Of a stretch of 50,302 nt of DNA, positions 1 through 50,302 are shown one piece after another. The position numbers were made by a program, and so were the translations under genes. The DNA comes from an uncultured Candidatus Saccharibacteria bacterium (GTDB lineage Bacteria > Patescibacteriota > Minisyncoccia > Phycocordibacterales > SBAW01), in assembly GCA_964566795.1 (NCBI GenBank), contig CAZMIU010000001.1, forward strand, positions 280,789 through 331,090, written 5' to 3'. Positions within the stretch are counted from its first letter, which is position 1. Each line of letters starts with the position of its first letter. The notes under the pieces are model-generated. The model had not been told where the DNA came from, did not search any database, and worked only from the letters and a program-made list of their open reading frames with translations.

Positions 1-215
1 ATACGAGATTGATCTTTAGTGATGGAGGCGACACCTTGTCTGAAAAGCCGCGCAAGCGCAAAAACCAAATCCAACAGATTGCCCAGCAGGTCTCTGAAAC
101 CAACAAGAACCTGACCGAACGCCAGCAGCAGGCCGACCAGGCCCGCCGCTCGCCGCCGCCCATGATGGGTGCAGACGACCCGCTGCGATTGCTGTTTGTG
201 CCGCAGATGCGCTAG
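1..215 (+). CDS. C-terminal fragment of an unknown protein (frame open to the window edge)
   Basis: The frame of ORF 9..215 has no stop back to position 3; it ends at TAG 213-215 and is followed by a GC hairpin plus TTTTCTTTT. Confidence 0.4.
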   Translation, partial: TRLIFSDGGDTLSEKPRKRKNQIQQIAQQVSETNKNLTERQQQADQARRSPPPMMGADDPLRLLFVPQMR

Positions 216-455
216 AAAGCGCCCAACCCCTGCCCTGGCTTGCGCCGGGGCTTTTCTTTTTATATATAGTGCTGTATACTGCCTGGCAATAGAGGCTAAA
301 GCCTATATTGTCGTCGCTCCGGTCGGATAAGAGCTAGCTCTTCTCCTCCCTCCGCTAGACAATAAGAGGTCCCCCGCTTTTATTAACCGGCTTGGGAGTA
401 ACCCCTCATGTGCGTTTATTAATAGAGGGCCCCCGACCTACAACCACATATATTT

Positions 456-1550
456 ATGGACAAAGAACTAGATTCTGAGGTTTTGCCTCAGTCGGTCATG
501 CAGATGTTTGCCGACCAGGCCCAGATGCCGCCTGCACCTGGCGACATTATCGAGGGTACGGTCATCTCGCTTGACCGCGCGCGCCTCTATGTAGACCTGC
601 CTCCGTTTGGTACCGGTGTCATTTATGGCCGCGAGTACATGAACGCGCGCGAGGTTATCAAGCGCACCAACGTGGGCGACAAGATAAGCGCCAAGGTAAT
701 CTCGACCGTCACCCGCGACGGCTACATAGAGCTCTCCCTCAAGGAGGCCCGCCAGGCAGCTGCCTGGGCAGAGGCCGAGGACCTGGTGCGCAACAAGACC
801 ATGCTCGAGCTCGTGGTTAAAGAGGCCAACAAGGGCGGCCTCATCATGGAGTGGCAGGGCATCGCAGGCTTTTTGCCGGCATCCCAGCTTAAGGCCGAGC
901 ACTACCCGCGTGTAGCAGACGGCGACAAAGACCGCATCTTAGATGAGCTGCGCAAGTTGGTGGGCCAAAAGCTCCCTGTGTCTATCATTGGCGCACAGCC
1001 CAAGGAGGGCAAACTTATCTTTAGCGAGAAGGGTGCCGACGATAAGGAAAAGAAAGAGCTCATTGCACACTTTGCCGTGGGCGACACGGTCGCAGGCGAG
1101 GTTACCGGCATGGTCGACTTCGGCGTGTTTGTTAAGCTCGAGGAGGGTCTCGAGGGTCTGGTCCACATCTCAGAGATTGACTGGGGCCTGGTAGATGACC
1201 CGCGCCACTTCTTTAAGGTGGGCGACAAGGTTAAGGTAAAAATTATAGACATCAAGGACGGCAAAGTATCGCTCTCCGTTAAGGCACTCAAGGAAAATCC
1301 GTGGGAGCAAGCCCGCAGCCGCTACAACAAGGGCGACAAGGTCGAGGGCGTGGTCATCAAGTTTAACAAGCACGGCGCGTTGGCCTCTATCGAGGAGGGC
1401 ATCGCGGGCTTGGTACACGTGAGCGAGTTTGGCTCAGACGAGGCGCTCAAGCGCACGCTCGAGCTCGGCAAGCGCTACCCCTTCACAATCTCTCTCTTTG
1501 AGCCCAAGGACATGCGCATGGCGCTCAACTTTGGCGGAGACAAGAAATAG
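456..1550 (+). CDS. rpsA: 30S ribosomal protein S1 (short form, about 4 S1 domains)
   Basis: Repeated S1 motifs (GDIIEGTV, FGVFVKL...EGLVHISE, GLVHVSE); 364 aa. Confidence 0.93.
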   Translation: MDKELDSEVLPQSVMQMFADQAQMPPAPGDIIEGTVISLDRARLYVDLPPFGTGVIYGREYMNAREVIKRTNVGDKISAKVISTVTRDGYIELSLKEARQAAAWAEAEDLVRNKTMLELVVKEANKGGLIMEWQGIAGFLPASQLKAEHYPRVADGDKDRILDELRKLVGQKLPVSIIGAQPKEGKLIFSEKGADDKEKKELIAHFAVGDTVAGEVTGMVDFGVFVKLEEGLEGLVHISEIDWGLVDDPRHFFKVGDKVKVKIIDIKDGKVSLSVKALKENPWEQARSRYNKGDKVEGVVIKFNKHGALASIEEGIAGLVHVSEFGSDEALKRTLELGKRYPFTISLFEPKDMRMALNFGGDKK

Positions 1551-1565
1551 GGATATAACCGCAGC

Positions 1566-1595
1566 GAAATAAACTCCCTAACGGGAGTTTATTTC
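1566..1595. terminator. Bidirectional terminator between convergent rpsA and pth
   Basis: Perfect 13-bp arms GAAATAAACTCCC-TAAC-GGGAGTTTATTTC. Confidence 0.8.
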
Positions 1596-2108
1596 TGTTT
1601 GGGCGCGATCTATCCCCTCCTCCAGAATCAAATCGAGCGCCTCTGCGACAATCTTTTTGGCCTTCTTTACCTTCTCCTGCTCCGGCGGCCTAAACTTAGC
1701 CAGCACAAAGTCGGCAATCTTCTCCGGTGCCGGGCGCTTGAGCTTGCCGCTTGGAGTAGCGCCCGATATGCCGATGCGCACGCGCACGTAGTCTTTTGTC
1801 TTAAGGGCGTTTTCTATAGAGCGCACGCCGTTGTGGCCGCCCGCGCTTGAGCCATAGGATATTTTGACCCGGCCCAAAGGCAGGTCGAGCTCGTCGTGCA
1901 AAACAATGAGCTGCTCAGCCGCCTTCTTGCTTGTAATAAGCTTTTTTATAGGCCCGCCCGAGTTGTTCATGTACACGTCTAAGTCGGCGATCTTGGCCTT
2001 TTTGGGCAACTTATCTTTGAGCGCAGCCAAAAAGTCTTTACCAATGTTGTGGCGTGTCCCCACGTACTCGCGGTCCGGGTTGCCAAGGCCTACTACTATC
2101 CAACTCAT
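1578..2108 (-). CDS. pth: Peptidyl-tRNA hydrolase
   Basis: VGLGNP...TRHNIG, YMNNSG, HDELDLP, GGHNGVRSI and RVRIGI motifs. Confidence 0.96.
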   Translation of the reverse strand: MSWIVVGLGNPDREYVGTRHNIGKDFLAALKDKLPKKAKIADLDVYMNNSGGPIKKLITSKKAAEQLIVLHDELDLPLGRVKISYGSSAGGHNGVRSIENALKTKDYVRVRIGISGATPSGKLKRPAPEKIADFVLAKFRPPEQEKVKKAKKIVAEALDLILEEGIDRAQTEINSR

Positions 2109-2128
2109 GGGACAAATGTATCACGGAG

Positions 2129-2214
2129 ACGAAAAAGGGCGAAAAAATAGTCTGGCCTGCGAGGGCGTAGCCCGGAGACAGGAGACCCGAGGACTTTTTT
2201 TCGCTCTTTTTCGT
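2129..2214 (+). repeat. Palindromic element family 1, copy A (intergenic, between divergent pth and lepB)
   Basis: Arms ACGAAAAAGGGCGAAAAAATAGTCT (2129-2153) and GGACTTTTTTTCGCTCTTTTTCGT (2191-2214); core AGTCTGGCC...GGAGACCCGAGGACT shared with copies at 16770 and 39422. Confidence 0.88.
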
Positions 2215-2267
2215 TGTAGAGAACGCACAAAGCTTGCATTGTTTAAAAAGAAGCATACAATTGCTGC

Positions 2268-2825
2268 ATGCCTCAGGAGCAAAGTGATTCTTTTTTCACC
2301 GAACTCCTAAAATTTGTCGTCATTGCAGCCGTCATCGTGCTGCCGGTGCGCCTTTTTGTTGCGCAGCCCTTCATTGTCTCCGGCGAGAGCATGTCCCCCA
2401 CGTTTGAAAACGGCGAGTACCTGATAGTAGACGAGCTCACCTACCGCCTCGATGCGCCCAAGCGCGGCGACGTGGTCATATTCCGCTACCCGCGCAACCC
2501 TAGCGAGTTTTTCATCAAGCGCATCATTGGGCTACCGGGCGAGACCATACATATAGAGGGCGGCGTGGTCTCTGTAACACAGACAGACGGCACCACGGTA
2601 GCGCTTGATGAGCCGTATGTTAAAAACCTTGGCAACGGACGCGACGCCACCTACGAGGTAGACCAGCAAAGCTACTTTGTGATGGGCGACAACCGGCCAG
2701 AAAGCTCCGACTCCCGCGTGTGGGGGCTCATGCCCCGCGAAAACCTCATAGGCCGCGCCATAGTCAGGCTCCTCCCTCTACAACAAGCTGGCATATTCCC
2801 CGGCAAGACGACCTACCTCCACTAG
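2268..2825 (+). CDS. lepB: Signal peptidase I
   Basis: N-terminal TM helix, catalytic SGESMSP (Ser), FIKRIIGLPGE (Lys), GDNRPESSDSR. Confidence 0.96.
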   Translation: MPQEQSDSFFTELLKFVVIAAVIVLPVRLFVAQPFIVSGESMSPTFENGEYLIVDELTYRLDAPKRGDVVIFRYPRNPSEFFIKRIIGLPGETIHIEGGVVSVTQTDGTTVALDEPYVKNLGNGRDATYEVDQQSYFVMGDNRPESSDSRVWGLMPRENLIGRAIVRLLPLQQAGIFPGKTTYLH

Positions 2826-3950
2826 ATGAGTACGCCAAAACTCTCCCCCGCCACATTTCTCAAATTGTCGCAGGATGTCGCATCGTTTTACGGCTTTAAG
2901 CCGCTGCGCGAGATAGAGCGCCAGATACCGACCCAGACGCTCAAGCGCGGCGCCCACAACTTTACCTACGCCTCGATGGCCCTTGCACACGCGGCAGGCA
3001 CCGTGCCCTCGATGGGCTACTACGCCAGCACGTCTCCGGCGCACCTCCCGCACGGCCTCTCGCCGCGCGAGGTGGGCGAGTTTGGCCTACAAGTCTCGGG
3101 CGCCCAAGAGAGCGTGGGCGAGGTCCTTCTGCTTAAGACTGTCTCGACCATACTCCTGGAGTGGGGCGGCACGGCACGCGTGCGCATTAACGCGCTTGGT
3201 GACAAGGACTCGCGTGCGCGCTTTGCCCGCGAGCTTAGCAGCTATGTGCGCCGCCAGGCCCACAACCTGCCAGAGGAGTGGCGCGAGCGCGCCGCCGAGG
3301 ACCCGCTTGCTTTTTTGGCAAGCCAAGACGAGGCCTGCCGCGCCGTGGCAGAGACCGGCCCCAGAGCTATGAACTTTCTGTCAGAAAAGAGCCGGGCGCA
3401 TTTTAGGGAGATGCTTGAGCACCTCGAGCATCTAAACATGCCCTATGAGCTCGACGATATGCTTGTGGGCGACGAGCGCGAGCCGCGTGTTGCTTTTGCC
3501 ATAGACACTAGCGACGCCACGGTCATTACTTCTGTGGGAGGCCGCTTTGATGACCACGTACGCCGCATCTCGGGCAAAAAGGACGCCACATCGGTGCATG
3601 CCAGCCTCTACTTTAGGAAAAAAGGGCTGGTGCCCCAGCATTTTGCCCTTGAGGGCTCCTCGGGCAAGGCACGCATCTACTTTATACAGCTGGGGCTCAG
3701 GGCCAAGCTCCAGAGCCTAAAAGTGAGCGATATTCTGCGCGAGGCGCGCATCCCGGTCCTGCAGTCGTTTGATTCATCCAAGCTCTCTCCCCAGCTCCAG
3801 GCTGCACAGCAGGCGGGGGTATCGCACCTCATTATTATGGGCCAGCGCGAGGCCCTGGACGGCACGGTCATAGTGCGCGCGGCCGACAACAGCGCCCAAA
3901 CTACCCTCGGGCTAACCCAGCTCCCCCGCTACCTCAAGACGTTGCGCTAG
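2826..3950 (+). CDS. Degenerate histidyl-tRNA synthetase-like protein (class II aaRS fold plus HGTP anticodon-binding domain)
   Basis: FYGFKPL, EFGLQVSG, INALGDKDSR, GGRFD and a C-terminal SKLSPQLQAAQQAG...IIMGQRE anticodon-binding pattern; canonical motif 2 residues not recognisable; 374 aa. Confidence 0.7.
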   Translation: MSTPKLSPATFLKLSQDVASFYGFKPLREIERQIPTQTLKRGAHNFTYASMALAHAAGTVPSMGYYASTSPAHLPHGLSPREVGEFGLQVSGAQESVGEVLLLKTVSTILLEWGGTARVRINALGDKDSRARFARELSSYVRRQAHNLPEEWRERAAEDPLAFLASQDEACRAVAETGPRAMNFLSEKSRAHFREMLEHLEHLNMPYELDDMLVGDEREPRVAFAIDTSDATVITSVGGRFDDHVRRISGKKDATSVHASLYFRKKGLVPQHFALEGSSGKARIYFIQLGLRAKLQSLKVSDILREARIPVLQSFDSSKLSPQLQAAQQAGVSHLIIMGQREALDGTVIVRAADNSAQTTLGLTQLPRYLKTLR

Positions 3951-3980
3951 GCCGAGCCTCGTGTTATATTTTCCCCACAT

Positions 3981-4238
3981 ATGGCAACCAACGCAGAGGT
4001 CACCAAAAACGAGAACGAGAACGCGATCAACCTGATCCGCCGCTTTAGTAAGCGCGTACAGGGCACGGGGCTCATTCAGGGTACCCGCAAGCGCCGCTAC
4101 TTTGCCCGCGCCAAGTCTAAGTTGGTAACCCGCAAAGGGGCTCTCAAGCGCCTCGCCCGCCGCGAGGAGGTCCAGGAGCTCATCAAGCTTGGCAAGATGG
4201 AGGCACGCGTGCCCGGCCAGCGCTTCCGCCGCAAGTAA
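3981..4238 (+). CDS. rpsU: 30S ribosomal protein bS21
   Basis: Small basic protein with ENAINLIRRFSKRV...RKRRYF, the S21 pattern. Confidence 0.82.
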   Translation: MATNAEVTKNENENAINLIRRFSKRVQGTGLIQGTRKRRYFARAKSKLVTRKGALKRLARREEVQELIKLGKMEARVPGQRFRRK

Positions 4239-4243
4239 TATCT

Positions 4244-4582
4244 GTGAGGCGTATCCCGCCCGTATTTAAAAAGATCCAGGCCGAGATACTCGGCCCGAAA
4301 TACGACCTGTCGGTCGTATTTTTAGATGAGCGTGAAATGCGTAAAGCAATGAAGTACCGTTACGCGCGTATCGCCGGCAAAAAGACCAGCAATGTGCTCT
4401 CCTTCCCCCTCTCCAAAACTAGCGGCGAGATTTTAATCTGTCCCGCGGCAGCCAAGCCCTACACTGCCCCGTATCTTTTTATCCACGGCTGTCTGCACCT
4501 TAAGGGGCGCAAACACAGTGATACAATGGAGCGTGAAGAGAACCGGATTTTGAATAAATTCGGTCTTCACGCGCATGAATAA
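4244..4582 (+). CDS. ybeY: rRNA maturation endoribonuclease YbeY (short)
   Basis: TSNVLSFP, GEILIC and the zinc motif HGCLHLKGRKH; GTG start. Confidence 0.9.
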   Translation: MRRIPPVFKKIQAEILGPKYDLSVVFLDEREMRKAMKYRYARIAGKKTSNVLSFPLSKTSGEILICPAAAKPYTAPYLFIHGCLHLKGRKHSDTMEREENRILNKFGLHAHE

Positions 4583-5750
4583 TATTGTCACTGGCATTGA
4601 TATCGGCACCTACCACGTCAAAGTGGTCATAGCCGAGCGCCCAGATGACCCGCGCGTACCTCCCCGCATCCTGGGCACCGGCTACGCCGAGTCGCGCGGG
4701 CTCAAGCAGGGCTACATCGTGTCTGTCCCCGAGGTCTCGCGCTCGGTTGGGGCCGCAGTGCTCCAGGCCTCCAAAGCCGCACGGATGAAGGTTAAGCGCT
4801 GCTACCTCTCGGTAGGCGGTGTCGGGCTAGACGAGGCGTTTAGCCGAGGCGAAACCGTGGTCGAGCGCGGCGACTCTGTCATCACGCACCGCGACCTGCC
4901 ACGAGCCATAGCGGCCTCAGAGCAAGCACTCCCGCCCGCCGCCACACTAAACCGCAAGATAATACACACCATACCCCTGCGCCTTACCATAGACGGCGCG
5001 CGCGTGATGGGCCGCAGTCCTGCCGGCATGAAGGGTGTCAGGCTTGGTGTCGAGACCCTGTTTGTTACCTGCCTGGAGAGGCATGTGCACGACCTCGTGG
5101 CCGCCGTGGAAGAGGCGGGCTTAGAGGTCGAGGATGTGGTGGCAGCGCCGCTCGCGGCCTCGTTTGTCGCGCTCAACAAGATGCAAAAGCGCGTGGGCTG
5201 TGTGCTCGCTAACATCGGCGCCGAGACACTCTCTATCATTGTCTTTGAGGACAACACTCCGACCTCTATCAAGGTGTTCCCGGTTGGCGCCACCGATATA
5301 ACGAACGACCTGGCACTGGGCCTGCGCATCAGCCCCGAGGAGGCCGAGTCTCTAAAATCGGGCGCAGTCTTAAACGCCACCTACCCTAAAAAGAAGGTGG
5401 ACGACATCATAGGCCGCCGCGTGGCCGACATGTTTAAACTTGTGGAGGCGCATTTAAAAAAGATAGGCAAAGACGAGTTGTTGCCCGCGGGCATCATACT
5501 TACCGGCGGCGGCTCGGCCATACAAACCGCCGCCGACTTGGCCAAGGCCGTGCTCAGGCTCCCGTCCCGCACAGCCTCGCTCGCCGAGGGCAATGCCAAG
5601 ATGCAGCTGCGCGACTCCAGTTGGGCGGTGGCGTATGGCTTAACCGTGTGGGGTTTTAGCGAGGGCGATGGCATCGAGGTGCACGAGCAGAGCAGCGCCA
5701 TGGAGATGTTTAATGGGCTTTGGAAGTGGTTTAAAAAGTTCCTGCCCTAG
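4575..5750 (+). CDS. ftsA: Cell division protein FtsA
   Basis: GIDIGTYHVK, NIGAETL, GATDITNDLA, GIILTGGGS actin-like ATPase motifs. Confidence 0.95.
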   Translation: MNNIVTGIDIGTYHVKVVIAERPDDPRVPPRILGTGYAESRGLKQGYIVSVPEVSRSVGAAVLQASKAARMKVKRCYLSVGGVGLDEAFSRGETVVERGDSVITHRDLPRAIAASEQALPPAATLNRKIIHTIPLRLTIDGARVMGRSPAGMKGVRLGVETLFVTCLERHVHDLVAAVEEAGLEVEDVVAAPLAASFVALNKMQKRVGCVLANIGAETLSIIVFEDNTPTSIKVFPVGATDITNDLALGLRISPEEAESLKSGAVLNATYPKKKVDDIIGRRVADMFKLVEAHLKKIGKDELLPAGIILTGGGSAIQTAADLAKAVLRLPSRTASLAEGNAKMQLRDSSWAVAYGLTVWGFSEGDGIEVHEQSSAMEMFNGLWKWFKKFLP

Positions 5751-5753
5751 GGG

Positions 5754-5781
5754 TTGACAAATTGGGGATTTTGTATATAAT
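5754..5781 (+). promoter_or_regulatory. Consensus sigma70-type promoter for ORFan 5846-6298
   Basis: TTGACA (5754-5759), 16-nt spacer, TATAAT (5776-5781). Confidence 0.8.
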
Positions 5782-5845
5782 AGCGCTAGCACCAGTTGAG
5801 GTAGAGCATGCCGCTCTGCCCTTTTTCAAATCAGGGGAGGTCTAG

Positions 5846-6298
5846 ATGACCAACGGTACCTACGACGTCGAGCGGGAGCTTTACGAAAAGGCGCTGGAGG
5901 AAATCCGCCAGGACTTCATCCGCGAAAGCGGTCTGGATCTCGCCACTCAGGAGATGATGGCGGGCTCGATTGCTGCCCACGCCCAAAACTCGTTCTACAC
6001 GATGTGGAGCAGTGCCACCCGCTCGCACGACAACCACAAAGCCTCATCTGCTGCAACAGCCGGCATGATACTCGACCCGTTGGATGAGGCACGTCTTGCC
6101 AAGCTCCCGGAAAAAGACCGTGAGCGCTTCCGCAAGTTTCATGCAGACAGCGCGGCGCAATACCAGCGTGACAATGATGATCGTCAAAAGATATTCGATG
6201 ATCATCATCGCAAGATGCTGATAATCCTCATGACCAAGGCGGGGATGAGCCTGGCGACAGCCACACAGATCGTCGACAAGCACATCCTCACTCAGTAA
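5846..6298 (+). CDS. Hypothetical helical protein (ORFan cassette between ftsA and ftsZ)
   Basis: 150-aa ORF with GGAGGT SD, its own promoter and its own terminator; no recognisable motif. Confidence 0.8.
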   Translation: MTNGTYDVERELYEKALEEIRQDFIRESGLDLATQEMMAGSIAAHAQNSFYTMWSSATRSHDNHKASSAATAGMILDPLDEARLAKLPEKDRERFRKFHADSAAQYQRDNDDRQKIFDDHHRKMLIILMTKAGMSLATATQIVDKHILTQ

Positions 6299-6322
6299 TG
6301 ATGGCCCCCATGAAGGCCTCAG

Positions 6323-6362
6323 GCGCCGCAACCCACCCCAGGGGTTGCGGCGCTTTTCTTTT
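6323..6362 (+). terminator. Intrinsic terminator
   Basis: GCGCCGCAACCC / GGGTTGCGGCGC 12-bp stem followed by TTTTCTTTT. Confidence 0.85.
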
Positions 6363-6425
6363 GATACAAAAGGCTTGTTTGTCAAAGTTGCCAAGACCAC
6401 TCCGGGCCAGTAGAGTTGTAAGGCT

Positions 6426-7685
6426 ATGGCACAAGTACTTCCTGAAATTGAGGCATTTGCCCGCATTCGCGTGATTGGTGTCGGCGGCTCCGGCAAGAAC
6501 GCAATCAACCACATGGTCGAGGAAAAGGTGCGCGGTGTCGACTTTGTCACCATAAACACCGACGCCCAGGACCTCCACAACTCTCTCGCTAAGAAAAAGA
6601 TCCATATAGGCAAGAACTTAACCCGCGGCCTCGGCGCGGGTATGAACCCGGAGCTCGGCAAGCGCGCCTCCGAGGAAACAAAAGAGGAGATCCAGCAGGC
6701 CATCAAGGGTTCCGACATGGTGTTTATCGCAGGCGGCATGGGCGGTGGCACCGGCACGGGTGCCGCCCCTGTAGTTGCACGCACCGCCAAAGAGATGGGC
6801 GCACTCACCGTGGCTGTGGTCACGAAGCCTTTCGCATTTGAGGGCCAGCAGCGCATGCGCCTGGCCGAGGGCGGCTTAGACGAGCTGCGCAAAGAGGTAG
6901 ACGCGCTGATCGTCATCCCCAACGACCGCATTTTGGCCACGGTAGCCAAAGACACCACACTCAAGCAGGCTTTCGCGATGTGCGACGACGTGCTTAAGCA
7001 GGCTGTAGAGGGCATCTCCGACCTCATCACCAACCCCGGCATCATCAACGTCGACTTTGCCGACGTGCGTGCTGTGATGGAGAACTCGGGCTCTGCACTC
7101 ATGGGCATCGGTATCGCCTCCGGCGAGAACCGGGCCGCGGTCGCTGCCAAGGCCGCCGTATCCTCCCCGCTTCTGGAGCTCTCTATTAACGGCGCCAAAG
7201 GTGTCCTCTTTGCCATTGCCGGCGGAGACGACCTGGGCATGCTCGAGGTGCACGAGGCCGCCAAGATCATTACCGAGTCTGTCGACCAAAACGCCAAGAT
7301 CATCTTTGGCGCCGTCAAGGACGACAAGCTCAAAAAGGGCGAGGTACGCGTGACCGTTATTGCAACCGGCTTCCCCGCTCCTGGCGTGTCTACTCCGGCT
7401 ATCTCGCGCGGCACGCCACTCTTTACCGCCTTTGGCCGCGAAGCGGTTAAGGAAAAGGAGCCCGAGGCCGATGTGCCGCCCCTGGGCACTATAGGCAAGA
7501 TATTTAATGCCCCCACCCCGCCCCCTGCGCGCGAGCGCGACGAGGAGCGCGAGGAAGTACGCGTAGTGCCGCCCTCCTCGGCCCCGGCCCCAACACCCCC
7601 CGAGCCCATCAAGATTAAGATAGACGAAGACGACGATGAGTGGGGCGCAGTGCCGTCATTTCTCCGCAGGCCAAAAATCAAGTAA
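6426..7685 (+). CDS. ftsZ: Cell division protein FtsZ
   Basis: GMGGGTGTG tubulin signature, INVDFADV, C-terminal VPSFLRR; upstream TTGCCA-N17-TAGAGT promoter. Confidence 0.98.
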   Translation: MAQVLPEIEAFARIRVIGVGGSGKNAINHMVEEKVRGVDFVTINTDAQDLHNSLAKKKIHIGKNLTRGLGAGMNPELGKRASEETKEEIQQAIKGSDMVFIAGGMGGGTGTGAAPVVARTAKEMGALTVAVVTKPFAFEGQQRMRLAEGGLDELRKEVDALIVIPNDRILATVAKDTTLKQAFAMCDDVLKQAVEGISDLITNPGIINVDFADVRAVMENSGSALMGIGIASGENRAAVAAKAAVSSPLLELSINGAKGVLFAIAGGDDLGMLEVHEAAKIITESVDQNAKIIFGAVKDDKLKKGEVRVTVIATGFPAPGVSTPAISRGTPLFTAFGREAVKEKEPEADVPPLGTIGKIFNAPTPPPARERDEEREEVRVVPPSSAPAPTPPEPIKIKIDEDDDEWGAVPSFLRRPKIK

Positions 7686-7694
7686 ACTGTAGCA

Positions 7695-8741
7695 ATGTTT
7701 GACCTTGCCATTATAGGCGGTGGCCCCGCTGGTGTCGCTGCGGGGGTATATGCCGCGCGTAAGCGGCTCAAGACCGTCTACATTACGGAGACCTTTGGCG
7801 GGCAATCCACCGACTCACTCGATATCCAAAACTGGATAGGCACGCCGCATATCCCGGGCGTGGAGCTCGCTAAAACCTTTGAGGCGCACCTGCGCGAGTA
7901 TGCGGGAGATGTTGTAGACATCAAAGCTCCGGAGCGGGCTACTAACGTTGAAAAAGGGGCGAATGGCTTTGTAATTACCACAGACAAAGGTTCGTACGAG
8001 GCTAAAACTGTACTCGTAGCCACAGGCGGCGCACGGCGCAAGCTCGAGGTACCGGGCGCGGCACAATACGAAAACAAGGGCATTGTCTACTGCGCCTCCT
8101 GCGACGGCCCGCTCTTTGCGGGCCAGGACACCGTCGTCATTGGCGCAGGCAACGCCGGGTTTGAGACCGCGGCGCAGCTTTTGGCCTATGCCAAGTCGGT
8201 AACACTCCTCAACCGCCGCGATACGTTTGAGAAGGCCGACGCCAAAACCGTAGAGGCGGTTAAGGCGCACCCCCACATGACCATCCTCACCAACACCGAG
8301 CCTGTGGAGGTCAAAGGCGACAAGTTTGTATCGGGCATCGTGGTTAAAAACACACAGACCGGCGAGCAAAAAGAGATTCCTGCGGGTGGTATCTTTGTCG
8401 AGATCGGGGCGCTCCCGGCGACCGGCTTTGTGCAGGGGTTAATTGAGATGGACCAGTTTGGCCATATCAAGGTAGACCCAAGAACACAGCGTGCGTACCC
8501 ACTTACCCAAACTCAAAAAAATGATTCAGATGCAAGGCGTGGGGAAAGTGCAGAGGGAGGCGTACCTCAAGGTACGATGACCGAGGCACAGGGGCCCCAC
8601 AACGCAGCAGATGAGTCGTTTTTTGGAGTTTGGGCTGCGGGCGACTGCACCGACGGCCTATACCACCAAAACAACATCGCTGCGGGCGACGCGGTTAAGG
8701 CGCTGGAGGACATCTACCTCTATATCAAGTCACACGCCTAG
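7695..8741 (+). CDS. trxB: Thioredoxin reductase-like FAD oxidoreductase carrying an in-frame palindromic insertion
   Basis: GGGPAG, CASC redox centre, GAGNAG, GVWAAGD; about 40 extra residues before GVWAAGD. Confidence 0.88.
   Translation: MFDLAIIGGGPAGVAAGVYAARKRLKTVYITETFGGQSTDSLDIQNWIGTPHIPGVELAKTFEAHLREYAGDVVDIKAPERATNVEKGANGFVITTDKGSYEAKTVLVATGGARRKLEVPGAAQYENKGIVYCASCDGPLFAGQDTVVIGAGNAGFETAAQLLAYAKSVTLLNRRDTFEKADAKTVEAVKAHPHMTILTNTEPVEVKGDKFVSGIVVKNTQTGEQKEIPAGGIFVEIGALPATGFVQGLIEMDQFGHIKVDPRTQRAYPLTQTQKNDSDARRGESAEGGVPQGTMTEAQGPHNAADESFFGVWAAGDCTDGLYHQNNIAAGDAVKALEDIYLYIKSHA
8506..8634 (+). repeat. Palindromic element family 2, in-frame in trxB (129 bp = 43 codons)
   Basis: 23-nt arms CCCAAACTCAAAAAAATGATTCA and TGAGTCGTTTTTTGGAGTTTGGG; inner stems GCGTGGGG/CCCCACAACGC, GTGC/GCAC and CGTACC-TCAA-GGTACG. 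Confidence 0.85.
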
Positions 8742-9883
8742 CGGCAAATGTAGTCGAGGAGCATTTTGTGTACCGTGCGCATGCCCGCTTCCTTGCGCAA
8801 GGCCCGGCGCGCAGAGGGGCTTATTACCGTAACGCTCATATCCTCGAGTTTTTTAAACACTTCGCGCGGCTTGCCAAAGTCTACAATAAGCTCCGACAAG
8901 CCCGCCCTCTCAAACACCTCGGCCACGCCCATGTTGCGGCTAACAAACGCGGGTGTACCGCAGGCCACGGCCTCCTGGGCCACATTGCCGTATGTCTCAA
9001 AATAGGACGGGCATATGATCGCGCCCATGCGCGCATAAAAGTTTGCAAGGTCGGCGTTTTTTGAGTACGACCTGGAGAATTTGACCCGGTCGTGCAGCAC
9101 CTTGGTCGCGTGCTGGCGGCTCACATCATCGGTCAGCACGTGTATCTCAAAAGGCGACCCGGCTTTGCGGTTTATCTCGACAAGCCGGACCAAAAACGCC
9201 GTGTTTTTGATGCGTGTCCAGCGGCCCACAAACCCGATACGGCGCTTGGTCTTGCGGCCTTGCGCCTTAAAAAAGGCGTCGGGTATGGCGTTGGGCAATA
9301 CTGCCGCATGCCTGCGGTATATGGGGTGGCGAAACACCTCGGTCTCCACATGCTTTTTAATCAGCTGCGAGGGAAATATATAGCGTATGTCCGCCCGGTC
9401 AAACGAGGCTTCCATGCTTGCCAAAATGTTTTTTGCGCCGTCCTCCTTCCAGTGCTCGGTCTCTTTGGTAAGAGAGCCGTGATAGTACAGCACCACAGGC
9501 AGCCTTAGCGAGCGGGCGGCCATGACAAGACACCACGGGACAAAATATGTGCCGTTTGCCAGCACAATATCGGGCCGCTCCTCCTTAAGTTTTATCCTAA
9601 ATGCCTCGGTTAGCTCACTGTATGCCTGTCGCAAGTCGTCCAGCGACCGGGCGGAGCGCACCGCATCGCCAAACACAGGCACCGGGCCGCCGTACTCAAG
9701 TATGCGGCCGGAGGGCATGGCGGTTTCTGTCCATCCCTTGCCCGAGGACGTGTGAGACAGCGTGACATACACAAGCTCTATGGGGCCCGACTTCTTAGAC
9801 GACTTTACAAACTCCGAGAAGGAGCCCATAACGCGGCTAATGCCGGCCACATGGGAGGTCTGTACATTTGCGAATATTTTCAT
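8738..9883 (-). CDS. Glycosyltransferase, GT-B fold (GT4-like)
   Basis: FVGRWTRIKN, PSYFETYGNVAQEAVACGTP (E-x7-E motif). Confidence 0.88.
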   Translation of the reverse strand: MKIFANVQTSHVAGISRVMGSFSEFVKSSKKSGPIELVYVTLSHTSSGKGWTETAMPSGRILEYGGPVPVFGDAVRSARSLDDLRQAYSELTEAFRIKLKEERPDIVLANGTYFVPWCLVMAARSLRLPVVLYYHGSLTKETEHWKEDGAKNILASMEASFDRADIRYIFPSQLIKKHVETEVFRHPIYRRHAAVLPNAIPDAFFKAQGRKTKRRIGFVGRWTRIKNTAFLVRLVEINRKAGSPFEIHVLTDDVSRQHATKVLHDRVKFSRSYSKNADLANFYARMGAIICPSYFETYGNVAQEAVACGTPAFVSRNMGVAEVFERAGLSELIVDFGKPREVFKKLEDMSVTVISPSARRALRKEAGMRTVHKMLLDYICR

Positions 9884-9972
9884 ACCGGGTATAAACAGAG
9901 AAATTTCATATCGTTTCGATATGAAATGGGGCCTCTGCCCTACTCCAACTATACTCTCTTAAGAGCATCTGC

Positions 9973-10395
9973 TCAAGCACCCTTGGGTGTGCTGTCTGGC
10001 TCCCCGTCTTTCATCTCTTTTTTTATTTCCTCAAGGTCGCGGTGTATGTGCTGTATCTCCGCTGACAATATTTCAGTCTGTGTTTTCGTTGCCTCGAGCA
10101 TCTCCTTTTCGGTCTTCTCGACCAGCTTTTTTTCTCTCTTAAATCCGGAGATGATGATCGTGTCGCCGATAAAAAACGACACCATAAGCCCCGTCACCAG
10201 GAGTATTGCCGTACCCAGAATAATAGACATGGGGCCATAGAGTATAGGAAAGTGCTCTGCCGTCTCCCAGACTCCCTTCCACACAAGTACGATGCCTACG
10301 GCACCCACCAACGAGTACAGTATCGGATAGCGGCTCAGCGCACTGCGCACTTTGTCCTCGAGCTTGTCAAAAAATGTGTAAATCTTTTTTAGCAT
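9973..10395 (-). CDS. Hypothetical membrane protein (2 TM plus coiled coil)
   Basis: Start moved to MLKKIY (10395); two hydrophobic helices followed by a charged tail. Confidence 0.75.
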   Translation of the reverse strand: MLKKIYTFFDKLEDKVRSALSRYPILYSLVGAVGIVLVWKGVWETAEHFPILYGPMSIILGTAILLVTGLMVSFFIGDTIIISGFKREKKLVEKTEKEMLEATKTQTEILSAEIQHIHRDLEEIKKEMKDGEPDSTPKGA

Positions 10396-10396
10396 A

Positions 10397-10810
10397 TTAC
10401 AGGCGCTTGAGTAGAACAAAGTTACCCCTAAACCCGGACACCCCCGATGCACCCTCGTCTATGTCGCCCACTCTCACCACCACTTGCCCCGGCTCCTCAA
10501 ACACGCCAATTTCTTGCCCGCGGACACCAAACCAGCACACCACGCGCGACTTCTCGTACTCCATATAGTCACCCTCCTCAACGGCACACGTGCCGTCATA
10601 CTCTCCCAGGTCGTAGGTGCCAGAGCTGCTCTTTAGCATCACCTTTGTGCTTGTCTTCTCACCGCTGCCCTGCTGGCTAAAGCGCCACTCGTAGGCGCCG
10701 TCTGCCACACCGGGCGAGTAACTGTCGTGCACAAACACGATATACCCCACACCAAGGAGCAGGACCACAATAAGCCACAGGCGCCATGCACGCTTAATGG
10801 TGCGCATCAT
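10397..10810 (-). CDS. Hypothetical membrane-anchored or secreted protein
   Basis: Basic N-terminus, hydrophobic helix and a soluble domain with two Cys. Confidence 0.75.
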   Translation of the reverse strand: MMRTIKRAWRLWLIVVLLLGVGYIVFVHDSYSPGVADGAYEWRFSQQGSGEKTSTKVMLKSSSGTYDLGEYDGTCAVEEGDYMEYEKSRVVCWFGVRGQEIGVFEEPGQVVVRVGDIDEGASGVSGFRGNFVLLKRL

Positions 10811-10828
10811 AGCTCTAGTATATCAGCG

Positions 10829-11542
10829 CTAAATCTTTTCTATCGTGGTAGCCCACAAGACGCCGTCTATGTCGTAGCTTGTGGTGGACTCGGCCGGGTG
10901 TATGACGCCAGAGACGCGCAGCTTGGTCCCCGTCGGATAGTCGACCGGATAGGTCGACATGAGCGCAGTGTTTATTGCCAGGTGCCCGTCGCTCTGGTCT
11001 AGGGCAATGCCAAACGCGCACTCAGCGGTGTGCGGGCCGTCCCCTTTTTTAGGCAGACACTCCCAGTAGCCCACCACGCTCACGCGCTCGGGCTGCACTG
11101 CGCTCTGCGCACTGCCCTCCATGCGCAGCGATGCGCCCGTGCGGTCGGTACGGTACACGTACTCGCGACCCTTGGCGCGCATCTCGACCCTAAAGCCCTC
11201 TACCAGGGCCGCCAGGCATGACTCCGCCGGGCCGCCAAGCCCGAGGCATCCGTCAGGCCAAGTCCTGTCCTCCACGAGCATGATGGTGATCTCATTTGCC
11301 GTGATGCCGAGCTTGGCAGCCAGGTCGGCGCGCGCCGCCGCAGCGGCGGGCTCGGGCTCCATGCCGTGTATGCCGCCGCTGCCCGGCGCCACGCCGTCGG
11401 CCGATGTAACCGGCACCTGTGTTTGGTTGGTAGTATCCTGTGGAGATGGCGCGGCTCCGGGCCCCTTGCCCGCATACGCCCAGTACCCCGCCCCCGCGAG
11501 CACAACAATAGCAAGCACAACAAACGCTGTTTTGGTGTTCAT
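10829..11542 (-). CDS. Hypothetical membrane-anchored surface protein with WPDGCLG...C motif
   Basis: N-terminal anchor, Pro/Ala linker and two Cys pairs; TACAAT-N6-ATG leaderless start. Confidence 0.8.
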   Translation of the reverse strand: MNTKTAFVVLAIVVLAGAGYWAYAGKGPGAAPSPQDTTNQTQVPVTSADGVAPGSGGIHGMEPEPAAAAARADLAAKLGITANEITIMLVEDRTWPDGCLGLGGPAESCLAALVEGFRVEMRAKGREYVYRTDRTGASLRMEGSAQSAVQPERVSVVGYWECLPKKGDGPHTAECAFGIALDQSDGHLAINTALMSTYPVDYPTGTKLRVSGVIHPAESTTSYDIDGVLWATTIEKI

Positions 11543-11620
11543 ATATGCATTGTAACGGATACGCCGGCCCGCGCTTACATGCGGCTCCTACTGCGCACTC
11601 CCCGGGTGTATAGTGTAGGA

Positions 11621-11995
11621 ATGAGACTGTACCCTTCCCTGGCTAAGCTCATATTCTTTGCCTATATCTTGGCGGCTCTGTTTGGTATATACGGCATGGT
11701 GTCCCTGGGCCACTCAGGGCATAGCGGCTGCCCGGCCTCTGGGGCAGAGCACGCGCTGTGCGTCTCGCCGCTGGAGCACTTGGGCCATTGGCAGGCGGTG
11801 TTTATGGCCATATTCGCAGACCTGCTTGTCCTGCTGTCGTTAGCGGCCGCCCTATGGGTAAGTATTGGCCCCGCAGTTAAAGTACTACAGCCATCTACTT
11901 GGAGGCTGTCCCGCCATGAGCCGCCGCGGCCTACCCTGCTTCAGGAGTTATTTTCGCAAGGTATTTTGCATAGGAAAGAACCGCAAATAGCATAG
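11621..11995 (+). CDS. Hypothetical membrane protein with His/Cys loop, upstream of DUF305
   Basis: Start re-called at MRLYPSL (11621); two TM helices flanking GHSGHSGCP...HALC..PLEH. Confidence 0.6.
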   Translation: MRLYPSLAKLIFFAYILAALFGIYGMVSLGHSGHSGCPASGAEHALCVSPLEHLGHWQAVFMAIFADLLVLLSLAAALWVSIGPAVKVLQPSTWRLSRHEPPRPTLLQELFSQGILHRKEPQIA

Positions 11996-12030
11996 TGGCG
12001 CTATTTACTCGTTCTTAACCTAACAAACAT

Positions 12031-12426
12031 ATGGGCAAACAAACGATTCTTATTGTAGGCGTACTTATTGCACTGGTTGCGGGGTTTGGCGGAGGCTACG
12101 CGGTGCGCGGGGCCCAGGTCGGGCAAGGCATGCACATGATGTCAGGCGGGATGATGATGAACGATGACAATATGGGCGGCCACGGAATGCAGGGCGCCAT
12201 GGACGAAATGATGGAGGGCCTGCGCGGCAAAACGGGCGACCAGTTTGACCAGGCCTTCCTCTTGGAGATGATCATGCACCACGAGGGTGCGGTCGAGATG
12301 GCCGAGGCGGCGCTGCAGCGTGCCAAACACCAGGAGATTAAGGATATGGCGCAGGCGATTATCTCGGCGCAGACCAGCGAGATTACCCAGATGAAGCTGT
12401 GGCAAAAAAATTGGTATACCCGGTAA
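12031..12426 (+). CDS. DUF305 (CopM-like) Met/His-rich metal-binding protein
   Basis: Met-rich stretch and FDQAFLLEMIMHHEGAVEMA motif. Confidence 0.9.
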   Translation: MGKQTILIVGVLIALVAGFGGGYAVRGAQVGQGMHMMSGGMMMNDDNMGGHGMQGAMDEMMEGLRGKTGDQFDQAFLLEMIMHHEGAVEMAEAALQRAKHQEIKDMAQAIISAQTSEITQMKLWQKNWYTR

Positions 12427-12441
12427 CCCCCTTGCCGGTTA

Positions 12442-12474
12442 AAGAAAAACACCCCGTACTGGGGTGTTTTTCTT
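12442..12474. terminator. Bidirectional terminator
   Basis: AAGAAAAACACCCC-GTACT-GGGGTGTTTTTCTT. Confidence 0.85.
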
Positions 12475-12952
12475 ACCCGCGGCGTGCGGCGTCTATTGCC
12501 GCTACGTCTATCTTCTGCATCTTCATCATCGCCTCAAAGGCGCGCTTTGCCTCATCACCGCCCTTGGCCAGAGCCTCGGTGAGCGTGCGCGGCGTAATCT
12601 GCCACGACACGCCCCACTTGTCCTTGCACCAGCCGCACGCGCTTTCCTGCCCGCCGTTTTGTACAATCGCGTTCCAATACTTGTCTGTCTCCTCTTGGCT
12701 CTCTGTCGCTATCTGGAAGGAAAAAGCCTCGCTCTGCTTAAAAGTAGGGCCGCCGTTAAGGCCAATGCAGGGTATGCCCACTACCGTAAACTCTACGGTC
12801 AGTACATCACCCGCCTTGCCGTCCGGGAAGTCGGACGGGGCATAAAAAATCTTGCCCACCGAGCTCTCGGGGAACGTGGCGGCATAAAACTCCGCTGCGG
12901 CAAGCGCCTCTTTGTCGTACCACAGGCACACTGTGTTTTTGGGTGTAGTCAT
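12473..12952 (-). CDS. VOC family protein (PhnB / 3-demethylubiquinone methyltransferase-like)
   Basis: NTVCLWY, LNGGP, CGWCKDKWGVSWQI; start re-called at MTTPK (TATACT-N8-ATG). Confidence 0.92.
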   Translation of the reverse strand: MTTPKNTVCLWYDKEALAAAEFYAATFPESSVGKIFYAPSDFPDGKAGDVLTVEFTVVGIPCIGLNGGPTFKQSEAFSFQIATESQEETDKYWNAIVQNGGQESACGWCKDKWGVSWQITPRTLTEALAKGGDEAKRAFEAMMKMQKIDVAAIDAARRG

Positions 12953-13044
12953 ATGCCTTAAGTATAGCAAATGGGGTGTTTTGGAGCTTTACACGCAGTC
13001 CCAAATACGGCATAGTCCCCCTAGACTCGCAACAGGAGGTCACC

Positions 13045-13428
13045 ATGGCTCATATTCGTATCATCTCCGAGAAAGACGGGATCCGCACTGTCACCGACGG
13101 CGAGGCTACCTGGAGGGAATTTCAGTCGTCGCGCCAGGGCCCAATACACTGGTTCGAGGACGAGGTGCTGCTCCACCCGAGCACGTTCTACACCAAGACA
13201 CTCAACGTGCTCTTCCGCTTGTTTTTCTTGGTGCCGCTCAGCATCCCGGTGTACCAACTGGCTCTCATCTACTACGTGAGCCCATGGGTGGGGCTTAGCG
13301 GTTGGGCGTGGTGGCAGATCGCCATCAAGCTCACAGTTCTTGGCATGCTCTGGGTGCCGGTCATACTTCTTCATATCTGGGTGGCTCAGAGCTCGGTGAG
13401 AGAAAATTACATCGACACAGACGACTAG
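13045..13428 (+). CDS. Hypothetical membrane protein (ORFan cassette)
   Basis: AGGAGGT SD 4 nt before ATG 13045; two C-terminal TM helices; own terminator 13433-13464. Confidence 0.75.
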   Translation: MAHIRIISEKDGIRTVTDGEATWREFQSSRQGPIHWFEDEVLLHPSTFYTKTLNVLFRLFFLVPLSIPVYQLALIYYVSPWVGLSGWAWWQIAIKLTVLGMLWVPVILLHIWVAQSSVRENYIDTDD

Positions 13429-13432
13429 TCGC

Positions 13433-13464
13433 AACACGGCCCCCAAAGGGGCCGTGTTTTTGTT
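13433..13464 (+). terminator. Intrinsic terminator
   Basis: AACACGGCCCC-CAAA-GGGGCCGTGTT followed by T-tract. Confidence 0.82.
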
Positions 13465-13691
13465 TTGTTGGCCTGGCCACAAGTCAAAATCGCTCGTCAG
13501 CGATTTTGCTTGCCGGCCCCGGCGCACGGTTTTGCCAGTGCAAAACAACGTTTGCGCCCGTCACAAGTGGGAGAAAATTGGAACCAACTAGTAGTGGAGC
13601 TTCACCAATGGCAGCGGTTTGGTAAAGCGTTAGACGGGGCTTTCAACAAGTAGGGGTTGCACCACCAGTGGCCAGTTGGTAGTATTTTGGT

Positions 13692-13799
13692 AGAAGGGCG
13701 CAATACAGCTGGTATCCCTCTCACGGGAATAAATGCTTCCCGCCTAAATAACGCCCGCCAATTCTTTTCCAAGCGCTGACTACTCGTCGGCGCTTTTTT
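13692..13799 (+). ncRNA. Candidate orphan small RNA (about 108 nt)
   Basis: TTGCAC-N17-TAGTAT promoter with extended TG (13657-13685); terminator AAGCGCTGAC/GTCGGCGCTT plus T-tract (13771-13799); no ORF longer than 4 codons. Confidence 0.5.
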
Positions 13800-13878
13800 C
13801 TTTGTGTGGTTCCAAGTCCTTAAAATTTCCCGTTTGGGTGCTCCAAACGAACCTTTGTTTACAACCTAATTTTCACCA

Positions 13879-13950
13879 TGACCCTACCGGGAATCGAACC
13901 CGGATTGACGGCTTGAAAAGCCGGTGTCCTAACCGTTAGACGATAGGGCC
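13879..13950 (-). tRNA. tRNA-Glu(TTC)
   Basis: Cloverleaf GGCCCTA...TT-TTC-AA...GGTTCGATTCC...TAGGGTCA; CCA not encoded. Confidence 0.95.
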
Positions 13951-14004
13951 TCTTATTTCCCCTATGCAAAGAATACCCCCAAAGGGGTACTTTTGCATTG
14001 GGTG

Positions 14005-14091
14005 CGGAGAGGGAGAGATTCGAACTCTCGGTGAGGTTGCCCCCACGCCACATTTCGAGTGTGGTGCCTTCGACCACTCAGCCACCTCTCC
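14005..14091 (-). tRNA. tRNA-Ser(CGA)
   Basis: Long variable arm; anticodon arm CCACA-CT-CGA-AA-TGTGG. Confidence 0.95.
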
Positions 14092-14163
14092 GTGACCCAC
14101 AAAATAACACTTTTTGAGCCTATTTGCTACACTTGGGGTCATTAGCCGTTTACCCAAACACCT

Positions 14164-14586
14164 ATGAACAGCGTTGTACATTTTGAGATGGGCTATCACG
14201 ACCGCGAGAGGATAAAGAAGTTCTACACAGACGCGTTTGGTTGGAGCATGCAGCAGATGGGGGCTGAGATGGGCAATTATGTGGTGGCGCACACTGCACA
14301 GACCGATGCAAACGGCATGATACAAAAGCCGGGCGCCATAAACGGCGGCTTTTACCAGAAGGAGGGTCCCGACTCCGAGGCGCCGTCGGTTGTTATCGCA
14401 GTCGATGATATCCATGCCTCGATGAAGGCCGTCGAGGCCGCGGGTGGCAAGATTCTGGGCGGTATGCAGCAAGACGGCACTCACACCATGGAGCCAACCA
14501 TGATACCGGGCGTGGGGCTTTGGATATCCATCAAAGACACCGAGGGCAACCGCGTGAGCATGCTGCAGCCAAACCCACGAAACTAG
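14164..14586 (+). CDS. VOC family glyoxalase-like protein
   Basis: VVHFEM...FYTDAFGW, INGGF, IPGVG...DTEGNRVSMLQ. Confidence 0.9.
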   Translation: MNSVVHFEMGYHDRERIKKFYTDAFGWSMQQMGAEMGNYVVAHTAQTDANGMIQKPGAINGGFYQKEGPDSEAPSVVIAVDDIHASMKAVEAAGGKILGGMQQDGTHTMEPTMIPGVGLWISIKDTEGNRVSMLQPNPRN

Positions 14587-14588
14587 TC

Positions 14589-14664
14589 TGGTGCGCGGTA
14601 TAGGACTTGAACCTATGACCCTCCCCACGTCAAGGGGATGCTCTACCAACTGAGCTAACCGCGC
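14589..14664 (-). tRNA. tRNA-Val(GAC)
   Basis: Cloverleaf with TCCCC-TT-GAC-GT-GGGGA and encoded CCA. Confidence 0.95.
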
Positions 14665-14769
14665 GAACGAGGTACCCAAACACAAGCTCGCTTGTATTTG
14701 GGCCGAGTGAAGCGCGGTTATTCCGAATATCCGCGCGCACTACGCCGACACAATAGCATTTTTAGGCCA

Positions 14770-14801
14770 AAAGAAAAAGCGCCGACCCTTGGGTCGGCGC
14801 T
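14770..14801 (-). terminator. Intrinsic terminator of the HAD cassette
   Basis: AGCGCCGACCC/GGGTCGGCGCT stem with a T-tract on the minus strand. Confidence 0.82.
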
Positions 14802-14806
14802 GTGCT

Positions 14807-16015
14807 TCACAGGTACTCCTCAAGGAACGCTACCACAGAGCCCGGCGGAGTCATCCCCGGGTAGCGTTCGTCGCCAATGATGATGCGGTTGGGCTTCTTA
14901 TAGTACGCGGCCGAGAGGTTAAAGGTATAGACCCCCTTCTCCCCCGTACTGCGCAGCCTGTCTTGCGGCCGCTTGTCGCTCGACCACAAAAAGTCCAGAG
15001 ACTCACTCCCAAAGTGCGGCAGCCGCTCCAGAATATACGGAGCAACGCGCGAGCGTGTCGCCAGGAGGAAGGTCACTTCTGCATCACCCCCGCCGTAGAG
15101 CCCGGCACGCAGGTCGGTCAGCGTGTCGCCGGCGTAAAAGAGCCTCAGATCGCGGGTATGGAGGGCCGCGGCCTTTGCGGTACGGCCCACCAGCCAGTTG
15201 ATCATCCGCTCTTTTTCCGCGCCCCACGGTATCAGGTAGAGCGTGTACCGGCTTTTTGCCGGGTCCACCCGGTTTGGATGGCTCTCATCAACAGTCTTAA
15301 CACGCTGCAGGAGCCGGTTGCCCTGCACAGCCTGATCCTCAAGAATCTGCATGAGCTTTTGCATACGCAAGAGCCCATCCACACCCTCAAAGTTAAACTG
15401 CACACGGTAGCGCAAAGGTGCCACGTCGGTAACACCTTTGTAGTAGTTGGAGCCGTACTCAATCGGCGAGAGATAGTGGTGGAACTCCGGGTACACCTGC
15501 ACCATCGCGGCAAGCACCGCATCGCGCCATCGGTTGGGGCTGCCCTCTTTCATCTCTCCGGCAATGTAGTCGTAATTGAGGAAGGTGTCGTACTCCCAGT
15601 CAGTCATGTAGCCATGGCCGTTTCGCATGATGATGCCGCTGCCAAACCCGGCAGAGACATCACGGTCGAGCGAGTGCTTAAAAAACGGCACCTGCGCCGG
15701 GTCTACATACACATGCAGGCCATGTTTATCCCTGCCCCACCTGGGCGGAGGTTCGCTGTAGCCGTGCGCCTGTACGGAAGCAAGACGCATCTTTTCAGAG
15801 AGCATCAGCCCCAGTGTGCGTGCCGACACACTGCCGGTCGCAACACCTTTTCGTATCTGTAGCTCCTCCGCCCTGCGACGGTCTTCAATCTCCTCCTCAG
15901 AGTCAACCTCGCTGCTGTTTACGGTATTGGTGCCATCCTGGTCGGTCAGCACCATGGTCTTGGTCTCCCTCAACTTCTGTGCTGCTACAGACTTAGCGTA
16001 AGGATCTCCCCGCAT
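14807..16015 (-). CDS. HAD-superfamily hydrolase, subclass IIB (sucrose-phosphate-phosphatase-like)
   Basis: Motif I DQDGT, motif III Lys (PWGAEKERM), motif IV GDTLTD; AGGGG SD; TGA stop. Confidence 0.72.
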   Translation of the reverse strand: MRGDPYAKSVAAQKLRETKTMVLTDQDGTNTVNSSEVDSEEEIEDRRRAEELQIRKGVATGSVSARTLGLMLSEKMRLASVQAHGYSEPPPRWGRDKHGLHVYVDPAQVPFFKHSLDRDVSAGFGSGIIMRNGHGYMTDWEYDTFLNYDYIAGEMKEGSPNRWRDAVLAAMVQVYPEFHHYLSPIEYGSNYYKGVTDVAPLRYRVQFNFEGVDGLLRMQKLMQILEDQAVQGNRLLQRVKTVDESHPNRVDPAKSRYTLYLIPWGAEKERMINWLVGRTAKAAALHTRDLRLFYAGDTLTDLRAGLYGGGDAEVTFLLATRSRVAPYILERLPHFGSESLDFLWSSDKRPQDRLRSTGEKGVYTFNLSAAYYKKPNRIIIGDERYPGMTPPGSVVAFLEEYL

Positions 16016-16160
16016 ATCCTGCCCCTTTTCTAAAGAACGTCCGGCACACCGCGCACCGTCCCACGCATGAGGCTACAGCAGATATCCTGATGCCTACATG
16101 AAGCCGACACACGTTGCACCAGAGGATTGAAATATAGGGTTTTTGTGGTACTCTTTTGCC

Positions 16161-17291
16161 ATGAAAGTGCTCGCCATAGAGACCTCCTGCGACGAAACAG
16201 GCATCGCACTCCTTGAGGGCCGCCACAGTGGCGAGACAATGGAGTTTGTGACACTCAAGGCCGAGCTCCTGAGCCAGGCCAAACTCCACGCCCCGTTTGG
16301 AGGCGTCTTCCCCGCGCTCGCCAAGCGCGAGCACACCAAAAACTTGCCGGTGTTGTTTGAGCCGTTTAAAGATGACCAGTTTGACGCCGTAGTTGTGACA
16401 GCCGGACCCGGACTCGAGCCTGCGCTCTGGACAGGCATCGAGTTTGCCAAACAGGTCGCGAGCGAGCGCGGCGTGCCGGTGCTGCCGGTAAACCACATGG
16501 AGGGGCACATTATCTCCTCTCTTGCAGAACGACACCCTGACAAACTTGAGAATGTCGGGATGTCAGTAATTAAAGACGTGCAGTTTCCGGTGCTTGCTCT
16601 GCTAATTTCTGGCGGGCACACGGAGTTAGTACTTACGAAGGATTGGTTTGAGTACGAGATGCTCGGCCGCACGCTCGACGACGCCGTGGGCGAGGCGTTT
16701 GACAAAGTGGCGAGGATGCTCGAGTTGCCCTACCCCGGCGGCCCGGAGATTTCCAAACTTGCATCAAAAAGCCGGGCAGAAAAAGCTACGGGCAAAAGTC
16801 TGGCCGAATCAAATGAGGAGACCCGAGGACTTTTGAACGGAGGTTTTTCTGCCCGGCTCCCGCGCCCCATGCTCAATACCAACTCGTGTGACATGTCTTT
16901 TTCCGGTTTAAAAACAGCTGCACTGTACGCACTAAAAGACAAAAATCTGGCTGCAGAGGAAAAAGCTGCGTTTGCCGCGGAGTTTGAGGATGCCGTGGCC
17001 GAGGTGTTGTGTGCCAAGGTGCGCCGCGCCCTTAATGAAAGCGGCGCCAAGACATTTGTCATTGGCGGCGGTGTGGCGGCCAACCGCTACATCCGCGAGG
17101 AGCTGCAAAAGATAATTCTCGAGGAGTTCTCCGATGTCGAGTTCAGGCTCCCCCACCTCTCCATCACCGGCGACAACGCAGTCATGATAGGCGAGGCCGC
17201 GCTCGCCCGCCTCCTCTTGGGGCACCAGACCCTCGATTCCGCAAGGTTCGACCTTGCGGTAGAGGCCCGCGGCAACCTTTCTTTGGCTTAA
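16161..17291 (+). CDS. tsaD: tRNA N6-threonylcarbamoyladenosine transferase TsaD carrying an in-frame palindromic insertion
   Basis: IETSCDET, HMEGH, SGGHT, DDAVGEAFDK, SFSGLKT, TGDNAVMIG. Confidence 0.96.
   Translation: MKVLAIETSCDETGIALLEGRHSGETMEFVTLKAELLSQAKLHAPFGGVFPALAKREHTKNLPVLFEPFKDDQFDAVVVTAGPGLEPALWTGIEFAKQVASERGVPVLPVNHMEGHIISSLAERHPDKLENVGMSVIKDVQFPVLALLISGGHTELVLTKDWFEYEMLGRTLDDAVGEAFDKVARMLELPYPGGPEISKLASKSRAEKATGKSLAESNEETRGLLNGGFSARLPRPMLNTNSCDMSFSGLKTAALYALKDKNLAAEEKAAFAAEFEDAVAEVLCAKVRRALNESGAKTFVIGGGVAANRYIREELQKIILEEFSDVEFRLPHLSITGDNAVMIGEAALARLLLGHQTLDSARFDLAVEARGNLSLA
16770..16858 (+). repeat. Palindromic element family 1, copy B (in-frame in tsaD)
   Basis: 18-nt arms AGCCGGGCAGAAAAAGCT and AGGTTTTTCTGCCCGGCT; core AGTCTGGCC (16797-16805) and GGAGACCCGAGGACT (16817-16831). 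Confidence 0.9.
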
Positions 17292-17314
17292 AAATCGTTG
17301 TAGAGTAAGGCCAC

Positions 17315-19381
17315 ATGGCAGTCCCGGACAAGTTTTTAAAACCCTACGACCCCAAGGCAACAGAGGCCTCTATATATAAGGAGTGGGAGGAGTCCGGCTA
17401 CTTTAACCCAGACAATCTCCCCAAGATAGACGGCAGGGAGCGCACCGAGCCCTTTACCATTATCATGCCGCCGCCCAACGCCAACGGCTCCCTCCACGCC
17501 GGGCATGCATTGTTTGTAACACTCGAGGACATCATGACCCGCTTTAACCGCATGCGCGGCAAAAAGGCGCTCTGGCTCCCCGGCGCCGACCACGCCGGCT
17601 TTGAGACCCAGGTCGTGTACGAGAAAAAGCTCGAGAAGGAGGACCGCTCGCGCTTTGACATGGCCCCCGAGGATCTCTACCGCGAGATCATGGACTTTAC
17701 GCTCCACAACAAGTCATTTATGGAGGGTCAGTTGCGCCAGCTCGGAGCATCGTGCGACTGGTCTCGCGAGATGTTTACGCTCGATAAGCGCGTTATCTCC
17801 ACCGTGTACGACACCTTCCTCAAACTCAACGAAGACGGCCTCCTCTACCGCGGCAGCCGCATCGTCAACTGGTGCCCCAAGCACCAAACCTCTTTGTCCA
17901 ACCTCGAAACAGACCGCGAGCCGCGCACAGACAAGTTTTACTACCTCAAGTACGGGCCCTTTACTATCGCAACAGCCCGCCCCGAGACCAAGTTTGGAGA
18001 CAAGTATGTGGTGATGCACCCGGACGATAGCCGCTACGCCGAGTTTAAAGACGGCCAGCAGATTGAGCTTGAGTGGATAAACGGCCCCATCACCGCCACG
18101 GTTATTAAAGACGAGGCAATAGACATGGAACTCGGCACCGGCGTTATGACGATTACGCCGTGGCACGATCCCACCGACTTCGACATCGCCCAGCGCCACA
18201 AGCTCTCCTTTGAGCAGATTATCGACTGGCGCGGCAAGCTACTGCCTATCGCGGGCGAATTTGCCGGGATGAACATAAAGGAGGCCCGCGGCAAAATTTT
18301 AGAAAAGCTCGAGAGTAAGGGCTTGGTAGACAAAGTAGACGACTCATACACCCACGAGGTGCCAGTGTGCTACAAGTGCGGCCGCGAGATCGAGCCGCAG
18401 GTCAAGGAGCAGTGGTTTATCAAAATGCAGCCCCTGGCACAAAAAGCCATAGAGGCTGTCAAAGCACGCCGCGTGCATGTCCTCACCGAGAACCACGAAA
18501 AGATCCTTCTGCATTGGCTCGAAAACATCCAGGACTGGAACGTCTCGCGCCAGATTGTGTGGGGCATCCCTATCCCCGCCTGGCAAAAAGACGGACAATG
18601 GAAGATATCTGTAGAGTCTCCGGGCGAGGGCTGGGTTAAAGACACCGACACTTTTGACACCTGGTTTAGCTCTGGGCAGTGGCCGTTTGCAACTCTGGGC
18701 TACCCGGACGCACAGGATTTTAAAACCTTCTACCCCACCAATGTTATGGAGACGGGCTCAGACCTTATCTTCTTCTGGGTGGCGCGCATGATAATGCTCG
18801 GGCTCTACCGCACGGGCGAGGTGCCGTTTACATACGTATACATGCACGGGCTTGTGCGCGACGCCAAGGGTATGAAGATGAGCAAGTCCAAGGGCAACGT
18901 GATATCGCCGCTCGAGGTATCTGACCAGTACGGCACAGACGCGCTGCGCATGGGCCTTGTGGTGGGCAACACGCCGGGCACAGACCTTAACCTCGACCCC
19001 AAAAAGATCGAGGCCTACAAGAAGTTTGCCAACAAGCTCTGGAACATTGCACGCTTTGTGTTGGCCAGCGAGAATACCGGCGAGATACTACCGGCACTTA
19101 AGGCCGAGTTTGATGAAATGGCTGCAGACGTGACCCTCGACATAGACAACTTCCGGATACATCTGGCCGCAGAAAAGCTCTACCACTACCTGTGGGGCCG
19201 CTTCGCTGCAGAAATTATAGAGGAGAGCAAGGGTAGCCCCAAGTATGGCGCAACCCTGTACTACATCCTGGAGAACTCGCTCAGGCTCCTGCACCCGTTT
19301 ATGCCGTTTGTCACCGAGGAGATCTGGAAAGACATGCCCGGCAAAAAAGATTTGTTGATGGTCGAGCAGTGGCCCTCGTAG
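17315..19381 (+). CDS. valS: Valyl-tRNA synthetase (short, no C-terminal coiled coil)
   Basis: PPPNANGSLHAGHA (HIGH), DWNVSRQ, DTWFSS, KMSKSKGN. Confidence 0.96.
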   Translation: MAVPDKFLKPYDPKATEASIYKEWEESGYFNPDNLPKIDGRERTEPFTIIMPPPNANGSLHAGHALFVTLEDIMTRFNRMRGKKALWLPGADHAGFETQVVYEKKLEKEDRSRFDMAPEDLYREIMDFTLHNKSFMEGQLRQLGASCDWSREMFTLDKRVISTVYDTFLKLNEDGLLYRGSRIVNWCPKHQTSLSNLETDREPRTDKFYYLKYGPFTIATARPETKFGDKYVVMHPDDSRYAEFKDGQQIELEWINGPITATVIKDEAIDMELGTGVMTITPWHDPTDFDIAQRHKLSFEQIIDWRGKLLPIAGEFAGMNIKEARGKILEKLESKGLVDKVDDSYTHEVPVCYKCGREIEPQVKEQWFIKMQPLAQKAIEAVKARRVHVLTENHEKILLHWLENIQDWNVSRQIVWGIPIPAWQKDGQWKISVESPGEGWVKDTDTFDTWFSSGQWPFATLGYPDAQDFKTFYPTNVMETGSDLIFFWVARMIMLGLYRTGEVPFTYVYMHGLVRDAKGMKMSKSKGNVISPLEVSDQYGTDALRMGLVVGNTPGTDLNLDPKKIEAYKKFANKLWNIARFVLASENTGEILPALKAEFDEMAADVTLDIDNFRIHLAAEKLYHYLWGRFAAEIIEESKGSPKYGATLYYILENSLRLLHPFMPFVTEEIWKDMPGKKDLLMVEQWPS

Positions 19382-19400
19382 CGCAGGGTATACTTGATTC

Positions 19401-20084
19401 ATGTCAGTGGCTCTTTTGGCGGCTGTAGTGGGAGGTATTTTGCCGGCACTGTTGTGGCTTGTGTTTTGGCTCATGGAGGACCGCTGCGACCCCGAGCCCA
19501 AGCGCTACATCTTTTTTTGCTTTATTGCCGGCATGATAGCCGTGCCCTTGGTGCTCCCGCTTGAGCGAGCCGCGTCATCGTACATAAGCGGCGCTCATCT
19601 GCTGTTAGCATGGGCGGCGCTTGAGGAGTGTTTCAAGTTTGGCGCCGCATACCTGGCAGCGCTGCGCTTTAGGGTGTTTGATGAGCCGCTTGATGGCGTC
19701 ATATATCTGGTTACTGCGGCGCTTGGCTTCTCGGCGCTTGAGAACGTGTTCTTTCTTGTCACGCCGGCACTCGACGGGGACCTCTTGCGCACCATCGTGA
19801 CCGGCAACTTGCGCTTTATTGGCGCCTCGCTCCTGCACACGCTCTCGTCTGCCACTATCGGCATTGCGCTTGCGCTAGCCTTCTACAAGAGTGCGCGCTG
19901 GCGCCGCCTTGCAGCGCTCATCGGAGTTATCCTTGCTATCGCGTTGCATACTATGTTTAATTTTTTTATACTTACAAGCGGCAGCGGATCAACCTTCCTG
20001 GTGTTCCTCGCTATCTGGATTGGCATCGTTGCGCTCTTATTTGCGATAGAGCAGGTTAAGCAGCCGGCACGAGACTATTGTTAA
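19401..20084 (+). CDS. prsW: PrsW-family intramembrane metalloprotease
   Basis: ALEECFK, ALGFSALEN, LLH, LHTMFN; multiple TM helices. Confidence 0.88.
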   Translation: MSVALLAAVVGGILPALLWLVFWLMEDRCDPEPKRYIFFCFIAGMIAVPLVLPLERAASSYISGAHLLLAWAALEECFKFGAAYLAALRFRVFDEPLDGVIYLVTAALGFSALENVFFLVTPALDGDLLRTIVTGNLRFIGASLLHTLSSATIGIALALAFYKSARWRRLAALIGVILAIALHTMFNFFILTSGSGSTFLVFLAIWIGIVALLFAIEQVKQPARDYC

Positions 20085-20102
20085 CGCTATAATGTAAACT
20101 AC

Positions 20103-20627
20103 ATGGCACGAGACAGGCGATCATTGTTTGAGTGGCTCACCGGGAGCCAGGGCGAGGCAGACTACTCTTTTGACGAGCTTGAGCAGGGTGGTGCCTCTTA
20201 CGCTGCACCGGCTCCGGCCCGCTCCAAGCATGTGCCTATCGCTCACCCATCACGCAACGCAGAACCCGCACCTCTGGCCGAAGAGGTCGAGGAGCCGGCA
20301 GGAGAGCTTGCGGTAGACGTCTACCAGACCCCCACGCATATTGTGATAAAGGCCATGATAGCCGGCGTTAAGCCCGACGACCTCGATGTCTCTATCACGC
20401 GCGACATGGTAACCATACGCGGCAAGCGCGAGAGGCATACCGAGGGCACCGCGGGCGACTTCTTCTTTCAGGAGTTGTATTGGGGCGCGTTTAGCCGCAC
20501 TATAGTGCTGCCCCAGGAGGTGGAGATAGAGGAGGCCGAGGCCTCTGAGAAGCACGGGCTCCTTATAGTGCGCCTGCCCAAGCTCGACAAGGGCCGCCAA
20601 GCAAAGCTCAAAGTTAAGTCCAACTAA
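20103..20627 (+). CDS. Hsp20 / alpha-crystallin small heat-shock protein
   Basis: VDVYQT...AGVKPDDLDVSI...WGAFSRTIVLP...GLLIVRLPK. Confidence 0.93.
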   Translation: MARDRRSLFEWLTGSQGEADYSFDELEQGGASYAAPAPARSKHVPIAHPSRNAEPAPLAEEVEEPAGELAVDVYQTPTHIVIKAMIAGVKPDDLDVSITRDMVTIRGKRERHTEGTAGDFFFQELYWGAFSRTIVLPQEVEIEEAEASEKHGLLIVRLPKLDKGRQAKLKVKSN

Positions 20628-20652
20628 AAAATCCCCTTCGGGGGATTTTTTA
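20625..20652. terminator. Bidirectional terminator
   Basis: TAAAAAATCCCC-TTCG-GGGGATTTTTTA. Confidence 0.85.
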
Positions 20653-20661
20653 GTATTGATG

Positions 20662-20734
20662 TGCTTGGGGCCAGGATCGAACTGGCGACATCTTCCTCTT
20701 CAGGGAAGCGCTCTACCAACTGAGCTACCCAAGC
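20662..20734 (-). tRNA. tRNA-Phe(GAA)
   Basis: CTTCC-CT-GAA-GA-GGAAG anticodon arm and standard D and T arms. Confidence 0.95.
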
Positions 20735-20774
20735 GATGAGGTCAGTTTAGCAAAATATGAGCTTTTAAGCCACC

Positions 20775-21068
20775 CTACCGCGGCGCAGTGCTCGAGCCAA
20801 AATACTGCCCAAAAAAGCCCTGCACCTGGCCCTGGAAGTCCTGCGCCGAGCCGTACACAGCTATAATCTGCTCTACATAGGGCTGCACGTAGTTAAAGTA
20901 CGTGTACACCGACACGCCTACCACGAGCGCCCACCACAACAGCGTAAAAAACGTATGCACGCGCTGGCTGCGGCGCAGGCTGTGCACCACGCGGTTGGTG
21001 TCCGCGTTGAGCTGCGCCTGGCGCTTAACAAGCTCCTTGAGCTCGTCCATATCAAGGTCGTTTTCCAT
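20775..21068 (-). CDS. Hypothetical single-TM protein
   Basis: TACAAT-N6-ATG start; coiled N-terminus plus TM helix. Confidence 0.78.
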   Translation of the reverse strand: MENDLDMDELKELVKRQAQLNADTNRVVHSLRRSQRVHTFFTLLWWALVVGVSVYTYFNYVQPYVEQIIAVYGSAQDFQGQVQGFFGQYFGSSTAPR

Positions 21069-21106
21069 ACCTTAATTGTACCATCGGTCACACGCCGGCT
21101 TTTCTC

Positions 21107-21178
21107 TGCCCCCACCAGGAATCGAACCCAGATCTTTTCCTTAGGACGGAATTGCTCTATCCATTGAGCTATGGGGGC
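21107..21178 (-). tRNA. tRNA-Arg(CCT)
   Basis: GCCCCCA acceptor; anticodon loop GT-CCT-AA; GGTTCGATTCC. Confidence 0.9.
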
Positions 21179-21235
21179 TAATGAAAACGACCCCAAAGGG
21201 ATCGCTTTGAGTATGCTATAAATTGTCCTTCTAGA

Positions 21236-21478
21236 CTAGGCCTCGATCCCGAGCTTTGCCGCTATCTTAGCGCGGTCAAAGCCCACCATCATCTCATCAC
21301 CAATGACGATGACAGGGACGCCGAGCTGCCCCGTAAGTTCTATCATCTCTGCCCTCTTTGCGGCGTCTGTCGAGACGTCGTAGCCTGTGTACTCTACCCC
21401 CTTCTCGGCAAAAAAGTCTTTGGCCATCTGGCAGAAGTGGCAGGTCGGAGTGCTGTATATGGTCACTGGTTTTTGCAT
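21236..21478 (-). CDS. Glutaredoxin family protein (YruB/NrdH-like)
   Basis: CHFC active site, GVPVI, VGFD. Confidence 0.93.
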   Translation of the reverse strand: MQKPVTIYSTPTCHFCQMAKDFFAEKGVEYTGYDVSTDAAKRAEMIELTGQLGVPVIVIGDEMMVGFDRAKIAAKLGIEA

Positions 21479-21515
21479 AGGTTCTCTTTTATTGGTAGAT
21501 TTCTGTAAGTATATC

Positions 21516-21589
21516 GCGGGATTAGTTTAGTGGCAAAACATGTGCTTCCCAAGCATAGGACGCGAGTTCGATTCTCGCATCCCGCACCA
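21516..21589 (+). tRNA. tRNA-Gly(CCC)
   Basis: TGTGC-TT-CCC-AA-GCATA; encoded CCA. Confidence 0.95.
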
Positions 21590-21982
21590 CTACCAGACAA
21601 AGAGAGCCCTGAATATCTTAACAAATATGTTGGGTTCCTCGGCCACGGGGCTGCTCGAGGCAACCTCGCGCCGTATGATATCTATCTGCCCCTCGCCCGG
21701 CCGGGCCACGCCAAACCGCTCCCTAACCCCCGCCTCAACTCCCCTATCGCTCACCAGAGCCTGTGCCGAGGCACCGACCTGTTCATATTGCTTCTTAAGC
21801 GTCTCGAGCTCTACCTGCGCAGCCGCATCCGCCTCGCTCGCGGCCACAAACTTGGTATACATGCCCCAGGCGCCTTTGGCCGCGTATACTGCCACAAACA
21901 ATAGAGCCACAACGCCGATGGCCCCCACGGCGGCGCGCATGGCGTCCTGCTTGCTTGCCCTGTGGCGCCTAAAGTCTTTCAT
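21590..21982 (-). CDS. Septum formation initiator family (FtsB/DivIC-like)
   Basis: Basic N-terminus, TM helix, coiled coil, GVEAGVRERFGVARPGE. Confidence 0.78.
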   Translation of the reverse strand: MKDFRRHRASKQDAMRAAVGAIGVVALLFVAVYAAKGAWGMYTKFVAASEADAAAQVELETLKKQYEQVGASAQALVSDRGVEAGVRERFGVARPGEGQIDIIRREVASSSPVAEEPNIFVKIFRALFVW

Positions 21983-22020
21983 CTCTTTATTGTACCCACA
22001 AAATGGGCTAGAATGGGCCC

Positions 22021-22125
22021 ATGTACGGAAAGCATCACAGCAAACTTGTCAAAGTAGGCAGCTACATACTCGGCGTCGTCGTTATCACCTCGATGATCGT
22101 GGCCTTCTTTGCGGGCACTATCTAG
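22021..22125 (+). CDS. Small 34-aa single-pass membrane protein (below the ORF-track cutoff)
   Basis: MYGKHHSKLVKVGSYILGVVVITSMIVAFFAGTI; TAGAAT (22009-22014) exactly 6 nt before ATG; fills the gap between ftsB-like and lepA. Confidence 0.68.
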   Translation: MYGKHHSKLVKVGSYILGVVVITSMIVAFFAGTI

Positions 22126-22129
22126 GGCA

Positions 22130-23902
22130 CTAGTCCGACCTGACCATCTTCATAAAGACATCCTCTGGGATGTTTACTTTGCCGCGCTCCTTCATCTTGG
22201 ACTTGCCCTTCTTTTGCTTTTCGCGCAGCTTCATTTTGCGGGTAATATCGCCGCCATACATGTGCTGGGTTACGTCCTTGCTCAGCGCCGAGAGGGTCTT
22301 GGAGGAGAGTATGCGGCCCGTGGCAACCCCCTGTATCTTGGTGACAAACATCTGGCGCGGCAAAATTTTGTGCAGCTTCTCTACAGCCGCCACAGCCTCC
22401 TCATACGCGCGGTGCGTTGCGACAATGCGCGTAAACGCGGGTACAGCCTCGTCTGCAACAACAAGGTCTAGGCGCGTCACCTCTGCAGGCCTCAGCTCGC
22501 CAATCTCATAGGATATGGATGCATAGCCGGAGGTTGCCGACTTAACCTTGTCAAAAAAGTTGCGCATCAGCTCGCGCAGTGGCATAGACACCTTAAGCAT
22601 CATGCGCTCTTCTGAAAAGCGGTCGGTCGAGAGCGTGGTAGCCTCGTGCTCGTACAACAGGGGCAGCATGGCGCCCAGGTACTCCGAGGGCACCAATATT
22701 TCTGCCTCTACGTACGGCTCCCAGACCTTGGCAACCTCGCCATAATCCGGAAACAGCGGCGGCGAGTATACGGTCACACGTTTGCCCGACTTGGTCTCTA
22801 CCTCGTAGGTAATAGTAGGGGTTGTGACAATAAGCGATATGTTAGACTCTCGGCGCAGGCGCTCGGTAATAATCTCCAGGTGTAGCATGCCCAAGAGCCC
22901 GCACCGGAAGCCGCGGCCAAGCACGCCAGAGGACTCCTCCTCGTATGACAAAGACGAGTCTGAGAGGCGCAGACGCCCCAGAGCCTGGCGAAGCGCGGTA
23001 AAGTCGTCCTGGCTCTCAGGGTAGACAGAGGCCCACACCACCGGCTTGGGCTCGGCATAACCCGAGAGCGGGTGGGTTTTAGATTGGCGTGCGCGCACCG
23101 TATCGCCCACACGCGCAAAGCCCGACTCCTTAATGCCGGTTACCACATAGCCAATCTCGCCCGCGCTTAGTTTGCCGGTCACTTTAGGCTTAGGCGCAAA
23201 CACCCCCACCTCGAGCGCCTGAAAGTTCTTCCCTCCCGCAATAAACTCCAACGCATCGCCTTTATGTATCGCTCCTTCAAACATGCGCAAGAACACAATA
23301 ACGCCCTGATGGTCCGAGTACTGAAAGTCAAAGATGAGGGACTGCGGCTCGGCACTGCCAGCTGCTTTAGGAGGCGGTACACGCTCTATCACGCGTTCAA
23401 GCAAAGCCTCTACGCCCTCGCCTGTTTTACCCGAACACAAAAGAATTTCGTCACGCGAGACACCCAGCAGTTTTTCCACCTGCTCCATCACGTCTTCCAC
23501 GCGTGCCAGAGGCGAGTCTACCTTAGAGAGCGCGGGCACTATTGCCAAGCCTAGCTGCTGGGCGGAGCGCAACACCGTAAGCGTCTGCGCCTGCACGCCC
23601 TGGGTTGCGTCTACAAGCAATATGGCGCCCTCGACGGCGGTGAGTGCCCGCGACACCTCGTAGCTAAAGTCGATGTGCCCGGGGGTGTCTATAAGGTTAA
23701 GTACAAAGCCTTTGTACTCCATGCGCACCGGCTGCATTTTAATGGTGATGCCGCGCTCGCGCTCGAGGTCCATGGAGTCCAGCACCTGCTCGCGCATGAG
23801 CCTGGGCTCGATAGTTTTTGTCACCTCCAAAAAGCGGTCGGCAAGTGTCGACTTGCCGTGGTCGATGTGGGCGATGATGGAGAAGTTGCGTATATGCTTC
23901 AC
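22130..23902 (-). CDS. lepA: Elongation factor 4
   Basis: AHIDHGKSTLADR, RERGITIK, DTPGHIDF, C-terminal YGGDITRKMKL. Confidence 0.97.
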   Translation of the reverse strand: MKHIRNFSIIAHIDHGKSTLADRFLEVTKTIEPRLMREQVLDSMDLERERGITIKMQPVRMEYKGFVLNLIDTPGHIDFSYEVSRALTAVEGAILLVDATQGVQAQTLTVLRSAQQLGLAIVPALSKVDSPLARVEDVMEQVEKLLGVSRDEILLCSGKTGEGVEALLERVIERVPPPKAAGSAEPQSLIFDFQYSDHQGVIVFLRMFEGAIHKGDALEFIAGGKNFQALEVGVFAPKPKVTGKLSAGEIGYVVTGIKESGFARVGDTVRARQSKTHPLSGYAEPKPVVWASVYPESQDDFTALRQALGRLRLSDSSLSYEEESSGVLGRGFRCGLLGMLHLEIITERLRRESNISLIVTTPTITYEVETKSGKRVTVYSPPLFPDYGEVAKVWEPYVEAEILVPSEYLGAMLPLLYEHEATTLSTDRFSEERMMLKVSMPLRELMRNFFDKVKSATSGYASISYEIGELRPAEVTRLDLVVADEAVPAFTRIVATHRAYEEAVAAVEKLHKILPRQMFVTKIQGVATGRILSSKTLSALSKDVTQHMYGGDITRKMKLREKQKKGKSKMKERGKVNIPEDVFMKMVRSD

Positions 23903-23944
23903 GAGTGAGAATGTAGCATTTTTAAGCCCTAAAAACTAGGGCTT

Positions 23945-25612
23945 TTAAACGTCGGTGGGCTCGACCGCAACACGGGACTGCGCGGCAAAGCGGTTTTTAA
24001 ACGCGGCGTAGGCCTCCACAATCTCCTCGTTTTTTAAGAGCATGAGTACGCCGGCGGTGACCCCAAGCCCCCAGAGCCCGCCCACAAAGCCCTGCGCCGC
24101 AACCCCCATAGTCGTATTAATATCCACTACCCTGCCCATGCCCGATAGCGCCAGGTAGGCCACGCCGCCGCCAATGACTGATGCGGCAAAGCTCTGGTAC
24201 GCCAGCTTCATAAGCGGTCTGAGGTTAATTTTAAAGTCGCGCATCAGTGCCACAAACCCCGCAATGCACCCCGCCCACGAGCCCAGCGCCATAGCAAGCG
24301 CGAGCATTAAAACCGTAGTGCCCGACAGGTCTGACACCCTAAGCATGGCCTCGAGCACGTCGCGCCACAGGTAGCTGCCGTGGAACACGGCTATAAACGC
24401 AAGCGCCAACGCAACAGACGTGCCCACGGTTATAAGTGCAAAATAAAACGGCTTGCGGGTATTGCCCGCAGCATAATATGCGCGCGCAATAAGCATCGAG
24501 ACTGCCTGCGCCAAAAGCGACACCACCAGGAGCGCCAGTGCCGCGGCCACAAGCTTGGTCGCTCCCCAGTCAAAGGCGCCACTGCCCAATATAGTGCGCA
24601 CCAGCTGTGCGCGCAGGACGATAATCAGTATCGTGGCCGGGATGGCCCAAAAACAAATATGCCTAAGCGCCACCTCTACGTGCCGCACAAACTCGCTCGA
24701 CTCCCCCTGCGCGTGCAGTTTGGAGAGTGTCGGGAATGCCGCCACCGAGTACGACACACCGATGATTGTAAGCGGCACTGCCTGCAGGTTCCATCCGAAC
24801 ATAAACACCGCAATAGAGCCCGGCGCCATAAACGACGCGAGCGCGGTGAGTACTGCAAGCGATATCTGTCCAGCCGAAAGTGCAAGTGTGCGCGGCACCG
24901 AGAGCGCGAGCACCTTCCACAACTCGCGTAACGCCTGGCGTATGGGCATATGGCTTTGCGAGCGCTCTGTGGCAAAAAACGGGACCTGCAGGAGCATATG
25001 GAGCCCGGCGCCAACGACTACACCCCAGCCCAACCCCTCTATCCCCATGCGCGGATACAAAAGCATAATGCCGGCAATAATGCCGAGGTTGTATAAGAGC
25101 GGCGATATCGAGTAGAGCAAAAAGCGGTGCCTCATCTGCGTGAGGTTGGCCAAAATGTTGGACGCACCCAAAAATATCGGCTGCAAAAGCAGGATCCGCG
25201 TGAGCATCACCAGGTCGGGGCTTACAATGCCGGGTGCCACAAGCTTAAGGAGCCACGGCGCGAGTATGAATGCAAGCAAGGAGACAGCGCCCATGCCCAC
25301 AAAAAAGAACAGGAGCATCTGGCGCAAAAACGACACCATACGGCCCTCATCGTGCTCGGCTAAGCGCGACAGCACCGGCAGGAGTGCGTACAGCGACAGG
25401 AGCGATGCTACCGTGGCAAACAAGATGTCCGGGATCCTGAAGGCCGCATAGTACACGTCGAGGGTGTGCGATGCGCCAAACTCGGCCGCAAACAGGCGGT
25501 CACGCACCAAGGCCAGGAGCTGCGAGAGGAACGCAAAGGCCGCGAGCATGTACGCTGCCTGGTGCATGCCGCGCACCTCGCGCCCAATGACGGTCAAAAA
25601 TTGCCGTACCAC
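23945..25612 (-). CDS. murJ: Lipid II flippase MurJ (MviN)
   Basis: LVRDRLFA..FGA, AFRIPD, PLLYNLGII, multiple TM helices. Confidence 0.92.
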   Translation of the reverse strand: MVRQFLTVIGREVRGMHQAAYMLAAFAFLSQLLALVRDRLFAAEFGASHTLDVYYAAFRIPDILFATVASLLSLYALLPVLSRLAEHDEGRMVSFLRQMLLFFFVGMGAVSLLAFILAPWLLKLVAPGIVSPDLVMLTRILLLQPIFLGASNILANLTQMRHRFLLYSISPLLYNLGIIAGIMLLYPRMGIEGLGWGVVVGAGLHMLLQVPFFATERSQSHMPIRQALRELWKVLALSVPRTLALSAGQISLAVLTALASFMAPGSIAVFMFGWNLQAVPLTIIGVSYSVAAFPTLSKLHAQGESSEFVRHVEVALRHICFWAIPATILIIVLRAQLVRTILGSGAFDWGATKLVAAALALLVVSLLAQAVSMLIARAYYAAGNTRKPFYFALITVGTSVALALAFIAVFHGSYLWRDVLEAMLRVSDLSGTTVLMLALAMALGSWAGCIAGFVALMRDFKINLRPLMKLAYQSFAASVIGGGVAYLALSGMGRVVDINTTMGVAAQGFVGGLWGLGVTAGVLMLLKNEEIVEAYAAFKNRFAAQSRVAVEPTDV

Positions 25613-25680
25613 AAGGGTATTTTAGCACTTATATACACAAAAAGCCCTGACGCGCGGTCAGGGCTTTGTATGTTGAGCGG

Positions 25681-28020
25681 TTACTGCTCGATTGGGGCTG
25701 AGGGGCGGGTCTCCACGTCTGTCTCAACCTCAGCAGATGCGTCGACCTCAAGCGCGGGTCTGCCAGCCTGCATGTTGGCAATGATAGACTGTACCTCTGC
25801 ATTGTCCGGGTTGCTGCGTGCCAAATCCTCAAACAAATTGAGCGCCTCTACCTGCCTGTTTTGCGCATAGTAGCTAAGCCCCAGGAAGTATTTGGCGTTG
25901 GCATAGTCACTCTGGATCTTGAGCGCCTGCTCAAGAGCCGGTATTGCGTTGCTGCTGTCGCCACCCGCGTAGTACAGGAGGCCTAACTGAAACCAGATAG
26001 GCGCAACACCCGGAGCGCTTTGTACGGCGGCCTTCGCTGCCTGCAAGGCGGAGGGAAGGTCGTTTTGCGCGATGCTGAGCTGTACCAGGAAGAGAATCGC
26101 ATCGGTGTAGTTTGGCTTCTGGGTGAGTGATGCGCGCAGGTAGCCTTCCGTTGCAGCCGCGTCACCCCTTGATGCCGCCAGACGTGCCATGGCAAGGGTT
26201 ATCGCCGGGTTGTTGGGGTTGCGTACCATTGCGGCATTGTAAGTTGAGCTTGCCTGGTCATATGCGCCCGTCACGTTAAGGCGCGACAAGAGGTCATATA
26301 CCTGGCCCATAAGGAAGAACGGGCGGTAGTCTGCCATATTAAGGGCAACTGCCTTTTGGCCCGCCACCACCACACTCTGCAGCGAGTTCTCAAACTGCTG
26401 CTGGAGCTCTGCCTGGTCGCCGTCGGTTACTTGTGCCAGCTGCGATAACTTTGATCCGCCGGCATTAATCTGCATCCTCAGCGTGTCGCCCGTTTCCTCT
26501 GTGTCTACACCCGCTGCCGCAAGCTCGACAGCCCTATCTATATTGCCCTCCTGCAGAGCCGCGGCGGCGCGGCCCACGTAGGTCTCGGCAAGCGCGCGCC
26601 GCGCGGTCTTGCCTGCGATAAGCACCGAGGTTACGACAAGCACAAGTGCCAGCGCAAGCGCAGCCATCTGGAGCGGGCGCGATGGCGTCTCATCCTCAAG
26701 CGCAGGACGGCCCTGGCGCCACAAGAATCCGAACGCGGCTCCCGCAAGCACAAGCGCCAAAAGTATAATGTTTTGGCTCGGAACATAGAACGCCATCACT
26801 GCCAGGAGCATCAAGCTCCCAAATCCAAGCGAAAGTCCAAGCGCGCGATCCTCGCGGCTCAGTACCGATAGGCGCATAAGCCTCAGTATCGCGGCAACGA
26901 CAAGGATAAACGGCAGTACCCAGGCCAGTGCACCCAAAAACCCGACCGTGCCGAGCGCGGTTACGAGCGTGGAGTACCCGACATTAAAGTCGAGACTCCA
27001 GAACGCCGATTGGTTGACCTCCTGCGGCTTCTGGGCAAGCCATATCTCGCCAAAGGTATTTGGACCCATGCCTATCAGCGCACGGCTAAAGCTGCCCTCC
27101 CTGACAGCGGTTAGTGCCTTGGTGGTTGTTTGGTAGGACGGGCGCACCTCAAGAGACGACACGGGGAATACGGAGGTAAGACTCGTGTTAAAGAACGGGC
27201 CCCATGCCATAAACACAATAGCGAGTATCGCGGCGGCTGCGGCAAACCACGGCACGCGGGCTAATAACCCGGGCTGTGTATGGTGCTCGCCCTCCTCTTG
27301 GCGTACGCGCATAAACGACATAAGCCCCACAACAAGCGCGCCAACCAGCAGGAGTGCCCATGCAAGCGAGAAGTTGACAAAGCCCAAGAGAGCGACAATA
27401 AGCACCCCAAGGACAATCGAGACGCCGCGCATGATGGCGCTCGGGCGGCGCATCTGGAGCTCTACCAGGACAAACAGGCCAAGCAGGGAGGCCAAAAGCC
27501 CCAGGTCATTCCACTTGCCCACCAGGTTTACCGAGCGGTCCGCAAAGGTGCCACCCGGGATAGAGGGCCCGAACATGATGGCAACAATCTGGAAGAGTGC
27601 CGCGGCCGCAATAGCCCAAAAGAGGCTCGTGTAGAGCATGCGCGCCGTGCGCTGGGTCCTAAAGAACATAGACGAGAACACGAACGCGAGCGCGGCGAGC
27701 GCGGCAAACACCACGGTGTCCCACTCTATGGCAAAGCCGCTCCAGGCGACCGAGCTGTCCAGAGAGACCAGAGACGACACAACATACACGACAGGCAGCA
27801 GGAGTACCGCAAGCGTGGGGCGCACACCGGGTGCGCGCAAAAACTCGCGCATGCCGCCGCTAAGTGTAAACATGAGCGCTGCAAGTGCTAGCCCGATGCT
27901 AAAGACGGCAACCTTAGACAACTGGAACGGGAACCACGCGGCCGGGATGACGAGTACCAGGGCAAGAACAATACCTGCCAGGAACACTCCCCGCGACCAC
28001 GTATGGAGTCGTGAGTACAT
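25681..28020 (-). CDS. Polytopic membrane protein (O-antigen-ligase-like) with C-terminal TPR repeats
   Basis: About 12 TM helices, GMGPNTF loop and C-terminal TPR-like repeats (WFQLGLLYY, AKYFLGLSYY). Confidence 0.8.
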   Translation of the reverse strand: MYSRLHTWSRGVFLAGIVLALVLVIPAAWFPFQLSKVAVFSIGLALAALMFTLSGGMREFLRAPGVRPTLAVLLLPVVYVVSSLVSLDSSVAWSGFAIEWDTVVFAALAALAFVFSSMFFRTQRTARMLYTSLFWAIAAAALFQIVAIMFGPSIPGGTFADRSVNLVGKWNDLGLLASLLGLFVLVELQMRRPSAIMRGVSIVLGVLIVALLGFVNFSLAWALLLVGALVVGLMSFMRVRQEEGEHHTQPGLLARVPWFAAAAAILAIVFMAWGPFFNTSLTSVFPVSSLEVRPSYQTTTKALTAVREGSFSRALIGMGPNTFGEIWLAQKPQEVNQSAFWSLDFNVGYSTLVTALGTVGFLGALAWVLPFILVVAAILRLMRLSVLSREDRALGLSLGFGSLMLLAVMAFYVPSQNIILLALVLAGAAFGFLWRQGRPALEDETPSRPLQMAALALALVLVVTSVLIAGKTARRALAETYVGRAAAALQEGNIDRAVELAAAGVDTEETGDTLRMQINAGGSKLSQLAQVTDGDQAELQQQFENSLQSVVVAGQKAVALNMADYRPFFLMGQVYDLLSRLNVTGAYDQASSTYNAAMVRNPNNPAITLAMARLAASRGDAAATEGYLRASLTQKPNYTDAILFLVQLSIAQNDLPSALQAAKAAVQSAPGVAPIWFQLGLLYYAGGDSSNAIPALEQALKIQSDYANAKYFLGLSYYAQNRQVEALNLFEDLARSNPDNAEVQSIIANMQAGRPALEVDASAEVETDVETRPSAPIEQ

Positions 28021-28137
28021 GACTATATATGCTTAAGAAACGCACAATGCGCTCCCCTGTTAATACGAACCTCCTTAAGTATAGACCCCTCCTGGGACTA
28101 TGGCCCGTATCCTGGGGATATGCTATGCTACACATTA

Positions 28138-28428
28138 GCGCGTTAGGCAATAGCTCCGACGCCCCTTCCGGGGGTGCGGGGAGGAAAGTCCGGGCATCTA
28201 CCGAGCAATCGGTTAAAAAGGTAGCAGGTAACCCCTGCCATTTGCTCCTGCGGGCAAAAGAGGTGCGAACAGAGACGAGCCTCGGTCGAAAGACCGAGGG
28301 TGAAACGGCTAAATCCTTATCCAGATGCAAGGCCGTGCCGTGGCAACACGGAGTGCCGCTCGAGCCCCACGGCGACGTGGGGCCCAGATAAATTATTGTC
28401 CACGACAGAACCCGGCTTACAGACGCGC
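28138..28428 (+). ncRNA. rnpB: RNase P RNA (compact, about 290 nt)
   Basis: GAGGAAAGTCCGGGC (28181) and ACAGAACCCGGCTTAC conserved regions; P1 GCGCGTT/GACGCGC; terminator at 28437-28471. Confidence 0.95.
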
Positions 28429-28469
28429 GCGCAGATGCAAAAGCCCCCGGTAAACCGGGGGCTTTCGCT

Positions 28470-28937
28470 TTACCAGGTTATCCTTGAGCCTTCGCGGATC
28501 TGGTACTTGTTGGCGTAACCGCCCGGCACCTCGAGCACATAACGCGCCGGTTTTGTGGAGGTAAACGTGTCGGGGAACGTCTCTGGCAAGACATTGTGTG
28601 CAATGGTTACAATCGTGCCGTCTTCCTCTACCCAGAGTATGTCGAGCGGTATAAGGGTGTCCTTCATCCAAAACTGCCAGTACCCGTCCTTGGGGAACAC
28701 AAACCACATGCCCGAGCCTTCCTCTAGGGTATCGCGCCCGCTGAGCCCTTTAGTGCGCAGCTCGGGGCTGTCGGCCAGGTCGGCCGCTATAGTGAGCGCA
28801 CCTATGCGCAAAATTATTTGCTCACTCATACGGGGCTCTGCAGGGGCAGAGCCAGGTCCCACGCGGTAGTACCACACGGCAGCAGCCGTTGCGAGTATGA
28901 CAGCTATAACTACAAGGAGTGCTGCGGCTTTCTTCAT
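28470..28937 (-). CDS. DUF192 family protein
   Basis: ADSPELRTKGLSGR, GMWFVF, FWMKDTLIPLDILW, YVLEVPGG. Confidence 0.92.
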   Translation of the reverse strand: MKKAAALLVVIAVILATAAAVWYYRVGPGSAPAEPRMSEQIILRIGALTIAADLADSPELRTKGLSGRDTLEEGSGMWFVFPKDGYWQFWMKDTLIPLDILWVEEDGTIVTIAHNVLPETFPDTFTSTKPARYVLEVPGGYANKYQIREGSRITW

Positions 28938-29006
28938 GAAATATAACTAACAAGAGCAGGGCTCTACCCTGCTCTTAGTATAGCACCCACTGCGGGCAAA
29001 AAAGTA

Positions 29007-29261
29007 TTACGAGAGATGCTTGGAAACAAGCTTGGTCATCTCGAACATCGATACGGTGCCCTTGCCGCCAAATACCTCCTTGAGCTTGTCGTCGGCGTTA
29101 ATATTGCGCTTGTTGGTCGGGTCCTGGAGATCATGCTTCTTGATGTATACCCAGAGAGCCTTAACTACCTCAGAGCGGGGCATCGGGCCCTTGCCTACGA
29201 CCGCCTCCAAGTCAGAGGACAGGTTCATCGGCTTCATAAACGCGGAGTTTGATTTTGCCAT
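29007..29261 (-). CDS. Stand-alone SWIB/MDM2 domain protein
   Basis: FMKP..LS.DL..VVG...MPRSEVVKALWVYIKKHDLQDP.NKRNINADDKL. Confidence 0.93.
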   Translation of the reverse strand: MAKSNSAFMKPMNLSSDLEAVVGKGPMPRSEVVKALWVYIKKHDLQDPTNKRNINADDKLKEVFGGKGTVSMFEMTKLVSKHLS

Positions 29262-29375
29262 ACCTTAAAATTATTTATTAAAACAGCCGTGGCTGCTATG
29301 CCCATAAGCCTAGCACCCCCTCTCCTATAGCGCCAGAGGGGGTATATAGGGGCTGTGGGTATTTACAAAACTCGG

Positions 29376-29460
29376 CGGAGGCGGTGAGATTCGAACTCAC
29401 GGTGGGTTGCCCCACGCCACGTTTCCAACGTGGTGCACTAGACCACTATGCGACGCCTCC
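29376..29460 (-). tRNA. tRNA-Ser(GGA)
   Basis: CCACG-TT-GGA-AA-CGTGG and a long variable arm. Confidence 0.95.
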
Positions 29461-29536
29461 TAATGCATACACAAAATACCGTTATTTTAGACAAAAAGAA
29501 AGGCCGGATCCTGGGCATAGGATCCGGCCAGTTGTA

Positions 29537-30424
29537 CTAGCGGCTAAGGAGTGCTTTGACCCTGGCCTCTATAGGCGGGTGGGTCATAAAAAGGCGCGCC
29601 AGGCCGCTCATGGCGGCTTTGGGGCCAAACGGGTTTGATATGTAGAGGTGCGCTGTGGCGTTGTTGGCGCGGCGCATGGGCGCCTGGTAGCCACCAATCT
29701 TTTGGAGCGCGCTTGCGAGCCCCTCTGGGTAGCGGGTCAAAAGCGCCCCGGATGCATCCGCCAAAAACTCGCGCTTGCGCGATATCGCCAGCTGTATGAG
29801 TGTCGCCACTACTGGGGAAAGCACTATAAACGCCACTGCAACCAGCATGAGAATGGGGTTTTTATTGCGGTCATTATCTCCCCCACCCAAGAGTGTCGAG
29901 CGCAGGAAAAAATCACTCACAAGCGTGACAAACCCCACCAACACCACCGCCACGGTGGAGACAAGCATGTCGCGGTTGCCGATGTGGCTAAGCTCGTGGG
30001 CAATGACGCCCTCTACCTCCGAGCGGTTCATCATCTGCATCAGCCCCGTGGTTACCGCCACGGCAGCGTGTTCCTTATTGCGGCCGGTAGCAAAGGCGTT
30101 GGGGGCCGGATCTTGTATCACATACAGTTTGGGCTTGGGGAGGCCGGCGGTAATAGCCAGGTTCTCAACAATGTTATTGAGCTCCGGGTACTCAGCCTCG
30201 CTGGCGGGCTTAGCCCCCGACATGGCAATGACGACCCGGTCGGAAAACCAATAGGCCCACACGTTGGTCGCAATGGAGAATATCACCGCAAACACGAGTA
30301 TCCCCGGATTATCAAAGTAGTACGACACGCCCCAGCCGATGGCTATCACCACGGCAAAAAAGCCGGCCATGAGTATCCAGGTCTTGGCGATATTTGACTC
30401 CTGATGCGTATAGAGTGTTGCCAT
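29537..30424 (-). CDS. htpX: M48 zinc metalloprotease HtpX
   Basis: PNAFATG, HELSH, SRKREFLAD, THPPIEARV. Confidence 0.95.
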   Translation of the reverse strand: MATLYTHQESNIAKTWILMAGFFAVVIAIGWGVSYYFDNPGILVFAVIFSIATNVWAYWFSDRVVIAMSGAKPASEAEYPELNNIVENLAITAGLPKPKLYVIQDPAPNAFATGRNKEHAAVAVTTGLMQMMNRSEVEGVIAHELSHIGNRDMLVSTVAVVLVGFVTLVSDFFLRSTLLGGGDNDRNKNPILMLVAVAFIVLSPVVATLIQLAISRKREFLADASGALLTRYPEGLASALQKIGGYQAPMRRANNATAHLYISNPFGPKAAMSGLARLFMTHPPIEARVKALLSR

Positions 30425-30484
30425 AGGCGCTAATGATACCGCTTGTCAATAAAAATAAAAGGGGCGGCCCACAGGCCGCCCCTA

Positions 30485-30829
30485 TCACGCTTTGTGCGTG
30501 CTCTCCAAAAAGATTCCAAGACGGAAACCTCCGCGGCTCCGGCGCTTGTGCGCCTGCAAGGTGCGAAAATACCGGATAGAGACGCTGTGTTGGTGCAGAA
30601 TCTCATCAATAACTTCCTGCACGTCAATCAGCTCGAGTATGGCATTTTTGCTGTCCTTGGCGTTGTACGCCTCTTTTGACTCCTCAAGGAGTTTTAGGAA
30701 GAGATGATGATTCCTCAGATACCCCTTTGAAAGAATCCTGAAAGTTGCAACCTCGCGGTTACTGCGGATAATCTTTGGTATGCGGTCGCGCACCAGCTTG
30801 TCGTGACGGGTTATTCTGCGTCGTGCCAT
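30485..30829 (-). CDS. All-alpha NTP pyrophosphatase (MazG / PRA-PH-like)
   Basis: KLVRDRIPKII, KLLEESKE, ELIDVQEV; GGAGG SD; own terminator at about 30456-30483. Confidence 0.8.
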   Translation of the reverse strand: MARRRITRHDKLVRDRIPKIIRSNREVATFRILSKGYLRNHHLFLKLLEESKEAYNAKDSKNAILELIDVQEVIDEILHQHSVSIRYFRTLQAHKRRSRGGFRLGIFLESTHKA

Positions 30830-30870
30830 GACGATCCTCCATGCTGTCTAGGGCCTGTGGACACTCTACG

Positions 30871-31380
30871 CTAGGCGACAATCTTCTTCAAGCGTTCCTC
30901 AACCATCTCTATTTCGTGGTCTATGCCCTGTATAAACTCGTAGTTTTTAAGCTCGCTGGCTTTAATCCACGCATACTCCGTGGCGTCCTCGTCGAGCCTA
31001 ATGTCGCCCGACTCATATTTGCAATAAAAGCTGAGGACCACGCACGGTACGCCGTCCGGGCGTATAAATGTAACGTCTAAAAGATATTGCACCTCAGAGA
31101 CCTCCACACCCACCTCCTCCCGTATCTCGCGGCGCAAGGTGTTTTCCACGGCGCCATACCACTGGGGGCTCTCGGTGTTGGCATAGGTGGCCTCGCTCTC
31201 TATATAGTCTTTTGTCTCGAGCCCGCCGCCCGGCACGGTCCATTTGTTGGGCCAGGCCTTTTTGGTGGGCGCGCGCTTGGTCGCGAGGTAGCGGTACTCT
31301 CCGGCCTCGTCCTTTTTCCAGATAATACCCGTAACGGCAATCCGATGGAGCTCGGTCTGCGTTGGCACAGGCGCAGCCAT
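30871..31380 (-). CDS. NUDIX hydrolase
   Basis: WTVPGGGLE...TLRREIREEVGV Nudix box with an insertion. Confidence 0.9.
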   Translation of the reverse strand: MAAPVPTQTELHRIAVTGIIWKKDEAGEYRYLATKRAPTKKAWPNKWTVPGGGLETKDYIESEATYANTESPQWYGAVENTLRREIREEVGVEVSEVQYLLDVTFIRPDGVPCVVLSFYCKYESGDIRLDEDATEYAWIKASELKNYEFIQGIDHEIEMVEERLKKIVA

Positions 31381-31383
31381 GGG

Positions 31384-31944
31384 CTAGAAGGAGACCTTAA
31401 CCGGCTCTCTTGCCGCCGCCTGGTCCTCTGCAAGCTCAAAGTACTCGCGCGGCTCAAAGCGGAACATGGAGGCAATAACATTGCCCGGGAACGACTCAAT
31501 GGAGGTGTTGAGGTCGCGTACGTTGGTATTGTAAAAGCGGCGCGACGCCTGGATCTTGTTCTCGGTGTCGCTAAGCTCGCGCTGGAGCTCGGCGAAGTTC
31601 TCGTTGGCTTTAAGGTCCGGGTAGGCCTCTGCAACCGCAAAGAGCGACTTAAGCGCGCCGGTGAGCATGTTCTCGGCCTCACCCTTGGCCTCGACACCCC
31701 CGGCATCCATGGCACGTGCGCGTGCCGCGGTTACGTTCTCAAACGCCTCGCGCTCGTGGGTGGCATAGCCCTTAACCGTCTCGACAAGGTTGGGGATAAG
31801 GTCGTACCGGCGTTTAAGCTGCACATCTATGTCTGCCCACGCCTCGCGGGCACGCTGCACAAGGCGCACAAAGCGGTTGTACGCGGCGATAACCCACACC
31901 ACGATAAGTGCCAGAACCCCCAATACGATGTATCCGGCTGTCAT
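31384..31944 (-). CDS. lemA: LemA family protein
   Basis: WADIDVQLKRRYDLIPNLV, EAYPDLKAN, RRFYN. Confidence 0.96.
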   Translation of the reverse strand: MTAGYIVLGVLALIVVWVIAAYNRFVRLVQRAREAWADIDVQLKRRYDLIPNLVETVKGYATHEREAFENVTAARARAMDAGGVEAKGEAENMLTGALKSLFAVAEAYPDLKANENFAELQRELSDTENKIQASRRFYNTNVRDLNTSIESFPGNVIASMFRFEPREYFELAEDQAAAREPVKVSF

Positions 31945-32038
31945 GCCACAATTGTAGCAGGTCTATGGGGATTGCAAGGGGTCATAGGGGATGCTAGGGT
32001 TCTTTCAGACAACCTCCCAAAAAAGAAAGGAGTCCAGC

Positions 32039-32467
32039 ATGGCAGAGGGGAAGATGCCAGAAGACGACCTGTGGCGTCAGGAGTACCAACAAGGCGCAAG
32101 CGGGCGCGTCACGCGTGCAGTTTTGGCAGACGGCCGCAACTACGACCCCAACAATCCCAGCGACAATAGCGCAAGGCTCTATCCGCTGAGAACATTGGTG
32201 GTACTGCATACCCCGACACCAAACGGCGAGGGTTCAGAGTACCGCGTTGGCGTGGTAGCACGCAGCGACATGGAGAGGGGGCTGCGTTCTTTTGACGGAG
32301 TCAGGCTCAACCGGCACGTGGTCGAGCGGTGCTTTACAGAAGGCATCTACAACAACGACATTGAGGCAAGGGCGCTCGCAGAGAGTATAAGCATGGTGCG
32401 ACAGCCCGAGGGGGGCATTAAGGTACTCCACTGCCTCGAACCGTTCCCTGGCACATGGGACGACTAA
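32039..32467 (+). CDS. Hypothetical protein (ORFan cassette)
   Basis: AAGGAG SD before ATG 32039 (MAEGK); terminator 32482-32512. Confidence 0.72.
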   Translation: MAEGKMPEDDLWRQEYQQGASGRVTRAVLADGRNYDPNNPSDNSARLYPLRTLVVLHTPTPNGEGSEYRVGVVARSDMERGLRSFDGVRLNRHVVERCFTEGIYNNDIEARALAESISMVRQPEGGIKVLHCLEPFPGTWDD

Positions 32468-32481
32468 CCACGCACAAGAAC

Positions 32482-32512
32482 AAAACGGCCCGGGGTTACC
32501 CCGGGCCGTTTT
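32482..32512. terminator. Bidirectional terminator (ORFan / groEL)
   Basis: AAAACGGCCCGGGG-TTA-CCCCGGGCCGTTTT. Confidence 0.85.
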
Positions 32513-32516
32513 TTAT

Positions 32517-34539
<2,023 letters not shown>

Positions 34540-34614
34540 TACCTCTAAGATTAGAAGAATCTCTTCGTTTTGCAATACAAAAAATGTTGCCAAATATAGG
34601 CCCAGGTGCGTAAC

Positions 34615-34643
34615 TTGACAAATAGGCTATTTGGGTGTATACT
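34615..34643 (+). promoter_or_regulatory. Sigma70-type promoter for ORFan 34691-34978
   Basis: TTGACA-N17-TATACT. Confidence 0.75.
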
Positions 34644-34690
34644 ATATACAGTCAATGCACCGCCGGTTTACCGGCCTATAGGGGGATCCC

Positions 34691-34978
34691 ATGCGTTTTG
34701 CCATCCTGGTAGCGCTCTCGACGATTTCGTCCTTAGCCGCAACTACACTTCCCATCGGACAAGACACGGTGGTCTCAGGACCAAACGGCTGCGTCACGCT
34801 CTTGGCTAATAGGCCGCTCGCGCCAGGTGAAAGAATCATCAGGATTGGAGTCCCGCGCAGCGAGGTAGGCGTCACATGCGTCTACCATCGCGGCAAGCGG
34901 TACTCGCCATGGGGGATGGATTACCCGGTCCGTAGCCCGAAGCCGAGCAATCCTGCCGCTCGCACCATCCACATCTAG
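34691..34978 (+). CDS. Hypothetical secreted small protein (ORFan cassette)
   Basis: Signal-peptide-like N-terminus, two Cys, AGGGGGA SD, own promoter and terminator. Confidence 0.62.
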   Translation: MRFAILVALSTISSLAATTLPIGQDTVVSGPNGCVTLLANRPLAPGERIIRIGVPRSEVGVTCVYHRGKRYSPWGMDYPVRSPKPSNPAARTIHI

Positions 34979-35083
34979 CTCTTCACTTCTACACTGCCTC
35001 CAAGCAAACTTGACAGCGCTCCAAAAGGGCGCTGTTATTTTTTGCCCATTGCGGCGCTTGGAACGTGTGGTACTATGGTCCCA

Positions 35084-35311
35084 ATGACCTTCGCGGGGGT
35101 TCTCCCCTACATCCAGATAGTGCTGAGCGTGTTGCTTATTGGCAGCATCCTTTTGCAGCAGACAGGTGCCTCACTGGGAGGTGCTTTCGGCGGTGACAAC
35201 TTCTCTGCGGCCTACCACACGCGCCGCGGCTCCGAGTTGTTCCTCTTCTGGGCGACGATCATCATCGCGGTGTTGTTTGCGCTCACGGCGCTCGCAATCC
35301 TCGTCCTCTAA
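35084..35311 (+). CDS. secG: Preprotein translocase subunit SecG
   Basis: ILLQQ.G..LGGAFGG...RRGSE two-TM pattern. Confidence 0.92.
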   Translation: MTFAGVLPYIQIVLSVLLIGSILLQQTGASLGGAFGGDNFSAAYHTRRGSELFLFWATIIIAVLFALTALAILVL

Positions 35312-35336
35312 ACCGCGCGGGCATCCCGCGCACGCT

Positions 35337-37079
35337 ATGGCTAAATTCCGCATACCACGCTCGCTTGGCTTGCCGTTTACGCGTGCAGCCGACGATACGT
35401 ACCAGTCCTTTACCGCATCGGGCCGCGCGCTCTTCCTCTTTTTTGCGGGGATGTGCGTCGTGTCCACGGTCGGCCTTTTATATATCCTCAACGAGTCTGT
35501 GCTGGTGCCCTCGCCTGCGCGCGGCGGCTCCTTAACCGAGGGTATTTTGGGCAGCCCGCGCTTTATCAACCCGATCCTCGCCGCAAGCGACGCCGACCGC
35601 GACGTTACCGCACTCACCTACTCGGGCCTCCTGCGCGCAACACCACAGGGCGGTTACGAGCCCAACCTGGCACAGAGCTACGAGGTCTCGCAAGACGGCG
35701 TGTCGTACACCTTTGTACTGCGCGAGGATGCAAGCTTTCATGACGGCAAGCCGGTTACCGCAGACGACGTTGTCTTTACGATAGAAAAGATACAGGACCC
35801 GGGGCTCAAGTCGCCTCTGCGCGCCAACTGGGACGGCGTCGTGGTCGAGGCGCTCGATAGCCGCACCGTGCGCTTTACGCTCAAGGCCGCCTATGCGCCG
35901 TTTATAAAAAACCTCTCGCTCGGCATCGTGCCCAAGCACCTGTGGGCCGGCGTCTCAGACGAGGAATTCCCTTTCAGCGAGCTAAATGCAAATCCGGTGG
36001 GCTCGGGCCCGTACAAGGTAGACGCAATAGAGCGCACGGCCTCTGGCATACCCTCAATCTATGAGCTAAAGCCCTTTGGCCGCTATATTGGAGGTGCTCC
36101 CTATCTTTCTCTTACCCTGCGCTTTTATCAGAGCGAGGATGCACTGGTGGTGGCGCTTAAAGACGGCGAGGTAGACGCCGCAAGCGGCATCTCGCCCGAG
36201 AAGCTGGTAGGCCTCGAGGGCCCGACTATTGCAACAACACCGCTTAACCGCGTGTTTGGGGTCTTCTTTAACCAGAACCAGTCCGAGCTCCTGCGCAGCC
36301 GCGCCGTGCGCCGCGCGCTCAACGCCAGCGTGGACCGCTCCGACCTCATACAAAAGGTGCTGGGCGGGTATGGCACGCCGCTTATGGGCCCGGTGCCGCC
36401 GTCTGTCCTGCCCTCTGGCACCTCGACTCTGCCCGCCGGCATAGAGACAGCACGCGAGATACTGGTAAACGACGGATGGACCCAAAACGAGCAGGGTATC
36501 CTCAGCAAAACTACCGGCAAAGGAGCCTCTGCCACAACACAGACGCTCAGCTTTGACCTCTCGACCGCCAACGTACCCGAGCTGCGCGCCGCAGCACAGT
36601 ATCTTAAGGACACGTGGGGCCAGTTGGGGGTCGCGGTCAACGTTAAGGTGTTTGAGGCGGGCGACCTGTCCCAAAACGTTATCCGCCCGCGCCGCTTTGA
36701 TGCGCTTTTGTTTGGCGAGGTCATAGGCCGCGAGCTCGACCTCTTTGCCTTTTGGCATAGCAGCCAGCGCAATGACCCGGGTCTCAACATTGCCGGCTAC
36801 GCCAACGCCACAGCAGACGACGTCCTGCAAGATTTGCGCCAGACTGCAGATACGGCAAAGCGCCAGGAGCTATACCGGGAGTTTAGCGACGAACTTGCAG
36901 CCGATGTCCCTGCGGTATTTCTCTACACGCCCGATTTCGTGTATAGTATCCCTAACGACATACAGGGGCTTGATCTTGGTCTAGTCGAGAGCCCCAGCGA
37001 CAGGTTTTTGAGTGTCGCACAGTGGCATCGCGAGATTGATTACGTTTGGCCCATCTTTGCGCGGGGCAAAGATATATAA
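35337..37079 (+). CDS. ABC transporter substrate-binding protein, peptide/nickel family 5
   Basis: PRFINPI, YTFVLRE...FHDGKPVTADDVVFT, PVGSGPY; start re-called at MAKFR. Confidence 0.9.
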   Translation: MAKFRIPRSLGLPFTRAADDTYQSFTASGRALFLFFAGMCVVSTVGLLYILNESVLVPSPARGGSLTEGILGSPRFINPILAASDADRDVTALTYSGLLRATPQGGYEPNLAQSYEVSQDGVSYTFVLREDASFHDGKPVTADDVVFTIEKIQDPGLKSPLRANWDGVVVEALDSRTVRFTLKAAYAPFIKNLSLGIVPKHLWAGVSDEEFPFSELNANPVGSGPYKVDAIERTASGIPSIYELKPFGRYIGGAPYLSLTLRFYQSEDALVVALKDGEVDAASGISPEKLVGLEGPTIATTPLNRVFGVFFNQNQSELLRSRAVRRALNASVDRSDLIQKVLGGYGTPLMGPVPPSVLPSGTSTLPAGIETAREILVNDGWTQNEQGILSKTTGKGASATTQTLSFDLSTANVPELRAAAQYLKDTWGQLGVAVNVKVFEAGDLSQNVIRPRRFDALLFGEVIGRELDLFAFWHSSQRNDPGLNIAGYANATADDVLQDLRQTADTAKRQELYREFSDELAADVPAVFLYTPDFVYSIPNDIQGLDLGLVESPSDRFLSVAQWHREIDYVWPIFARGKDI

Positions 37080-37152
37080 AAAAATCTGCCAGAAGCAAAA
37101 AGCCAGACCAAGGCCCAAAAAATTTAAACATTAACAAGTTAGAAGAATTAGT

Positions 37153-39024
37153 ATGCCAGAAGAGAAAAAGCAACAGTCAGGCGCAGGCGGCCATCGCTCG
37201 CGCGGAGGCCGCACACGAGGGTTTGGTGGCCGCACAGGCCGCTCGCGCGGCCGTTTGCGCCAGGGCGGCCCCAAGCCGCACCAGGCACACCCGGTGCGCC
37301 CGGACATAGACACAAAAGTTAATCCGGATGAAAAGCCGGTCCCGCCGCTTGCCCCGGGCAACATCCGCATTATCCCGCTTGGAGGCGTAGAGGAAATAGG
37401 CCGCAACATGACCATGGTCGAGTTTGGCGACGACATTATCGCCATCGACTGCGGCTTCCAGTTTAGAGAGCAGGACACCCCGGGTGTGGACTACATTTTG
37501 CCCAACACCAAGTACATGGAGGAGCGCCGCGATCGCGTGCGCGGGCTCTTTATCACGCACGGCCACCTCGACCATATTGGCGGCATCCCCTACGTTATAG
37601 ACCGCATCGGCTACCCGCCCGTCTACACGCGCGCACTTACTGCCGTTATGATCCGCAAACGCCAGGAAGAGTTCCCCAACCTCAAGCCTTTGGACATCAA
37701 GGAGGTAGAGAAGGCCGACACCGTAACCGTGGGCAAGCTCAAGGTCCGGTTCTTTAGCGTGACCCACACCATCCCCGACGCCATGGGCGTCATTGTCGAG
37801 ACCCCGTACGGCGACCTTGTGTTTACAGGCGACCTCAAGGTCGACCACAACGACGGTGTCCCCACCCCCGAGGAGGAAAAGGAGTTTGCCTACTTTAAGG
37901 ACCGTAAAGTGCTCTTTTTGGCAGCCGACAGCACAAACTGCGAGCGCGCCGGCTTCTCTATCCCCGAGCGCGTGGTTACCAAAACGATGGACGACATTAT
38001 CGCAACCACGCCGGGCCGCCTTATTATTGGCACCTTCTCATCCCAGCTCGAGCGCCTTATGCGCATCATCGAGCAGGCCGAGCGCGTGGGCCGCAAGATA
38101 TTGGTTGAGGGCCGCTCGATGAAGGTCAACATCGAGATAGTAAAGCATCTGGGCCTCCTCAAGGTCTCCGACAAGACCTTTATCGACTCCGCCCAGCTTG
38201 AAAACTTCCCCGACCCTAAAGTCTTGGTACTTGCTACAGGCGCACAGGGCGACGAGTTTGCCGCGCTCATGCGCATCGCGATGAAGACGCACAAGTACGT
38301 CAAGATGAAAAAGGGCGACACGGTCGTGCTTTCCTCATCGGTCGTGCCGGGCAACGAGAGAAGCGTGCAGAAGCTCAAGGACAACCTCTCGCGCCAGGGC
38401 GCGCGCATCATCCACCGCGAGCAGATGGATGTGCATGCCTCCGGCCACGCCAACCGCGACGAGACCTTCTGGATCCACCAAAAGATCAATCCGCGCTTCT
38501 TTATGCCCATGCACGGCTACCACTACATGCTGCGCGTACACGCAGATATCGCCAAGGCCTGCGGCCGCCAGGAGGACGAGATTATTGTCCCGGACAACGG
38601 CGCCATACTCGAGATCAGAGACGAGGGGCAGAAAATTGTCCGTCTCAAGGAGTCGGCTCCCAATAGCCTAAGGCTCGTAGACGGCTTTGCTATCGGCGAC
38701 ATCCAGGAGGTTGTGATACGCGACCGCACCGTGCTCGCTCAAGAGGGCATGTTTGTCATCATCGCCACGGTGAACCCCAAGACTGGCAAGTTGCGCAAAT
38801 CGCCCGACATCATCTCGCGCGGCTTTGTCTACCTCAGAGAGTCTCAGGATCTCCTGAACCAGGCACGCATCCTGGTCAAGAAATCCATCGAGGACGCGGC
38901 CAAGGGTCAGCAGCCGGTCAACTTTGACTTTGTCAAAAACCAGGTCACCGACAACCTCGCCCGCTTCCTGTTTGAGAAGACCAACAAGCGCCCGATAGTG
39001 ATCCCGGTAGTCCTAGGCGTCTAG
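37153..39024 (+). CDS. rnj: Ribonuclease J with an RG-rich N-terminal extension
   Basis: PLGGVEEIGRNM, THGHLDHIG, HASGH, PMHG. Confidence 0.95.
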   Translation: MPEEKKQQSGAGGHRSRGGRTRGFGGRTGRSRGRLRQGGPKPHQAHPVRPDIDTKVNPDEKPVPPLAPGNIRIIPLGGVEEIGRNMTMVEFGDDIIAIDCGFQFREQDTPGVDYILPNTKYMEERRDRVRGLFITHGHLDHIGGIPYVIDRIGYPPVYTRALTAVMIRKRQEEFPNLKPLDIKEVEKADTVTVGKLKVRFFSVTHTIPDAMGVIVETPYGDLVFTGDLKVDHNDGVPTPEEEKEFAYFKDRKVLFLAADSTNCERAGFSIPERVVTKTMDDIIATTPGRLIIGTFSSQLERLMRIIEQAERVGRKILVEGRSMKVNIEIVKHLGLLKVSDKTFIDSAQLENFPDPKVLVLATGAQGDEFAALMRIAMKTHKYVKMKKGDTVVLSSSVVPGNERSVQKLKDNLSRQGARIIHREQMDVHASGHANRDETFWIHQKINPRFFMPMHGYHYMLRVHADIAKACGRQEDEIIVPDNGAILEIRDEGQKIVRLKESAPNSLRLVDGFAIGDIQEVVIRDRTVLAQEGMFVIIATVNPKTGKLRKSPDIISRGFVYLRESQDLLNQARILVKKSIEDAAKGQQPVNFDFVKNQVTDNLARFLFEKTNKRPIVIPVVLGV

Positions 39025-39813
39025 CGTCCTGCGTATTTCTCTCTCGCTTGCTCCGCGCTCCAAAAGGGCGCGGAGTTTGTTTGCGCGCTTTTGGCGGGTG
39101 CTGCCCTCAAACTTACTTTGTTTGGCGTAGTGCTTGCTTTTTTGGTTAAGCCGCACACCCTGGCGCTTGAGGTGCGAGCCGTAGTCCATAAGCGCCGCAT
39201 AAAAGTCCCTGGGCTGCATCTTAGACTTCTTTAGAGCCTGCTCAACAAGGGGCAAAAGCTCCCTGTCGCTTATACTAGTGTTTTGCAAAACACCAGAATA
39301 GATATGATGAAAGAAAACGGTGCGGATGTTTGTTTCTATAAACACCGTAGGCTCGTTAAAGGCAAATGCCTGGACTGCCGCAACAGTATATGGCCCAACA
39401 CCAGGGAGCTTTGCCCGCGAAGCGGAAACTTTCTGGAAAAATAGTCTGGCCCGCAAGCGCTCCGAGCGCGAGACGGGAGACCCGAGGACTTTTTTCTGGG
39501 AAGTTTCCGTGGAGAGTATCTTTCCTGTCTCCCACAGGTACTTGCCGCGGCGGTTGTAGCCCAGACCCTGCCAGGCTTTTAGCACGCGCGAGAGCGGTGC
39601 CATCGCAAGCACCCTAGGGGTCGGAAATAGTTTAAGCCAGCGCTCGTAGTACGGAATTACCCTCTCTACTTGGGTCTGCTGCAGCATCACCTCGCTCACC
39701 AAAATGCGGTACGGGTCGCGCGTGTGGCGCCAGGGCAAATGCCTGCGGGCGCTTGTCTTGTAGTGCTTTTTGAGCGCCGCTACAAGCTCCAAAATAGCCT
39801 TGTCGTGGCTCAT
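39013..39813 (-). CDS. mutY: MutY-like A/G-specific adenine glycosylase without the 4Fe-4S Cys motif, carrying an in-frame palindromic insertion
   Basis: LPWR, VSEVMLQQT, WQGLGYNRR, LPGVGPYT, ALMDYGS with no following Cys cluster. Confidence 0.85.
   Translation of the reverse strand: MSHDKAILELVAALKKHYKTSARRHLPWRHTRDPYRILVSEVMLQQTQVERVIPYYERWLKLFPTPRVLAMAPLSRVLKAWQGLGYNRRGKYLWETGKILSTETSQKKVLGSPVSRSERLRARLFFQKVSASRAKLPGVGPYTVAAVQAFAFNEPTVFIETNIRTVFFHHIYSGVLQNTSISDRELLPLVEQALKKSKMQPRDFYAALMDYGSHLKRQGVRLNQKSKHYAKQSKFEGSTRQKRANKLRALLERGASEREIRRTLDA
39422..39510 (+). repeat. Palindromic element family 1, copy C (in-frame and antisense in mutY)
   Basis: Arms GCGGAAACTTTCTGGAAAAATAGTCT and GGACTTTTTTCTGGGAAGTTTCCGT; core at 39443-39451 and 39476-39490. 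Confidence 0.9.
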
Positions 39814-39898
39814 ATATCAGTCGTGTGCACAGCGCTATGGTACAGCACAGTCCCGCTTGCTACCATTACATTGGGCGATTAATGGGTAATTTAATACT

Positions 39899-40270
39899 AT
39901 GGCAAAATCAGCAGCATATATCTTTGGTGCGATACTCGCAGTTGTGGGTGTGTGGGGCTTTATCCAGGAGCCTGTGCTTGGCATCTTCTCGGTTAACACG
40001 CTCCACAACGTAGTGCATCTCGTGTCGGGTCTCCTGCTTGTGGCGGTGGCTATGTGGTCTCCCATGAGGTCTGGCATGACACTTATGGGCCTGGGCATTG
40101 TATATCTTGTGGTCGTCGTGCTCCAGGTTGTGGCACCGGACCTTACCATGTCGCTCCTCAACACCGACGCCAACGACATGTGGCTCCACACCGCACTCGC
40201 AATCGTCTTTATTGCGGTGGGCTACATGGGCCGCGGCTCCTCTGCCTCATCGATGCAGGCGCCAATGTAG
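39899..40270 (+). CDS. DUF4383-like membrane protein
   Basis: LGIFSVNTLHNVVHLVSG...ANDMWLH; four TM helices. Confidence 0.8.
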   Translation: MAKSAAYIFGAILAVVGVWGFIQEPVLGIFSVNTLHNVVHLVSGLLLVAVAMWSPMRSGMTLMGLGIVYLVVVVLQVVAPDLTMSLLNTDANDMWLHTALAIVFIAVGYMGRGSSASSMQAPM

Positions 40271-40283
40271 TGTCAGTGCACCA

Positions 40284-40317
40284 AACAAAAAATCCCCCGG
40301 GTGGGGGATTTTTTGTT
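40284..40317. terminator. Bidirectional terminator
   Basis: AACAAAAAATCCCCC-GGGT-GGGGGATTTTTTGTT. Confidence 0.85.
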
Positions 40318-40329
40318 GTCTGATCAGAC

Positions 40330-40581
40330 CTACGCCTTGGGGCGTGCGTCAGAGACCGTGAGCATGCGGCCGCCAAAGTCCTTGCCATTCCACATGTCAA
40401 TTGCCTTGTCAGCGTCTGCGTCGTTGGCCATCTCCACAAAGCCGAAGCCACGGGAGCGACCGGTCTCGCGATCAGTCACGATGGATGCCGATGCAACCTC
40501 GCCCGCCTGGGCAAATGCATCGCGCAGCTCATCACCTGTCGTGCGGTACGGGAGACCACCGACAAAGAGTTTGCGTGCCAT
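40330..40581 (-). CDS. RRM (RNP-1) RNA-binding protein
   Basis: KLFVGGL (RNP2) and RGFGFVEM (RNP1). Confidence 0.96.
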   Translation of the reverse strand: MARKLFVGGLPYRTTGDELRDAFAQAGEVASASIVTDRETGRSRGFGFVEMANDADADKAIDMWNGKDFGGRMLTVSDARPKA

Positions 40582-40734
40582 GATTCTACGAAAACAACTT
40601 GGTTAAAAATTCTTCGTAAGGCGACCCTCCTGACGCCAACCAGGCACATAGAGACTTACTACTGAACGCCCCTACTCTAGCATCAAGGCGTTGCAACAGC
40701 AAGTCGGGATCCCGACGGGGGCGTCGGGGCTAGT

Positions 40735-41439
40735 TTAGAATACCGGGCGTGCAATGACCACCAAACGCTTGTCAAACTGGCGCTCATCCTGGACCCACTC
40801 GCCCTCGCAGGTAATAAGCACGAGCCGAGACGGGCCCGAGGTGGCAAAAATCTTGCCCAGCGGCGCCTCGTCTGGGGCATACAGGGCAATCTCCACAACC
40901 TCATACACCAGGGTATGCCCCTCGGTGTCAGACACGGTCACATAGGCGCCCTTCTTAATCTGGCTTAGGTGCTCAAACACGCCTGCTTTGGTGAGCGCGT
41001 TGTTTACATGACCGTCAAACACGGCGTTGCCCGGTGCCCCAGGCTTGCTGCCCTGGCCCCACCAGCCCACGTTCATAAAATCCTTGGGCGTGCCCATGGT
41101 GCCATCGGCCTTGCGGCCCACCTCCTCTACAGGCGCATCAATGCCAAGTGTGGGTACCTTTAGGCGCGCCGGGACAAAGCTTGTGGTTGTTGCGCCAGAC
41201 GCACCGGCAGCAGGCACGGGCACGGGCTTGATAGCGGCGGCCGGCGCAAACGCGTCAAACAGGGCACCCTCTCCCAGGGTTGCGCGCGCCGCGCGCGATA
41301 CTACATCAGCAAGCCCCACCAGTACGACAAACAGGCCTATTGCAATAGCGACGCGTCTTAGCCAGACAGCCCACGCAGGGTCTGCCTCGACAAGCACGAT
41401 GCGGCTAGCGGACGGCAACAGTAAAGGCTTTTCTTGCAT
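40735..41439 (-). CDS. Class F sortase
   Basis: TM anchor, PARLKVPTLGIDA, GNAVFDGHV (His), LVLITCEG (Cys), KRLVV (Arg). Confidence 0.9.
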   Translation of the reverse strand: MQEKPLLLPSASRIVLVEADPAWAVWLRRVAIAIGLFVVLVGLADVVSRAARATLGEGALFDAFAPAAAIKPVPVPAAGASGATTTSFVPARLKVPTLGIDAPVEEVGRKADGTMGTPKDFMNVGWWGQGSKPGAPGNAVFDGHVNNALTKAGVFEHLSQIKKGAYVTVSDTEGHTLVYEVVEIALYAPDEAPLGKIFATSGPSRLVLITCEGEWVQDERQFDKRLVVIARPVF

Positions 41440-41974
41440 GGGGATAAAGCGCGATAGAGCTACCCATCAAAAGTACCACCGTAAAGGCGAGCGCAGCAAA
41501 GGTCTGAGGCTCAAGACCTGCGTTGGGGAGCGCTGGATATGCTACAGAGGAGAGAGTGACGTTGGGGCCAAAGCCGGTGCCCCCCACAAAGCCATCGCCA
41601 TAAAAACCGTCGCCGTACTGACCAACCTGCGGGCCCACATACGGCTCACCGAGCCCTGGCTGGGGCACCACATCAACAAAGCAGGATGCGCGCTTGCTGC
41701 CCCACACCACAGTTACTTGCTGTGTGCCCAGGCGCGTAAACGGGGTCACAAACTCGCGGCCGGCGTTGTACACGCCATAGTCCTCAGACTCTGCCACCCA
41801 CATAAAGGGGCCCGCGGTGTTAGAAACAACCATAAAGCGACCCGCATTGCCCAAGGACACTACCGGGTAGGCAGCCACACAGCCCAGGACCGGCGCCTCA
41901 TAGCTGCGGGCAACAGAGAGGGCTGGTATAGCAATGAGGGCAGCAGCAAACACGAGTCCGAGGGTCTTTTTCAT
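41405..41974 (-). CDS. Putative sortase substrate (signal peptide plus LPNAG sorting signal)
   Basis: N-terminal signal peptide; C-terminal LPNAG, hydrophobic helix and HARK basic tail. Confidence 0.72.
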   Translation of the reverse strand: MKKTLGLVFAAALIAIPALSVARSYEAPVLGCVAAYPVVSLGNAGRFMVVSNTAGPFMWVAESEDYGVYNAGREFVTPFTRLGTQQVTVVWGSKRASCFVDVVPQPGLGEPYVGPQVGQYGDGFYGDGFVGGTGFGPNVTLSSVAYPALPNAGLEPQTFAALAFTVVLLMGSSIALYPHARKAFTVAVR

Positions 41975-42027
41975 AGCGGGCCAATCCTACCACCATTTTG
42001 GCGGATTTCAAGCCCTTTCCCTGGCTT

Positions 42028-42780
42028 TTACTCGTGCCCAAGAAATGCGGCAAGTATAAACATGAGCAACGCGCCCATGGCAAACCAGGCCACGTGCGCC
42101 GCATAGTGCGAGGAGCTTTTGGCGTCGCGCACCGAGTGCGGTATCAGGTCGCTTAGCACCACGACCAAAAACGCTCCCGCAGATATCCCAAGCAGTACAG
42201 GCTCGAGCGACTCAAACACATCCAAAAAGTAATACCCGCCCAGGGCGCCAACCAGCACCGTGCACGAGACGGCAAAACTCCACATAAGCGCACGGCCTGC
42301 TGTGTAGCCCGATGCACGCAGGACAAAAAACTCCGATGTCTCCTGCACGAGCTCGTGCACAAACACGCTGGCAGTGGCGGCAAAGCCGAGCGCGGGTGAG
42401 ACCGCAAACGAGGCCGCAAGCAAAATGCCGTCGCCCACGTTGTGGAATGCGTCGCTCACAAGCACGCGGCGCGGGTCTATGGGGTGGCTGTGCGTGTGGC
42501 CCTGCTCGGGGTGGTCGTGTAGGCCCGGCAAGAGTTTAAAGAGCGTCCATATGCCAAGCGCCCCCAAAAATATATACAGCACGCCCTGCGCCACCGAGGG
42601 TGCGTGCTCTATGGTCTCGGTCGAGAGCCCATAGGCAATAATAAGAAATACGCCGGCTGAAAAGCTCACCAGGTAGCCCATATTGCGCCCAAAAAACGCC
42701 CCCGCCCCGCTGGAGAGAAAGAATACTCCCGCCAAAGAGGCGAGCATAATGGCAAAACACGCCCCAAGTAACATCACCAT
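42028..42780 (-). CDS. ZIP family zinc/metal transporter
   Basis: SFSAGVFL, His-rich loop, DAFHNVGDG, HELVQE. Confidence 0.92.
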   Translation of the reverse strand: MVMLLGACFAIMLASLAGVFFLSSGAGAFFGRNMGYLVSFSAGVFLIIAYGLSTETIEHAPSVAQGVLYIFLGALGIWTLFKLLPGLHDHPEQGHTHSHPIDPRRVLVSDAFHNVGDGILLAASFAVSPALGFAATASVFVHELVQETSEFFVLRASGYTAGRALMWSFAVSCTVLVGALGGYYFLDVFESLEPVLLGISAGAFLVVVLSDLIPHSVRDAKSSSHYAAHVAWFAMGALLMFILAAFLGHE

Positions 42781-42798
42781 AGTGTAAGGATACTACAC

Positions 42799-44340
42799 CT
42801 AGTCGGCGGGCTCTATCAACCCCAGTTTAATTAAACGGGCGTGTATCGAGCCGCGCTGGCGGCCAAACTCTTTGACCAGTGCGGCTACGCCTGTGCCCTC
42901 CTCAAACATGGTTGTGAGTTTGTCGTCGTCGTCTTGTGTCCAAGGCCTGTAGGCGTTGGGGTGTTTTTGGCGCAGTTTGTCGAGCTTCGACATCTCAACC
43001 TCTGGCTTAGGTTTGTTTGGGTCGGGTTCGTGCCCGCCGGATGCTTTAGTAAACTGCTTGTGCATGTCCTCAATCTCCTCGGGCGGCAGTTTGCCAAATA
43101 TCTCCTCCGCGCTCATCGAGGCCGCGCGAAACGCCTGGTCTCGCGCCAAAATGTCCGGGTGCACAGCCAGAGCGCGCTCGTTAATGCCAAGCAGGTAGAG
43201 CCCGCTTAGGTTGCGCACACGGCTTAAAGCCACATAGCCCTGCCCATACTCAAACGCGTCCGATAAGTCCATCACCGCGGCATCAAGACTCATCCCCTGG
43301 CTCTTGTGCACCGTAATAGCCCACGCCAGGCGCAGCGGCACCTGCGTTATCTGTGCCAACACGCGGTTGCCGTCGGCCACCTGCCAGGTGTCTGGCTCGG
43401 CCTCTATAACCTTGCCGGCACGGGTTGCCACCTTGGGCCAACCGGCGTCGCTCCAGCCCACCACCGTGCCGAGTGTGCCGTTAACGTATCCGTGCTCAAA
43501 GTTGTTGCGCGTAAACATCACCGTCGCGCCCTCTTTTAAAGAAAGCGTCCCGGGCGATAAGCATCCGCGCTTAAGCGCTTCCACCAGAGTGGTAGAGCCC
43601 GATGAGCGCATGTGGTATACCTTGAGCGCGTTCTCTATGCGCGACAGCGCCTCCTCGTTTATACGGTCTACGTCCTCGTTGTGGGTATAAAGTCTGGTGG
43701 CGTCCTCGGGGAGCTCGCCCACTTCGTGCCGCGTCTTGAGCAGTTCGCGATGCTCATCCTCAAGCTCGCCTTGGCGCATCGCACCCAATAGCCCCAAGAA
43801 CATGCCGTCGTCCTGGCGGTGCTGCTCGTGTAAGTAGCACGTAAGCGGGTTGGCGTCCTCCCACGCGCCTGACTCAAAGGCAAATTTGGTTGGCCCCTCA
43901 CGCGACACCGGCGGTAATTGAAAGAAGTCGCCCACAAAGACAACCTGCAGCCCGCCAAAGGGCTTGTCGCTACCGCGCAGGGTGGTAAGTGCGCGGTCTA
44001 CCAGTGTTAAGAGGTTGGCATCGAGCATAGACACCTCGTCAATGATAAGCACCTGGGCCGCGCGCACACGCCGCACCAGAGGCTCGCGCTCCATAAGCGC
44101 CTCAAGCTCCCAGTCGCTGAGTGACTTTTTAATCCCCACACCGCTCCAGGCGTGTATGGTCATACCGCCCACGTGTGTGGCGGCAATACCTGTAGAGGCG
44201 GTAATAGCGGGCTCTATGCCGCGTTCGCGCAGCCACGCCACATAGCGGTTAATAACGTAGGTCTTGCCTGCGCCCGGCTCGCCTGTAAGGAATACGTTGG
44301 CTCCGGTCTTGAGTATTGTCAGTGCCTGCTCCTGTGTCAT
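42799..44340 (-). CDS. Pif1-family 5'-3' helicase with a small C-terminal helical domain
   Basis: GEPGAGKT, DEVSM, GDFFQLPPV, ITVHKSQGMS, YVALSRV; C-terminal AYRPWTQDDDDKL...I..RL.KLG. Confidence 0.92.
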   Translation of the reverse strand: MTQEQALTILKTGANVFLTGEPGAGKTYVINRYVAWLRERGIEPAITASTGIAATHVGGMTIHAWSGVGIKKSLSDWELEALMEREPLVRRVRAAQVLIIDEVSMLDANLLTLVDRALTTLRGSDKPFGGLQVVFVGDFFQLPPVSREGPTKFAFESGAWEDANPLTCYLHEQHRQDDGMFLGLLGAMRQGELEDEHRELLKTRHEVGELPEDATRLYTHNEDVDRINEEALSRIENALKVYHMRSSGSTTLVEALKRGCLSPGTLSLKEGATVMFTRNNFEHGYVNGTLGTVVGWSDAGWPKVATRAGKVIEAEPDTWQVADGNRVLAQITQVPLRLAWAITVHKSQGMSLDAAVMDLSDAFEYGQGYVALSRVRNLSGLYLLGINERALAVHPDILARDQAFRAASMSAEEIFGKLPPEEIEDMHKQFTKASGGHEPDPNKPKPEVEMSKLDKLRQKHPNAYRPWTQDDDDKLTTMFEEGTGVAALVKEFGRQRGSIHARLIKLGLIEPAD

Positions 44341-44346
44341 ATATCC

Positions 44347-44447
44347 GCAAAATCAGAGTTTGTAAGAGTACGGATAATTTTTTGCTAAAAATTTCCTCAA
44401 GTCTCGTGTCGTCACACTTGCGAAGCCTCTTACAAACTCTATTTTGC
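44347..44447. repeat. Palindromic element family 3 (intergenic, immediately upstream of pif1)
   Basis: Arms GCAAAATCAGAGTTTGTAAGAG (44347-44368) and CTCTTACAAACTCTATTTTGC (44427-44447) enclose two inner hairpins and GCGAAGC. Confidence 0.8.
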
Positions 44448-44523
44448 TCCCTATGCCGAGTTTTACAAAGTAAAACTCGGCCAGAGCGGAGGGAAATAAA
44501 TATAAAATTTGATTTCCCGGAGT

Positions 44524-44910
44524 CTATTTCTCTCCTTCTCCGAAGTCCAAACAGACGGAGTTTAGGCAGTAGCGCTGGCCGGTTGTGGTGGGACCATCGT
44601 CAAAGACGTGGCCCAAGTGGCTGCCACACTGCGCACACACCACCTCGGTGCGGCTCATGCCGTGGCTATTGTCTGCAATCTCTTTAGTAGCGCCAGGCAG
44701 GGCCTGGTCAAAGCTCGGCCACCCTGTGCCCGAGTCAAACTTGGCATTACTGCTAAACAGCGGGTTGCCACACGCGGCGCACTTAAACATGCCGTCTCTG
44801 TCCTCGTGCAATAGCTTGCCCGAGAAGGGGGCCTCGGTCCCCTTCTCGCGCAGCACTTTGTATTGCTCAGGAGTCAGCTTCTCCTTCCACTGTTGTTCGT
44901 TATTAGGCAT
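44524..44910 (-). CDS. msrB: Peptide methionine (R)-sulfoxide reductase
   Basis: [36 protein letters not shown]. Confidence 0.97.
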
Positions 44911-44947
44911 TGTTCTGGTTGTTACTTGTACTTGTTGTACCTGTTTG

Positions 44948-45619
44948 CTAGTCCCACTCTTCAGTAGGGACAGCGCTAATATCCTCGGCGTCGGCCACTG
45001 CGGCCGGGATTACGCACAACACGCGCCCCGCAATTTTAAAGTCCTCGCGCAACACTATCGGCTTGTATTTAGGGTCTTTGTTCTCCGGGTAGAGGATGGT
45101 GACTCCCTCGCGGCGCTCCAGTCGCTTTACCGTCACCATGTCGCCCACTATCGCCGCCACCCTGTCGCCGCTCCTCACGTTGTCCGTAAACTGCACCAAA
45201 ATGTAGTCGCCGCTGTTAATCCCGGCGTCGAGCATACTGTCGCCCACAGCGCGCACAGCTACAATGTTGCCGTCCTCGCCCGCAATGTTTTTGTCTACCT
45301 GTAAAAACTCGTCGTACTGCTCTTGCGCGTACACAGACAGATCGTCACACCCCACATTGGCCACCACCGGCACCGAGACAAGCGTCTCGGAGCGGCCAAA
45401 CGCGTCTATGGGGCGCAGCTCTATGTTGCGGCGCGCATAGCGGCGGCGCACCACATAGCCCTTGCGCTCAAGGATGTCTAAGTACTGCACCACCGTGCGT
45501 ATAGACTTAAACCCCAGGTTTTTACGCAGCTCATCTAGAGTGGGCGGCTCGCCCTTGGCCTCTAGGTACAGGGAGATGTTCTCCAAAACACGCTTCTGCT
45601 TGCCGGTGAGTGTGCTCAT
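44948..45619 (-). CDS. lexA: LexA-like repressor (wHTH plus S24 peptidase)
   Basis: LT.KQKRVL..I...PPTLDEL, L..LERKGY, GDSM (Ser), VTVKRL (Lys). Confidence 0.88.
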
Positions 45620-45642
45620 GTGTGTATTTTTAAGGCTACTAA

Positions 45643-45660
45643 TGTAGTTAGTATACTACA
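45643..45660. promoter_or_regulatory. Candidate LexA operator overlapping the lexA -10 box
   Basis: TGTAGT-N6-ACTACA palindrome containing the minus-strand TATACT. Confidence 0.5.
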
Positions 45661-45735
45661 AATACCACACAAAAATACACAAAATACACAAATTTGGGTG
45701 GATAAAGCACTCGGGAACAAGTTGTGTAAAGGCGT

Positions 45736-46299
45736 CTAGTGCCCGCCCTCCTGCCAGCGCCCTATAAAGTCAAAATGATGCACCAGGTTAACCGCATTAA
45801 GCACCAGGCCGTCGCGTATAAACCACAGCGAGGTACCCTCCAGAGCCACCCCAAGCCCCACCGAGGCCCACACCGGGAGCCTCATGGCCGCCACAAACCC
45901 GGCGATCATCGCCACCGTGTCGCTTAGCGAGTTAATAATACTGTCGCCAAAATAACCCTGGGCCAGCGCCTGCTGGCGGTAATGGTCTATAAGCCACGGC
46001 GTGTTCTCCAGTATCTCCCACCCCGCCTCTATGCCAACTGCTGCCACAAGGCGCATACTCATCGGCAGTTTGGGAAAGAATTTGCCAAGCAGCCAATAAA
46101 ACAGGAGCCCGTGTATAAAATGCGAGAACGTGTACCAGTCGCTTAGGTGCTGCGAGTTGCCCGAGCCGGTCACGACACCCTCCCACAGCTTAACCGTGCC
46201 GCTTGCCGCGACAAGCGGCTGCCCAAACGCCCACAAGACAAGCGCCTGGAGCGCCACCAGGCTCACAACACCGGCGGCAATGTAGTAGATGCGCGTCAT
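45736..46299 (-). CDS. DUF2585 (UPF0314) membrane protein
   Basis: NSQHLSDWYTFSHFIHG, EAGWEILEN, YFGDSIINS; start re-called at MTRIY. Confidence 0.88.
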   Translation of the reverse strand: MTRIYYIAAGVVSLVALQALVLWAFGQPLVAASGTVKLWEGVVTGSGNSQHLSDWYTFSHFIHGLLFYWLLGKFFPKLPMSMRLVAAVGIEAGWEILENTPWLIDHYRQQALAQGYFGDSIINSLSDTVAMIAGFVAAMRLPVWASVGLGVALEGTSLWFIRDGLVLNAVNLVHHFDFIGRWQEGGH

Positions 46300-46574
46300 T
46301 AAATAACAAGGAGTATGGCTGCAGCCGCACCGCTTAACACACCCGCCAAGAGTACCGAGACAAGCGAGCGGTGTATGCCATACAGAGACCAGATAATGTT
46401 GTTGCCCAAGATAAGCCAGAGCGTGAGCGGCGAGAGCGTATTGGCCACTCCCACCACGAGTATCGCCCATATCTGCGGGTACAGCGCGAGGCCTGCCACC
46501 GCACCATTTATAACCGCCAACTTGTCTATGACATGATGGTGGCCCGACTCAAGCGGCATGTGGGGAGAGCGCAT
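46299..46574 (-). CDS. Small 3-TM protein (SemiSWEET / PQ-loop-like)
   Basis: LYPQIW, WSLYG; TACAAT-N6-ATG at 46574. Confidence 0.65.
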   Translation of the reverse strand: MRSPHMPLESGHHHVIDKLAVINGAVAGLALYPQIWAILVVGVANTLSPLTLWLILGNNIIWSLYGIHRSLVSVLLAGVLSGAAAAILLVI

Positions 46575-46602
46575 CTGCCTATTGTACCGTGTACTGGCAC
46601 TA

Positions 46603-46887
46603 TTAAGCTTCAATAGTGCCCTCTTTTTCGGTCGGCTGGGGCGGCTCGCCGGGCTCGCGCTTTTCCACAACAATAGTGCAGCGGGTTACAAGCGCCGCAA
46701 TAGCGCCCACAGCTGCGAGGAGCGGCGCAATGAGTGCCCCAATAGCGCCAATAGTGACCGGGAACTCCACTATGGTGTTGCCCGCCTCGCTTTTAATAAT
46801 GATGCGGCGCGCGTTGCCCTCGGCCACGATGCGCTTGACCGTGTCTATAATGTCGCTGCCCGATACTTTAAATTCTTCTGTAGCCAT
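46603..46887 (-). CDS. DUF4342 family protein
   Basis: EEFKVSG..II..VK..V.EGNARRIII...EFPVTIG...CTIVVE. Confidence 0.88.
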   Translation of the reverse strand: MATEEFKVSGSDIIDTVKRIVAEGNARRIIIKSEAGNTIVEFPVTIGAIGALIAPLLAAVGAIAALVTRCTIVVEKREPGEPPQPTEKEGTIEA

Positions 46888-46930
46888 AGGCGTACAGTAT
46901 AGCAAAATGGCCCCTAATGGGGCTGTTTTG

Positions 46931-47251
46931 CTACTGCTGGCCGGGTACAGACGAGTCGCCGAGCCCTGGGTCGTCTGAGGCGCTACCGGTGTTTATCGTG
47001 GTGCTGGCGCTCCCCTGTATGACTGGAGTCGTCTGAGCCGGGGTTGGCGTGGGGCATGGGGCAAAGGTGCAGTTGGGCCCAGTGCGGCCCACCGAGGTGC
47101 CGTCCGGACAAACAAAAGCCTCCATAGTGCAGGCCTGAGGGCCGCCCCCAATACCAGGCATTGCCGGCCCGCCATTAAGCGACCACCAATACCAACCCCC
47201 GAGCACTGCAACAAGTACAATTAATATAGCGACAATAGTGGATGTCTTCAT
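46931..47251 (-). CDS. Small membrane-anchored protein with CTMEAFVCPDG...GPNC.FAPC disulfide module
   Basis: TM anchor plus a 4-Cys module; TATACT-N6-ATG. Confidence 0.82.
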   Translation of the reverse strand: MKTSTIVAILIVLVAVLGGWYWWSLNGGPAMPGIGGGPQACTMEAFVCPDGTSVGRTGPNCTFAPCPTPTPAQTTPVIQGSASTTINTGSASDDPGLGDSSVPGQQ

Positions 47252-47267
47252 AGCTCAAGTATACCGC

Positions 47268-47639
47268 TTAGCCCACTACCACCTTAAAGCCCCCATAGGC
47301 CATACGCTTCATATCAAACGGCATGCTCTGGTCCTTCTTGTCGGCATACTTTTTGTCAAAGTAAGCCATCACCTCTTTGTTAACCTTGTTGCGGTGCGCC
47401 TTGTCCTTGTACGTTATAAACGAAAACCACACCTGCTCGCCTGCCTTGGTCTTGGCCATCTTGGGGAACGTAAAGGTAATGTGCTTGGGGCTCGTGTCGT
47501 CTGCCACGCACTCCTTGTAGTCGAGCGCGCCAAACTTAGTCCACACCTGCTTGGCCTCTGCGCACATCTTTTTATAAGCGGCCGCCTTGCCCTTGGGTAC
47601 GGAAAACACAAACCCGTCTACATATGTTGCCTTTTGCAT
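47268..47639 (-). CDS. DUF1428 family protein
   Basis: YVDGFV..VP, GALDYKECV, VWFSFI, MPFDMKRM.YGGF. Confidence 0.93.
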   Translation of the reverse strand: MQKATYVDGFVFSVPKGKAAAYKKMCAEAKQVWTKFGALDYKECVADDTSPKHITFTFPKMAKTKAGEQVWFSFITYKDKAHRNKVNKEVMAYFDKKYADKKDQSMPFDMKRMAYGGFKVVVG

Positions 47640-47690
47640 ACCAGAAGTATACCAAAGGCCCGGGAGTAGTCCCGGGCCTCATCCTGCCGC

Positions 47691-48059
47691 TTATGCCTTT
47701 TTAGGCTCGCTTAAGCTAAAGCCGACCGTGTCGTCAAACGGGTATACCTTGCACTGGATATACGCTTGGTCAAAGTGTGCTTGCAGCACGCCGTTGACCG
47801 CCTGGGCAAGCCTGGTCTGCAGCCCGTCGCTCATGTGCTGCCACCGCGGGACATCTACCTCGCAGTGGATGTACTCGCCCAAGCCCTGCAGCATCCCGTC
47901 TTTGGGGAAGATGATAATTACATCATCATCACCCTCCACCCCAAGGTCCTCGATCTCCGATAAGGCTCCCACGAGGTTGCTAACCAGTACCTCGTATTCC
48001 GGGTCGCCCCACTCGTCTGGGAGCAGATAGACCTTGATAACCGGTTTGGCTTTCGCCAT
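47691..48059 (-). CDS. Hypothetical protein (ORFan cassette; possibly a tautomerase-like beta-alpha-beta repeat)
   Basis: GGAGG SD 5 nt before ATG; alternating strand/helix pattern; hairpin downstream. Confidence 0.72.
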   Translation of the reverse strand: MAKAKPVIKVYLLPDEWGDPEYEVLVSNLVGALSEIEDLGVEGDDDVIIIFPKDGMLQGLGEYIHCEVDVPRWQHMSDGLQTRLAQAVNGVLQAHFDQAYIQCKVYPFDDTVGFSLSEPKKA

Positions 48060-48149
48060 CACATCCTCCTCTTGTGCTGAAGTCAGCCCACACTCTACAA
48101 CAGTTGTACAAAAAGAAAAGGCCGCCCCGGATGCCGGGACGGCCTTGGC

Positions 48150-48344
48150 CTACTGCTTGCGCAGATTGTAAACAGTAATATAGCGGTGCATCATAGTTGT
48201 GCCCAAAAGCTCGCGTGAGGCCTTGTGTCTGATCTTCACACGCGCGCTGTCCTCAGACTCGGCATCTACGGTCTCCGAACCCGACCTCCTGTGCAGATGA
48301 TGCATGACATTCCTAAACTCCCAATCACCCTTCCACCGAGCCAT
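48150..48344 (-). CDS. Hypothetical 64-aa protein (ORFan cassette)
   Basis: GGAGGT SD before ATG 48344 (MARWKG); terminator at about 48110-48146. Confidence 0.6.
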   Translation of the reverse strand: MARWKGDWEFRNVMHHLHRRSGSETVDAESEDSARVKIRHKASRELLGTTMMHRYITVYNLRKQ

Positions 48345-48442
48345 CCGGACCTCCGTTTCCCTAAAACAAACCCGCCCCACTCTACCCCACCCACCCAAAA
48401 ACACAAATCCCTTCAAATGTAACTCCTTCTAGACAGAACTAG

Positions 48443-49474
48443 CTAAGATCTAAGAAAAAGTCCAAAAACTGTCTCTCTGTGCCATTTTAATGAGATTAGA
48501 TTAGGCCGAGATCGAGAATCTTGTGGCAGAAAAACCGGCTTTCCTTCTAATTCTTTAAGATACTCCACATGCATGGCTTGAGGGTGTACTTTTATTCTAT
48601 AATCGTCGGTAACAGTAAAAAAACCTTTGTCAAAGGCCCAATGTAAATTTCTTTCAAAAGCTATCCCGTTGGAAGGGTGTGGCCCTCCTCCAAATGCACG
48701 AGCTTGTAGGTGTGCTGCCTCAAGATTAAAAAAGTCTTTATAATTAATTAAGAGTTTCTTCCCAGTTACAGCGCATTTGTATTCGTAGTAATGCAATATT
48801 AAGTCCCTAAAAGATCTGCTTCTCAATACTCTGGTTTCCACCGATTTATCCTCCTCCAATATAACTGATTGGGAAACAGGCTCCTTTAATGCAAATTCAA
48901 GAACTTCATTAGGTATAACTTTCTTGCCTACTTCTTTTATACGTCTAAGTCCATCGAGAAATGCTAATTTGGAAAGTGGAACTAGCGCGTGGCTCTTTTT
49001 TGGACCAACTGCAATCTCCTGAAGTATCGAATCAAGGTTGCCATATTCTCGCGATCCAGGAATATACCGCAATGTTTTATAAAAAATGTTTACTAATTCT
49101 TTAGTTTCCGGCTCAAGCACACGTAATTTTACAATTACAACAATATCGTTAGGTTTGAAAAAATTTGCACCCGGATCGATCTCCCCATTTAGATAAAGCC
49201 TATATTCATCCCTATTTTCCCCATCAGGTCCTGTAGCATATTTACTGTTATGGTATACATACCTCGAAGAAACAGTCTCATCTGAATTTACTGAAAAAAT
49301 ATCGAGCAGAACATGATCGTTTAGAGCAACCTTACTTAACGGAGGGAAGAAGTTAATTGCCTTCTTTGAAATTAGAAAATACCTCCCCCCTCCTCCTGGA
49401 CGACCTTTCCTAAACCCCAACTCTTGAGGCTGCAGTCTCCTTATATAAGCTAACTCGTCGAATTCATACTCCAT
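48443..49474 (-). CDS. HNH endonuclease (putative restriction enzyme)
   Basis: YEYKCAVTG...LEAAHL...NGIAF..NLHWAFDKG; AT-rich DNA; overlaps the methyltransferase gene. Confidence 0.88.
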   Translation of the reverse strand: MEYEFDELAYIRRLQPQELGFRKGRPGGGGRYFLISKKAINFFPPLSKVALNDHVLLDIFSVNSDETVSSRYVYHNSKYATGPDGENRDEYRLYLNGEIDPGANFFKPNDIVVIVKLRVLEPETKELVNIFYKTLRYIPGSREYGNLDSILQEIAVGPKKSHALVPLSKLAFLDGLRRIKEVGKKVIPNEVLEFALKEPVSQSVILEEDKSVETRVLRSRSFRDLILHYYEYKCAVTGKKLLINYKDFFNLEAAHLQARAFGGGPHPSNGIAFERNLHWAFDKGFFTVTDDYRIKVHPQAMHVEYLKELEGKPVFLPQDSRSRPNLISLKWHRETVFGLFLRS

Positions 49475-50302
49475 AACCTTGATGTCTCTTGTTCTACAAG
49501 ATTATCATCCAAAAAGGAAGCTACCGATTCTGCAACAGCCTGCGCAAGCAACGGGGGTACAGCATTTCCGATCATTTTATATTGATCCCCCATAGAGCCC
49601 AAAAACTCAAAATCGTCAGGGAATGACTGTAACCGAGCGGCCTCTCGTACGGTTATTGAGCGAGCCTGGTCTGGGTCGGGATGTATATGGCGCAATCCAT
49701 CTTTATGCAAATGTGACACAATAGTGTTACTTTGTTTGTTTGGCTCTAATACGTAATACTTATGTACGCTAGATACTTTGCCTGTCTTTTCTGTATATAG
49801 CTTTTTTAGTGCCTCGGCTGAGGCATACTTACGTTTAGTCCTCCGAAGATCGAGCGCAAGTTCTTTAAAGATCGCAATGTCCCTTGTATTATGAAACCTG
49901 GGGCTGTGATTGAGAATGTTGGTTGTTGCAGGTATGTGAGAATTTTTCTCTTTTTTATTCTTATTCACTGCAAACTTTGGTAAGTCAAATATAGCCTCGG
50001 CAACGGTCTTCTTCCTCGTTTTATGCGAAGTAAGCGTGTTTGTATAGAAGTCGCACAACAACTCCTGCGGATCCTGTTCAAAAGACTCATCTCGAATACC
50101 AAAGAGCACAACGCGTCTCCTGTTTTGCGGCACACCAAATTCTGCCGCATCAACTTGGGCATATTTTTCAATGTCTTCAACAAGAGAGTAGCCAATCTCC
50201 TTGAAGGTCTGTCTAACCCTTTCAACAATAGGTATGCCCCCAGGTCGGGCACTAAGCATGCCAGGGACGTTCTCAAATATAAATGCGTGAGGTTGTAGCC
50301 TG
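49450..50302 (-). CDS. DNA (cytosine-5) methyltransferase, 5' part outside the window
   Basis: FENVPGM at the edge, FGVPQNRRRV (motif VIII), ITVREAARLQSFPD (IX), IGNAVPP (X). Confidence 0.93.
   Translation of the reverse strand, partial: RLQPHAFIFENVPGMLSARPGGIPIVERVRQTFKEIGYSLVEDIEKYAQVDAAEFGVPQNRRRVVLFGIRDESFEQDPQELLCDFYTNTLTSHKTRKKTVAEAIFDLPKFAVNKNKKEKNSHIPATTNILNHSPRFHNTRDIAIFKELALDLRRTKRKYASAEALKKLYTEKTGKVSSVHKYYVLEPNKQSNTIVSHLHKDGLRHIHPDPDQARSITVREAARLQSFPDDFEFLGSMGDQYKMIGNAVPPLLAQAVAESVASFLDDNLVEQETSRLWSMNSTS

Follow-up and report, generated by a model that had tools for sequence, protein, structure and literature searches.

Three short palindromic loci occur in a stretch of 50,302 nt from an uncultured Patescibacteria genome, in the following termed the window. 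They raise the questions whether they belong to one repeat family, which unit was inserted at these sites and how such hairpins persist within conserved genes. An earlier note, prepared from the letters of the window alone, had proposed a multi-copy family of palindromic elements of Patescibacteria, found both between genes and in frame within proteins. The loci at 2129-2214, 16770-16858 and 39422-39510 are members of a genuine Patescibacteria hairpin repeat family, the unit of which is a single imperfect hairpin of about 70-120 nt (71-122 nt among the copies). These non-autonomous palindromic repeats are probably of the same kind as REP/BIME sequences and the Rickettsia palindromic elements (RPEs). 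The family is apparently previously undescribed; a literature text search including the core sequence returned no description of it, for the broadest query among the matches listed.

Three hairpin loci and their neighbouring genes

The features of the three loci, with coordinates of the window, are as follows:

1578..2108, minus strand: pth (peptidyl-tRNA hydrolase), left of copy A, start codon 20 nt from the element
2125..2128, plus strand: GGAG directly outside the 5' arm of copy A, with a GNAG-like motif at about the same place in empty orthologues as read from the alignment
2129..2214, plus strand: copy A, complete hairpin of 86 nt in the spacer that separates the divergent genes pth and lepB, covariance-model score 84.2 bits
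2149..2157, plus strand: 5' core box of copy A, AGTCTGGCC, exact match, invariant in alignment A2 by construction
2158..2180, plus strand: variable tip hairpin of copy A, TGCGA-GGGC-GTA-GCCC-GGAGACA, with a C(GTA)G triloop
2181..2195, plus strand: 3' core box of copy A, GGAGACCCGAGGACT, AGAC and GA unpaired in the consensus fold
2216..2219, plus strand: GTAG directly outside the 3' arm of copy A, the 3' GNAG motif
2268..2825, plus strand: lepB (signal peptidase I), right of copy A
16143..17291, plus strand: tsaD, host of copy B, which lies in frame; the insert encodes about ...SKSRAEKATGKSLAESNEETRGLLNGGFSAR...
16770..16858, plus strand: copy B, hairpin of 89 nt with the short tip GAATCAAATGA, sense and translated within tsaD, covariance-model score 57.3 bits
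16797..16831, plus strand: core and tip of copy B, exact pattern match
39013..39813, minus strand: HhH-GPD (MutY-like) glycosylase gene, host of copy C, which lies in frame and antisense; the insert encodes TETSQKKVLGSPVSRSERLRARLFFQKVSA
39422..39510, plus strand: copy C, hairpin of about 88 nt, antisense to the mutY-like gene and translated within it, covariance-model score 84.9 bits
39443..39490, plus strand: core and tip of copy C, exact pattern match

The core pattern AGTCTGGCC-N(5-35)-GGAGACCCGAGGACT has exactly three matches in the window (2149-2195, 16797-16831 and 39443-39490), all on the plus strand, and it was not recovered in any of 100 dinucleotide-shuffled versions of the window. 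The exact core reported in the earlier note for three hairpin loci of 86-89 nt was thereby confirmed, with a spacer of 11-24 nt between the two boxes. For the 15-mer GGAGACCCGAGGACT, the window contains no additional match at up to three mismatches. The closing arms identified by inverted-repeat search are 95% complementary in copy A (2129-2147/2196-2214), 87% in copy B (16770-16800/16828-16858) and 84% in copy C (39423-39441/39491-39509), and the plus strands of the three copies fold with -43.9, -48.5 and -46.4 kcal/mol (z = -4.6 to -6.7). The changes of the inner stems (CCTG/CAGG versus CCCG/CGGG, and GGGC-GTA-GCCC versus GCGCT-CCG-AGCGC) are as they had been described. Two copies lie in frame in conserved enzymes, as claimed, i.e., copy B in the TsaD ORF and copy C antisense in the MutY-like ORF. 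The host ORFs of copies related to copy B match Pfam TsaD, and homologues of the copy C host devoid of the insert are present in alignment A1. Between copy A and the start codon of lepB, the hexamers TTGCAT (2234-2239) and TACAAT (2256-2261) are conserved among the orthologous spacers; they may constitute the lepB promoter.

Distribution of the family

The exact core was found in 92 stretches of GTDB species genomes, yielding 96 copies including the three from the window, and in at least 120 metagenome stretches. All named genome records with the element are Patescibacteria MAGs, mostly Parcubacteria/Paceibacteria, in line with the multi-copy family that had been postulated for this phylum. 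Genomes contain up to seven exact-core copies, and the density in the window is 3 per 50 kb. The exact-core search gave no match in viral contigs. In CAZYUH, the closest relative in GTDB, the exact core is absent throughout, and both orthologous loci examined there are empty. Among 70 further MutY and TsaD loci the element is present only in L108 and L109. The 18 loci outside of ORFs contain no copy within an RNA gene; tmRNA genes adjoin two of these element copies.

A covariance model detects extra nearby copies, in which the core is altered at one to five positions or shortened. The core, described in the earlier note as fixed, is therefore conserved but not invariant, and its apparent fixity is partly an effect of the search. 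At gathering thresholds, Rfam reports for the whole window RNase P RNA and tRNAs only. Even at E-values up to 10 no Rfam family was matched; the hits of copies A and C are confined to generic microRNA hairpin models, with 10-19 bits compared to cut-offs of 45-96.

Architecture and covariation of the hairpin

The closing stem comprises about 20 bp, with an A-rich 5' side and a T-rich 3' side, and is kept mainly through pairing. It encloses an asymmetric and highly conserved core, in which the helices AGTCT/GGACT and GG/CC are accompanied by unpaired, purine-rich residues of the 3' strand (pairs 25-29/82-86, 30-31/78-79 and 32-33/72-73 of the consensus fold). The core carries a hypervariable tip hairpin, the length of which ranges from 10 to 35 nt across the copies. 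Closing stem and tip hairpin show strong covariation. In the MAFFT alignment A2, 477 two-sided changes were counted versus 216.5 ± 17 in shuffles, a value reached by 0 of 500 shuffles. For metagenome copies that form an independent set and were fitted to the model, paired cells make up 90.6% (at most 62% in slid controls), and 753 two-sided changes were counted versus 219 ± 19. As two-sided changes exceed those in shuffles in both sets, hairpin pairing is under selection. Information content is lowest at the outer arm positions (0.0-0.3 bits), and the centre is conserved. It had been stated that the outer arms differ in each copy with pairing kept. The covariation agrees with this, but rather than being arbitrary the arms have a weak common consensus as well as subfamily consensus sequences, and they belong to the element.

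The plus strand is the more stable one in 91 of the 96 copies using RNA parameters and in 95 of the 96 using DNA parameters. In the arms alone, 101 G:T wobbles are opposed to 15 A:C mismatches (p about 8e-17), which shows that the fold is strand-specific. Among 194 tip loops, 81 are triloops, with 27 of the type C(GNA)G, while GNRA loops were found only twice and UNCG once. GNA triloops, such as in d(GCGAAGC), are unusually stable in DNA. The tip loops look like those of DNA rather than of RNA, an assignment based on the loop statistics together with the context.

The shape of A-tract, GC hairpin and T-tract is similar to that of terminator-like hairpins of the genome, which the covariance model matches weakly. 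An intrinsic (bidirectional) terminator was ruled out, as copy A is located upstream of both divergent genes and most copies lie within ORFs. By inspection, kink-turn, bulge-helix-bulge and the ribozyme cores of hammerhead, twister, pistol, hatchet and HDV gave no fit, and Rfam was negative.

The inserted unit and empty sites

Empty orthologous sites, which the earlier note had suggested to look for, were found at tsaD and at pth-lepB. In the tsaD gene of L099, 72 nt have been gained at a site that measures exactly 54 nt in 12 orthologues; the hairpin itself is 71 nt long. The hairpin of copy A (2129-2214) is present in the window and in L300 and absent from the orthologous spacers of L312-L318, with ends that are uncertain by a few bases. 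Furthermore, copies of the same subfamily with 90-95% identical arms occupy unrelated flanks. Because of the gain in L099, the empty sites of copy A and the shared arms in unrelated flanks, the filled-versus-empty alignments show the entire hairpin to be the unit that, judged by these comparisons, was inserted. At the copy B site in tsaD, 111 nt are found compared to 57 nt in empty orthologues. This net gain of 54 nt for a hairpin of 87 nt suggested that the arms were copied from the target by an inverted duplication of the flank. This reading was ruled out by the gain of 72 nt for the 71-nt hairpin of L099, by empty copy A sites that lack both arms and by the 90-95% arm identity in unrelated flanks.

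Directly outside both ends of the element a degenerate GNAG motif is located (0.4-0.7 bits per position), of which GTAG is one variant. The filled-versus-empty comparisons revealed no target-site duplication, and the variable base of GNAG is mismatched between the two ends. The GGAG located 5' of copy A may represent a target feature. At the pth-lepB locus five intact copies, seven clean empties and no decayed remnants were found, and four of the seven genomes empty at this locus carry the family at other loci. Of the orthologous copies at the tsaD site, some have decayed or are truncated, and others are missing.

Coding context

The occurrence both between genes and in frame, claimed for the window, extends to the whole family: 65 of 97 copies lie within ORFs of at least 200 aa, 39 in antisense and 26 in sense orientation, with all frames being used. 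Host genes encode PolA, DnaE, UvrA, UvrD, RecJ, RecG, MutY, TsaD, MnmA, aminoacyl-tRNA synthetases (ArgRS, IleRS) and others. On average 3.54 of the six frames of an element are free of stop codons; the corresponding values are 1.76 for shuffles and 2.64 for random segments of the genome. The in-frame inserts add 24-35 residues, which are mostly hydrophilic, and the peptides differ among copies. The claim that the element remodels proteins holds true only in the sense of these additional residues. The element survives where the gene stays unbroken, which is the case in spacers between genes and, with the reading frame kept, in loops and linkers of large housekeeping proteins.

Of the 97 copies, 66 show a negative GC skew on the strand of the element; sense copies split 13/13 and antisense copies 5/34, so that the negative skew is mostly due to the orientation of the host gene. 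GC skew of the 97 copies gave no clear signal of element orientation relative to the direction of replication, which counts against a strict mechanism via single-stranded DNA of the lagging strand, as this would predict one.

Orthology and similarity of tips within genomes

Many copies are orthologous across genera, occupying the same position in the same orientation with compensatory changes in the arms. In some cases the conservation of the element exceeds that of the surrounding host gene (77% versus 57% at third codon positions; also L206 versus L304). Cross-genus orthology and excess conservation could mean a host function instead of selfish persistence. Old orthologous copies with compensatory changes fit less well to a picture of purely selfish, recently mobile elements and suggest gene conversion or selection. 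On a tree of Pth and LepB the filled and empty states of the pth-lepB locus are interleaved, which requires that the hairpin was either cleanly lost several times or gained several times at the one site.

Tip identity is 0.62 for copies at different loci of the same genome, 0.52 for the orthologous locus in other genomes (p = 0.013) and 0.47 for unrelated pairs. L197 and L284 have flanks of 88% and arms of 91% identity and an identical core; their tips are unrelated. That tips are more alike within a genome than between orthologues points to gene conversion. Copies also form clusters and head-to-head or tail-to-tail pairs, in which adjacent copies can be inverted. Dimers and clusters occur in L052, L231 and L089 and in L230, where two dimers are located (coordinates of L230):

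12317-12408, minus strand, and 12423-12514, plus strand: dimer
13409-13502, plus strand, and 13505-13593, minus strand: dimer

Relation to known palindromic and mobile elements

REPs are 20-40 bp in length with stems of 5-13 bp (PMC3733652). They form head-to-head and tail-to-tail dimers and include intragenic, translated copies, many of these in replication and repair genes such as uvrA (PMC3733652). The family shares with REP/BIME sequences the short imperfect palindromes in many copies with a fold that is relevant on one strand, the head-to-head and tail-to-tail dimers and clusters, and the translated gene-internal copies including those in replication and repair genes such as uvrA. REPs have an unpaired tetranucleotide at the foot of the stem, GTAG (or CGTC), to which the degenerate GNAG may correspond here. 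In contrast to REPs, the element measures 70-120 nt and combines a closing stem of about 20 bp with a bulged, conserved core and a tip hairpin of its own, and GNAG is found at both ends, while the REP tag is found at one. Sequence similarity to REPs is absent, the copy number is modest, and about two thirds of the copies are genic, whereas REPs are mainly extragenic. REPs are accompanied by the HUH Y1 transposase RAYT (TnpA_REP); no RAYT gene was found here in 1.8 Mb of loci with a search of low sensitivity.

RPEs are palindromic repeats of roughly 100-150 bp that occur, in a reduced genome, in frame within housekeeping genes unrelated to each other (PMC10969869). They encode a conserved, tolerated peptide and their mode of movement is unresolved (PMC10969869). 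The element resembles RPEs as an in-frame palindrome in unrelated housekeeping genes that adds a tolerated peptide. It differs in that all six frames are used with differing peptides, in the conserved centre with covarying stems, and in phylum and sequence, the elements being found in Patescibacteria MAGs; from the RPE families it is set apart by their description. Small non-autonomous repeats that fuse in frame with host ORFs are also known as Coxiella QMITE, intragenic ERIC and cyanobacterial MITEs (PMC10969869, PMC5896051). The element is likewise small, non-autonomous and fused in frame with host ORFs, but the conserved terminal inverted repeats and usual target duplications of MITEs are both absent.

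In the IS200/IS605 group, the strand-specific fold and the lack of a duplication are shared with the element, and the 5' GNAG seemingly pre-exists in empty sites (as read from the alignment of one locus). IS608 and ISDra2 are recognised as folded single strands via irregular hairpins and insert 3' of a short tetra- or pentanucleotide target; no target duplication is formed and terminal inverted repeats are not needed. There, two distinct subterminal hairpins (left and right) are present, whereas here one hairpin spans the unit, and no TnpA/TnpB was seen in the 30 window ORFs or in the RayT search of low sensitivity in 1.8 Mb. The attC sites of integrons are recombined as folded single strands, with structure conserved over sequence except for short boxes, extrahelical bases on one strand and a terminal structure of widely variable length. 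The combination of core and tip found here is similar: it has two short helices, bases left unpaired in the 3' strand and a tip of 10-35 nt. In contrast to attC, the RYYYAAC/GTTRRRY boxes are absent and the core reads AGTCTGGCC...GGAGACCCGAGGACT. Furthermore, attC sites flank gene cassettes in arrays beside an integrase gene, while the elements are solitary, are located within genes and possess the extra closing stem of 20 bp; the 30 window ORFs scanned with Pfam include no integrase gene.

A possible mechanism and alternative explanations

The selected form would be one folded single strand, the written plus strand, which most likely consists of DNA. Its bulged core would be recognised by a structure-specific enzyme acting in trans, obvious candidates being a HUH/RAYT-like transposase or a recombinase acting on folded single strands. 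Resident copies would be long-lived with arms drifting by compensatory changes, gene conversion, or re-copying from one copy to another, would keep core and tip similar within a genome, and copies would be lost by clean deletion of the hairpin. In a more far-reaching reading, which we put forward with low confidence, the elements would be substrates of a lineage-specific system for folded single-stranded DNA that reads the bulged core, similar to an integron integrase with attC or a RAYT with REP. Core-plus-tip cassettes would be copied or exchanged between resident hairpins, and the hairpins would act as long-lived landing pads in essential genes, possibly with a role for the host. Such an exchange system would explain the likeness of tips within genomes, the tip swaps between relatives of 88% identity and the identical cores across Patescibacteria orders.

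Regarding a partner, the scan of 30 window ORFs with Pfam revealed no transposase, HUH, RAYT, reverse transcriptase or integrase, as had been noted for the transposase. Using phmmer and jackhmmer with a single E. coli RayT query, a search of low sensitivity, no RayT homologue was found in 1.8 Mb of element-bearing loci. An autonomous element enclosed by paired copies was considered and dismissed, as the intervals in L203 and L230 hold no transposase-like ORF; L203 looks like a palindromic contig.

It is conceivable, although we consider it rather unlikely, that the elements are DNA structural sites maintained by the host, i.e., hairpins or cruciforms bound or processed by a chromosomal protein for nucleoid organisation, replication/repair or DNA uptake. 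Selection would then hold fixed loci and in-frame coding would be a mere constraint. The cross-genus orthologous copies with intact core and compensatory arms, the conservation above that of neighbouring codons, the 'intact or absent' pattern at pth-lepB (five intact, seven clean empty, no remnant) and the variable tip length, by which the core halves meet only upon folding, are in line with such a site. However, close relatives devoid of a copy at a given locus carry the family elsewhere, CAZYUH has no exact-core copies and contains the element at neither of the two orthologous loci examined, and the orthologous copies at the tsaD site are decayed, truncated or absent. Dispersed copies of the same subfamily and new insertions moreover show copying and not conservation alone. 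A structured RNA acting in transcripts (for example as cis-regulatory hairpin, protein-binding motif, processing site or ribozyme) appears improbable. Conserved junction bases with covarying helices are typical of functional RNAs, the G:U-type wobble is confined to one strand, and the A-tract/hairpin/U-tract shape is like that of terminator-like hairpins of the genome. Yet 39 of the 65 copies within genes run antisense to the mRNA of the host gene, Rfam gave no family match even at E-values up to 10, tips are mostly triloops with GNRA and UNCG nearly absent, and presence is variable among orthologues. At pth-lepB, the folding strand lies upstream of the promoter-like hexamers of lepB (an inferred promoter), and any pth leader would contain its reverse complement.

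A length of about 90 bp with inverted-repeat arms, dispersed copies and no coding capacity of its own would also be expected of a classical MITE, derived by deletion from a DDE insertion sequence and moved in double-stranded form via terminal inverted repeats with target duplications. This origin is very improbable, as the ends are least and the centre is most conserved, the opposite of an element with terminal repeats, target duplications are absent, and strand-asymmetric G:T pairing is unexpected for a permanently double-stranded substrate. Hardly credible is a translational bypass, as in T4 gene 60, or an excision from mRNA that leaves the proteins unaltered. The GNAG motifs containing GGA/GAG on both sides of a stable hairpin would suit it, but most genic copies are read through, where an unselected insert of about 90 nt was estimated to be open and in frame in less than 10% of cases. 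In addition, stop codons are depleted in the elements, and copies occur in both orientations.

Implications for Patescibacteria

The genomes of Patescibacteria are tiny and usually thought to be poor in repeats, and repeats in frame in enzymes of replication, repair and translation are unexpected baggage for them. The element family also readily supplies protein insertions that are specific to a lineage. Conserved marker proteins become longer and more diverse through the inserts, by which alignments and phylogenies are affected, and the long hairpins can produce assembly artefacts. With its near-invariant bulged core, compensating stems and homogenisation of tips within genomes, the family represents a tractable case for the spread and persistence of repeats of the REP and RPE kind.

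Copies in the window and extent of the family

The core of the element consists of two boxes, AGTCTGGCC on the 5' side and the 15-mer GGAGACCCGAGGACT on the 3' side, which enclose a variable tip hairpin and are closed by inverted arms. A pattern scan for AGTCTGGCC-N(5-35)-GGAGACCCGAGGACT gave exactly three matches in the window, every one on the + strand, and none in 100 dinucleotide-preserving shuffles of it; the 15-mer with up to three mismatches yielded no additional window sites.

Hairpin copies in the window (core and tip by exact pattern, arms by repeat search)
2149-2195, +, copy A, core and tip
2129-2147/2196-2214, +, copy A, inverted arms
16797-16831, +, copy B, core and tip
16770-16800/16828-16858, +, copy B, inverted arms
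39443-39490, +, copy C, core and tip
39423-39441/39491-39509, +, copy C, inverted arms

Copy A sits in the spacer of the divergent gene pair pth-lepB, copy B is translated in frame within tsaD, and copy C is antisense in a MutY-like glycosylase gene, the host frame being open throughout. The + strand of each forms a single long hairpin (folding z-scores -4.6 to -6.7), and a covariance model built from 96 copies is significant in the window only for these three (84.9, 84.2, and 57.3 bits). The earlier note had described three loci with an exactly shared core and inverted arms, two of them read through in conserved enzymes, and the core, the arm positions and the reading through of copies B and C were all recovered.

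Beyond the window, the exact core is found in 92 stretches of GTDB species-representative genomes, with a maximum of seven exact copies per genome, and in at least 120 metagenome stretches. The named GTDB records are without exception Patescibacteria MAGs, including Adler-, Kaiser-, Nomura- and Zambryskibacteria, other Parcubacteria/Paceibacteria and MAGs labelled Saccharibacteria; viral contigs gave no exact-core match. Contigs of an Adlerbacteria MAG (L022) and of a 'Peribacteria' MAG (L062), both MAGs coming from one site, are identical in element and flanks, which is likely due to mis-binning, and the Peribacteria label is therefore not counted as taxonomic breadth. On contig L203 (1086-3583) the same ORFs and the same element are present twice, inverted; the contig is a probable assembly artefact, palindromic about a point close to the hairpin.

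The covariance model found further copies in the flanks of other loci, with cores shortened or changed at one to five positions, so that the core is strongly conserved yet not invariant. The earlier note's fixed core thus stands as strong conservation and falls as invariance, its apparent fixity being partly a product of exact-pattern searching. No Rfam family, the match that would have spoken against a new family, was found, whether gathering thresholds or a relaxed limit of E up to 10 were applied. Full-text literature searches, one of them with the core sequence itself, gave no description, in the broadest search among the matches listed. The hairpin family and its habit of in-frame insertion are confirmed as real, and they are apparently undescribed in the literature.

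Architecture and pairing

On the folding strand the order is, from 5' to 3', a GNAG-like motif, an A-rich 5' arm that is about 20 nt long and has a consensus of roughly RRAAA..TYY.RRAAAAW, then AGTCTGGCC, a 10-35 nt tip hairpin, GGAGACCCGAGGACT, a T-rich 3' arm likewise about 20 nt long, and GNAG. The consensus fold contains an AGTCT/GGACT helix that includes one T-G pair, GG/CC and CC/GG pairs, unpaired purine-rich residues confined to the 3' strand and, in the arms about 6-8 nt away from the core, a purine-purine internal loop. In a MAFFT alignment 477 cells show two-sided changes, compared to 216.5 +/- 17 in shuffled controls (0/500). In an independent metagenome set 90.6% of cells are paired and two-sided changes number 753 vs 219 +/- 19, in a model-fitted alignment that is biased towards pairing; sliding the partner columns lowers pairing to at most 62%. 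The pairing is clearly under selection.

Several other palindromes occur in the window. A second long palindromic insert at 8506-8634, with 28-nt arms CCCAAACTCAAAAAAATGATTCAGATGC and GCAGATGAGTCGTTTTTTGGAGTTTGGG and 73 nt between them, lies in frame in a thioredoxin-reductase-like ORF (7695-8741), just past the end of the Pfam match (residue 265). It resembles the element in shape (A-run, GATTC/GAGTC pair with T-G, T-run), has a different core, is not matched by the covariance model and may represent a sister family. A hairpin at 44350-44445 (19-nt arms, 58-nt centre), directly upstream of a Pif1-like helicase gene (42799-44340, -), shows no likeness to the family core. Short perfect or near-perfect palindromes of A-run, GC stem and T-run at gene ends (12442-12474, 20623-20654, 28437-28468, 32482-32512, 40284-40317, 46900-46933) look like bidirectional terminators; they have the A...T framing in common with the element arms and are the sole other, weak covariance-model matches in the window (E 0.1-10).

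Inserted unit and empty sites

Three comparisons of filled with empty orthologous sites are clean. Between the TsaD motifs AKREHxKNLP and GPGLEPALW, the spacing is exactly 54 nt in twelve orthologues and 126 nt in L099, the surplus of 72 nt corresponding to a hairpin copy of 71 nt. The site of copy B ranges from an empty 57 nt in orthologues through decayed or truncated copies to 111 nt in the window. At pth-lepB, the hairpin 2129-2214 is present in the window and in L300 and missing, with ends defined to within a few bases, from all seven orthologous spacers that were fetched independently of element presence (Pth identity 52-85%). In four of these seven genomes members of the family are found at other sites, and presence accordingly differs from locus to locus. 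Upstream of lepB the hexamers TTGCAT and TACAAT, 16 nt apart (window 2234-2261), are kept in all filled and empty orthologues, and in L313 among others the start codon of pth borders directly on the -35-like box, leaving the divergent genes almost without spacer.

Arms can be 90-95% identical between copies at unrelated loci (e.g., L038, L305, and L009), and therefore the whole hairpin including its arms is the dispersed unit; a model in which the target supplies one of the arms was rejected. There is no target-site duplication. The GNAG motifs at the two ends differ in their variable base; at the copy A locus the 5' GNAG apparently pre-exists in empty sites, as read from the alignment.

Coding context

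A copy was counted as genic if it lies in an open frame that spans 200 codons or more and extends for at least 60 nt to either side of it. By this measure 65 of 97 copies are genic, in both orientations and all frames, and 39 of these are antisense to the host gene.

Host genes of genic copies (Pfam)
Replication/repair: DNA polymerase I (twice), DnaE, UvrA (twice), UvrD, RecJ, RecG
Translation/tRNA modification: ArgRS, IleRS, MnmA (twice, one gene with two copies), GatA, Dus, TsaD
Other: RseP (twice), ParB, HtrA-like protease

The inserted peptides comprise 24-35 residues, depend on the frame and are rich in S, P, G, E, K, R, and Q. On average 3.54 of the six frames of an element are open, compared to 1.76 in shuffles and 2.64 in random segments of the same loci. 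This poverty in stop codons argues that the inserts are translated and neither bypassed nor spliced out, and the reading as a bypass element is contradicted by the defining features of that class.

Some loci show further peculiarities. Copies lie 13 nt upstream of a tmRNA gene on the same strand (L066 3792-3886) and about 78 nt upstream of another on the opposite strand (L076 508-589). A class I aminoacyl-tRNA synthetase ORF of 1170 aa (L072 495-4004) has the element at about residue 880 and a histidine-phosphatase domain (PF00300, residues 500-662) within the catalytic-domain match. In the tsaD orthologue L094 (177-1283) an in-frame stop stands at the conserved Cys of IETSCDETG, which sequencing error, recoding or decay to a pseudogene could explain.

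Evolution of resident copies

Many of the exact-core copies have orthologues in other genomes. Orthologues of copy A at the same position and orientation (L300, L025, L019, and L201) show compensatory arm changes such as GGGCG/CGCTC, GCGCG/CGCGC, and CAATAG/CTATTG. In a neighbour-joining tree of Pth and LepB filled and empty genomes are interleaved, so that the element must have been either cleanly lost or gained at this one site more than once; slippage across the hairpin would be a plausible route to clean loss. Third codon positions of orthologous mutY copies are 77% identical in the element vs 57% in the remaining gene, and the element is likewise better conserved than its host gene between L206 and L304.

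The tips behave differently from the rest of the hairpin. Between L197 and L284 flanks are 88% and arms 91% identical, the core is identical and the tip unrelated. The comparison of L034 and L284 with L197 (metagenome sample Ga0172380 and MAG CAYRYM) shows completely different tip hairpins at these orthologous copies; the tip was replaced in place. Among GTDB genomes, tip identity is 0.62 between loci of one genome, compared to 0.52 at orthologous loci of different genomes (p = 0.013) and 0.47 for unrelated pairs (p = 1.5e-8). This pattern is the signature of concerted evolution, by gene conversion or re-copying among resident copies, which would help explain the uniformity of the core. At the mutY site, core and tip of L108 (819-914, +) are opposite in orientation to those of L109 (3312-3407, -) and of the window (39422-39510); the left arm is homologous throughout and L108 is without one 21-nt arm. 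The segment was either inverted where it stood or inserted a second time.

Neighbouring copies that lie 2-17 nt apart also form pairs or clusters in head-to-head or tail-to-tail arrangement (L230 12317-13593, L052 3505-3690, L231 2588-2908, and L089 6218-6791). L089 has two copies in the MnmA gene, and L230 four copies inside 1.3 kb around tsaD.

Strand and nature of the selected form

The written strand is more stable than its complement in 91 of 96 copies with RNA parameters and in 95 of 96 with DNA parameters. In the arms, which lie outside the search pattern, G:T exceeds A:C (101 vs 15, p about 8e-17) and purine-purine exceed pyrimidine-pyrimidine mismatches (197 vs 15). Strand stability and arm asymmetry thus indicate that one single strand is the selected form. 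Structured RNAs are dominated by GNRA and UNCG loops, and GNA triloops are unusually stable in DNA; 81 of 194 tip loops are triloops, 27 are of the C(GNA)G type, two are GNRA and one is UNCG. At pth-lepB the folding strand lies 5' of the conserved promoter-like hexamers of lepB and would be complementary to the leader of pth, if there is one. Because of the triloop-rich tips, the antisense genic copies (39/65) and this position, the selected strand is probably DNA rather than RNA.

Relation to known systems

The element is best explained as a family of non-autonomous palindromic repeats comparable to REPs and RPEs. It would fold as single-stranded DNA with the bulged core as recognition feature, insert as a whole hairpin without duplication, survive where the reading frame stays open and be kept uniform by conversion. 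Systems described in the literature come close: GTAG-/CGTC-tagged REPs possess an unpaired tag of four nucleotides, occur as head-to-head dimers and are also found, in translated form, within genes of replication and repair (PMC3733652), and RPEs are in-frame insertions in Rickettsia housekeeping genes (PMC10969869). In contrast to these, the element is much larger, has three parts with a conserved centre and a variable closing stem, is tagged at both ends and shows no sequence similarity. It also differs in that no partner transposase was found: the 30 largest ORFs of the window are housekeeping genes plus an HNH/C5-methylase pair, and a weak search of 1.8 Mb of loci gave no homologue of RayT, the REP-associated HUH transposase. 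At the window end (48443-50259), the genes for the HNH endonuclease (PF13391) and the C-5 cytosine methyltransferase overlap and probably form a restriction-modification pair; no other gene of the window is nuclease-like and 'mobile', and nothing ties the HNH gene to the elements.

The main rival explains the long retention of orthologous copies by a role of the DNA structure in the host. An RNA function is less likely. A classical MITE is contradicted by its defining features. The earlier note's interpretation is supported in part: its hairpin family and the in-frame placement hold, and 'selfish' and 'structure-recognised' stay inference. The picture needs two additions, namely old orthologous copies whose evolution is compensatory and the exchange of tips within genomes.

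Follow-up and report, generated by a model that had tools for sequence, protein, structure and literature searches.

Protein-coding palindromic repeats are, to our knowledge, a textbook oddity known essentially from Rickettsia. There, the Rickettsia palindromic elements (RPE) were reportedly described by Ogata and colleagues in Science in 2000, and again by Claverie and Ogata in 2003. Here we analyze a palindrome inside a thioredoxin reductase gene (trxB) together with the dispersed hairpin family recovered with it, termed family 2 below. Like family 2, the RPE, reviewed in PMC10969869, are palindromic repeats of 100-150 bp with many dispersed copies in a small-genome bacterium, located both in non-coding DNA or RNA genes and, in frame, inside housekeeping protein genes, and with old and divergent copies within the same genome. 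RPE are translated as surface segments, and so, judging from the reading frame, would be family 2. The host phyla are nevertheless unrelated, and the likeness is one of behavior ('works like'). Moreover, unlike RPE, family 2 is about 90% intergenic and pinned to stop codons, and has a core conserved across phyla, compensated stems at orthologous sites, constrained synonymous sites and a marked strand asymmetry. It is unlikely that family 2 belongs to the RPE, considering that the hosts here are Paceibacteria and Rokubacteria and not Rickettsiales.

Extragenic hairpin-forming repeats located after genes are also typical of the REP, BIME and REPIN sequences that accompany RAYT (Y1 HUH) transposases, and the REPINs are ~100-nt hairpins with stems that keep pairing, one strand of which is thought to be recognized as single-stranded DNA (PMC3116915, PMC3479197, PMC3733652). 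REPs are, however, 20-40 bp long, species-specific, near-identical within each genome, equipped with a GTAG or CGTC tag and not found in open reading frames, none of which applies to family 2: its end profile is without GTAG/CGTC, and the core identity of same-genome copies is 49-73%. Integron attC sites, for example the 123-126-nt repeats of Vibrio cholerae, have conserved outer R''/R' boxes, RYYYAAC / GTTRRRY, and a variable center. They share with family 2 an imperfect palindrome of similar length that is fixed in its orientation, starts at or overlaps the stop codon of the gene before it, and has one strand that folds better; the copies at one family 2 locus, L143, even resemble an array, with no integrase seen in the list of open reading frames. 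In family 2, on the other hand, the center is conserved, the ends read RRRAC / GTYYY, and the neighbors are housekeeping genes rather than cassettes. Identity with attC was rejected, as the end motifs do not fit.

Insertions in the rRNA of CPR (Candidate Phyla Radiation) bacteria were reportedly noted by Brown and colleagues in 2015, and rRNA intervening sequences (IVS) are defined by their rRNA location and excision by RNase III. Both resemble family 2 in being hairpins of ~100-190 nt at rRNA helix tips, a resemblance that for family 2 concerns L130 only, where a 186-nt insertion at a 16S helix tip replaces a 4-nt loop. Unlike IVS, family 2 resides mainly outside rRNA, and the trxB copy is not at an rRNA helix tip. 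Finally, MITEs are likewise small, dispersed elements without coding capacity that are bounded by inverted repeats and sometimes lie inside genes. In contrast to these, family 2 exhibits no target-site duplication, no near-identical copies and no parent IS that could be found, and the terminal repeats, the most conserved part of a MITE, are its least conserved part.

Finding in the CPR what is known from Rickettsia would show that such repeats emerge generally where genomes are small and compact. The behavior involves two families of similar structure, with TrxB, PcrA/UvrD, TsaD, a MutY-like glycosylase and 16S rRNA as hosts. Family 2 is abundant, absent from Rfam, crosses phyla and displays textbook covariation, and its positional rule, ending at a stop codon with the purine-loop strand antisense, is explained by no known repeat class. 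It offers a clean case for the question of selfish DNA versus terminator-like modules versus protein-binding sites. Such insertions also inflate and fragment CPR protein and rRNA alignments, and can mislead gene callers and phylogenies.

Results

The window, i.e. the entire 50,302-nucleotide stretch of DNA that was analyzed, encodes at 7695..8741 (+) a TrxB/AhpF-C-like FAD-dependent disulfide oxidoreductase of 348 aa, as assigned using Pfam, PDB and the list of open reading frames. Pfam returns Pyr_redox_2 PF07992 (E = 1.8e-36), PF13738 and PF00070, the top PDB matches are AhpF and TrxR, and the orthologues are found in Paceibacteria/CPR. As the original prediction held, the frame 7695-8741 reads across a palindrome at 8506..8634 (+) with neither frameshift nor stop. 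Residues about 266-306 have no counterpart in the PDB alignments to AhpF and TrxR, congruent with the predicted insertion relative to TrxB relatives. The site is immediately before the GxxAAGD FAD motif: the linker Q265-G311, preceding G-V-W-A-A-G-D, comprises 45 residues versus 5 in insert-less orthologues, where it reads Q-[M/E/R]-T-S-[V/A]-E-G. Thus, the long insert stands, while the anticipated lengths of about 44 and 4 residues require correction, and although the hairpin is indeed exactly 43 codons (129 nt), the linker lengths imply a net gain at the site of 40 codons.

The inverted-repeat arms of the hairpin (8506-8533 and 8607-8634) are 28 nt each with a complementarity of 82%. The folding energy is -76.2 kcal/mol for the plus strand and -70.8 kcal/mol for the minus strand, and none of 200 dinucleotide shuffles folds equally well on either strand (z about -7.3). 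Based on the fold and the family end profile, the 5' arm of the outer stem (8506..8528, +) consists of CCCAAACTC, a bulged A8515 and AAAAAATGATTCA, and contains the family-typical A-run, while the 3' arm (8612..8634, +) consists of TGAGTCGTTTTTT, an unpaired G8625 and GAGTTTGGG. The outer stem runs into the conserved G-V-W codons as predicted, with the left end CCCAAACTC complementary to GAGTTTGGG and the host G-V-W codons forming the final 10 nt of the hairpin, GGAGTTTGGG (8625-8634). Between the arms lies the conserved core (8529..8611, +), where the alignments reveal conserved loops, covarying stems and constrained third codon positions. It begins with a tandem G-A / G-A internal loop (8529-30 with 8610-11) and a TGC/GCA stem, followed inward by the loop AAGGC / AACGCA and the stem GTGGGG/CCCCAC, then by variable inner stems and the motif GAG...YGA, and is capped by the near-invariant apical stem CGTACC-TCAA-GGTACG (8561-8576, +).

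In translation, the insertion (8493..8624, +) would give the 44-aa segment A267-F310, which is predicted to be disordered; an example stretch within residues 267-310 is GESAEGGVPQGTMTEAQGPHNAADESFFGVWAAGDCTDGLYHQNNIAAGDAVK. In the AlphaFold2 model, pLDDT is below 50 at 273-288 and 295-307 with no secondary structure, and the flanking fold is confident, pointing to a disordered loop in the protein. It is from the preserved reading frame, and from that only, that we infer that the insert is translated, and the enzyme would then tolerate it as such a loop. When the insert peptide was searched with phmmer against 1.84 billion representative proteins, the sole hits were a fragment of TrxB and a single giant protein of low complexity, and a protein module was rejected as the identity of the peptide, since no relatives outside TrxB occur among these representatives.

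The same 129-nt hairpin is present at 10 orthologous loci, and 29 of its 48 pairs show compensatory changes. Across 19 copies, 91% of the cells pair, whereas shuffles reach 62.5% and slid controls 33-45%; double changes are seen at 42 of 45 pairs. The entropy at codon positions 1/2/3 is 0.49/0.78/0.71 in the insert and 0.61/0.46/1.43 in the flanks. Relative to the flanking gene, third positions of the insert are hence half as variable and second positions are more variable, so that the constraint acts on the nucleic acid and not on the peptide. At the left junction (8490..8505, +), which extends from the R-A-Y-P-L codons into the first base of T271, is located outside the hairpin and is specific to insert-bearing alleles, third positions are as free as in the flanks (entropy 1.72). 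Q-R-A-Y/Q is common to all insert-bearing orthologues and missing from the insert-less ones, and the G-V-W codons are invariant across all orthologues. Orthologue lengths are bimodal, and the only intermediates are deletion derivatives; the orthologues either lack the insert or possess the same palindrome, rather than a gradually evolved loop without one. Partly deleted alleles (P0015, P0020 and L035) are expected if the insert is dispensable. A MAFFT pairing of the native M-T-S-A-E with M-T-E-A-Q inside the insert was judged coincidental, as intergenic copies have a homologous stretch.

In the TrxB tree, insert-bearing alleles are scattered and interleaved with insert-less ones, forming at least 10 mixed sister pairs, and the closest relative of the window trxB (94% identity in amino acids, about 90% in DNA) is insert-less. 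This interleaving indicates that trxB alleles were exchanged. Between the window and L081, identity falls from about 90% to 74-82% before the insert, at most suggestive of a recombination tract around it, because those blocks are the most variable ones in all pairs; clustering of mismatches at the protein level is weak.

Two covariance models, R1 and R2, score the trxB element, which is full-length and the sense strand of which equals the model strand, at 134.4 and 128.2 bits, respectively, and recovered about 145 further copies in Paceibacteria and at least one Rokubacteria contig. The internal motif thus has many copies elsewhere. Around trxB (+-10 kb; 80 genomes), nine non-trxB copies were recovered. 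In metagenomes, all 120 pattern hits were confirmed by model (120/120), and 136 copies were identified with up to 5 in 14 kb, while none of the 129 copies of the analyzed metagenome set is inside trxB (0/129); viral contigs gave 2 pattern hits, 0 of which were confirmed by model. The core of family 1, which is found elsewhere in the window, is absent from the trxB element, and the family 2 models miss the family 1 copies, making the trxB element a member of a second family, as originally proposed. An Rfam gathering scan of the window detected RNase P RNA and tRNAs only. The Rfam 15 covariance models gave no match to the trxB element at E <= 10, and in 16 other loci the elements were without match at E <= 1, with rRNA, tRNA and introns elsewhere in these loci. 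A full-text literature search uncovered no description of such an element in CPR, and the hairpin family is apparently undescribed.

The family unit is a single hairpin of ~127 nt. Its purine-rich internal loops and CGTAC/GTACG apical stem are conserved, from CPR to Rokubacteria, while the stems change fast yet remain complementary, and the GC content of the copies follows that of the host (0.29 to 0.73). The arms differ at every locus, with the core common to all, but nonetheless obey a weak yet clear consensus across 133 copies, 5'-NNRRRAC...AAAWTG / CAWTTT...GTYYYNN-3', with RRRAC at positions 3-7 and AAA at 13-15 of the 5' end, and TTT at -14 to -12 and GTYYY at -6 to -2 of the 3' end. The length of the helix is uniform to about 2 nt. 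The model strand is the more stable one in 125 of 129 copies, and has 498 G-U pairs versus 254 on the other strand. The A-run and T-run inside the arms average 3.3 nt and reach at least 4 in 43-48%, with no T-run after the full hairpin. Core identity between same-genome copies is 49-73%, and no two copies are near-identical even within one genome; there is consequently no sign of recent transposition, nor was concerted evolution of such copies seen. Searches for a transposase, a target-site duplication or a parent element found none. There is no recurrent flanking dinucleotide, and TA is present at the helix ends in only 12-16 of 133 copies; a duplication of TA or another target site, as for IS630/mariner-type MITEs, was not seen.

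About 90% of the copies are intergenic, next to core housekeeping genes in conserved operons (groEL, rpsI, rpsL, atpE, rpoA/C/D, gyrB, dnaB and others). The usual place is directly behind the stop codon of an opposite-strand gene: in 82 of 96 cases, the 3' end of the element maps between -18 and +5 nt relative to that codon. While the arm usually overlaps the stop codon only, the stem takes in the last 1-6 codons of the neighboring gene in about 25-40% of the stop-codon copies. Read-through extension was rejected, as the frame after the stop of the neighbor is no more open than the other two, and open frames are only mildly enriched over shuffles. Rare copies survive at permissive sites, namely the rRNA helix tip and in-frame protein surface loops. 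Besides TrxB, one such protein is the PcrA/UvrD helicase with an in-frame insertion of ~50 aa, making a total of 2 in-frame protein hosts for about 145 copies. Among close relatives, a given site may be occupied in some and empty in others, and the orientation can differ: the same spacer or gene site holds opposite orientations in different genomes (L017 versus L067), and family 1 in TsaD is oriented oppositely in L007 and the window. The trxB copy is sense, unlike the 83% of intergenic copies that are antisense to their neighbors, an observation at odds with the interpretation favored below.

Discussion

We consider it probable, at roughly 60%, that the palindrome is one copy of an old and widespread ~127-nt REP/RPE-like palindromic family, tolerated in frame in trxB. 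By analogy, the family would resemble REP where intergenic, and Rickettsia palindromic elements where inside genes. A single insertion event into trxB may account for all alleles, since these have the same junctions, QRAY... and ...GVW, and the insert-bearing segment may later have passed between related Paceibacteria through homologous recombination. The hairpin would be kept because its purine-loop strand is recognized, as single-stranded RNA or DNA, by a putative conserved trans-acting factor. New copies would arise rarely, through a copying route without target-site duplication, for which template switching at hairpins and a hairpin-specific enzyme are candidates, and copies could later be flipped by inversion between the arms. 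Counting against this interpretation, the conservation of loops between phyla as well as at orthologous sites is more in keeping with a host function than with selfish DNA.

A bolder proposal, which we hold only tentatively, is that the hairpins form a new class of strand-specific structured element, acting as RNA or single-stranded DNA in CPR and other phyla, that marks gene 3' ends at the stop codon, keeps purine-rich loops for a conserved partner while the stems evolve freely, and is still functional inside rRNA and open reading frames. In that case, trxB would contain a nucleic-acid element at work, hidden within its coding sequence, and not a fossil insertion. Somewhat more doubtful is a structured nucleic-acid module that benefits the host rather than selfish DNA, with the trxB copy as a working, translatable cis-element in the ftsA-ftsZ-trxB transcript. 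Such a module could act at 3' ends, either as a giant A-tract/hairpin/T-tract terminator or as a protector of mRNA ends; alternatively, it could provide a platform for protein binding or be transcribed independently as a small RNA. It would agree with the conserved loops, the stems compensated at orthologous sites over deep divergence, the constrained synonymous sites, the precise stop-codon placement and strong orientation bias, the core kept from CPR to Rokubacteria despite the shifting GC, and the age of same-genome copies. Similarly, the 5'-arm A-run and 3'-arm T-run resemble a bidirectional terminator, and 6 of the 9 non-trxB copies near trxB sit in spacers of the ftsA-ftsZ-trxB cluster. 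However, the purine-loop strand, which folds better, runs antisense to its adjacent gene in the majority of copies, and is therefore absent from the mRNA of that gene. The T-runs are short (at least 4 in about 45%) and inside the stem, with no U-tract after the full hairpin, and no promoter was found at a fixed distance upstream of the element. Patchy presence among close relatives and variable orientation at one site also speak against a host module, as do the copies in two unrelated proteins and at an rRNA helix tip, which look like insertion accidents.

The mechanism put forward in the original prediction, where only the core is mobile and fold-back or template switching copies the adjacent target in inverted form to yield locus-specific arms, appears unlikely. 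It would explain why arms vary by locus around a common core, why the trxB stem includes the G-V-W codons, why neighboring codons are drawn into the stem at a share of the stop-codon copies, and why no direct target duplication is found. Yet the arms follow a family-wide consensus, weak as it is, and are hence inherited with the element and not made from arbitrary target DNA, and the uniform helix length also speaks against such copying. The terminal AAAC/GTTT of the trxB copy, mirroring the V-W codons, is itself the family consensus that happens to overlap GTTTGG of these codons, leaving only 2-3 pairs (CC/GG) specific to the locus. Nor is the typical gene overlap about 21 nt, but the stop codon. 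Target copying is further disfavored by the atpE copies L088 and L116, where the same target gene with flanks 93-95% identical carries unrelated arms (only about 55% alike), and the arms of the trxB orthologues change by ordinary compensated substitutions. The short extension of the stem into host codons could reflect ordinary compensatory change or template switching, and in the latter case a weak form of the proposed mechanism would hold.

That the insert is absent from the mature protein, owing to RNase III-type or intron RNA excision, gene 60-type ribosome bypass or a mini-intein, seems very improbable. RNase III could plausibly cut the basal stem of 21-23 bp, and rRNA genes, where such excision is known, contain relatives of the element. 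On the other hand, more than 40 divergent alleles are all free of stops and of a length divisible by three, which requires selection on translation, and hairpin excision would take away the essential G-V-W codons. Bypass is contradicted by the lack of a stop and of a take-off/landing codon pair, and an intein by a length of 44 aa, far below intein size, with no intein blocks and no C/S/T +1 residue (Gly follows); there is also no Rfam intron or ribozyme match. Lastly, a gradually evolved protein loop over coincidentally palindromic DNA has nothing more in its favor than that surface loops vary in length, and is refuted by the z-score of -7.3, the bimodal orthologue lengths and the same structure at about 145 unrelated loci.

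The hairpin and its host gene

An imperfect palindrome of 129 nt occupies window positions 8506-8634, with arms of 28 nt each (8506-8533 and 8607-8634) that are 82% complementary. As RNA, the + strand folds into a single multi-stem hairpin of -76.2 kcal/mol (-70.8 for the - strand), and none of 200 dinucleotide shuffles of either strand matches this stability (z about -7.3). The host gene, ORF 7695-8741, encodes a pyridine-nucleotide disulfide oxidoreductase of 348 aa (Pfam PF07992, E = 1.8e-36), with AhpF and thioredoxin reductases as the closest solved structures; host residues ~266-306 are unmatched in those alignments. On both counts the palindrome originally predicted inside a TrxB-like gene is correct. 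The hairpin has the 43-codon length first noted, and the net gain amounts to 40 codons: the linker from Q to G-[IV]-W-A-A-G-D spans 45 residues in the window versus 5 in insert-less orthologues (Q-[M/E/R]-T-S-[V/A]-E-G), and the host G-V-W codons form the final 10 nt of the hairpin. The stop of trxB (+) overlaps that of a convergent 381-aa GT4 glycosyltransferase (8738-9883, -) at 8738-8741, leaving zero intergenic space; the downstream gene is not the same in the closest relative, locus L081.

History of the trxB allele

Orthologues were gathered by protein search and by scanning a single genome for each GTDB species. Those of Paceibacteria, in the Candidate Phyla Radiation (CPR), fall into two length classes, ~307 aa and 345-350 aa, and ten loci carry the insert at the identical site, with a hairpin of exactly 129 nt in frame in all ten, confirming an insertion relative to other TrxB proteins. 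RNAalifold recovers a conserved fold in which 29 of 48 pairs have undergone compensatory double changes, and at every one of these loci the sense strand gives the more stable fold (L013: -83.6 vs -63.1 for the antisense). Degraded forms were also encountered. The proteins P0015 and P0020 (316 aa) are missing the left arm and core but keep the right half (QRAF--SPNEADEPFFGVW; SPNEADEPFF), and the allele of L035 (~10770-10853) retains a 15-residue remnant (AHLKSDSEKTATDAPLFA) devoid of the hairpin fold.

In a neighbour-joining tree of 120 trxB orthologues, built with the insert columns left out, insert-bearing alleles are scattered, with at least 10 sister pairs mixing both states, and the closest relative of the window allele, P0008/L081, is itself without the insert (canonical Q-MTSAE-G) at 94% protein identity and ~90% DNA identity across ftsZ and trxB. 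Alignment of the orthologues fixes the junctions: the canonical 5-residue linker is always present in insert-less alleles, which are therefore not deletion derivatives, while the junctions QRAY... and ...GVW are common to the insert-bearing alleles, which thus stem from a single event. Taken together, the interleaving, the canonical linker and the shared junctions require that lineages exchanged the segment through homologous recombination, in one direction or the other. Insert divergence roughly tracks the host clade. For a recombination tract around the insert there is no more than a hint: the window allele drops to 74-82% identity with L081 over the 180 nt preceding the insert, but these low-identity blocks are the most variable ones in all comparisons, and the clustering of differences is weak at the protein level.

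A dispersed family with a conserved core

The internal motif of the hairpin recurs elsewhere, defining what we call family 2. Covariance models of the ten trxB copies (R1) and of a broadened set (R2), scanned over 10 kb on either side of trxB in 80 genomes, identified nine further copies, none inside trxB. Six of the nine lie in spacers of the ftsA-ftsZ-trxB cluster or abut trxB (L061:4177-4302; L077:1-106; L052:10924-11049; L021:11334-11461; L017:364-491; L067:6108-6233); such copies could be the donor of the in-gene copy, or may merely reflect permissive spacers. A metagenome search with the degenerate core pattern CGTAC-N4-7-GTACGRYGA-N16-30-CAACRMMGNAR matched at least 120 contigs, and R2 confirms at least 136 copies in those listed, at 25-112 bits. 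Among the matches listed, up to five copies occur in 14 kb, none of the 129 analysed lies in trxB, and element GC ranges from 0.29 to 0.73, tracking the host contig. The high-GC host L201 falls outside the CPR; its RpoA shares 87-98% identity with Candidatus Rokubacteria proteins.

Over 19 copies, 91.1% of cells are paired, as opposed to 62.5% in shuffled and 33-45% in slid controls, and 42 of 45 pairs have changed on both sides. The stems are freely variable; conserved are the loops RAGGCG / CAACRMMG, the motif GAG...YGA, an almost invariant apical stem CGTAC/GTACG and a tandem G-A/G-A internal loop, the latter arising because CAGATG is present on both arms. The model strand, i.e. the sense strand of the trxB copy, is 58% purine and forms 498 G-U pairs, its complement 254. 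Among the matches listed, it is also the better-folding of the two in 125 of 129 copies, with a mean difference of 11.5 kcal/mol. Rfam 15 holds no family matching the element. Its apical part, GAGCCGUAC-loop-GUACGGUGA (window 8557-8582; also the L052, L077 and L088 copies), resembles domain 5 of group II introns in its lower helix (GAGCCGUAU...ACGUACGGUUC); no Rfam intron matched this apical core, and the likeness may be coincidental.

Placement and possible function

About 90% of copies are intergenic among the matches listed. Read in model orientation, 96 of 116 scorable cases have the next downstream gene on the opposite strand. For 82 of these 96, the natural stop codon of that gene lies within -18 to +5 nt of the element 3' end, most often at -3 to +2. 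The usual layout is hence gene, stop, the model strand in reverse complement, in some cases an ordinary terminator, ~70 nt and the next gene. Neighbours are diverse core genes (groEL, rpsI, rpsL, atpE, gyrB, dnaB, rpoA, rpoC, rpoD, nusG, greA, hsp20 and RNase Y; trxB for the L052 element). An array-like appearance is found in L143 (155-10568), a prepilin-like gene cluster with N-terminal GFTLIELL motifs, where four successive pilin-like ORFs each have an element placed after them, within 1-3 nt of the stop and all on the same strand.

A minority of 13 copies is placed in sense ~20 nt upstream of a start codon, and the rare copies at other permissive sites are all in sense orientation. In L130 (150-335, element 191-316) a 186-nt insertion replaces a 4-nt loop of a 16S helix (SSU model ~1160); a match to group II intron D1-D4 (832-906) follows ~230 nt downstream of the 16S end. 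In L085 (1-881), the element (186-311) sits between a 23S exon and a group I intron (346-881), the 23S rRNA fragment (model 2285-2402), element and intron sharing one strand. The L097 copy lies within a PcrA/UvrD helicase gene, in frame, with 60 residues in place of ~10 of PcrA. As inversion between the arms should flip the orientation, selection must be upholding the 83% bias. Speculatively, the more stable hairpin may be tolerated on the leading-strand template only.

We assign a probability of roughly 0.6 to a dispersed palindromic element that is in frame and translated in trxB and whose hairpin is constrained at the nucleic-acid level. Its members would form a REP/RPE-like family (RPE, Rickettsia palindromic elements) persisting for long at permissive sites, the trxB copy being a tolerated insertion. 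A structured module beneficial to the host is a weaker candidate. Three observations speak against a purely selfish element: loop conservation is seen both at orthologous sites and between phyla, similar copies are absent within one genome (49-73% core identity), and the rules on position and orientation are sharp. From these we favour recognition of one strand by a conserved putative factor, perhaps with a host function. Speaking against a simple mRNA function are the antisense position of the purine-loop strand relative to the adjoining gene in most copies, the lack of a U-tract after the full hairpin, the failure to find a promoter at constant distance, and patchy presence and orientation at given sites, such as the ftsA-ftsZ spacer (antisense in L017, sense in L067) and family 1 in TsaD.

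Origin of the arms

That integration copied adjacent target sequence in inverted form, through fold-back or template switching, appears improbable. The arms follow a family consensus over 133 copies, albeit a weak one (5'-NNRRRAC......AAAWTG / CAWTTT......GTYYYNN-3', among the matches listed), with a uniform helix length (~2 nt spread). The AAAC...GTTT near the stem base in the window belongs to this consensus and coincides in part with the V-W codons (GTTTGG), and locus-specific pairs are limited to the outer CC/GG. Moreover, two atpE copies (L088 and L116) have flanks 93-95% identical and cores ~88% identical, yet their complementary arms share only ~55%, whereas target-copied arms would be alike. 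No target-site duplication was found at family 2 copies. The stem does extend outwards into host sequence over short distances, taking in the last 1-6 codons of the neighbouring gene in about a quarter to 40% of copies; this extension could reflect compensatory change in a free flank or template switching, but is not the origin of the arms.

Constraint and probable translation of the insert

Entropy at codon positions 1/2/3 over 10 trxB genes is 0.49/0.78/0.71 in the insert and 0.61/0.46/1.43 in the flanks. Synonymous positions of the insert are thus half as variable as in the rest of trxB and second positions more variable, demonstrating that the insert is constrained as nucleotide sequence and pairing, not as peptide. 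In more than 40 divergent alleles the length is divisible by three and stops are absent throughout, which argues that the insert is translated; its removal before the mature protein is formed we regard as very improbable. In an AlphaFold2 model on alignment A1, the oxidoreductase fold is confident (mean pLDDT 78.7), and insert residues 273-288 and 295-307 are predicted without secondary structure (pLDDT < 50). Among 1.84 billion representative proteins, no relatives of the 44-residue peptide were found outside TrxB. The giant protein P0122 (5364 aa) has five stretches resembling it (E = 4e-8, 41% identity), probably a low-complexity similarity.

Comparison with known systems

In-frame palindromes in housekeeping genes are reminiscent of RPE, membership of which is unlikely given the hosts, and hairpins placed after genes recall REP/REPIN sequences. 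Family 2 nevertheless lacks the GTAG/CGTC tag and the high within-genome identity of REP; unlike MITEs it has no target duplication and its ends are the least conserved part; and in contrast to integron attC sites, its end motifs are wrong, its centre is conserved and its neighbours are housekeeping genes. In all three cases these are defining features of the class. A description of such an element in CPR bacteria was not found in full-text literature searches, which does not prove its absence.

Family 1 and other features of the window

Family 1, a separate hairpin family, shares this architecture: its outer stem of ~20 bp is variable, A- and T-runs are present, and the core RGTCTGGCC-(variable hairpin)-GGAGAMCCGAGGACY is conserved. 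Its window copies (2129-2214, 16770-16858 and 39423-39509) are found in frame in TsaD (sense), likewise in frame but antisense in a HhH-GPD/MutY-like glycosylase, and in the spacer between the divergent pth and lepB; others lie in L003 (~4212-4306), L007 (~8178-8272), L012 (~4085-4179 and ~17360-17454) and L015 (~17889-17983). The TsaD and pth-lepB sites are common to related genomes, and the TsaD copy is antisense in L007 and sense in the window. Two families of the same architecture show that residence of hairpins in genes and spacers is general in these genomes.

A further inverted repeat, a member of neither family, lies at 44350-44445 beside the start of ORF 42799-44340(-); its 19-nt arms (AAATCAGAGTTTGTAAGAG / CTCTTACAAACTCTATTTT) are 89% complementary and 58 nt apart. 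Reduced RNase P RNAs have been reported for small genomes, and the bacterial type A RNase P RNA at 28135-28435 (108.9 bits, threshold 100) spans 301 nt of a 367-position model, suggesting that it too is reduced.

Follow-up and report, generated by a model that had tools for sequence, protein, structure and literature searches.

Rickettsia palindromic elements (RPEs; Ogata et al. 2000) are short palindromic repeats of a reduced genome. Many of them lie in frame in unrelated housekeeping genes and are translated as extra peptide segments compatible with the protein fold, and other copies are intergenic (PMC10969869). RPEs are about 100-150 bp long and have a consensus over their full length. REPs carry a GTAG or CGTC tag (PMC3733652), measure 20-40 bp and are extragenic. 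PARCELs are palindromic repeats with coding capacity on either strand; they have spread among unrelated hosts, encode amphipathic helices and form tandem arrays in surface proteins (PMC2996958). MITEs (Correia/NEMIS, ERIC, BOX/RUP, Nezha) are small, non-coding on their own, hairpin-forming and multi-copy, and can give rise to in-frame fusions; the class is defined by terminal inverted repeats that are conserved among copies, a target-site duplication specific to each copy, and a parent IS.

Here we analyse a 50,302-nucleotide stretch of Patescibacteria DNA (the window), in which an 89-nt hairpin lies inside tsaD. Genomes of CPR/Patescibacteria are about 1 Mb in size and are thought to be poor in mobile DNA. 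Our best explanation, with a probability of roughly 0.6, is that these 89 nt belong to a family of short, non-autonomous hairpin repeats found across Patescibacteria (Family 1), selfish and RPE-like in character, and that the copy is translated and tolerated.

The resemblance to RPEs is by analogy only. Like RPEs, Family 1 is multi-copy, palindromic and found in frame in protein genes that are unrelated to one another: of 116 copies, 61 are located well within long ORFs, being antisense to the ORF in 41 cases and sense in 20. Unlike RPEs, it resides in Patescibacteria instead of Rickettsia, bears no sequence relation to them, and is conserved only in a centre of 30-55 nt, the arms being individual to each copy. 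It also reuses the same protein positions, in several frames and both orientations, unlike most MITE or RPE insertions. With MITEs it shares the small size, the absence of coding capacity of its own, the hairpin, the copy number and the possibility of in-frame fusion, but its conserved part is central, not terminal. Because no conserved termini, no target duplication and, in the window and within 3 kb in 113 loci, no parent IS was found, Family 1 is not a classical MITE. The likeness to REP/REPIN-RAYT and IS200/IS605-derived elements lies in the hairpin, the lack of a target duplication, a short conserved boundary word, the importance of one strand, and an orientation tied to the replication strand. 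In contrast to REPs, however, Family 1 spans 75-138 nt, is mostly intragenic and has GRAGC as its boundary word; in the 8-kb loci and the window covered here, no Y1/HUH transposase has been linked to it, and its better-folding strand is on the C-rich (lagging) strand, which the IS608 rule would not predict for the active strand. Family 1 is not a REP. With PARCELs it has in common the palindromic coding repeat, the readability of either strand and the spread among unrelated hosts; in contrast to them, it occurs singly in enzyme loops and has no conserved peptide property.

The tsaD gene and the hairpin copies of the window

The ORF at 16143/16161..17291 on the + strand encodes a full-length TsaD. 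Translation from the ATG at 16161 (16161..17291) yields 376 residues, and the assignment is made by phmmer, AlphaFold2 and Foldseek. The gene is an essential tRNA-modification gene, whose product is the threonylcarbamoyltransferase of t6A synthesis. The N-terminus MKVLAIETSCDETG agrees with solved TsaD structures, the phmmer match to E. coli YgjD/TsaD (4wq5/4ydu) has E = 6.6e-65, and the match to PF00814 is full-length. Motifs are conserved on both sides of the insert, and HMEGH, GGPxISKLA, LPRPM and FSGLK are all present.

A peptide of 31 residues, SKSRAEKATGKSLAESNEETRGLLNGGFSAR, separates ISKLA from LPRPM. The phmmer alignment to TsaD structures breaks at this point, going from residue 206 to 233 in the query and from 192 to 197 in the E. 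coli chain. The E. coli protein has nine residues (AQGTAGRFV) between KMA and FPRPM, and insert-free relatives have 11-16, in accordance with the initial annotation, which put the spacing at about 30 residues where TsaD usually has about 10.

The covariance model of the family, built from 112 copies, places a Family-1 copy (copy B) at 16770..16858 of the + strand, with a score of 61.1 bits and E = 1.6e-13. The earlier description of an inserted repeat element that is read in the sense orientation and is open in frame with tsaD is borne out. The 89 nt of copy B encode S204..R232 (SRAEKATGKSLAESNEETRGLLNGGFSAR). The left arm (16770..16797, +) codes for SRAEKATGK. The conserved core (16798..16830, +) consists of GTCTGGCC, a short inner hairpin of 12 nt and GAGACCCGAGGAC, and matches the family pattern exactly. 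The right arm (16831..16858, +) codes for LLNGGFSAR plus the first two nucleotides of L233, so the proposed GFSARL is indeed read from it, as GGT TTT TCT GCC CGG CTC. Extended to 31 nt each (16770-16800 and 16828-16858), the arms are 87% complementary. The outer 15 nt of the left arm, AGCCGGGCAGAAAAA, pair perfectly with 16844-16858, and our recount of the outer 18 nt gives the same figure as before, 17 of 18 paired, with the 15 perfect pairs contiguous. The inner loop is shortened, also as described, with 12 nt between GTCTGGCC and GAGACC as against 24-25 nt in the other two copies of the window. The predicted RNA fold of copy B has a free energy of -48.5 kcal/mol (z = -6.0), and none of 200 shuffles is as stable. 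The fold z-score, the covariance-model score and the recurrence of the core in more than 113 Patescibacteria contigs together indicate that copy B is not a product of chance.

The other two copies of the window have the same centre, GTCTGGCC-(variable hairpin)-GGAGACCCGAGGAC, with arms that differ from copy to copy and are self-complementary within each; AGGAGACCCGAGGACTTTT is a word found at three places in the window. Copy A (2129..2214, +; 77 bits) is intergenic, between the divergent genes pth (1578-2108, -) and lepB (2268-2825, +). Copy C (39420..39510, +; 80.7 bits) lies inside the gene of a MutY-like HhH-GPD glycosylase (39013-39813, -). In the antisense reading, copy C gives ..TETSQKKVLGSPVSRSERLRARLFFQKVSA.. 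(KKVLGSPVSRSERLRARLFFQK), directly ahead of the LPGVGPYT hairpin-helix motif, and adds about 27 residues, which neither the solved homologue 8uuc nor an insert-free relative has. The covariance model recovers exactly these three copies, corresponding to a density of about one per 17 kb of the window. A further match at 34430-34531 (E = 1.7) is AT-rich noise. All three copies are on the + strand, whose GC skew is negative over most of the window.

We compare the TsaD loop in the 120 closest homologues (59-100% identity). In 54 of them, the loop comprises 11-16 residues, with a mode of 13 (for example AKSREAGAARDIK), and its DNA has no hairpin; the other 66 have longer loops. Family-1-derived peptides, in sense and antisense readings, occupy the loop in 31 of the 120. 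The sense reading appears as KSLA..EETRGLL or, in another left-hand frame, as KWSGL..E(E/N)xRGPL, and the antisense reading as GPR(V/I)S..GPDH. Family-1 DNA is confirmed by the covariance model in the relatives L152, L153, L127 and L128 (sense) and in L123 and L157 (antisense). The peptides EGLRSA..ARTE, (H/R)LGSSQRE and KSWPSG..ERPES do not derive from Family 1, as judged from the DNA of L114, L140, L155 and L156, and are excluded from the count. Other hairpins occur in the same loop: a second hairpin family, KKGEMNTTPTPF, in L125 (antisense reading KGVGVVFISPF), a different hairpin insertion with perfect arms of 20 bp in L155, and further distinct or decayed hairpin forms in L114, L131, L135, L140 and L156. 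Filled and empty loops are intermixed on a neighbour-joining tree of TsaD. The MutY site shows the same pattern, the second hairpin family included, and most MutY homologues are without any insert.

These comparisons bear on how the insert arose. An equally long loop in relatives without the DNA core would speak against an insertion; instead, the 54 homologues without a hairpin have loops of 11-16 residues, and the relatives without the core but with long loops (L114, L125, L155, L156) carry other hairpin insertions in their DNA, not a natively long loop. The suggestion that the insertion partly replaced native residues also stands, since the hairpin comprises about 30 codons, whereas the loop exceeds the insert-free length of 13 by no more than about 18 residues. 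The element has landed in the loop between the GGPxISKLA helix and LPRPM and has overwritten most of the native 13-residue loop. In contrast, the idea of a left arm that copies the target in inverted form is not supported: the arms follow a family-wide consensus, both arms of the MutY copy are extra relative to the insert-free relative (+27 residues for a hairpin of 91 nt), and in the tsaD copy it is the left end that has the codons matching invariant residues of the native protein (S204-R205, AGC CGG). If one arm of the tsaD copy mirrors the other, it is the right arm that mirrors the left. Both arms are carried by the element itself.

Architecture and distribution of Family 1

The alignment of 112 copies (A3) was gathered with an exact-match core pattern. 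In this alignment, GUCUGGCC and G(G)AGACCCGAGGAC are invariant, an invariance imposed by the collecting pattern, and diverged copies retain GUCUGG and ACCCGAGGAC. The centre is composed of a 5'-GUC/GAC-3' helix, an internal loop of U against CGAG, a GG/CC helix, an AGA bulge and a CC/GG helix, the last of these being capped by an apical stem-loop whose length ranges from 5 to more than 35 nt. It is asymmetric and strongly conserved in each copy. The apical loops are mostly C(GNA)G triloops, with GCGAAGC very frequent; these are classic, ultra-stable DNA mini-hairpins, not typical RNA tetraloops. Read in any of the six frames, the core is free of stop codons.

The centre is flanked by arms of 20-30 nt that are copy-specific yet complementary. 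Their consensus is loose, with an A-rich left side, ..GCAGAAAnnTTCTnGAGAAAAUA (..GCAGAAAnnUUCUnGAGAAAAUA), a U/T-rich right side, UUUUUCGAAAGAAnnUUUCUGC, and a recurrent tandem G.A mismatch, and the terminal arms are not conserved among copies (distal-arm identity of about 0.6 for any pair). The pairing is nevertheless kept: 89.7% of the cells are paired, versus 77.9% in shuffles, double-change cells number 296, versus 89 in shuffles (0/500), and slid controls of the arm pairing all score lower. At both boundaries, near -25 and near +22/+23, the generic motif GRAGC is enriched about 16-fold. A copy-specific target-site duplication was not found, in that direct words of at least 6 nt are shared between the flanks in 18% of copies and in 13% of mismatched controls.

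An exact-pattern scan for the core, using one genome per species, yields matches in more than 113 stretches; among the matches listed, all but about two are in Patescibacteria/CPR MAGs, the hosts being Adler-, Kaiser-, Nomura- and Zambryskibacteria, Paceibacteria/Parcubacteria and bins labelled Saccharibacteria. Some of the genomes are multi-copy, the bin CALMXW01 having at least five copies. Neither of the two matches outside CPR has arms, and both are probably due to chance; viral contigs contain no match to Family 1. In Rfam 15, tRNAs and RNase P are the only families that reach the gathering score, and permissive scans return miRNA-hairpin noise far below the cut-offs. A literature search retrieved neither the core sequence nor a description of such an element in CPR. 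The window contains no transposase or other mobilising gene, and no long autonomous version with the same core halves was found within 3 kb in 113 loci. With the core judged by eye, neither a ribozyme, a K-turn, an SRP-like RNA nor a bulge-helix-bulge intron fits the conserved positions. A terminator is ruled out, as the U-run is inside the stem and not after it, and copy A is located between divergent gene starts.

Strand bias, recurrent sites and candidate explanations

About a third of the 116 copies are intergenic or near gene ends, and those counted inside ORFs all keep the host frame open. With the distal arms considered alone, the top strand folds better than the bottom strand in 98 of 112 copies. 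A structure-aware count finds 134 G.U(T) wobble pairs in the arms of the top strand and 21 in those of the bottom strand, whether the host gene is sense, antisense or absent; for the antisense copies alone, the numbers are 64 and 8. An ungapped count of G.U versus A.C in the arms is uninformative because of bulges. As the asymmetry is independent of the orientation of the host gene, selection at the level of the mRNA cannot explain it, and it appears that a single-stranded form of the top strand, probably DNA, is what matters. In 81 of 107 loci, the top strand coincides with the C-rich strand (p = 9e-8), a bias that is weaker but still present after correction for gene orientation (intercept -0.022, t = -3.9).

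Clustering of the ORFs that contain, or lie near, exact-core copies reveals recurrent sites. The same protein positions are occupied in different genomes in the TsaD loop, the inter-domain linker of Pol I, RecG, RecJ, the C-terminus of ParB, HolB, UvrA, a class-I aaRS and MutY, and TsaD has a second recurrent site ahead of IDAIAVTSGPGLEP. The initial annotation had not noted that the TsaD loop is occupied repeatedly across the clade. At any one site, the frame and the orientation vary between genomes. The inner hairpins have an identity of 0.73 between different sites of the same genome and 0.53 between different genomes at the same site (random, 0.49; p = 2e-5), and distal-arm identity stays near 0.6 in all classes (0.60 for the same site in different genomes, 0.57 for random pairs). 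The inner hairpin is thus genome-specific, not site-specific, which excludes simple vertical inheritance with independent drift. Either genomes re-colonise the same sites, or cores are homogenised within each genome.

Constraint on the core is seen in two orthologue comparisons. The tsaD orthologue L152 has 89% amino-acid and 83% nucleotide identity to the window gene. Between 16787 and 16840, none of 54 nucleotides differ, compared with 167 of 1023 (16.3%) outside (Fisher p = 1.4e-4), and the changes in the distal arms are compensated, CGG GCA to CGG AAA on the left and CTGCCC to CTTTCA on the right (GC to AA / GC to TT). For the mutY copy and its counterpart in L158, codons of identical residues show 3/30 synonymous differences in the element and 66/159 outside (p = 7.5e-4). 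Therefore, it is the nucleotide sequence of the core that is kept, whether through selection or through conversion. Such conservation of synonymous sites in resident copies is unexpected for inert selfish DNA and hints at a function in situ or at concerted evolution.

The reading that the family behaves as selfish DNA, comparable to RPEs, has moderate support. Family 1 would act as a single-stranded DNA hairpin of the top strand; the complementarity of its arms may be maintained by hairpin-templated correction or by compensatory change, and its core by selection for recognition by a putative protein that binds or mobilises the element, or through gene conversion among the copies. The conserved centre between individually variable yet symmetric arms, the preference for the top strand, the constraint on the core and the reuse of the same protein loops are four features that go beyond the RPE precedent, and they leave room for a more novel mechanism or for a function in the host. 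A tentative reading, which we hold with low confidence, is that Family 1, instead of consisting of inert MITE-like passengers, represents a previously undescribed class of CPR hairpin elements, with a core actively maintained in each resident copy and arms that are individually 'barcoded' yet symmetrical, homing to a few fixed loops of housekeeping proteins, DNA-repair and replication proteins in particular. The core of such a class might be maintained by selection, or by a machinery dedicated to conversion or transposition that acts on a single-stranded DNA hairpin. If true, this would mean a new mechanism of site-specific single-strand transposition or gene conversion, or a genomic signal integrated into the host inside essential genes. 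The architecture is unusual, and the conserved centre, the free yet complementary arms, the strand bias and the repeated sites together point to a mechanism at the level of the DNA.

Should the hairpin benefit the host, it would be a nucleic-acid signal at fixed positions, with the TsaD peptide as a by-product; examples are a small antisense RNA, or a site on single-stranded DNA where a factor of replication, repair, segregation or DNA uptake binds or is loaded. The constraint on core nucleotides seen when orthologous copies are compared, the occupation of the same housekeeping-gene positions across genera (many in DNA-repair and replication genes), the orientation bias relative to the strand and the pairing asymmetry of the top strand all favour such a signal, and the genome specificity of the inner hairpin would fit co-evolution with a genome-encoded partner. 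We consider it doubtful, however, because the site is dispensable, 54 of the 120 TsaD homologues and most MutY homologues being insert-free with loops of native length. In addition, the same loops also harbour decayed copies and hairpins of other families, there is no known partner protein, and the density in the window is low. It is unlikely that the copies are ancient insertions inherited vertically at each site, whose differences in orientation stem from inversion between the arms, which preserves length and frame, and whose cores are homogenised by gene conversion in each genome, with no ongoing transposition. That history accords with distal arms that are no more alike at the same site than at random, as expected for saturated neutral divergence, with the common arms of the close orthologues (window/L152 and window/L158), with the genome-specific inner hairpins and with the lack of any transposase seen. 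It is at odds with the fine intermixing of filled and empty states on the TsaD tree and with the several unrelated hairpin families at the same sites; moreover, native-like empty loops could not be regenerated by deleting an insert that had overwritten them.

Explanations at the level of the RNA fare less well. A structured cis-acting RNA in the tsaD mRNA, serving as a regulatory or RNase processing site in place of a DNA-level element, would fit the stable hairpin, the strong covariation, the conserved core and the constrained synonymous sites. It is improbable, given that ORF-internal copies are antisense twice as often as sense, that wobble pairs are on the top strand even where the mRNA is the bottom strand (64 versus 8), that copy A is located between divergent promoters, that no Rfam family matches, and that the apical loops are of the C(GNA)G/GCGAAGC kind, which are classic DNA mini-hairpins. 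We regard as very improbable that the insert is missing from the mature protein, through removal from the mRNA or ribosome bypass, as in yeast mitochondrial byp and T4 gene 60. Nothing speaks for it directly beyond the strong hairpin and the essentiality of TsaD. The hairpin of 89 nt is not a multiple of 3, excision of the hairpin or of its 90-nt neighbours would leave ISKLASK-PRPM, at least 10 residues below any native loop, and the ORF-internal copies keep the frame open with a core that is stop-free in six frames. Open host frames and a stop-free core are what selection for translatability predicts.

The insert in the TsaD protein

On the preferred reading, that of a selfish and RPE-like hairpin repeat, the roughly 18 extra residues of TsaD are probably simply translated, as the open frame suggests. 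Family 1 would then be a repeat family embedded, and presumably translated, in highly conserved CPR enzymes (TsaD, Pol I, RecG, RecJ, UvrA, MutY, ParB and aaRS), and accounts for many odd lineage-specific 'insertions' in alignments of CPR proteins. As a natural experiment, it can show which loops of an enzyme accommodate 20-30 random residues, and it is a caveat for the annotation and structure prediction of CPR proteins.

To place the insert in the fold, we use an AlphaFold2 model of the window TsaD built with 60 homologues (mean pLDDT 86.7, pTM 0.87), which Foldseek superimposes on E. coli YgjD-YeaZ structures with TM of 0.86-0.88. In the model, the left-arm residues 202-209 extend the native helix 193-209. 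The pLDDT of residues 211-230 of the insert is about 51-60, falling below 50 at 220-226, and the rest of the TsaD fold is predicted confidently, in agreement with the permissive surface loop that the initial annotation had proposed. The model indicates that the insert is a disordered surface excursion, and the enzyme probably tolerates the roughly 18 extra residues for this reason. In the cryo-EM study of T. maritima TsaB2D bound to tRNA, the tRNA contacts are attributed to the alpha1-alpha2 hairpin, helix alpha7, F207SFSGLK213 and the beta8-alpha5 loop, and the study mentions no tRNA contact from the loop that is replaced here (PMC13276492). The FSGLK motif of the window TsaD corresponds to residues 247-251, at least 12 residues past the insert.

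Family 1 copies in a MutY-like glycosylase gene and between pth and lepB

The MutY-like adenine glycosylase gene (39013-39813, minus strand) hosts a second translated copy of the Family 1 hairpin repeat (39420-39510), its translation being read from the open frame. The copy is read antisense and adds approximately 27 residues to the glycosylase, directly before the helix-hairpin-helix motif LPGVGPYT. Many MutY homologues carry inserts at the same point.

The 160-nt spacer between pth and lepB contains a third Family 1 copy (2129-2214). The two genes are divergently transcribed, and this copy is located in a promoter region, not at a terminator position.

Recurrent insertion sites and a second hairpin family in relatives

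The TsaD loop (between ISKLA and LPRPM) and the MutY loop of other genomes present a second hairpin family at the same places as Family 1. In particular, it is found in two fetched loci of relatives (L125, positions 1631-1756, and L150) and in the MutY homologues P0125, P0141, P0152, and P0179, among others. The DNA of this family is AAAAGGGAGAGATGAACACGACCCCAACTCCCTTTT, and its peptides are KGEMNTTPTPF in the sense reading and KGVGVVFISPF in the antisense reading. No copy of it is present in the window. In the TsaD loop of a further relative (L155, positions 1056-1196), a different hairpin has 20-bp perfect arms (GCTTCGGCGCATACTCCCCA and TGGGGAGTATGCGCCGAAGC) and another core, and encodes a peptide that includes KGKSWPSGPERPES.

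A second recurrent insertion site of TsaD lies near residue 70, before IDAIAVTSGPGLEP; it is occupied in the loci L048, L056, L093, and L104 and empty in the window. Recurrent sites are also present in Pol I, RecG, RecJ, ParB, HolB, UvrA, and a class-I aaRS, and DNA-repair and replication proteins stand out among the hosts.

Neighborhood of tsaD and other features of the window

The minus-strand ORF at 14807-16015 encodes 402 residues without any Pfam match. Among the fetched relatives, several (L152 and L154-L157) have its counterpart (381-410 aa) as the constant divergent neighbor upstream of tsaD; the tsaD-valS linkage is likewise conserved.

The tail of the window (48443-50259), probably an acquired restriction-modification module, has a GC content of 0.43, compared with ~0.57 elsewhere, and carries genes for an HNH_2 endonuclease and a C-5 cytosine methylase.

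At 44350-44445 lies a 19-nt inverted repeat whose 58-nt spacer contains GCGAAGC. This repeat is upstream of the minus-strand gene for a PIF1-like helicase (42799-44340), with a lexA-like gene (44948-45619) close by, and does not belong to Family 1.

The bacterial type A RNase P RNA (28135-28435) scores 108.9 bits, barely over the threshold of 100. Seven tRNA genes lie within 13879-14664, 20661-21589, and 29374-29460, and short bidirectional terminators, each an A-run, a stem, and a T-run, are located at 12442-12474, 20623-20654, and 40284-40317.

Follow-up and report, generated by a model that had tools for sequence, protein, structure and literature searches.

A multicopy hairpin element of Patescibacteria lies in frame and antisense within a predicted clusterless MutYX-type adenine DNA glycosylase gene

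Palindromic elements inserted in frame in protein-coding genes were described in Rickettsia by Ogata et al. (2000, 2002) and are reviewed as Rickettsia palindromic elements (RPEs) in PMC10969869. The other described system that bears on the present locus is MutYX, a clusterless adenine glycosylase known from the Eggerthella enzyme (8UUC), in which Glu134 replaces the catalytic Asp and the recognition of 8-oxoG falls to Gln201 and Arg209, two residues of a new C-terminal domain (PMC12631127). Here we analysed a stretch of 50,302 nucleotides of Patescibacteria (CPR) DNA, hereafter the window, where a copy of a palindromic element, which we call family 1, is found in a gene of the MutYX type. The features of the window that are relevant to this analysis are collected in Table 1.

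Table 1. Positions of the family-1 copies, their parts and the associated genes in the window
Feature	Position	Strand	Basis or remark
Whole hairpin element, family-1 copy in mutYX	39422..39510	+ (antisense to host gene)	Fold, covariance model, translation
Outer stem, 5' arm CGGAAACTTTCTGGAAAAAT	39422..39442	+	
Apex: core AGTCTGGCC, variable inner hairpin CGCAAGCGCTCCGAGCGCGAGACGG, core GAGACCCGAGGACTTTT	39443..39493	+	
Outer stem, 3' arm TTCTGGGAAGTTTCCG	39494..39510	+	
Host gene, predicted clusterless MutYX-type adenine DNA glycosylase, 266 aa	39013..39813	-	Pfam HhH-GPD, 8UUC match
Second family-1 copy, in frame, sense, inside tsaD	16773..16858	+	Encodes ...RAEKATGKSLAESNEETRGLLNGGFSA...
Host gene tsaD, 376 aa counted from the ATG	16161..17291	+	Pfam TsaD 5.5e-66; orthologs
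Third family-1 copy, intergenic	2124..2222	+	Between divergent pth and lepB
pth	1578-2108	-	
lepB	2268-2825	+	

The element in mutYX is an 89-nt imperfect hairpin contained in frame and antisense within an uninterrupted gene. An antisense, in-frame family-1 element adjoining the helix-hairpin-helix had been proposed in the earlier note from the letters of the DNA, and the limits given there coincided exactly with the base of a long + strand hairpin. When folded as RNA, this strand had a minimum free energy of -47 kcal/mol (z = -4.15), a stability reached by 0 of 200 dinucleotide shuffles, and a weaker fold was obtained for the minus strand (z = -1.84). The covariance model of the family matched this copy at 39418-39517 with 76.8 bits (E 9e-19). 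The host protein contains ...GKYLWETGKILSTETSQKKVLGSPVSRSERLRARLFFQKVSASRAKLPGVG... and ...GYNRRGKYLWETGKILSTETSQKKVLGSPVSRSERLRARLFFQKVSASRAKLPGVGPYT...; residues ~102-130 (TETSQKKVLGSPVSRSERLRARLFFQKVSA) are the ones encoded by the element, which amounts to about 27 extra residues. The distance of 42 residues between KYL and LPGVG that the earlier note had counted was found again, as compared with 24 residues in 8UUC, the closest solved structure, 23 in an ortholog of canonical length (P0025) and only 15 in the nearest insert-free orthologs (...ILSKDGWGGKLPGVG...), the loop before LPGVG being expanded by the element.

The best solved relative of the host protein was 8UUC (phmmer E 1.2e-53, with an alignment spanning residues 23-266 of the window protein), which was also the top Foldseek match to the AlphaFold model (TM 0.72, 42% identity), and the NCBIfam mutY models matched the protein with scores under the equivalog cut-off. 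The mean pLDDT of the AlphaFold model was 87.8, with values >90 in the core against 61-76 in the insert, which was modelled as a low-confidence protrusion on a confident core, lengthening one helix and then adding a loop and a second helix. Two peculiarities of the enzyme that had been noticed before, the missing 4Fe-4S Cys motif and the presence of ETN in place of DGN, were both verified, because the 266-aa protein has no cysteine at all and E160-T161-N162, which stands for the D-G-N of MutY, is invariant among 41 aligned orthologs. Residues E41, E160, Q232 and R240 align to Glu33, Glu134, Gln201 and Arg209 of 8UUC, respectively, and they are invariant or nearly so in the 41 orthologs.

The absence of Cys ligands, the change of the catalytic Asp to Glu (ETN), the Gln/Arg pair for 8-oxoG recognition and the C-terminal 'X' domain motif KHYxKQSKFEGSxRQKR are all common to MutYX (8UUC) and the window protein. 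As a known clusterless MutYX subgroup has both of the first two, these are traits of the family and not signs of decay. Unlike the Eggerthella MutYX, the window protein has some 27 residues encoded by the element ahead of LPGVG, and it comes from Patescibacteria, a group absent from the main text of PMC12631127 according to a term search. Outside the insert, dN/dS against three orthologs was 0.06-0.14 with dS of 1-2, and this strong purifying selection, together with the conservation of the key residues, ruled out that the host is a decaying pseudogene, which the earlier note had named as something that would refute its reading. By alignment and structural model, the host is presumably a functional clusterless MutYX-type glycosylase with predicted adenine glycosylase activity, and the recently defined MutYX family would now reach into CPR bacteria.

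Besides the copy in mutYX, the window contains two more copies, one of them in the sense direction inside tsaD, as had been anticipated, and the other one intergenic. Covariance-model scores for the three were 76.8, 72.9 and 63.8 bits (E ~1e-18 to 4e-15), and no fourth copy was detected by the same search in the 50-kb window. Common to all three is AGTCTGGCC ... GGAGACCCGAGGACTTTT around a variable inner hairpin. The peptide encoded by the tsaD copy falls between the invariant R205 and LPRPM, and translation of the two genic copies bore out that the element is free of stops in the tsaD sense frame as well as in the mutY antisense frame.

An exact-pattern scan with AGTCTGGCC-N(4-34)-GAGACCCGAGGACTTTT of one genome per prokaryotic species yielded 75 loci, every one of them in an assembly titled as belonging to the Patescibacteria/CPR group. 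The lineages included Adler-, Kaiser-, Nomura-, Zambryski- and Paceibacteria, among others, and the maximum number of exact-pattern copies in one assembly was 7. A few diverged copies, e.g. GGAGAACCGAGGAC and GGAGACCCAAGGAC, were recovered by the covariance model; since only exact matches to the pattern were collected, the core of this set is invariant partly by construction. At the element, a whole-window scan gave no Rfam match at gathering score, and the best results of a permissive Rfam scan were miRNA models with E values of 0.4-0.6.

The length of the element was about 85-105 nt. RNAalifold proposed the pairings AGUCU:GGACU, GG:CC and CC:GG for the apex, which is asymmetric and has two fixed bulges, GA and AGAC, both on the 3' strand, and the first pair of the inner hairpin covaries (U-A, C-G or G.A). 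Beyond the apex there is an A-tract on one side and a T-tract on the other, followed by an outer stem of ~17-22 bp. Information content peaks at the apex and not at the ends of the element, with positional information dropping off at ~-24 and +22 from the core and only a loose purine-rich / AAA ... TTT pattern past these points. The identity of arms between copies was near background (0.43-0.57), yet the arms of each copy are complementary, because its own 3' arm was the best partner of the 5' arm in 85% of 79 copies and the arm-pairing score was 8.9 within a copy as against -1.2 +/- 3.0 between copies. Covariation was in excess of that in shuffles, as the double changes in a fixed register amounted to 398 versus 209 +/- 13 and 0 of 500 shuffles reached 398, subject to the caveats of the tool. 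Counting outer-stem pairs in the fixed register gave 72% at the true register and 66% at a slide of -1; this counting underestimates pairing because of indels, and the arms were therefore aligned for each copy. A possible origin of the arms by copying from nearby host DNA, in direct or inverted orientation within +/-300 nt, was discarded (9.56 versus 9.36 of 14 matches).

Some copies fall into subfamilies, which occur within and across assemblies. L031, L067 and L072, all from one assembly, have common arms and inner hairpins, and another subfamily is defined by its GAAGGAGAAAG..GCCGAGAAAAT arms; given that arms are shared in these subfamilies, it is the whole unit, arms included, that gets copied. 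Counting against the explanation that we favour below, six copies of one assembly showed 90% identity in the inner hairpin and 46% in the arms. The motif GRAG, in the sense orientation of the element, was enriched at both flanks (42% and 30%, with a background of 9%), and no enrichment of its reverse complement was seen at the copy flanks. Apart from this motif, no target-site duplications were found, the longest common flank word averaging 4.41 within copies and 4.10 in controls. The family is multicopy, structured and apparently mobile, with arms that are locus-specific yet complementary.

Comparison of orthologous genes showed that the loop before LPGVG of MutYX exists in several states, which are canonical (…SSAEDPGQLSTDFLESLPGVG), short (…ILSKDGWGGKLPGVG), filled with family-1 copies in the antisense frame (KKVLGSP…RARLF, KKSSGLP…, DKSPR…), filled with copies in the sense frame (NSLARKRS.RETGDPRTF, KKSGLA…) and, in some orthologs, occupied by other hairpin families. 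The same range of states, including insert-free orthologs, was present in the R205-LPRPM loop of TsaD. A filled and an empty MutYX (P0004 and P0013) were 91% identical outside the insert, and antisense, sense and empty alleles of TsaD were 92-94% identical to one another. That such close alleles differ by being filled, empty or flipped means that gain, loss or replacement has been recent and recurrent at both loops.

At the DNA level, the flanks of filled and empty alleles were 90-97% identical up to sharp junctions, between which the native loop was exchanged for an element with its own arms. These flanks did not support an import by homologous recombination with long flanking segments. In the comparison of a filled with an empty mutYX (L083 and L084), both arms were new and ~11 nt of the native loop had been replaced, which ruled out that one of the arms is native host sequence. 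Close relatives have had the same native loop replaced independently, and such a site preference exceeds what random transposition followed by selection predicts. A simple inversion in place may also underlie the opposite orientations; palindromic arms look alike either way, and the arms differed between the genomes that were compared.

The apex and the A/T tracts of the mutYX copy were identical over 59/59 nt to those of a copy in the orthologous gene at L078, which has the opposite orientation and different arms, in a gene whose dS with respect to the window gene is about 1.5. Such an identity, at this dS and in the opposite orientation, is not what vertical descent of neutral DNA would give, and it suggests either a strong constraint at the nucleotide level or a recent re-insertion or conversion of the apex.

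Residence in genes is the rule in this family. Sixty-one of the 80 non-redundant copies (76%) were inside an uninterrupted ORF that had 150 codons or more and extended across the entire element, and random 90-nt segments of the same loci fell in such ORFs in 83% of cases; the family is barely depleted from genes. The 61 genic copies were found in both orientations (34 antisense and 27 sense) and in all frames, and each one that was examined kept the frame and left the host frame without stops. Clear Pfam domains were recognised in 26 of 30 scanned host ORFs, most of which are core informational or cell-envelope genes, among them ArgRS, a class-I synthetase, PolA, DnaE, HolB (three genomes), GatA (two), RecJ (two), RecG (two), UvrD, ParB (two), LepA, Def, Dus, MnmA (two copies in one gene), a Mur ligase and RseP. 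As for the other 19 copies, most occupy short gaps between genes, in several cases where two genes converge, and no clearly split gene was found among these 19. The element thus resides in frame in functional genes in both orientations and, since frame and absence of stops are kept, it would be translated as extra residues.

The explanation that we consider probable is that the element is a translated mobile hairpin, similar in kind to the RPEs, which has spread through Patescibacteria. It would be a short, non-autonomous, hairpin-forming mobile DNA, a copy of which may have entered or replaced the surface loop before the helix-hairpin-helix of MutYX. Most likely, the bulged apex is what an enzyme provided in trans recognises on folded, single-stranded nucleic acid; for the outer arms pairing would suffice, and copies in coding regions would persist, in either orientation, where a loop tolerates them. 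Both the mobility as a whole unit and the recognition of the apex by an enzyme are what we infer from these features. With low confidence, the mobilising enzyme may be of the HUH/Y1 type or a similar hairpin-binding transposase, in view of the anatomy of the element and of the hairpin-recognising HUH/Y1 systems (REP-RAYT, IS200/IS605), which are the closest mechanistic models. Among the 20 window ORFs scanned there was no gene for a transposase, Y1/HUH protein, RAYT or TnpA, but only a Pif1-like helicase and an ORF with an HNH domain, far from the copies.

We also considered the possibility that the element is a domesticated nucleic-acid signal which the cell maintains at the nucleotide level and whose genic copies act on the host mRNAs. 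Such a signal could be bound by a protein, terminate or attenuate transcription in both directions, or stabilise the mRNA as a hairpin. The apex is conserved far beyond synonymous sites, as seen in the 59/59 nt at dS about 1.5, and its bulges are fixed; the apex hairpin is preceded by an A-tract and followed by 4-7 T, and several intergenic copies (L007, L047 and L056) exactly occupy the gap between convergent gene ends. However, the invariance of the apex is in part a consequence of the exact pattern, diverged cores exist, and the presence of the element varies in close relatives, so that no single site is required. As a terminator, the T-tract 3' of the apex would fit and some copies are indeed placed between convergent genes, but a simple terminator scan did not call the element, most copies are intragenic, and the intergenic copy of the window is flanked by the starts of two divergent genes, where a terminator would be out of place. 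Rfam did not offer a match to a known signal either, its best being E 0.4 to miRNA models. On balance this alternative is unlikely.

A particular form of it, to which we also give a low probability, is that the apex is more than selfish DNA, being a functional nucleic-acid module conserved as nucleotides in the coding sequence of essential genes, where the hairpin would be long-lived and the apex could be inverted or overwritten without leaving it. Such a module might bind a protein specific to CPR, or it might terminate or attenuate transcription in response to translation and, if this were true, it would explain the 59-nt identity in opposite orientations as well as the repeated use of the same loops.

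The earlier note had further suggested that being open on both strands could be an evolved trait of the element, so that selection would have made it stop-free on both strands and able to colonise genes either way. In its favour, the two core blocks were stop-free in all six frames, but 14% of the composition-matched shuffles of the core were equally open. Genes do host both orientations and all frames, and open frames numbered 4.02 in the genic copies versus 2.84 in dinucleotide shuffles, whose replicate means were 2.60-3.15. In contrast, the intergenic copies, with 2.26 open frames against 1.79 in shuffles (replicate means 1.26-2.42), showed no excess. Furthermore, the genic excess was mainly located in the mirror frame on the other strand, which was open in 78% of copies as compared with 55-58% for the remaining frames, as would follow if selection maintains a single open frame in a palindromic sequence. 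In about half of the copies the AAAT|AGTC junction creates a TAG, which again speaks against selection for openness. The G+C content was 55% in genic and 48% in intergenic copies. The openness seems to be largely a by-product of survivorship in the host frame, palindromic symmetry and a composition in which the core is rich in G+C and poor in stops; an adaptive contribution may exist but is not needed. Selection for dual coding as such is quite doubtful, and the trait proposed in the earlier note was not supported as a property of the element.

It is very improbable that the element escapes translation, either by intron-like removal from the mRNA or by ribosome bypassing. Stable hairpins within coding sequences do characterise known bypass or intervening elements, such as those of T4 gene 60 and the mitochondrial 'byps', and intervening sequences occur in CPR rRNAs. 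Nevertheless, 61 of 80 copies are in uninterrupted ORFs and none of the genic copies examined shifts the frame or brings in a stop, a constraint that would be needless if the segment were removed or skipped. Finally, it has a practically negligible probability that the segment is an ordinary lineage-specific loop which selection on the protein has shaped, or that it arose as an artefact of assembly: the length of the loop before the helix-hairpin-helix does vary in HhH-GPD enzymes, but the multicopy distribution refutes both, as the same nucleotide sequence is present in unrelated genes, intergenic DNA, both strands and several frames, the peptides change with the frame while the DNA stays conserved, and dozens of independent assemblies carry it.

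If the translated mobile hairpin is the right reading, in-frame translated palindromes, which have been treated as near-unique to Rickettsia, are now found in CPR/Patescibacteria at large scale. A literature search of incomplete coverage returned no prior description of intragenic palindromic or MITE-like elements in CPR/Patescibacteria. The family could explain some of the unexplained insertions and length variation of CPR proteins, and it is a warning to annotators and structure predictors that such segments may be derived from repeats. With its conserved bulged apex and its matched filled and empty alleles, it also provides a tractable system for the movement of hairpin DNA and for the tolerance of proteins to insertions of random peptides.

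Among known systems, MITEs (Correia, ERIC, BOX/RUP/SPRITE) are, like the CPR element, small, non-autonomous, multicopy and able to fold into hairpins; they are occasionally intragenic, with in-frame fusions, and SPRITE-like elements mimic terminators. MITEs need conserved terminal inverted repeats and target-site duplications, whereas the termini of the CPR element are its least conserved part, and it fails the definition because its terminal repeats are not conserved and it has no duplication. With REP/BIME-RAYT and IS200/IS605 it has in common a unit that is a bulged imperfect hairpin, the lack of target-site duplications and the lack of classical terminal inverted repeats. A REP-like asymmetric flanking motif would be GRAG, which is found in only 30-42% of copies against 9% in the background. 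REPs are extragenic by definition, measure 20-40 nt and have a GTAG/CTAC head; the CPR element, being intragenic and longer, is not a REP.

The closest resemblance is to the RPEs as they are summarised in PMC10969869. Both are short palindromic repeats of reduced genomes, found also in intergenic DNA; both lie in frame in unrelated housekeeping genes, where they add extra surface segments (for the CPR element, presumably), and neither has a known mobilising enzyme. The CPR family is a multicopy palindrome, with three copies in 50 kb, a fold of z -4.15 and up to 7 copies per assembly, and its insertions in mutYX and tsaD are in frame and have insert-free orthologs. It differs in size (85-105 nt against about 100-150 bp for RPEs) and in phylum, which is Patescibacteria, and it uses both orientations and all frames, whereas an RPE family has one conserved peptide. 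Unlike the RPEs, the CPR element is conserved in an asymmetric bulged apex, with locus-specific arms, and the same loop has been filled repeatedly in close relatives of its hosts. The CPR family is likened to the RPEs by phenomenon, as an analogy and not as membership.

A second repeat-derived peptide, (E)MNTTPTP, was found in other genomes at both hot-spot loops, namely in the loop preceding LPGVG of the clusterless adenine DNA glycosylase MutYX (orthologs P0005, P0032, P0076, P0100 and P0120) and in the loop between R205 and LPRPM of TsaD (orthologs P0137 and P0204). The N-terminus of the MutYX orthologs P0005, P0009 and P0017 was itself this peptide (MNTTPTPSKTK...), suggesting that (E)MNTTPTP is the product of another element family, which may even provide start codons. 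The TsaD gene of ortholog P0173 (locus L086) carried, about 150 nt downstream of its family-1 hairpin element, an additional in-frame insertion of 66 nt, which was missing from a relative 94% identical (L085). This insertion contained inverted repeats of its own (…AAGGTCAGACCTT…AAGGACTGACCTT…AAGGACAGTCCTT) and probably represents a further hairpin family. At least four more recurrent insert types were observed among the orthologs in the TsaD hot-spot loop (GLRSATGARTE..KKFEYPEK, KGKSWPSGPERPE, SPTHLGSSQRE and SGSRRG). Many families of elements thus seem to use this position as a general landing site.

Six family-1 copies in assembly CAINNF (L004, L005, L039, L059, L070 and L071) had nearly identical inner hairpins (90% identity), whereas their outer arms were only 46% identical, which corresponds to background identity; from this comparison it looks as if the apex alone had been homogenised or had recently spread. 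Pairs of family-1 copies in opposite orientation inside one gene were seen at two loci, L041 and L072, the members being adjacent in the former and approximately 400 nt apart in the latter. At L019 and L043, a His_Phos_1 (histidine-phosphatase) domain match occurred in the same stop-to-stop frame as tRNA-synt_1 of a class-I aminoacyl-tRNA synthetase, which could reflect either an unusual fusion or a neighbouring gene sharing the frame.

Five large ORFs of the window (237-575 aa) had no Pfam matches at E <1e-5. The RNase J and mutYX genes are convergent and overlap by 12 nt in the window, and therefore a strong terminator-like hairpin is located within the 3'-end of mutYX.

Coordinates of features in the window and of paired family-1 copies at other loci
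Feature	Sequence	Coordinates	Strand	Remark
RNase J gene	window	37153-39024	+	
mutYX	window	39013-39813	-	266 aa
Terminator-like hairpin	window	39050-39076		
RNase P RNA, bacterial class A	window	28135-28435		108.9 bits, barely over gathering score (100 bits)
tRNA genes (n=7)	window	13879-14664; 20662-21586; 29376-29460		
Large ORF	window	6044-7771	-	
Large ORF	window	10829-11542	-	
Large ORF	window	14807-16015	-	
Large ORF	window	31087-32169	+	
Large ORF	window	44585-45304	+	
Pif1-like helicase	window	42799-44340	-	
HNH-domain ORF	window	48443-49474	-	
Family-1 pair	L041	3502-3582; 3598-3693	-; +	Mur ligase gene
Family-1 pair	L072	6218-6304; 6705-6791	+; -	mnmA

Follow-up and report, generated by a model that had tools for sequence, protein, structure and literature searches.

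The spacer between msrB and pif1 contains a previously undescribed three-armed hairpin of about 100 bases, referred to here as the T-element, which is kept at one spot. Judged from the loci compared, the T-element is locus-bound: in a clade of CPR bacteria that resemble Candidatus Adlerbacteria, it directly precedes pif1. It displays an unusually clear covariation. Although tied to a single gene, which encodes an SOS-linked Pif1 helicase, it is conserved either way round. Genomes of CPR/Patescibacteria are tiny and hold almost no spacer DNA, and to our knowledge descriptions of structured non-coding elements from them are very few. No match to the T-element was found in Rfam or in the literature.

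Architecture of the msrB-pif1 spacer

The stretch of DNA analyzed here (50,302 nt, termed the window) carries lexA, msrB, and pif1 in an order that is kept among relatives. The msrB-pif1 spacer (44341-44523, 183 nt) is filled by the 101-nt palindrome (44347-44447), whose end lies 6 nt from the pif1 ATG, and by two further hairpins, H2 and H3. The features are as follows:

42799..44340, minus strand: pif1, Pif1-family helicase of 513 aa (PF05970, PF13604, PF21530), the downstream gene
44347..44447, minus strand: T-element, a 101-nt three-way-junction palindrome, canonical F-form in the pif1 sense, with homologous copies occupying this site in 14 further loci
44347..44368, no strand: pif1-side arm of the outer stem P1, pairing with 44427-44447, terminal motif GCAAAAT/ATTTTGC
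44373..44397, no strand: P3, an A/T hairpin, plus strand GGATAATTTTTT-GC-TAAAAATTTCC, F-form loop AGCA
44399..44421, no strand: P2, a short GC hairpin with core GTGT-CGTC-ACAC at 44407-44418, F-form loop GACG, extended by CAAGT/ACTTG
44421..44427, plus strand: GCGAAGC (F-form GCTTCGC), part of the P1-P2 junction motif YYCGYAG
44427..44447, no strand: msrB-side arm of the outer stem P1, based on pairing and covariation
44455..44481, no strand: H2, a perfect 12-bp hairpin GCCGAGTTTTAC-AAA-GTAAAACTCGGC, carrying the T-element terminal motifs GTTTTAC/GTAAAAC
44491..44518, no strand: H3, hairpin GGGAAAT...ATTTCCC directly following the msrB stop, with loop TTTATATTTAT that contains a -10-like TATATT
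44524..44910, minus strand: msrB (SelR domain, PF01641), the upstream gene
44948..45619, minus strand: lexA (LexA_DNA_bind and Peptidase_S24), first gene of the conserved lexA-msrB-pif1 string

All palindromes and hairpins listed in an initial annotation of this DNA were recovered where it had placed them, and its description of a distinct, structured palindromic element that makes up the entire msrB-pif1 spacer together with its hairpins holds. The fold of the spacer far exceeds chance, with -69.9 kcal/mol for the minus strand as RNA (z = -8.1) and -44.8 kcal/mol for the plus strand as DNA (z = -9.4), values reached by 0/200 shuffles in each case. Gene content of the lexA-pif1 interval varies among relatives, comprising msrB, TMEM175, a methyltransferase with DUF6996, or nothing, and some of them have overlapping lexA stop and pif1 start codons. 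The region upstream of lexA contains TGTGTATTTT repeats and the palindrome TGTAGTATACTAACTACA, neither of which was found in the msrB-pif1 spacer; a LexA operator inside the spacer was rejected on this basis.

At 44347..44447, covariance models score the T-element at 90-92 bits (E about 1e-23 to 1e-26), and 30/30 modelled pairs are Watson-Crick in the copy of the window. Its arms (44350-44368 and 44427-44445; 19 nt, 89% complementary) are extended by GCAAAAT/ATTTTGC at 44347/44447 to the 101-bp unit, the corresponding terminal motif of P1 in relatives being GTAAAAC/GTTTTAC. P1 is a long outer stem of variable sequence with an A-tract and a T-tract on its flanks; the arm motif AGAGTTTGTAAGAG has no other occurrence in the 50-kb window. 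Within P3, the inner hairpin AATTTTT-TGCT-AAAAATT occupies 44376-44393 and the stem base covaries (GGA/TCC, GTA/TAC, GGG/CCC, CG/CG). One metatranscriptome contig contains an exact match to a 32-nt P3 module (44365-44396) in a different context, and a double-depth unitig of this module was seen. The loop of P2, CGAC(N)GG, is invariant in 17/17 distinct copies, and GAGACTTGAGG (minus strand, 44395-44405) sits between P2 and P3 in the F-form. Conserved junction motifs are YYCGYAG and GAGG..TAGG. The GCGNAGC form is limited to the gamma and alpha subtypes and is thus not a core feature of the T-element.

The neighboring hairpins behave differently. H2 is not conserved in relatives and is absent from the 111-nt spacers of loci L007 and L013; collapsed arm remnants are also present in L012, L014, and L021, and H2 may be the collapsed relic of a second T-element copy. 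At the place of H3, loci L028, L032, and L033 harbor a hairpin with an identical loop and a different stem, and a promoter-like TAGACT-16-TATATT is located at 44526..44499 on the minus strand.

Covariation was assessed in an alignment of 17 distinct T-element copies from relatives with a Pif1 identity of 67-100%. Pairing is retained in 94.8% of cells compared with 80.1 +/- 1.1% in shuffles, none of which (0/500) reach this value, and with 34-58% in slid-partner controls. Changes on both sides affect 23/30 pairs versus 10.3 in shuffles, being distributed over helix 1 (P1, 13/17 pairs), helix 2 (P2, 4/4 pairs), and helix 3 (P3, 6/9 pairs). The alignment thus shows a T-element that, as a single strand, is predicted to form a three-way junction of P1, P2, and P3, and, given compensatory changes in each of the three helices, selection appears to see the single-stranded folded form, in agreement with the acting form initially proposed. 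Even where Pif1 identity has fallen to 67%, loops and junctions keep their sequence, and this in genomes that have hardly any spacer DNA; arm sequences are entirely different between subtypes. Delta-type hairpins upstream of pif1 in a clade of 66-69% identity fall below detection by the covariance models.

Copy number, orientation, and turnover

The surroundings of pif1 in ~70 relatives, ~1.0 Mb in total, were scanned with two covariance models, R1 and R2. Every match with E < 1e-7 is positioned 6-11 nt upstream of pif1, with the distal copy of two-copy loci at ~120 nt upstream, and the sole match away from pif1 in ~1 Mb is one weak homolog at an unrelated locus of the distant genome L057. In the 50-kb window, a covariance scan with filters off returned this site alone at 90 bits, the next-best matches being ordinary A-tract/stem/T-tract terminators. 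Nothing else with at least 80% similarity to the T-element was present in metagenome run X1, which holds this genome. A genome-collection scan for GTTTGTAAGAG-N40-70-CTCTTACAAAC yielded three matches in unrelated phyla with unrelated interiors, equivalent to chance level, and was discarded; scans of viral contigs for the P3 module and for CGACGG...P3 gave no matches. Rfam 15 contains no match to gathering threshold, with mir-316 as best hit at E <= 10 (20.9 bits versus a threshold of 80). In all sequence sampled, the T-element is confined to a single locus per genome and is not a dispersed family.

The proposal that the palindrome represents another dispersed or mobile family is contradicted by these results, since the window holds one copy and all strong matches in the ~1.0 Mb of ~70 relatives lie directly upstream of pif1; conservation as a single copy at pif1, the finding that the initial annotation had set against its own proposal, is what the sampled sequence contains. 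Empty sites, whose comparison was also suggested there, exist in some relatives (L016, L092), filled and empty loci being interleaved in the lexA-pif1 clade. No transposase or RAYT was found in the window or in the loci examined. A Y1_Tnp ORF in L016, the only one seen and in a genome with an empty site, identified nothing in the window or the other loci (~20-50 kb per genome) when used as tblastn query.

A dispersed palindromic family, family 1 (core AGTCTGGCC...GGAGACCCGAGGACT), does exist in the same window at 2126-2216, 16768-16860, and 39422-39512, with in-frame positions inside tsaD and an HhH-GPD gene. The T-element resembles family 1 in its covarying, variable outer arms around a conserved core, in similar CGCAAG junctions, and in a common stretch with 19/24 identities on the same relative strand (GACACGAGACTTGAGGAAATTTTT versus GACAGGAGACCCGAGGACTTTTTT); the local alignment reaches p about 0.002-0.05 with two copies and is not significant with the third. 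Family 1 invades coding sequences and has neither the P3 hairpin nor the CGACGG loop, whereas the T-element occurs only before pif1 and lacks AGTCTGGCC. The likeness between GAGACTTGAGG and GAGACCCGAGG pointed out earlier is real, with two mismatches, but of an ordinary level, as 14 such matches occur in the window compared with 12.6 expected. Applied to family 1, the covariance model returned E 0.3-0.7 for the copy at 2128-2215 and nothing for the others; a MAFFT alignment of the three family 1 copies was too poor for a covariance model of their own, and a fuzzy core search was used. The covariance models accordingly give no link between the T-element and family 1, and the 19/24 stretch is at most suggestive of a relationship.

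Orientation and number of T-elements vary, with F-only, R-only, and R+F loci. The R orientation alone is found in L011, L013, L017, L018, and L020, where the interior is still conserved; the alpha interior is conserved in both R (L011, L013, L014, L017, L018, L020) and F (L021), and compensatory P2 changes have occurred within the R-only clade while the flanks diverge. Neither orientation and number nor the alpha, beta, and gamma subtypes follow the Pif1 tree, the four closest relatives harboring F-gamma, F-beta, R-alpha, and R-beta, and L014 differs from L021 by a beta copy inverted between inverted alpha copies. As read from these alignments, the comparison shows repeated inversion, inverted duplication, and loss of the unit. 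Each lineage is fixed for its R or F state, with different ribosome-binding contexts; five runs holding this strain yielded a single spanning contig apiece, free of inverted variants and strand-change joints, although contigs can hide rare variants. The T-element starts 0-5 nt past the msrB stop codon in F-only loci, and its 5' end is 9-11 nt from the pif1 ATG in R-only loci. CGGAG-like direct repeats flank many F copies; these are imperfect and include the Shine-Dalgarno sequence. GTAG is located 8 nt 5' of P1 in L007, L009, and L012 only.

Conservation in either orientation makes an ordinary mRNA leader hard to reconcile with the data. The position, the covarying helices, and the conserved junctions fit a cis-regulatory leader or riboswitch of pif1, the fixed orientation expected of it does not, and this alternative, raised in the initial annotation, is contradicted by an interior conserved in both orientations. 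Occlusion of helicase translation, also considered there, finds little support: the start codon and the GGAG Shine-Dalgarno sequence of relatives are outside the stem, and the reverse orientation also works in a clade without Shine-Dalgarno sequence. The F-form folds better than its complement in 16/17 copies, including 7/8 R-oriented ones, and contains 10 GU versus 3 AC pairs. This asymmetry of GU/AC pairs and minimum free energy, derived from few independent events, hints at the F-form strand as the favored one; the F-form bias suggests a function that would be tied to the T-element's own strand and not to the pif1-sense transcript.

Candidate functions of the T-element

We favor, tentatively and with somewhat less than even confidence, a reading in which the T-element, as a structured element derived from a terminator, would separate lexA-msrB from pif1 irrespective of its orientation and would bind a factor through its interior. 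It may have been derived from an A-tract/stem/T-tract terminator preceding pif1 in more distant relatives, where a terminator hairpin abuts the TTTTTGnTACACT promoter of a leaderless pif1; the T-element ends with GTTTTGC, the same string that leads into the TTTTTGnTACACT promoter there. As an orientation-independent hairpin, it would attenuate or insulate transcription from lexA-msrB into pif1 and would put a highly stable fold 6 nt ahead of the pif1 start, and the conserved loops and junctions could act as a platform for a trans-acting factor reading the T-element's own strand, either as extruded DNA hairpin/cruciform or as RNA. Several observations weigh against parts of this scheme. The T-tract is short (4-5 nt), a branched interior of 58 nt lies within the stem, a terminator consensus scan did not call the T-element site, and conserved loops are not needed by a plain terminator. 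A factor reading RNA should fail on the reverse orientation. Moreover, tree-independent subtypes and orientations together with empty sites are, on the present alignments, the behavior expected of selfish palindromes. Promoter candidates inside the T-element (TTGAGG-17-TTATCC, TACTCT, TTTTTTGCTAAAAAT) are not conserved across subtypes and were rejected, a search for an antisense promoter of R copies identified no conserved -10, and four RNA runs contained scattered contigs only, none informative for the spacer.

A selfish, non-autonomous palindrome of the REP/BIME, MITE, or RPE kind, inserted and tolerated in the pif1 5' spacer, is unlikely in our estimate. Its turnover would proceed by local inverted duplication, inversion, and deletion, and the arms would be complementary via hairpin-driven template switching or via its own mobilization rather than via a host function. 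Both orientations, with one or two alternating copies as in BIMEs, the spread of the alpha, beta, and gamma subtypes regardless of the Pif1 tree, the empty sites of L016/L092 among interleaved loci, the L057 homolog at an unrelated locus, the P3 module in other metagenome contexts, and the CGGAG-like repeats beside many F copies are all in line with such an origin, as is a second palindromic family in the same genome that includes in-frame insertions in coding sequences. However, everything sampled has a single locus per genome, loops and junctions are kept down to 67% Pif1 identity despite scarce spacer DNA, and the arms are not conserved, unlike the inverted repeats of a transposase substrate. 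Window and loci lack a transposase or RAYT, the lone Y1_Tnp ORF being in an empty-site genome, and viral contigs are without matches.

Orientation-independent conservation, hairpin covariation, and tolerance of G·T on one strand could also reflect a strand-specific single-stranded DNA hairpin or cruciform site for a recombinase, an HUH/Y1 enzyme, or Pif1 itself, which we regard as unlikely; such a site would mark a lexA-pif1 recombination hot spot or allow Pif1 to detect structured DNA at the gene that encodes it. The variable gene content of the lexA-pif1 interval, the lack of a conserved promoter for an antisense RNA in R loci, and T-element ends of the ..AAC/GTT.. type found in attC core sites agree with this, but no recombinase, integrase, or HUH gene is nearby, the attC consensus RYYYAAC/GTTRRRY does not extend to the T-element beyond AAC/GTT, other gene junctions of the variable interval have no such hairpin, and the strand asymmetry comes from few independent events. 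In the more specific form of a flip/flop DNA hairpin or cruciform read on its own strand by a protein, most attractively the neighboring Pif1, or else a recombinase, the idea is quite doubtful. An independent small non-coding RNA gene of ~100 nt, with P1 and the U-tract as its own terminator in either direction, seems improbable: the strongly covarying three-way junction, whose loops and junctions are conserved, the more stable F-form in 16/17 copies, and the P3 module in one RNA-library contig would suit it, but no conserved promoter fits in F-only or R-only loci and Rfam gives no match. A phase-variable invertible switch, in which a recombinase would use the P1 arms as inverted repeats to flip a regulatory interior, is very improbable. 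It would account for a short segment between inverted repeats found in both orientations among close relatives and for the beta-copy inversion between L014 and L021, but arm asymmetry and flanking bases flip along with the unit, the 58-nt interior has no conserved promoter, no recombinase gene is nearby, the five same-strain runs, one spanning contig each, contain no inverted variant, and R and F are fixed per lineage with differing ribosome-binding contexts.

Whichever explanation applies, the T-element, set apart from the dispersed, coding-sequence-invading family 1 of the same genome, is a tractable case for distinguishing selection on a DNA hairpin from selection on RNA, and it displays palindrome turnover by inversion, inverted duplication, and collapse at a single site. 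If the reading as a protein-read hairpin were true, pif1 expression or lexA-pif1 rearrangement would be coupled to the capacity to resolve structured DNA, and a CPR bacterium would have, in the T-element, a selected regulatory element made of non-B DNA and specific to one locus.

Comparison with known systems

The T-element is reminiscent of REP/BIME and REPIN sequences of Enterobacteria and Pseudomonas, which are likewise intergenic or intercistronic imperfect palindromes in either orientation, form alternating clusters, vary in copy number per site, and, as in the case of the T-element, have been proposed as mRNA stabilizers or terminators and as protein-binding sites. REPs are, however, 20-40 nt long, conserved in sequence, RAYT-linked, and present in tens to hundreds of copies per genome, in contrast to a single-locus three-way junction of ~100 nt with covarying arms, and the T-element does not have the conserved 5' GTAG and short conserved palindrome of REPs. 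Rickettsia RPEs and MITEs such as Correia and ERIC share with it a size of ~100-150 bp, a stable predicted hairpin, presence/absence variation, and a reduced genome. These are multi-copy sequence families, RPEs often being in-frame in coding sequences, which fits family 1, whereas the T-element is intergenic and confined to one locus; it lacks the conserved terminal inverted repeats, target-site duplication, and multiple copies that define MITEs, as its arms covary.

Like the T-element, integron attC sites are imperfect palindromes of 57-141 nt at gene 3' ends, with structure prevailing over arm sequence and an ..AAC/GTT.. motif, and are thought to fold on one strand. Here the arrangement of conservation is reversed, attC sites having conserved R/L boxes in the arms and a free center, the T-element a conserved center and free arms, and no integrase or cassette array was found in any locus examined. 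The inverted terminal repeat of the parvovirus AAV likewise folds into a T or Y, with a long A-A' stem that encloses two small palindromes and with flip/flop states, but the analogy is one of shape only: the T-element is chromosomal, internal, and without rolling-hairpin replication or a Rep gene. Bidirectional intrinsic terminators of the same genome resemble the T-element in having a stem flanked by AAAA(C)...(G)TTTT and in following a gene stop codon; the conserved 58-nt two-hairpin interior and the short T-tract distinguish the T-element from these ordinary terminators.

The msrB-pif1 spacer and its hairpins

All the sequence features that the initial annotation had listed for the msrB-pif1 spacer are present between these two minus-strand genes.

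Features of the spacer and adjacent genes
42799..44340, minus strand: pif1, Pif1-family helicase, 513 aa
44341-44523: complete msrB-pif1 spacer, between two minus-strand genes
44347-44447: 101-bp palindrome (T-element)
44350-44368 and 44427-44445: palindrome arms, lengthened by GCAAAAT/ATTTTGC
44376-44393: AATTTTT-TGCT-AAAAATT hairpin, inside the palindrome
Inside the palindrome: GTGT-CGTC-ACAC hairpin with CAAGT/ACTTG; GCGAAGC
44455-44481: H2, perfect 12-bp hairpin, GCCGAGTTTTAC-AAA-GTAAAACTCGGC
44491-44518: H3, GGGAAAT/ATTTCCC hairpin
44524..44910, minus strand: msrB
44948..45619: lexA, just upstream of msrB

Between the palindrome and the pif1 ATG are 6 nt. Spacer folding far exceeds chance, at -69.9 kcal/mol for minus-strand RNA (z = -8.1) and -44.8 kcal/mol for plus-strand DNA (z = -9.4), with 0 of 200 shuffles equally stable in either case. 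H2, which also bears the terminal motifs of the T-element and resembles a collapsed arm hairpin in the related locus L012, is not kept in relatives and may be the relic of a second element copy. In L028, L032 and L033, H3 is matched by a hairpin that differs in its stem but has an identical loop, TTTATATTTAT; the one sigma-70-like site predicted in the spacer has its -10 within this loop.

The closest named relatives of the helicase are Candidatus Adlerbacteria (Patescibacteria/CPR), and the strain was also found in bioreactor and wastewater metagenomes. The class A RNase P RNA at 28135-28435 is a reduced CPR-type RNA: it covers 301 nt where the model has 367 positions, and its 108.9 bits are little above the gathering score of 100. 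From 48001 to 50302, G+C falls from ~0.57 to 0.41-0.45 and the DNA may be foreign or an island; the corresponding flank in L001 carries two DNA methylase genes and an HNH gene.

Fold and distribution of the T-element

Alignment of orthologous spacers revealed the 101-nt unit in relatives, with arms quite different in sequence yet still complementary, in opposite orientation in several genomes and as two copies in some. F-form here denotes the strand with the sense of pif1 in the window (minus strand).

Anatomy of the F-form, 5' to 3'
5' end: GTAAAAC or GCAAAAT
P1: outer stem, 12-17 bp, sequence-variable
P1-P2 junction: YYCGYAG
P2: 3-5-bp GC stem, loop CGAC(N)GG
P2-P3 junction: GAGG..T(A/G)AGG
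P3: A/T stem, loop ending ..CA (AGCA, CUCA, AUCA or CAGCA)
P3-P1' junction: G(Y)A
P1': 3' strand of P1
3' end: GTTTTAC or ATTTTGC

Across 17 distinct copies, in an alignment fitted to the covariance model, standard pairs occupy 94.8% of cells, compared with 80.1 +/- 1.1% in 500 shuffles, none of which attains 94.8%. Both sides have changed in 23 of 30 pairs, against 10.3 expected, and sliding the 3' partners by 1-3 columns lowers pairing to 34-58%. All three helices covary, with double changes in 13 of 17 pairs of P1, 4 of 4 of P2 and 6 of 9 of P3, and all 30 modelled pairs of the window copy are Watson-Crick. The three-way-junction fold is thus under selection. The 44-nt msrB-pif1 spacer of L035 has no more than a small hairpin, GTTCC-GCGACGG-GGAAC, with the invariant P2 motif CGACGG as its loop, which suggests that P2 may function by itself.

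Covariance models built from 8 (R1) and 17 copies (R2) were run on both strands of the window and 86-89 loci (~1.0 Mb). Every match at E < 1e-7 lies directly upstream of pif1, comprising 17 distinct full-length copies (60-105 bits) and one in L009 cut by the contig end (41-46 bits). The copies lie 6-11 nt from the ATG, except that the distal one of a pair is ~120 nt away, and carriers share 67-100% Pif1 identity. The only credible copy elsewhere (L057, 30-32 bits) sits between a SIMPL-like ORF and secE-nusG in a genome whose own pif1 is without the element. Within the window, arm motif and P3 core each occur once, and a filters-off scan returned the T-element site alone at 90 bits; the next-best matches (at most 21 bits) are the genome's ordinary A-tract/stem/T-tract terminators. 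No other contig at least 80% similar to the T-element was found in run X1, a sequencing run that holds this genome, and exact-pattern scans of a species-representative genome collection gave chance matches only, those of viral contigs none. In the sequence covered, the T-element is confined to a single locus. A dispersed family is rejected, with one site in the window and pif1-adjacent matches only at E < 1e-7 in ~1.0 Mb; a single copy kept at pif1 is what the initial annotation itself had set against its reading.

A 32-36-nt P3 module nevertheless recurs with different flanks in other metagenome contigs, 32 nt of it being matched exactly by a metatranscriptome contig, and in run X9 a 34-nt P3-module unitig has twice the depth of neighbouring contigs. 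Different flanks and doubled depth point to a second context for the module or the whole element in some relatives. AT-rich long "delta" hairpins (e.g. GGCCCGATAGAATAAC...GTTATTCTATCGGGCC) occupy the same pre-pif1 position in L024, L027, L029, L039, L042 and L015 (~100 nt before pif1) and in L031 and L034. They contain CACGACCCC and TTCGCAGG-like strings, escape the covariance model, and could be decayed T-element relatives or independent elements.

Family 1, a palindromic family with variable, complementary arms around the core AGTCTGGCC...GGAGACCCGAGGACT, has three copies in the window, and 3 of the 4 core occurrences in 1.0 Mb are these.

Family 1 copies in the window
about 2126-2216: intergenic
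16768-16860: inside the tsaD ORF (16143..17291, plus strand)
39422-39512: inside an HhH-GPD/MutY-like glycosylase ORF (39013..39813, minus strand)

In both coding sequences the reading frame stays open throughout, recalling the in-frame palindromic elements of Rickettsia; residing in frame inside tsaD and the HhH-GPD gene is a behaviour different from that of the T-element. L011 (81% Pif1 identity) carries a copy at ~15830-15930 (core at 15894) in the same glycosylase gene, downstream of pif1, with an almost identical core and different outer arms; the core was not found in the fetched flanks of other relatives. The kinship suspected from the 11-mers GAGACTTGAGG (T-element) and GAGACCCGAGG (family 1) does not exceed chance on that resemblance, as they differ by two mismatches and the window holds 14 such matches against 12.6 expected. 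The T-element model does not recognise family 1 (best 13.7 bits, E = 0.33). Local alignment of GACACGAGACTTGAGGAAATTTTT and GACAGGAGACCCGAGGACTTTTTT on the same relative strand matches 19 of 24 positions (p ~0.002 for one family 1 copy, 0.05 for another, not significant for the third), and a CGCAAG-type junction is similar in both, leaving a distant relationship possible, if unproven.

Orientation and turnover

State of the site upstream of pif1 by locus (F and R, orientations relative to pif1)
F only: window, L007, L028, L030, L032/L033, L041
R only: L011, L013, L017, L018, L020, probably L009
[R][F] pairs: L012, L014/L019, L021
Empty 23-nt msrB-pif1 spacer: L016/L092
Other hairpins or none: clade at 66-69% Pif1 identity

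The arm subtypes (alpha, beta, gamma) disagree with the Pif1 tree: of the four nearest genomes (87-91% identity), one each has F-gamma, F-beta, R-alpha and R-beta. In L014, [alpha-R][beta-F] precedes an alpha-F arm remnant, and in L021 an alpha-R remnant precedes [beta-R][alpha-F]. The simplest history would be an ancestral [alpha-R][beta][alpha-F] array, in which the inverted alpha copies recombined and flipped beta, one alpha then decaying. The element turns over by inversion, inverted duplication and loss. In L016/L092, the one clade with an empty spacer, an ORF of 219 aa located 7 kb downstream of pif1 (16963-17622) weakly matches Y1_Tnp (IS200/RAYT-like); no homolog of this ORF was found in the window or any other locus.

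The alpha interior is virtually identical between R copies (L011, L013, L014, L017, L018, L020) and the F copy of L021, and the R-only clade shows compensatory P2 changes from GGGC/GCCC to GCGC/GCGC while flanking spacer bases diverge. Therefore, sequence constraints are the same in either orientation, and conservation of the T-element is independent of it.

Genomic context and possible roles

The order lexA-msrB-pif1-ZIP is kept in relatives at 64-91% Pif1 identity. In the sister clade (66-69%), pif1 directly follows lexA, whose stop codon sometimes overlaps the pif1 start, so that pif1 looks like the distal gene of a lexA operon in this lineage. In distant relatives (at most 60%), pif1 is equipped with a TTTTTGnTACACT-type -10 of its own whose distance to the ATG is exactly 6-8 nt, indicative of leaderless pif1 mRNAs, and an ordinary terminator hairpin usually stands right in front of this promoter. 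In L043-L064 the -10-like box at this spacing reads TACACT, TATACT, TAGAAT or TATGAT and usually follows TTTTTGn, which hints at a consensus promoter of these CPR bacteria.

The lexA-pif1 interval differs in gene content among close relatives (L015, L016, L022-L042): none, with overlapping genes; a hairpin only; msrB; TMEM175 and msrB; or a DNA methyltransferase, DUF6996/6997 and msrB. Such variability points to a local rearrangement hot spot. Upstream of lexA (45620-45720, minus strand) lies a candidate LexA operator and promoter, made up of direct repeats TTTGTGTATTTTGTGTATTTTTGTGTGG and, after them, a palindrome, TGTAGTATACTAACTACA, that shares bases with a TATACT -10-like box. In run X15, an RNA-library contig has a similar string, TGTGTTTGTGTATTTTTGTGT, next to the P3 module.

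We tentatively favour a terminator-derived, orientation-independent attenuator or insulator of lexA-msrB transcription. The unit would descend from a bidirectional-type terminator preceding pif1 in related lineages; its hairpin would, in either orientation, attenuate or insulate transcription running into pif1, and the conserved loops and junctions would offer a platform for a putative factor. Orientation-independent constraints argue against a conventional pif1-sense leader or riboswitch; a GGAG Shine-Dalgarno lies 4-6 nt before the ATG in F loci, and R-only loci have none. The F-form is the more stably folded of the two strands in 16 of 17 copies (by a mean of 4.1 kcal/mol), including 7 of 8 R-oriented ones, with 10 GU against 3 AC pairs, a mere hint, from few and non-independent events, that the element's own strand rather than the pif1 transcript is read. 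A strand-specific DNA hairpin or cruciform site for a recombinase or Pif1 is improbable in our estimate, and an independent sRNA gene distinctly more so. Hardly plausible is an inverton: in each of the five runs with the window's strain, a single contig spans the site and none is inverted, giving no indication of current phase variation, though contigs can hide rare forms.

No Rfam family matches the T-element, and a full-text literature search found no paper on palindromic elements in CPR. REP/BIME clusters are closest in behaviour, sharing alternating orientation, variable number and intercistronic position, but their defining copy number and conserved sequence are absent here, and no RAYT gene accompanies the element in the ~20-50 kb covered per genome. 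A selfish palindrome of REP/BIME/MITE/RPE type, tolerated at pif1, is a rather unlikely explanation. The T-shape with flip/flop orientation resembles the parvovirus terminal repeat by analogy only, and the layout resembles that of the genome's own terminators. The T-element is a conserved structured intergenic palindrome, notable for being locus-specific yet orientation-independent in a poorly explored phylum.
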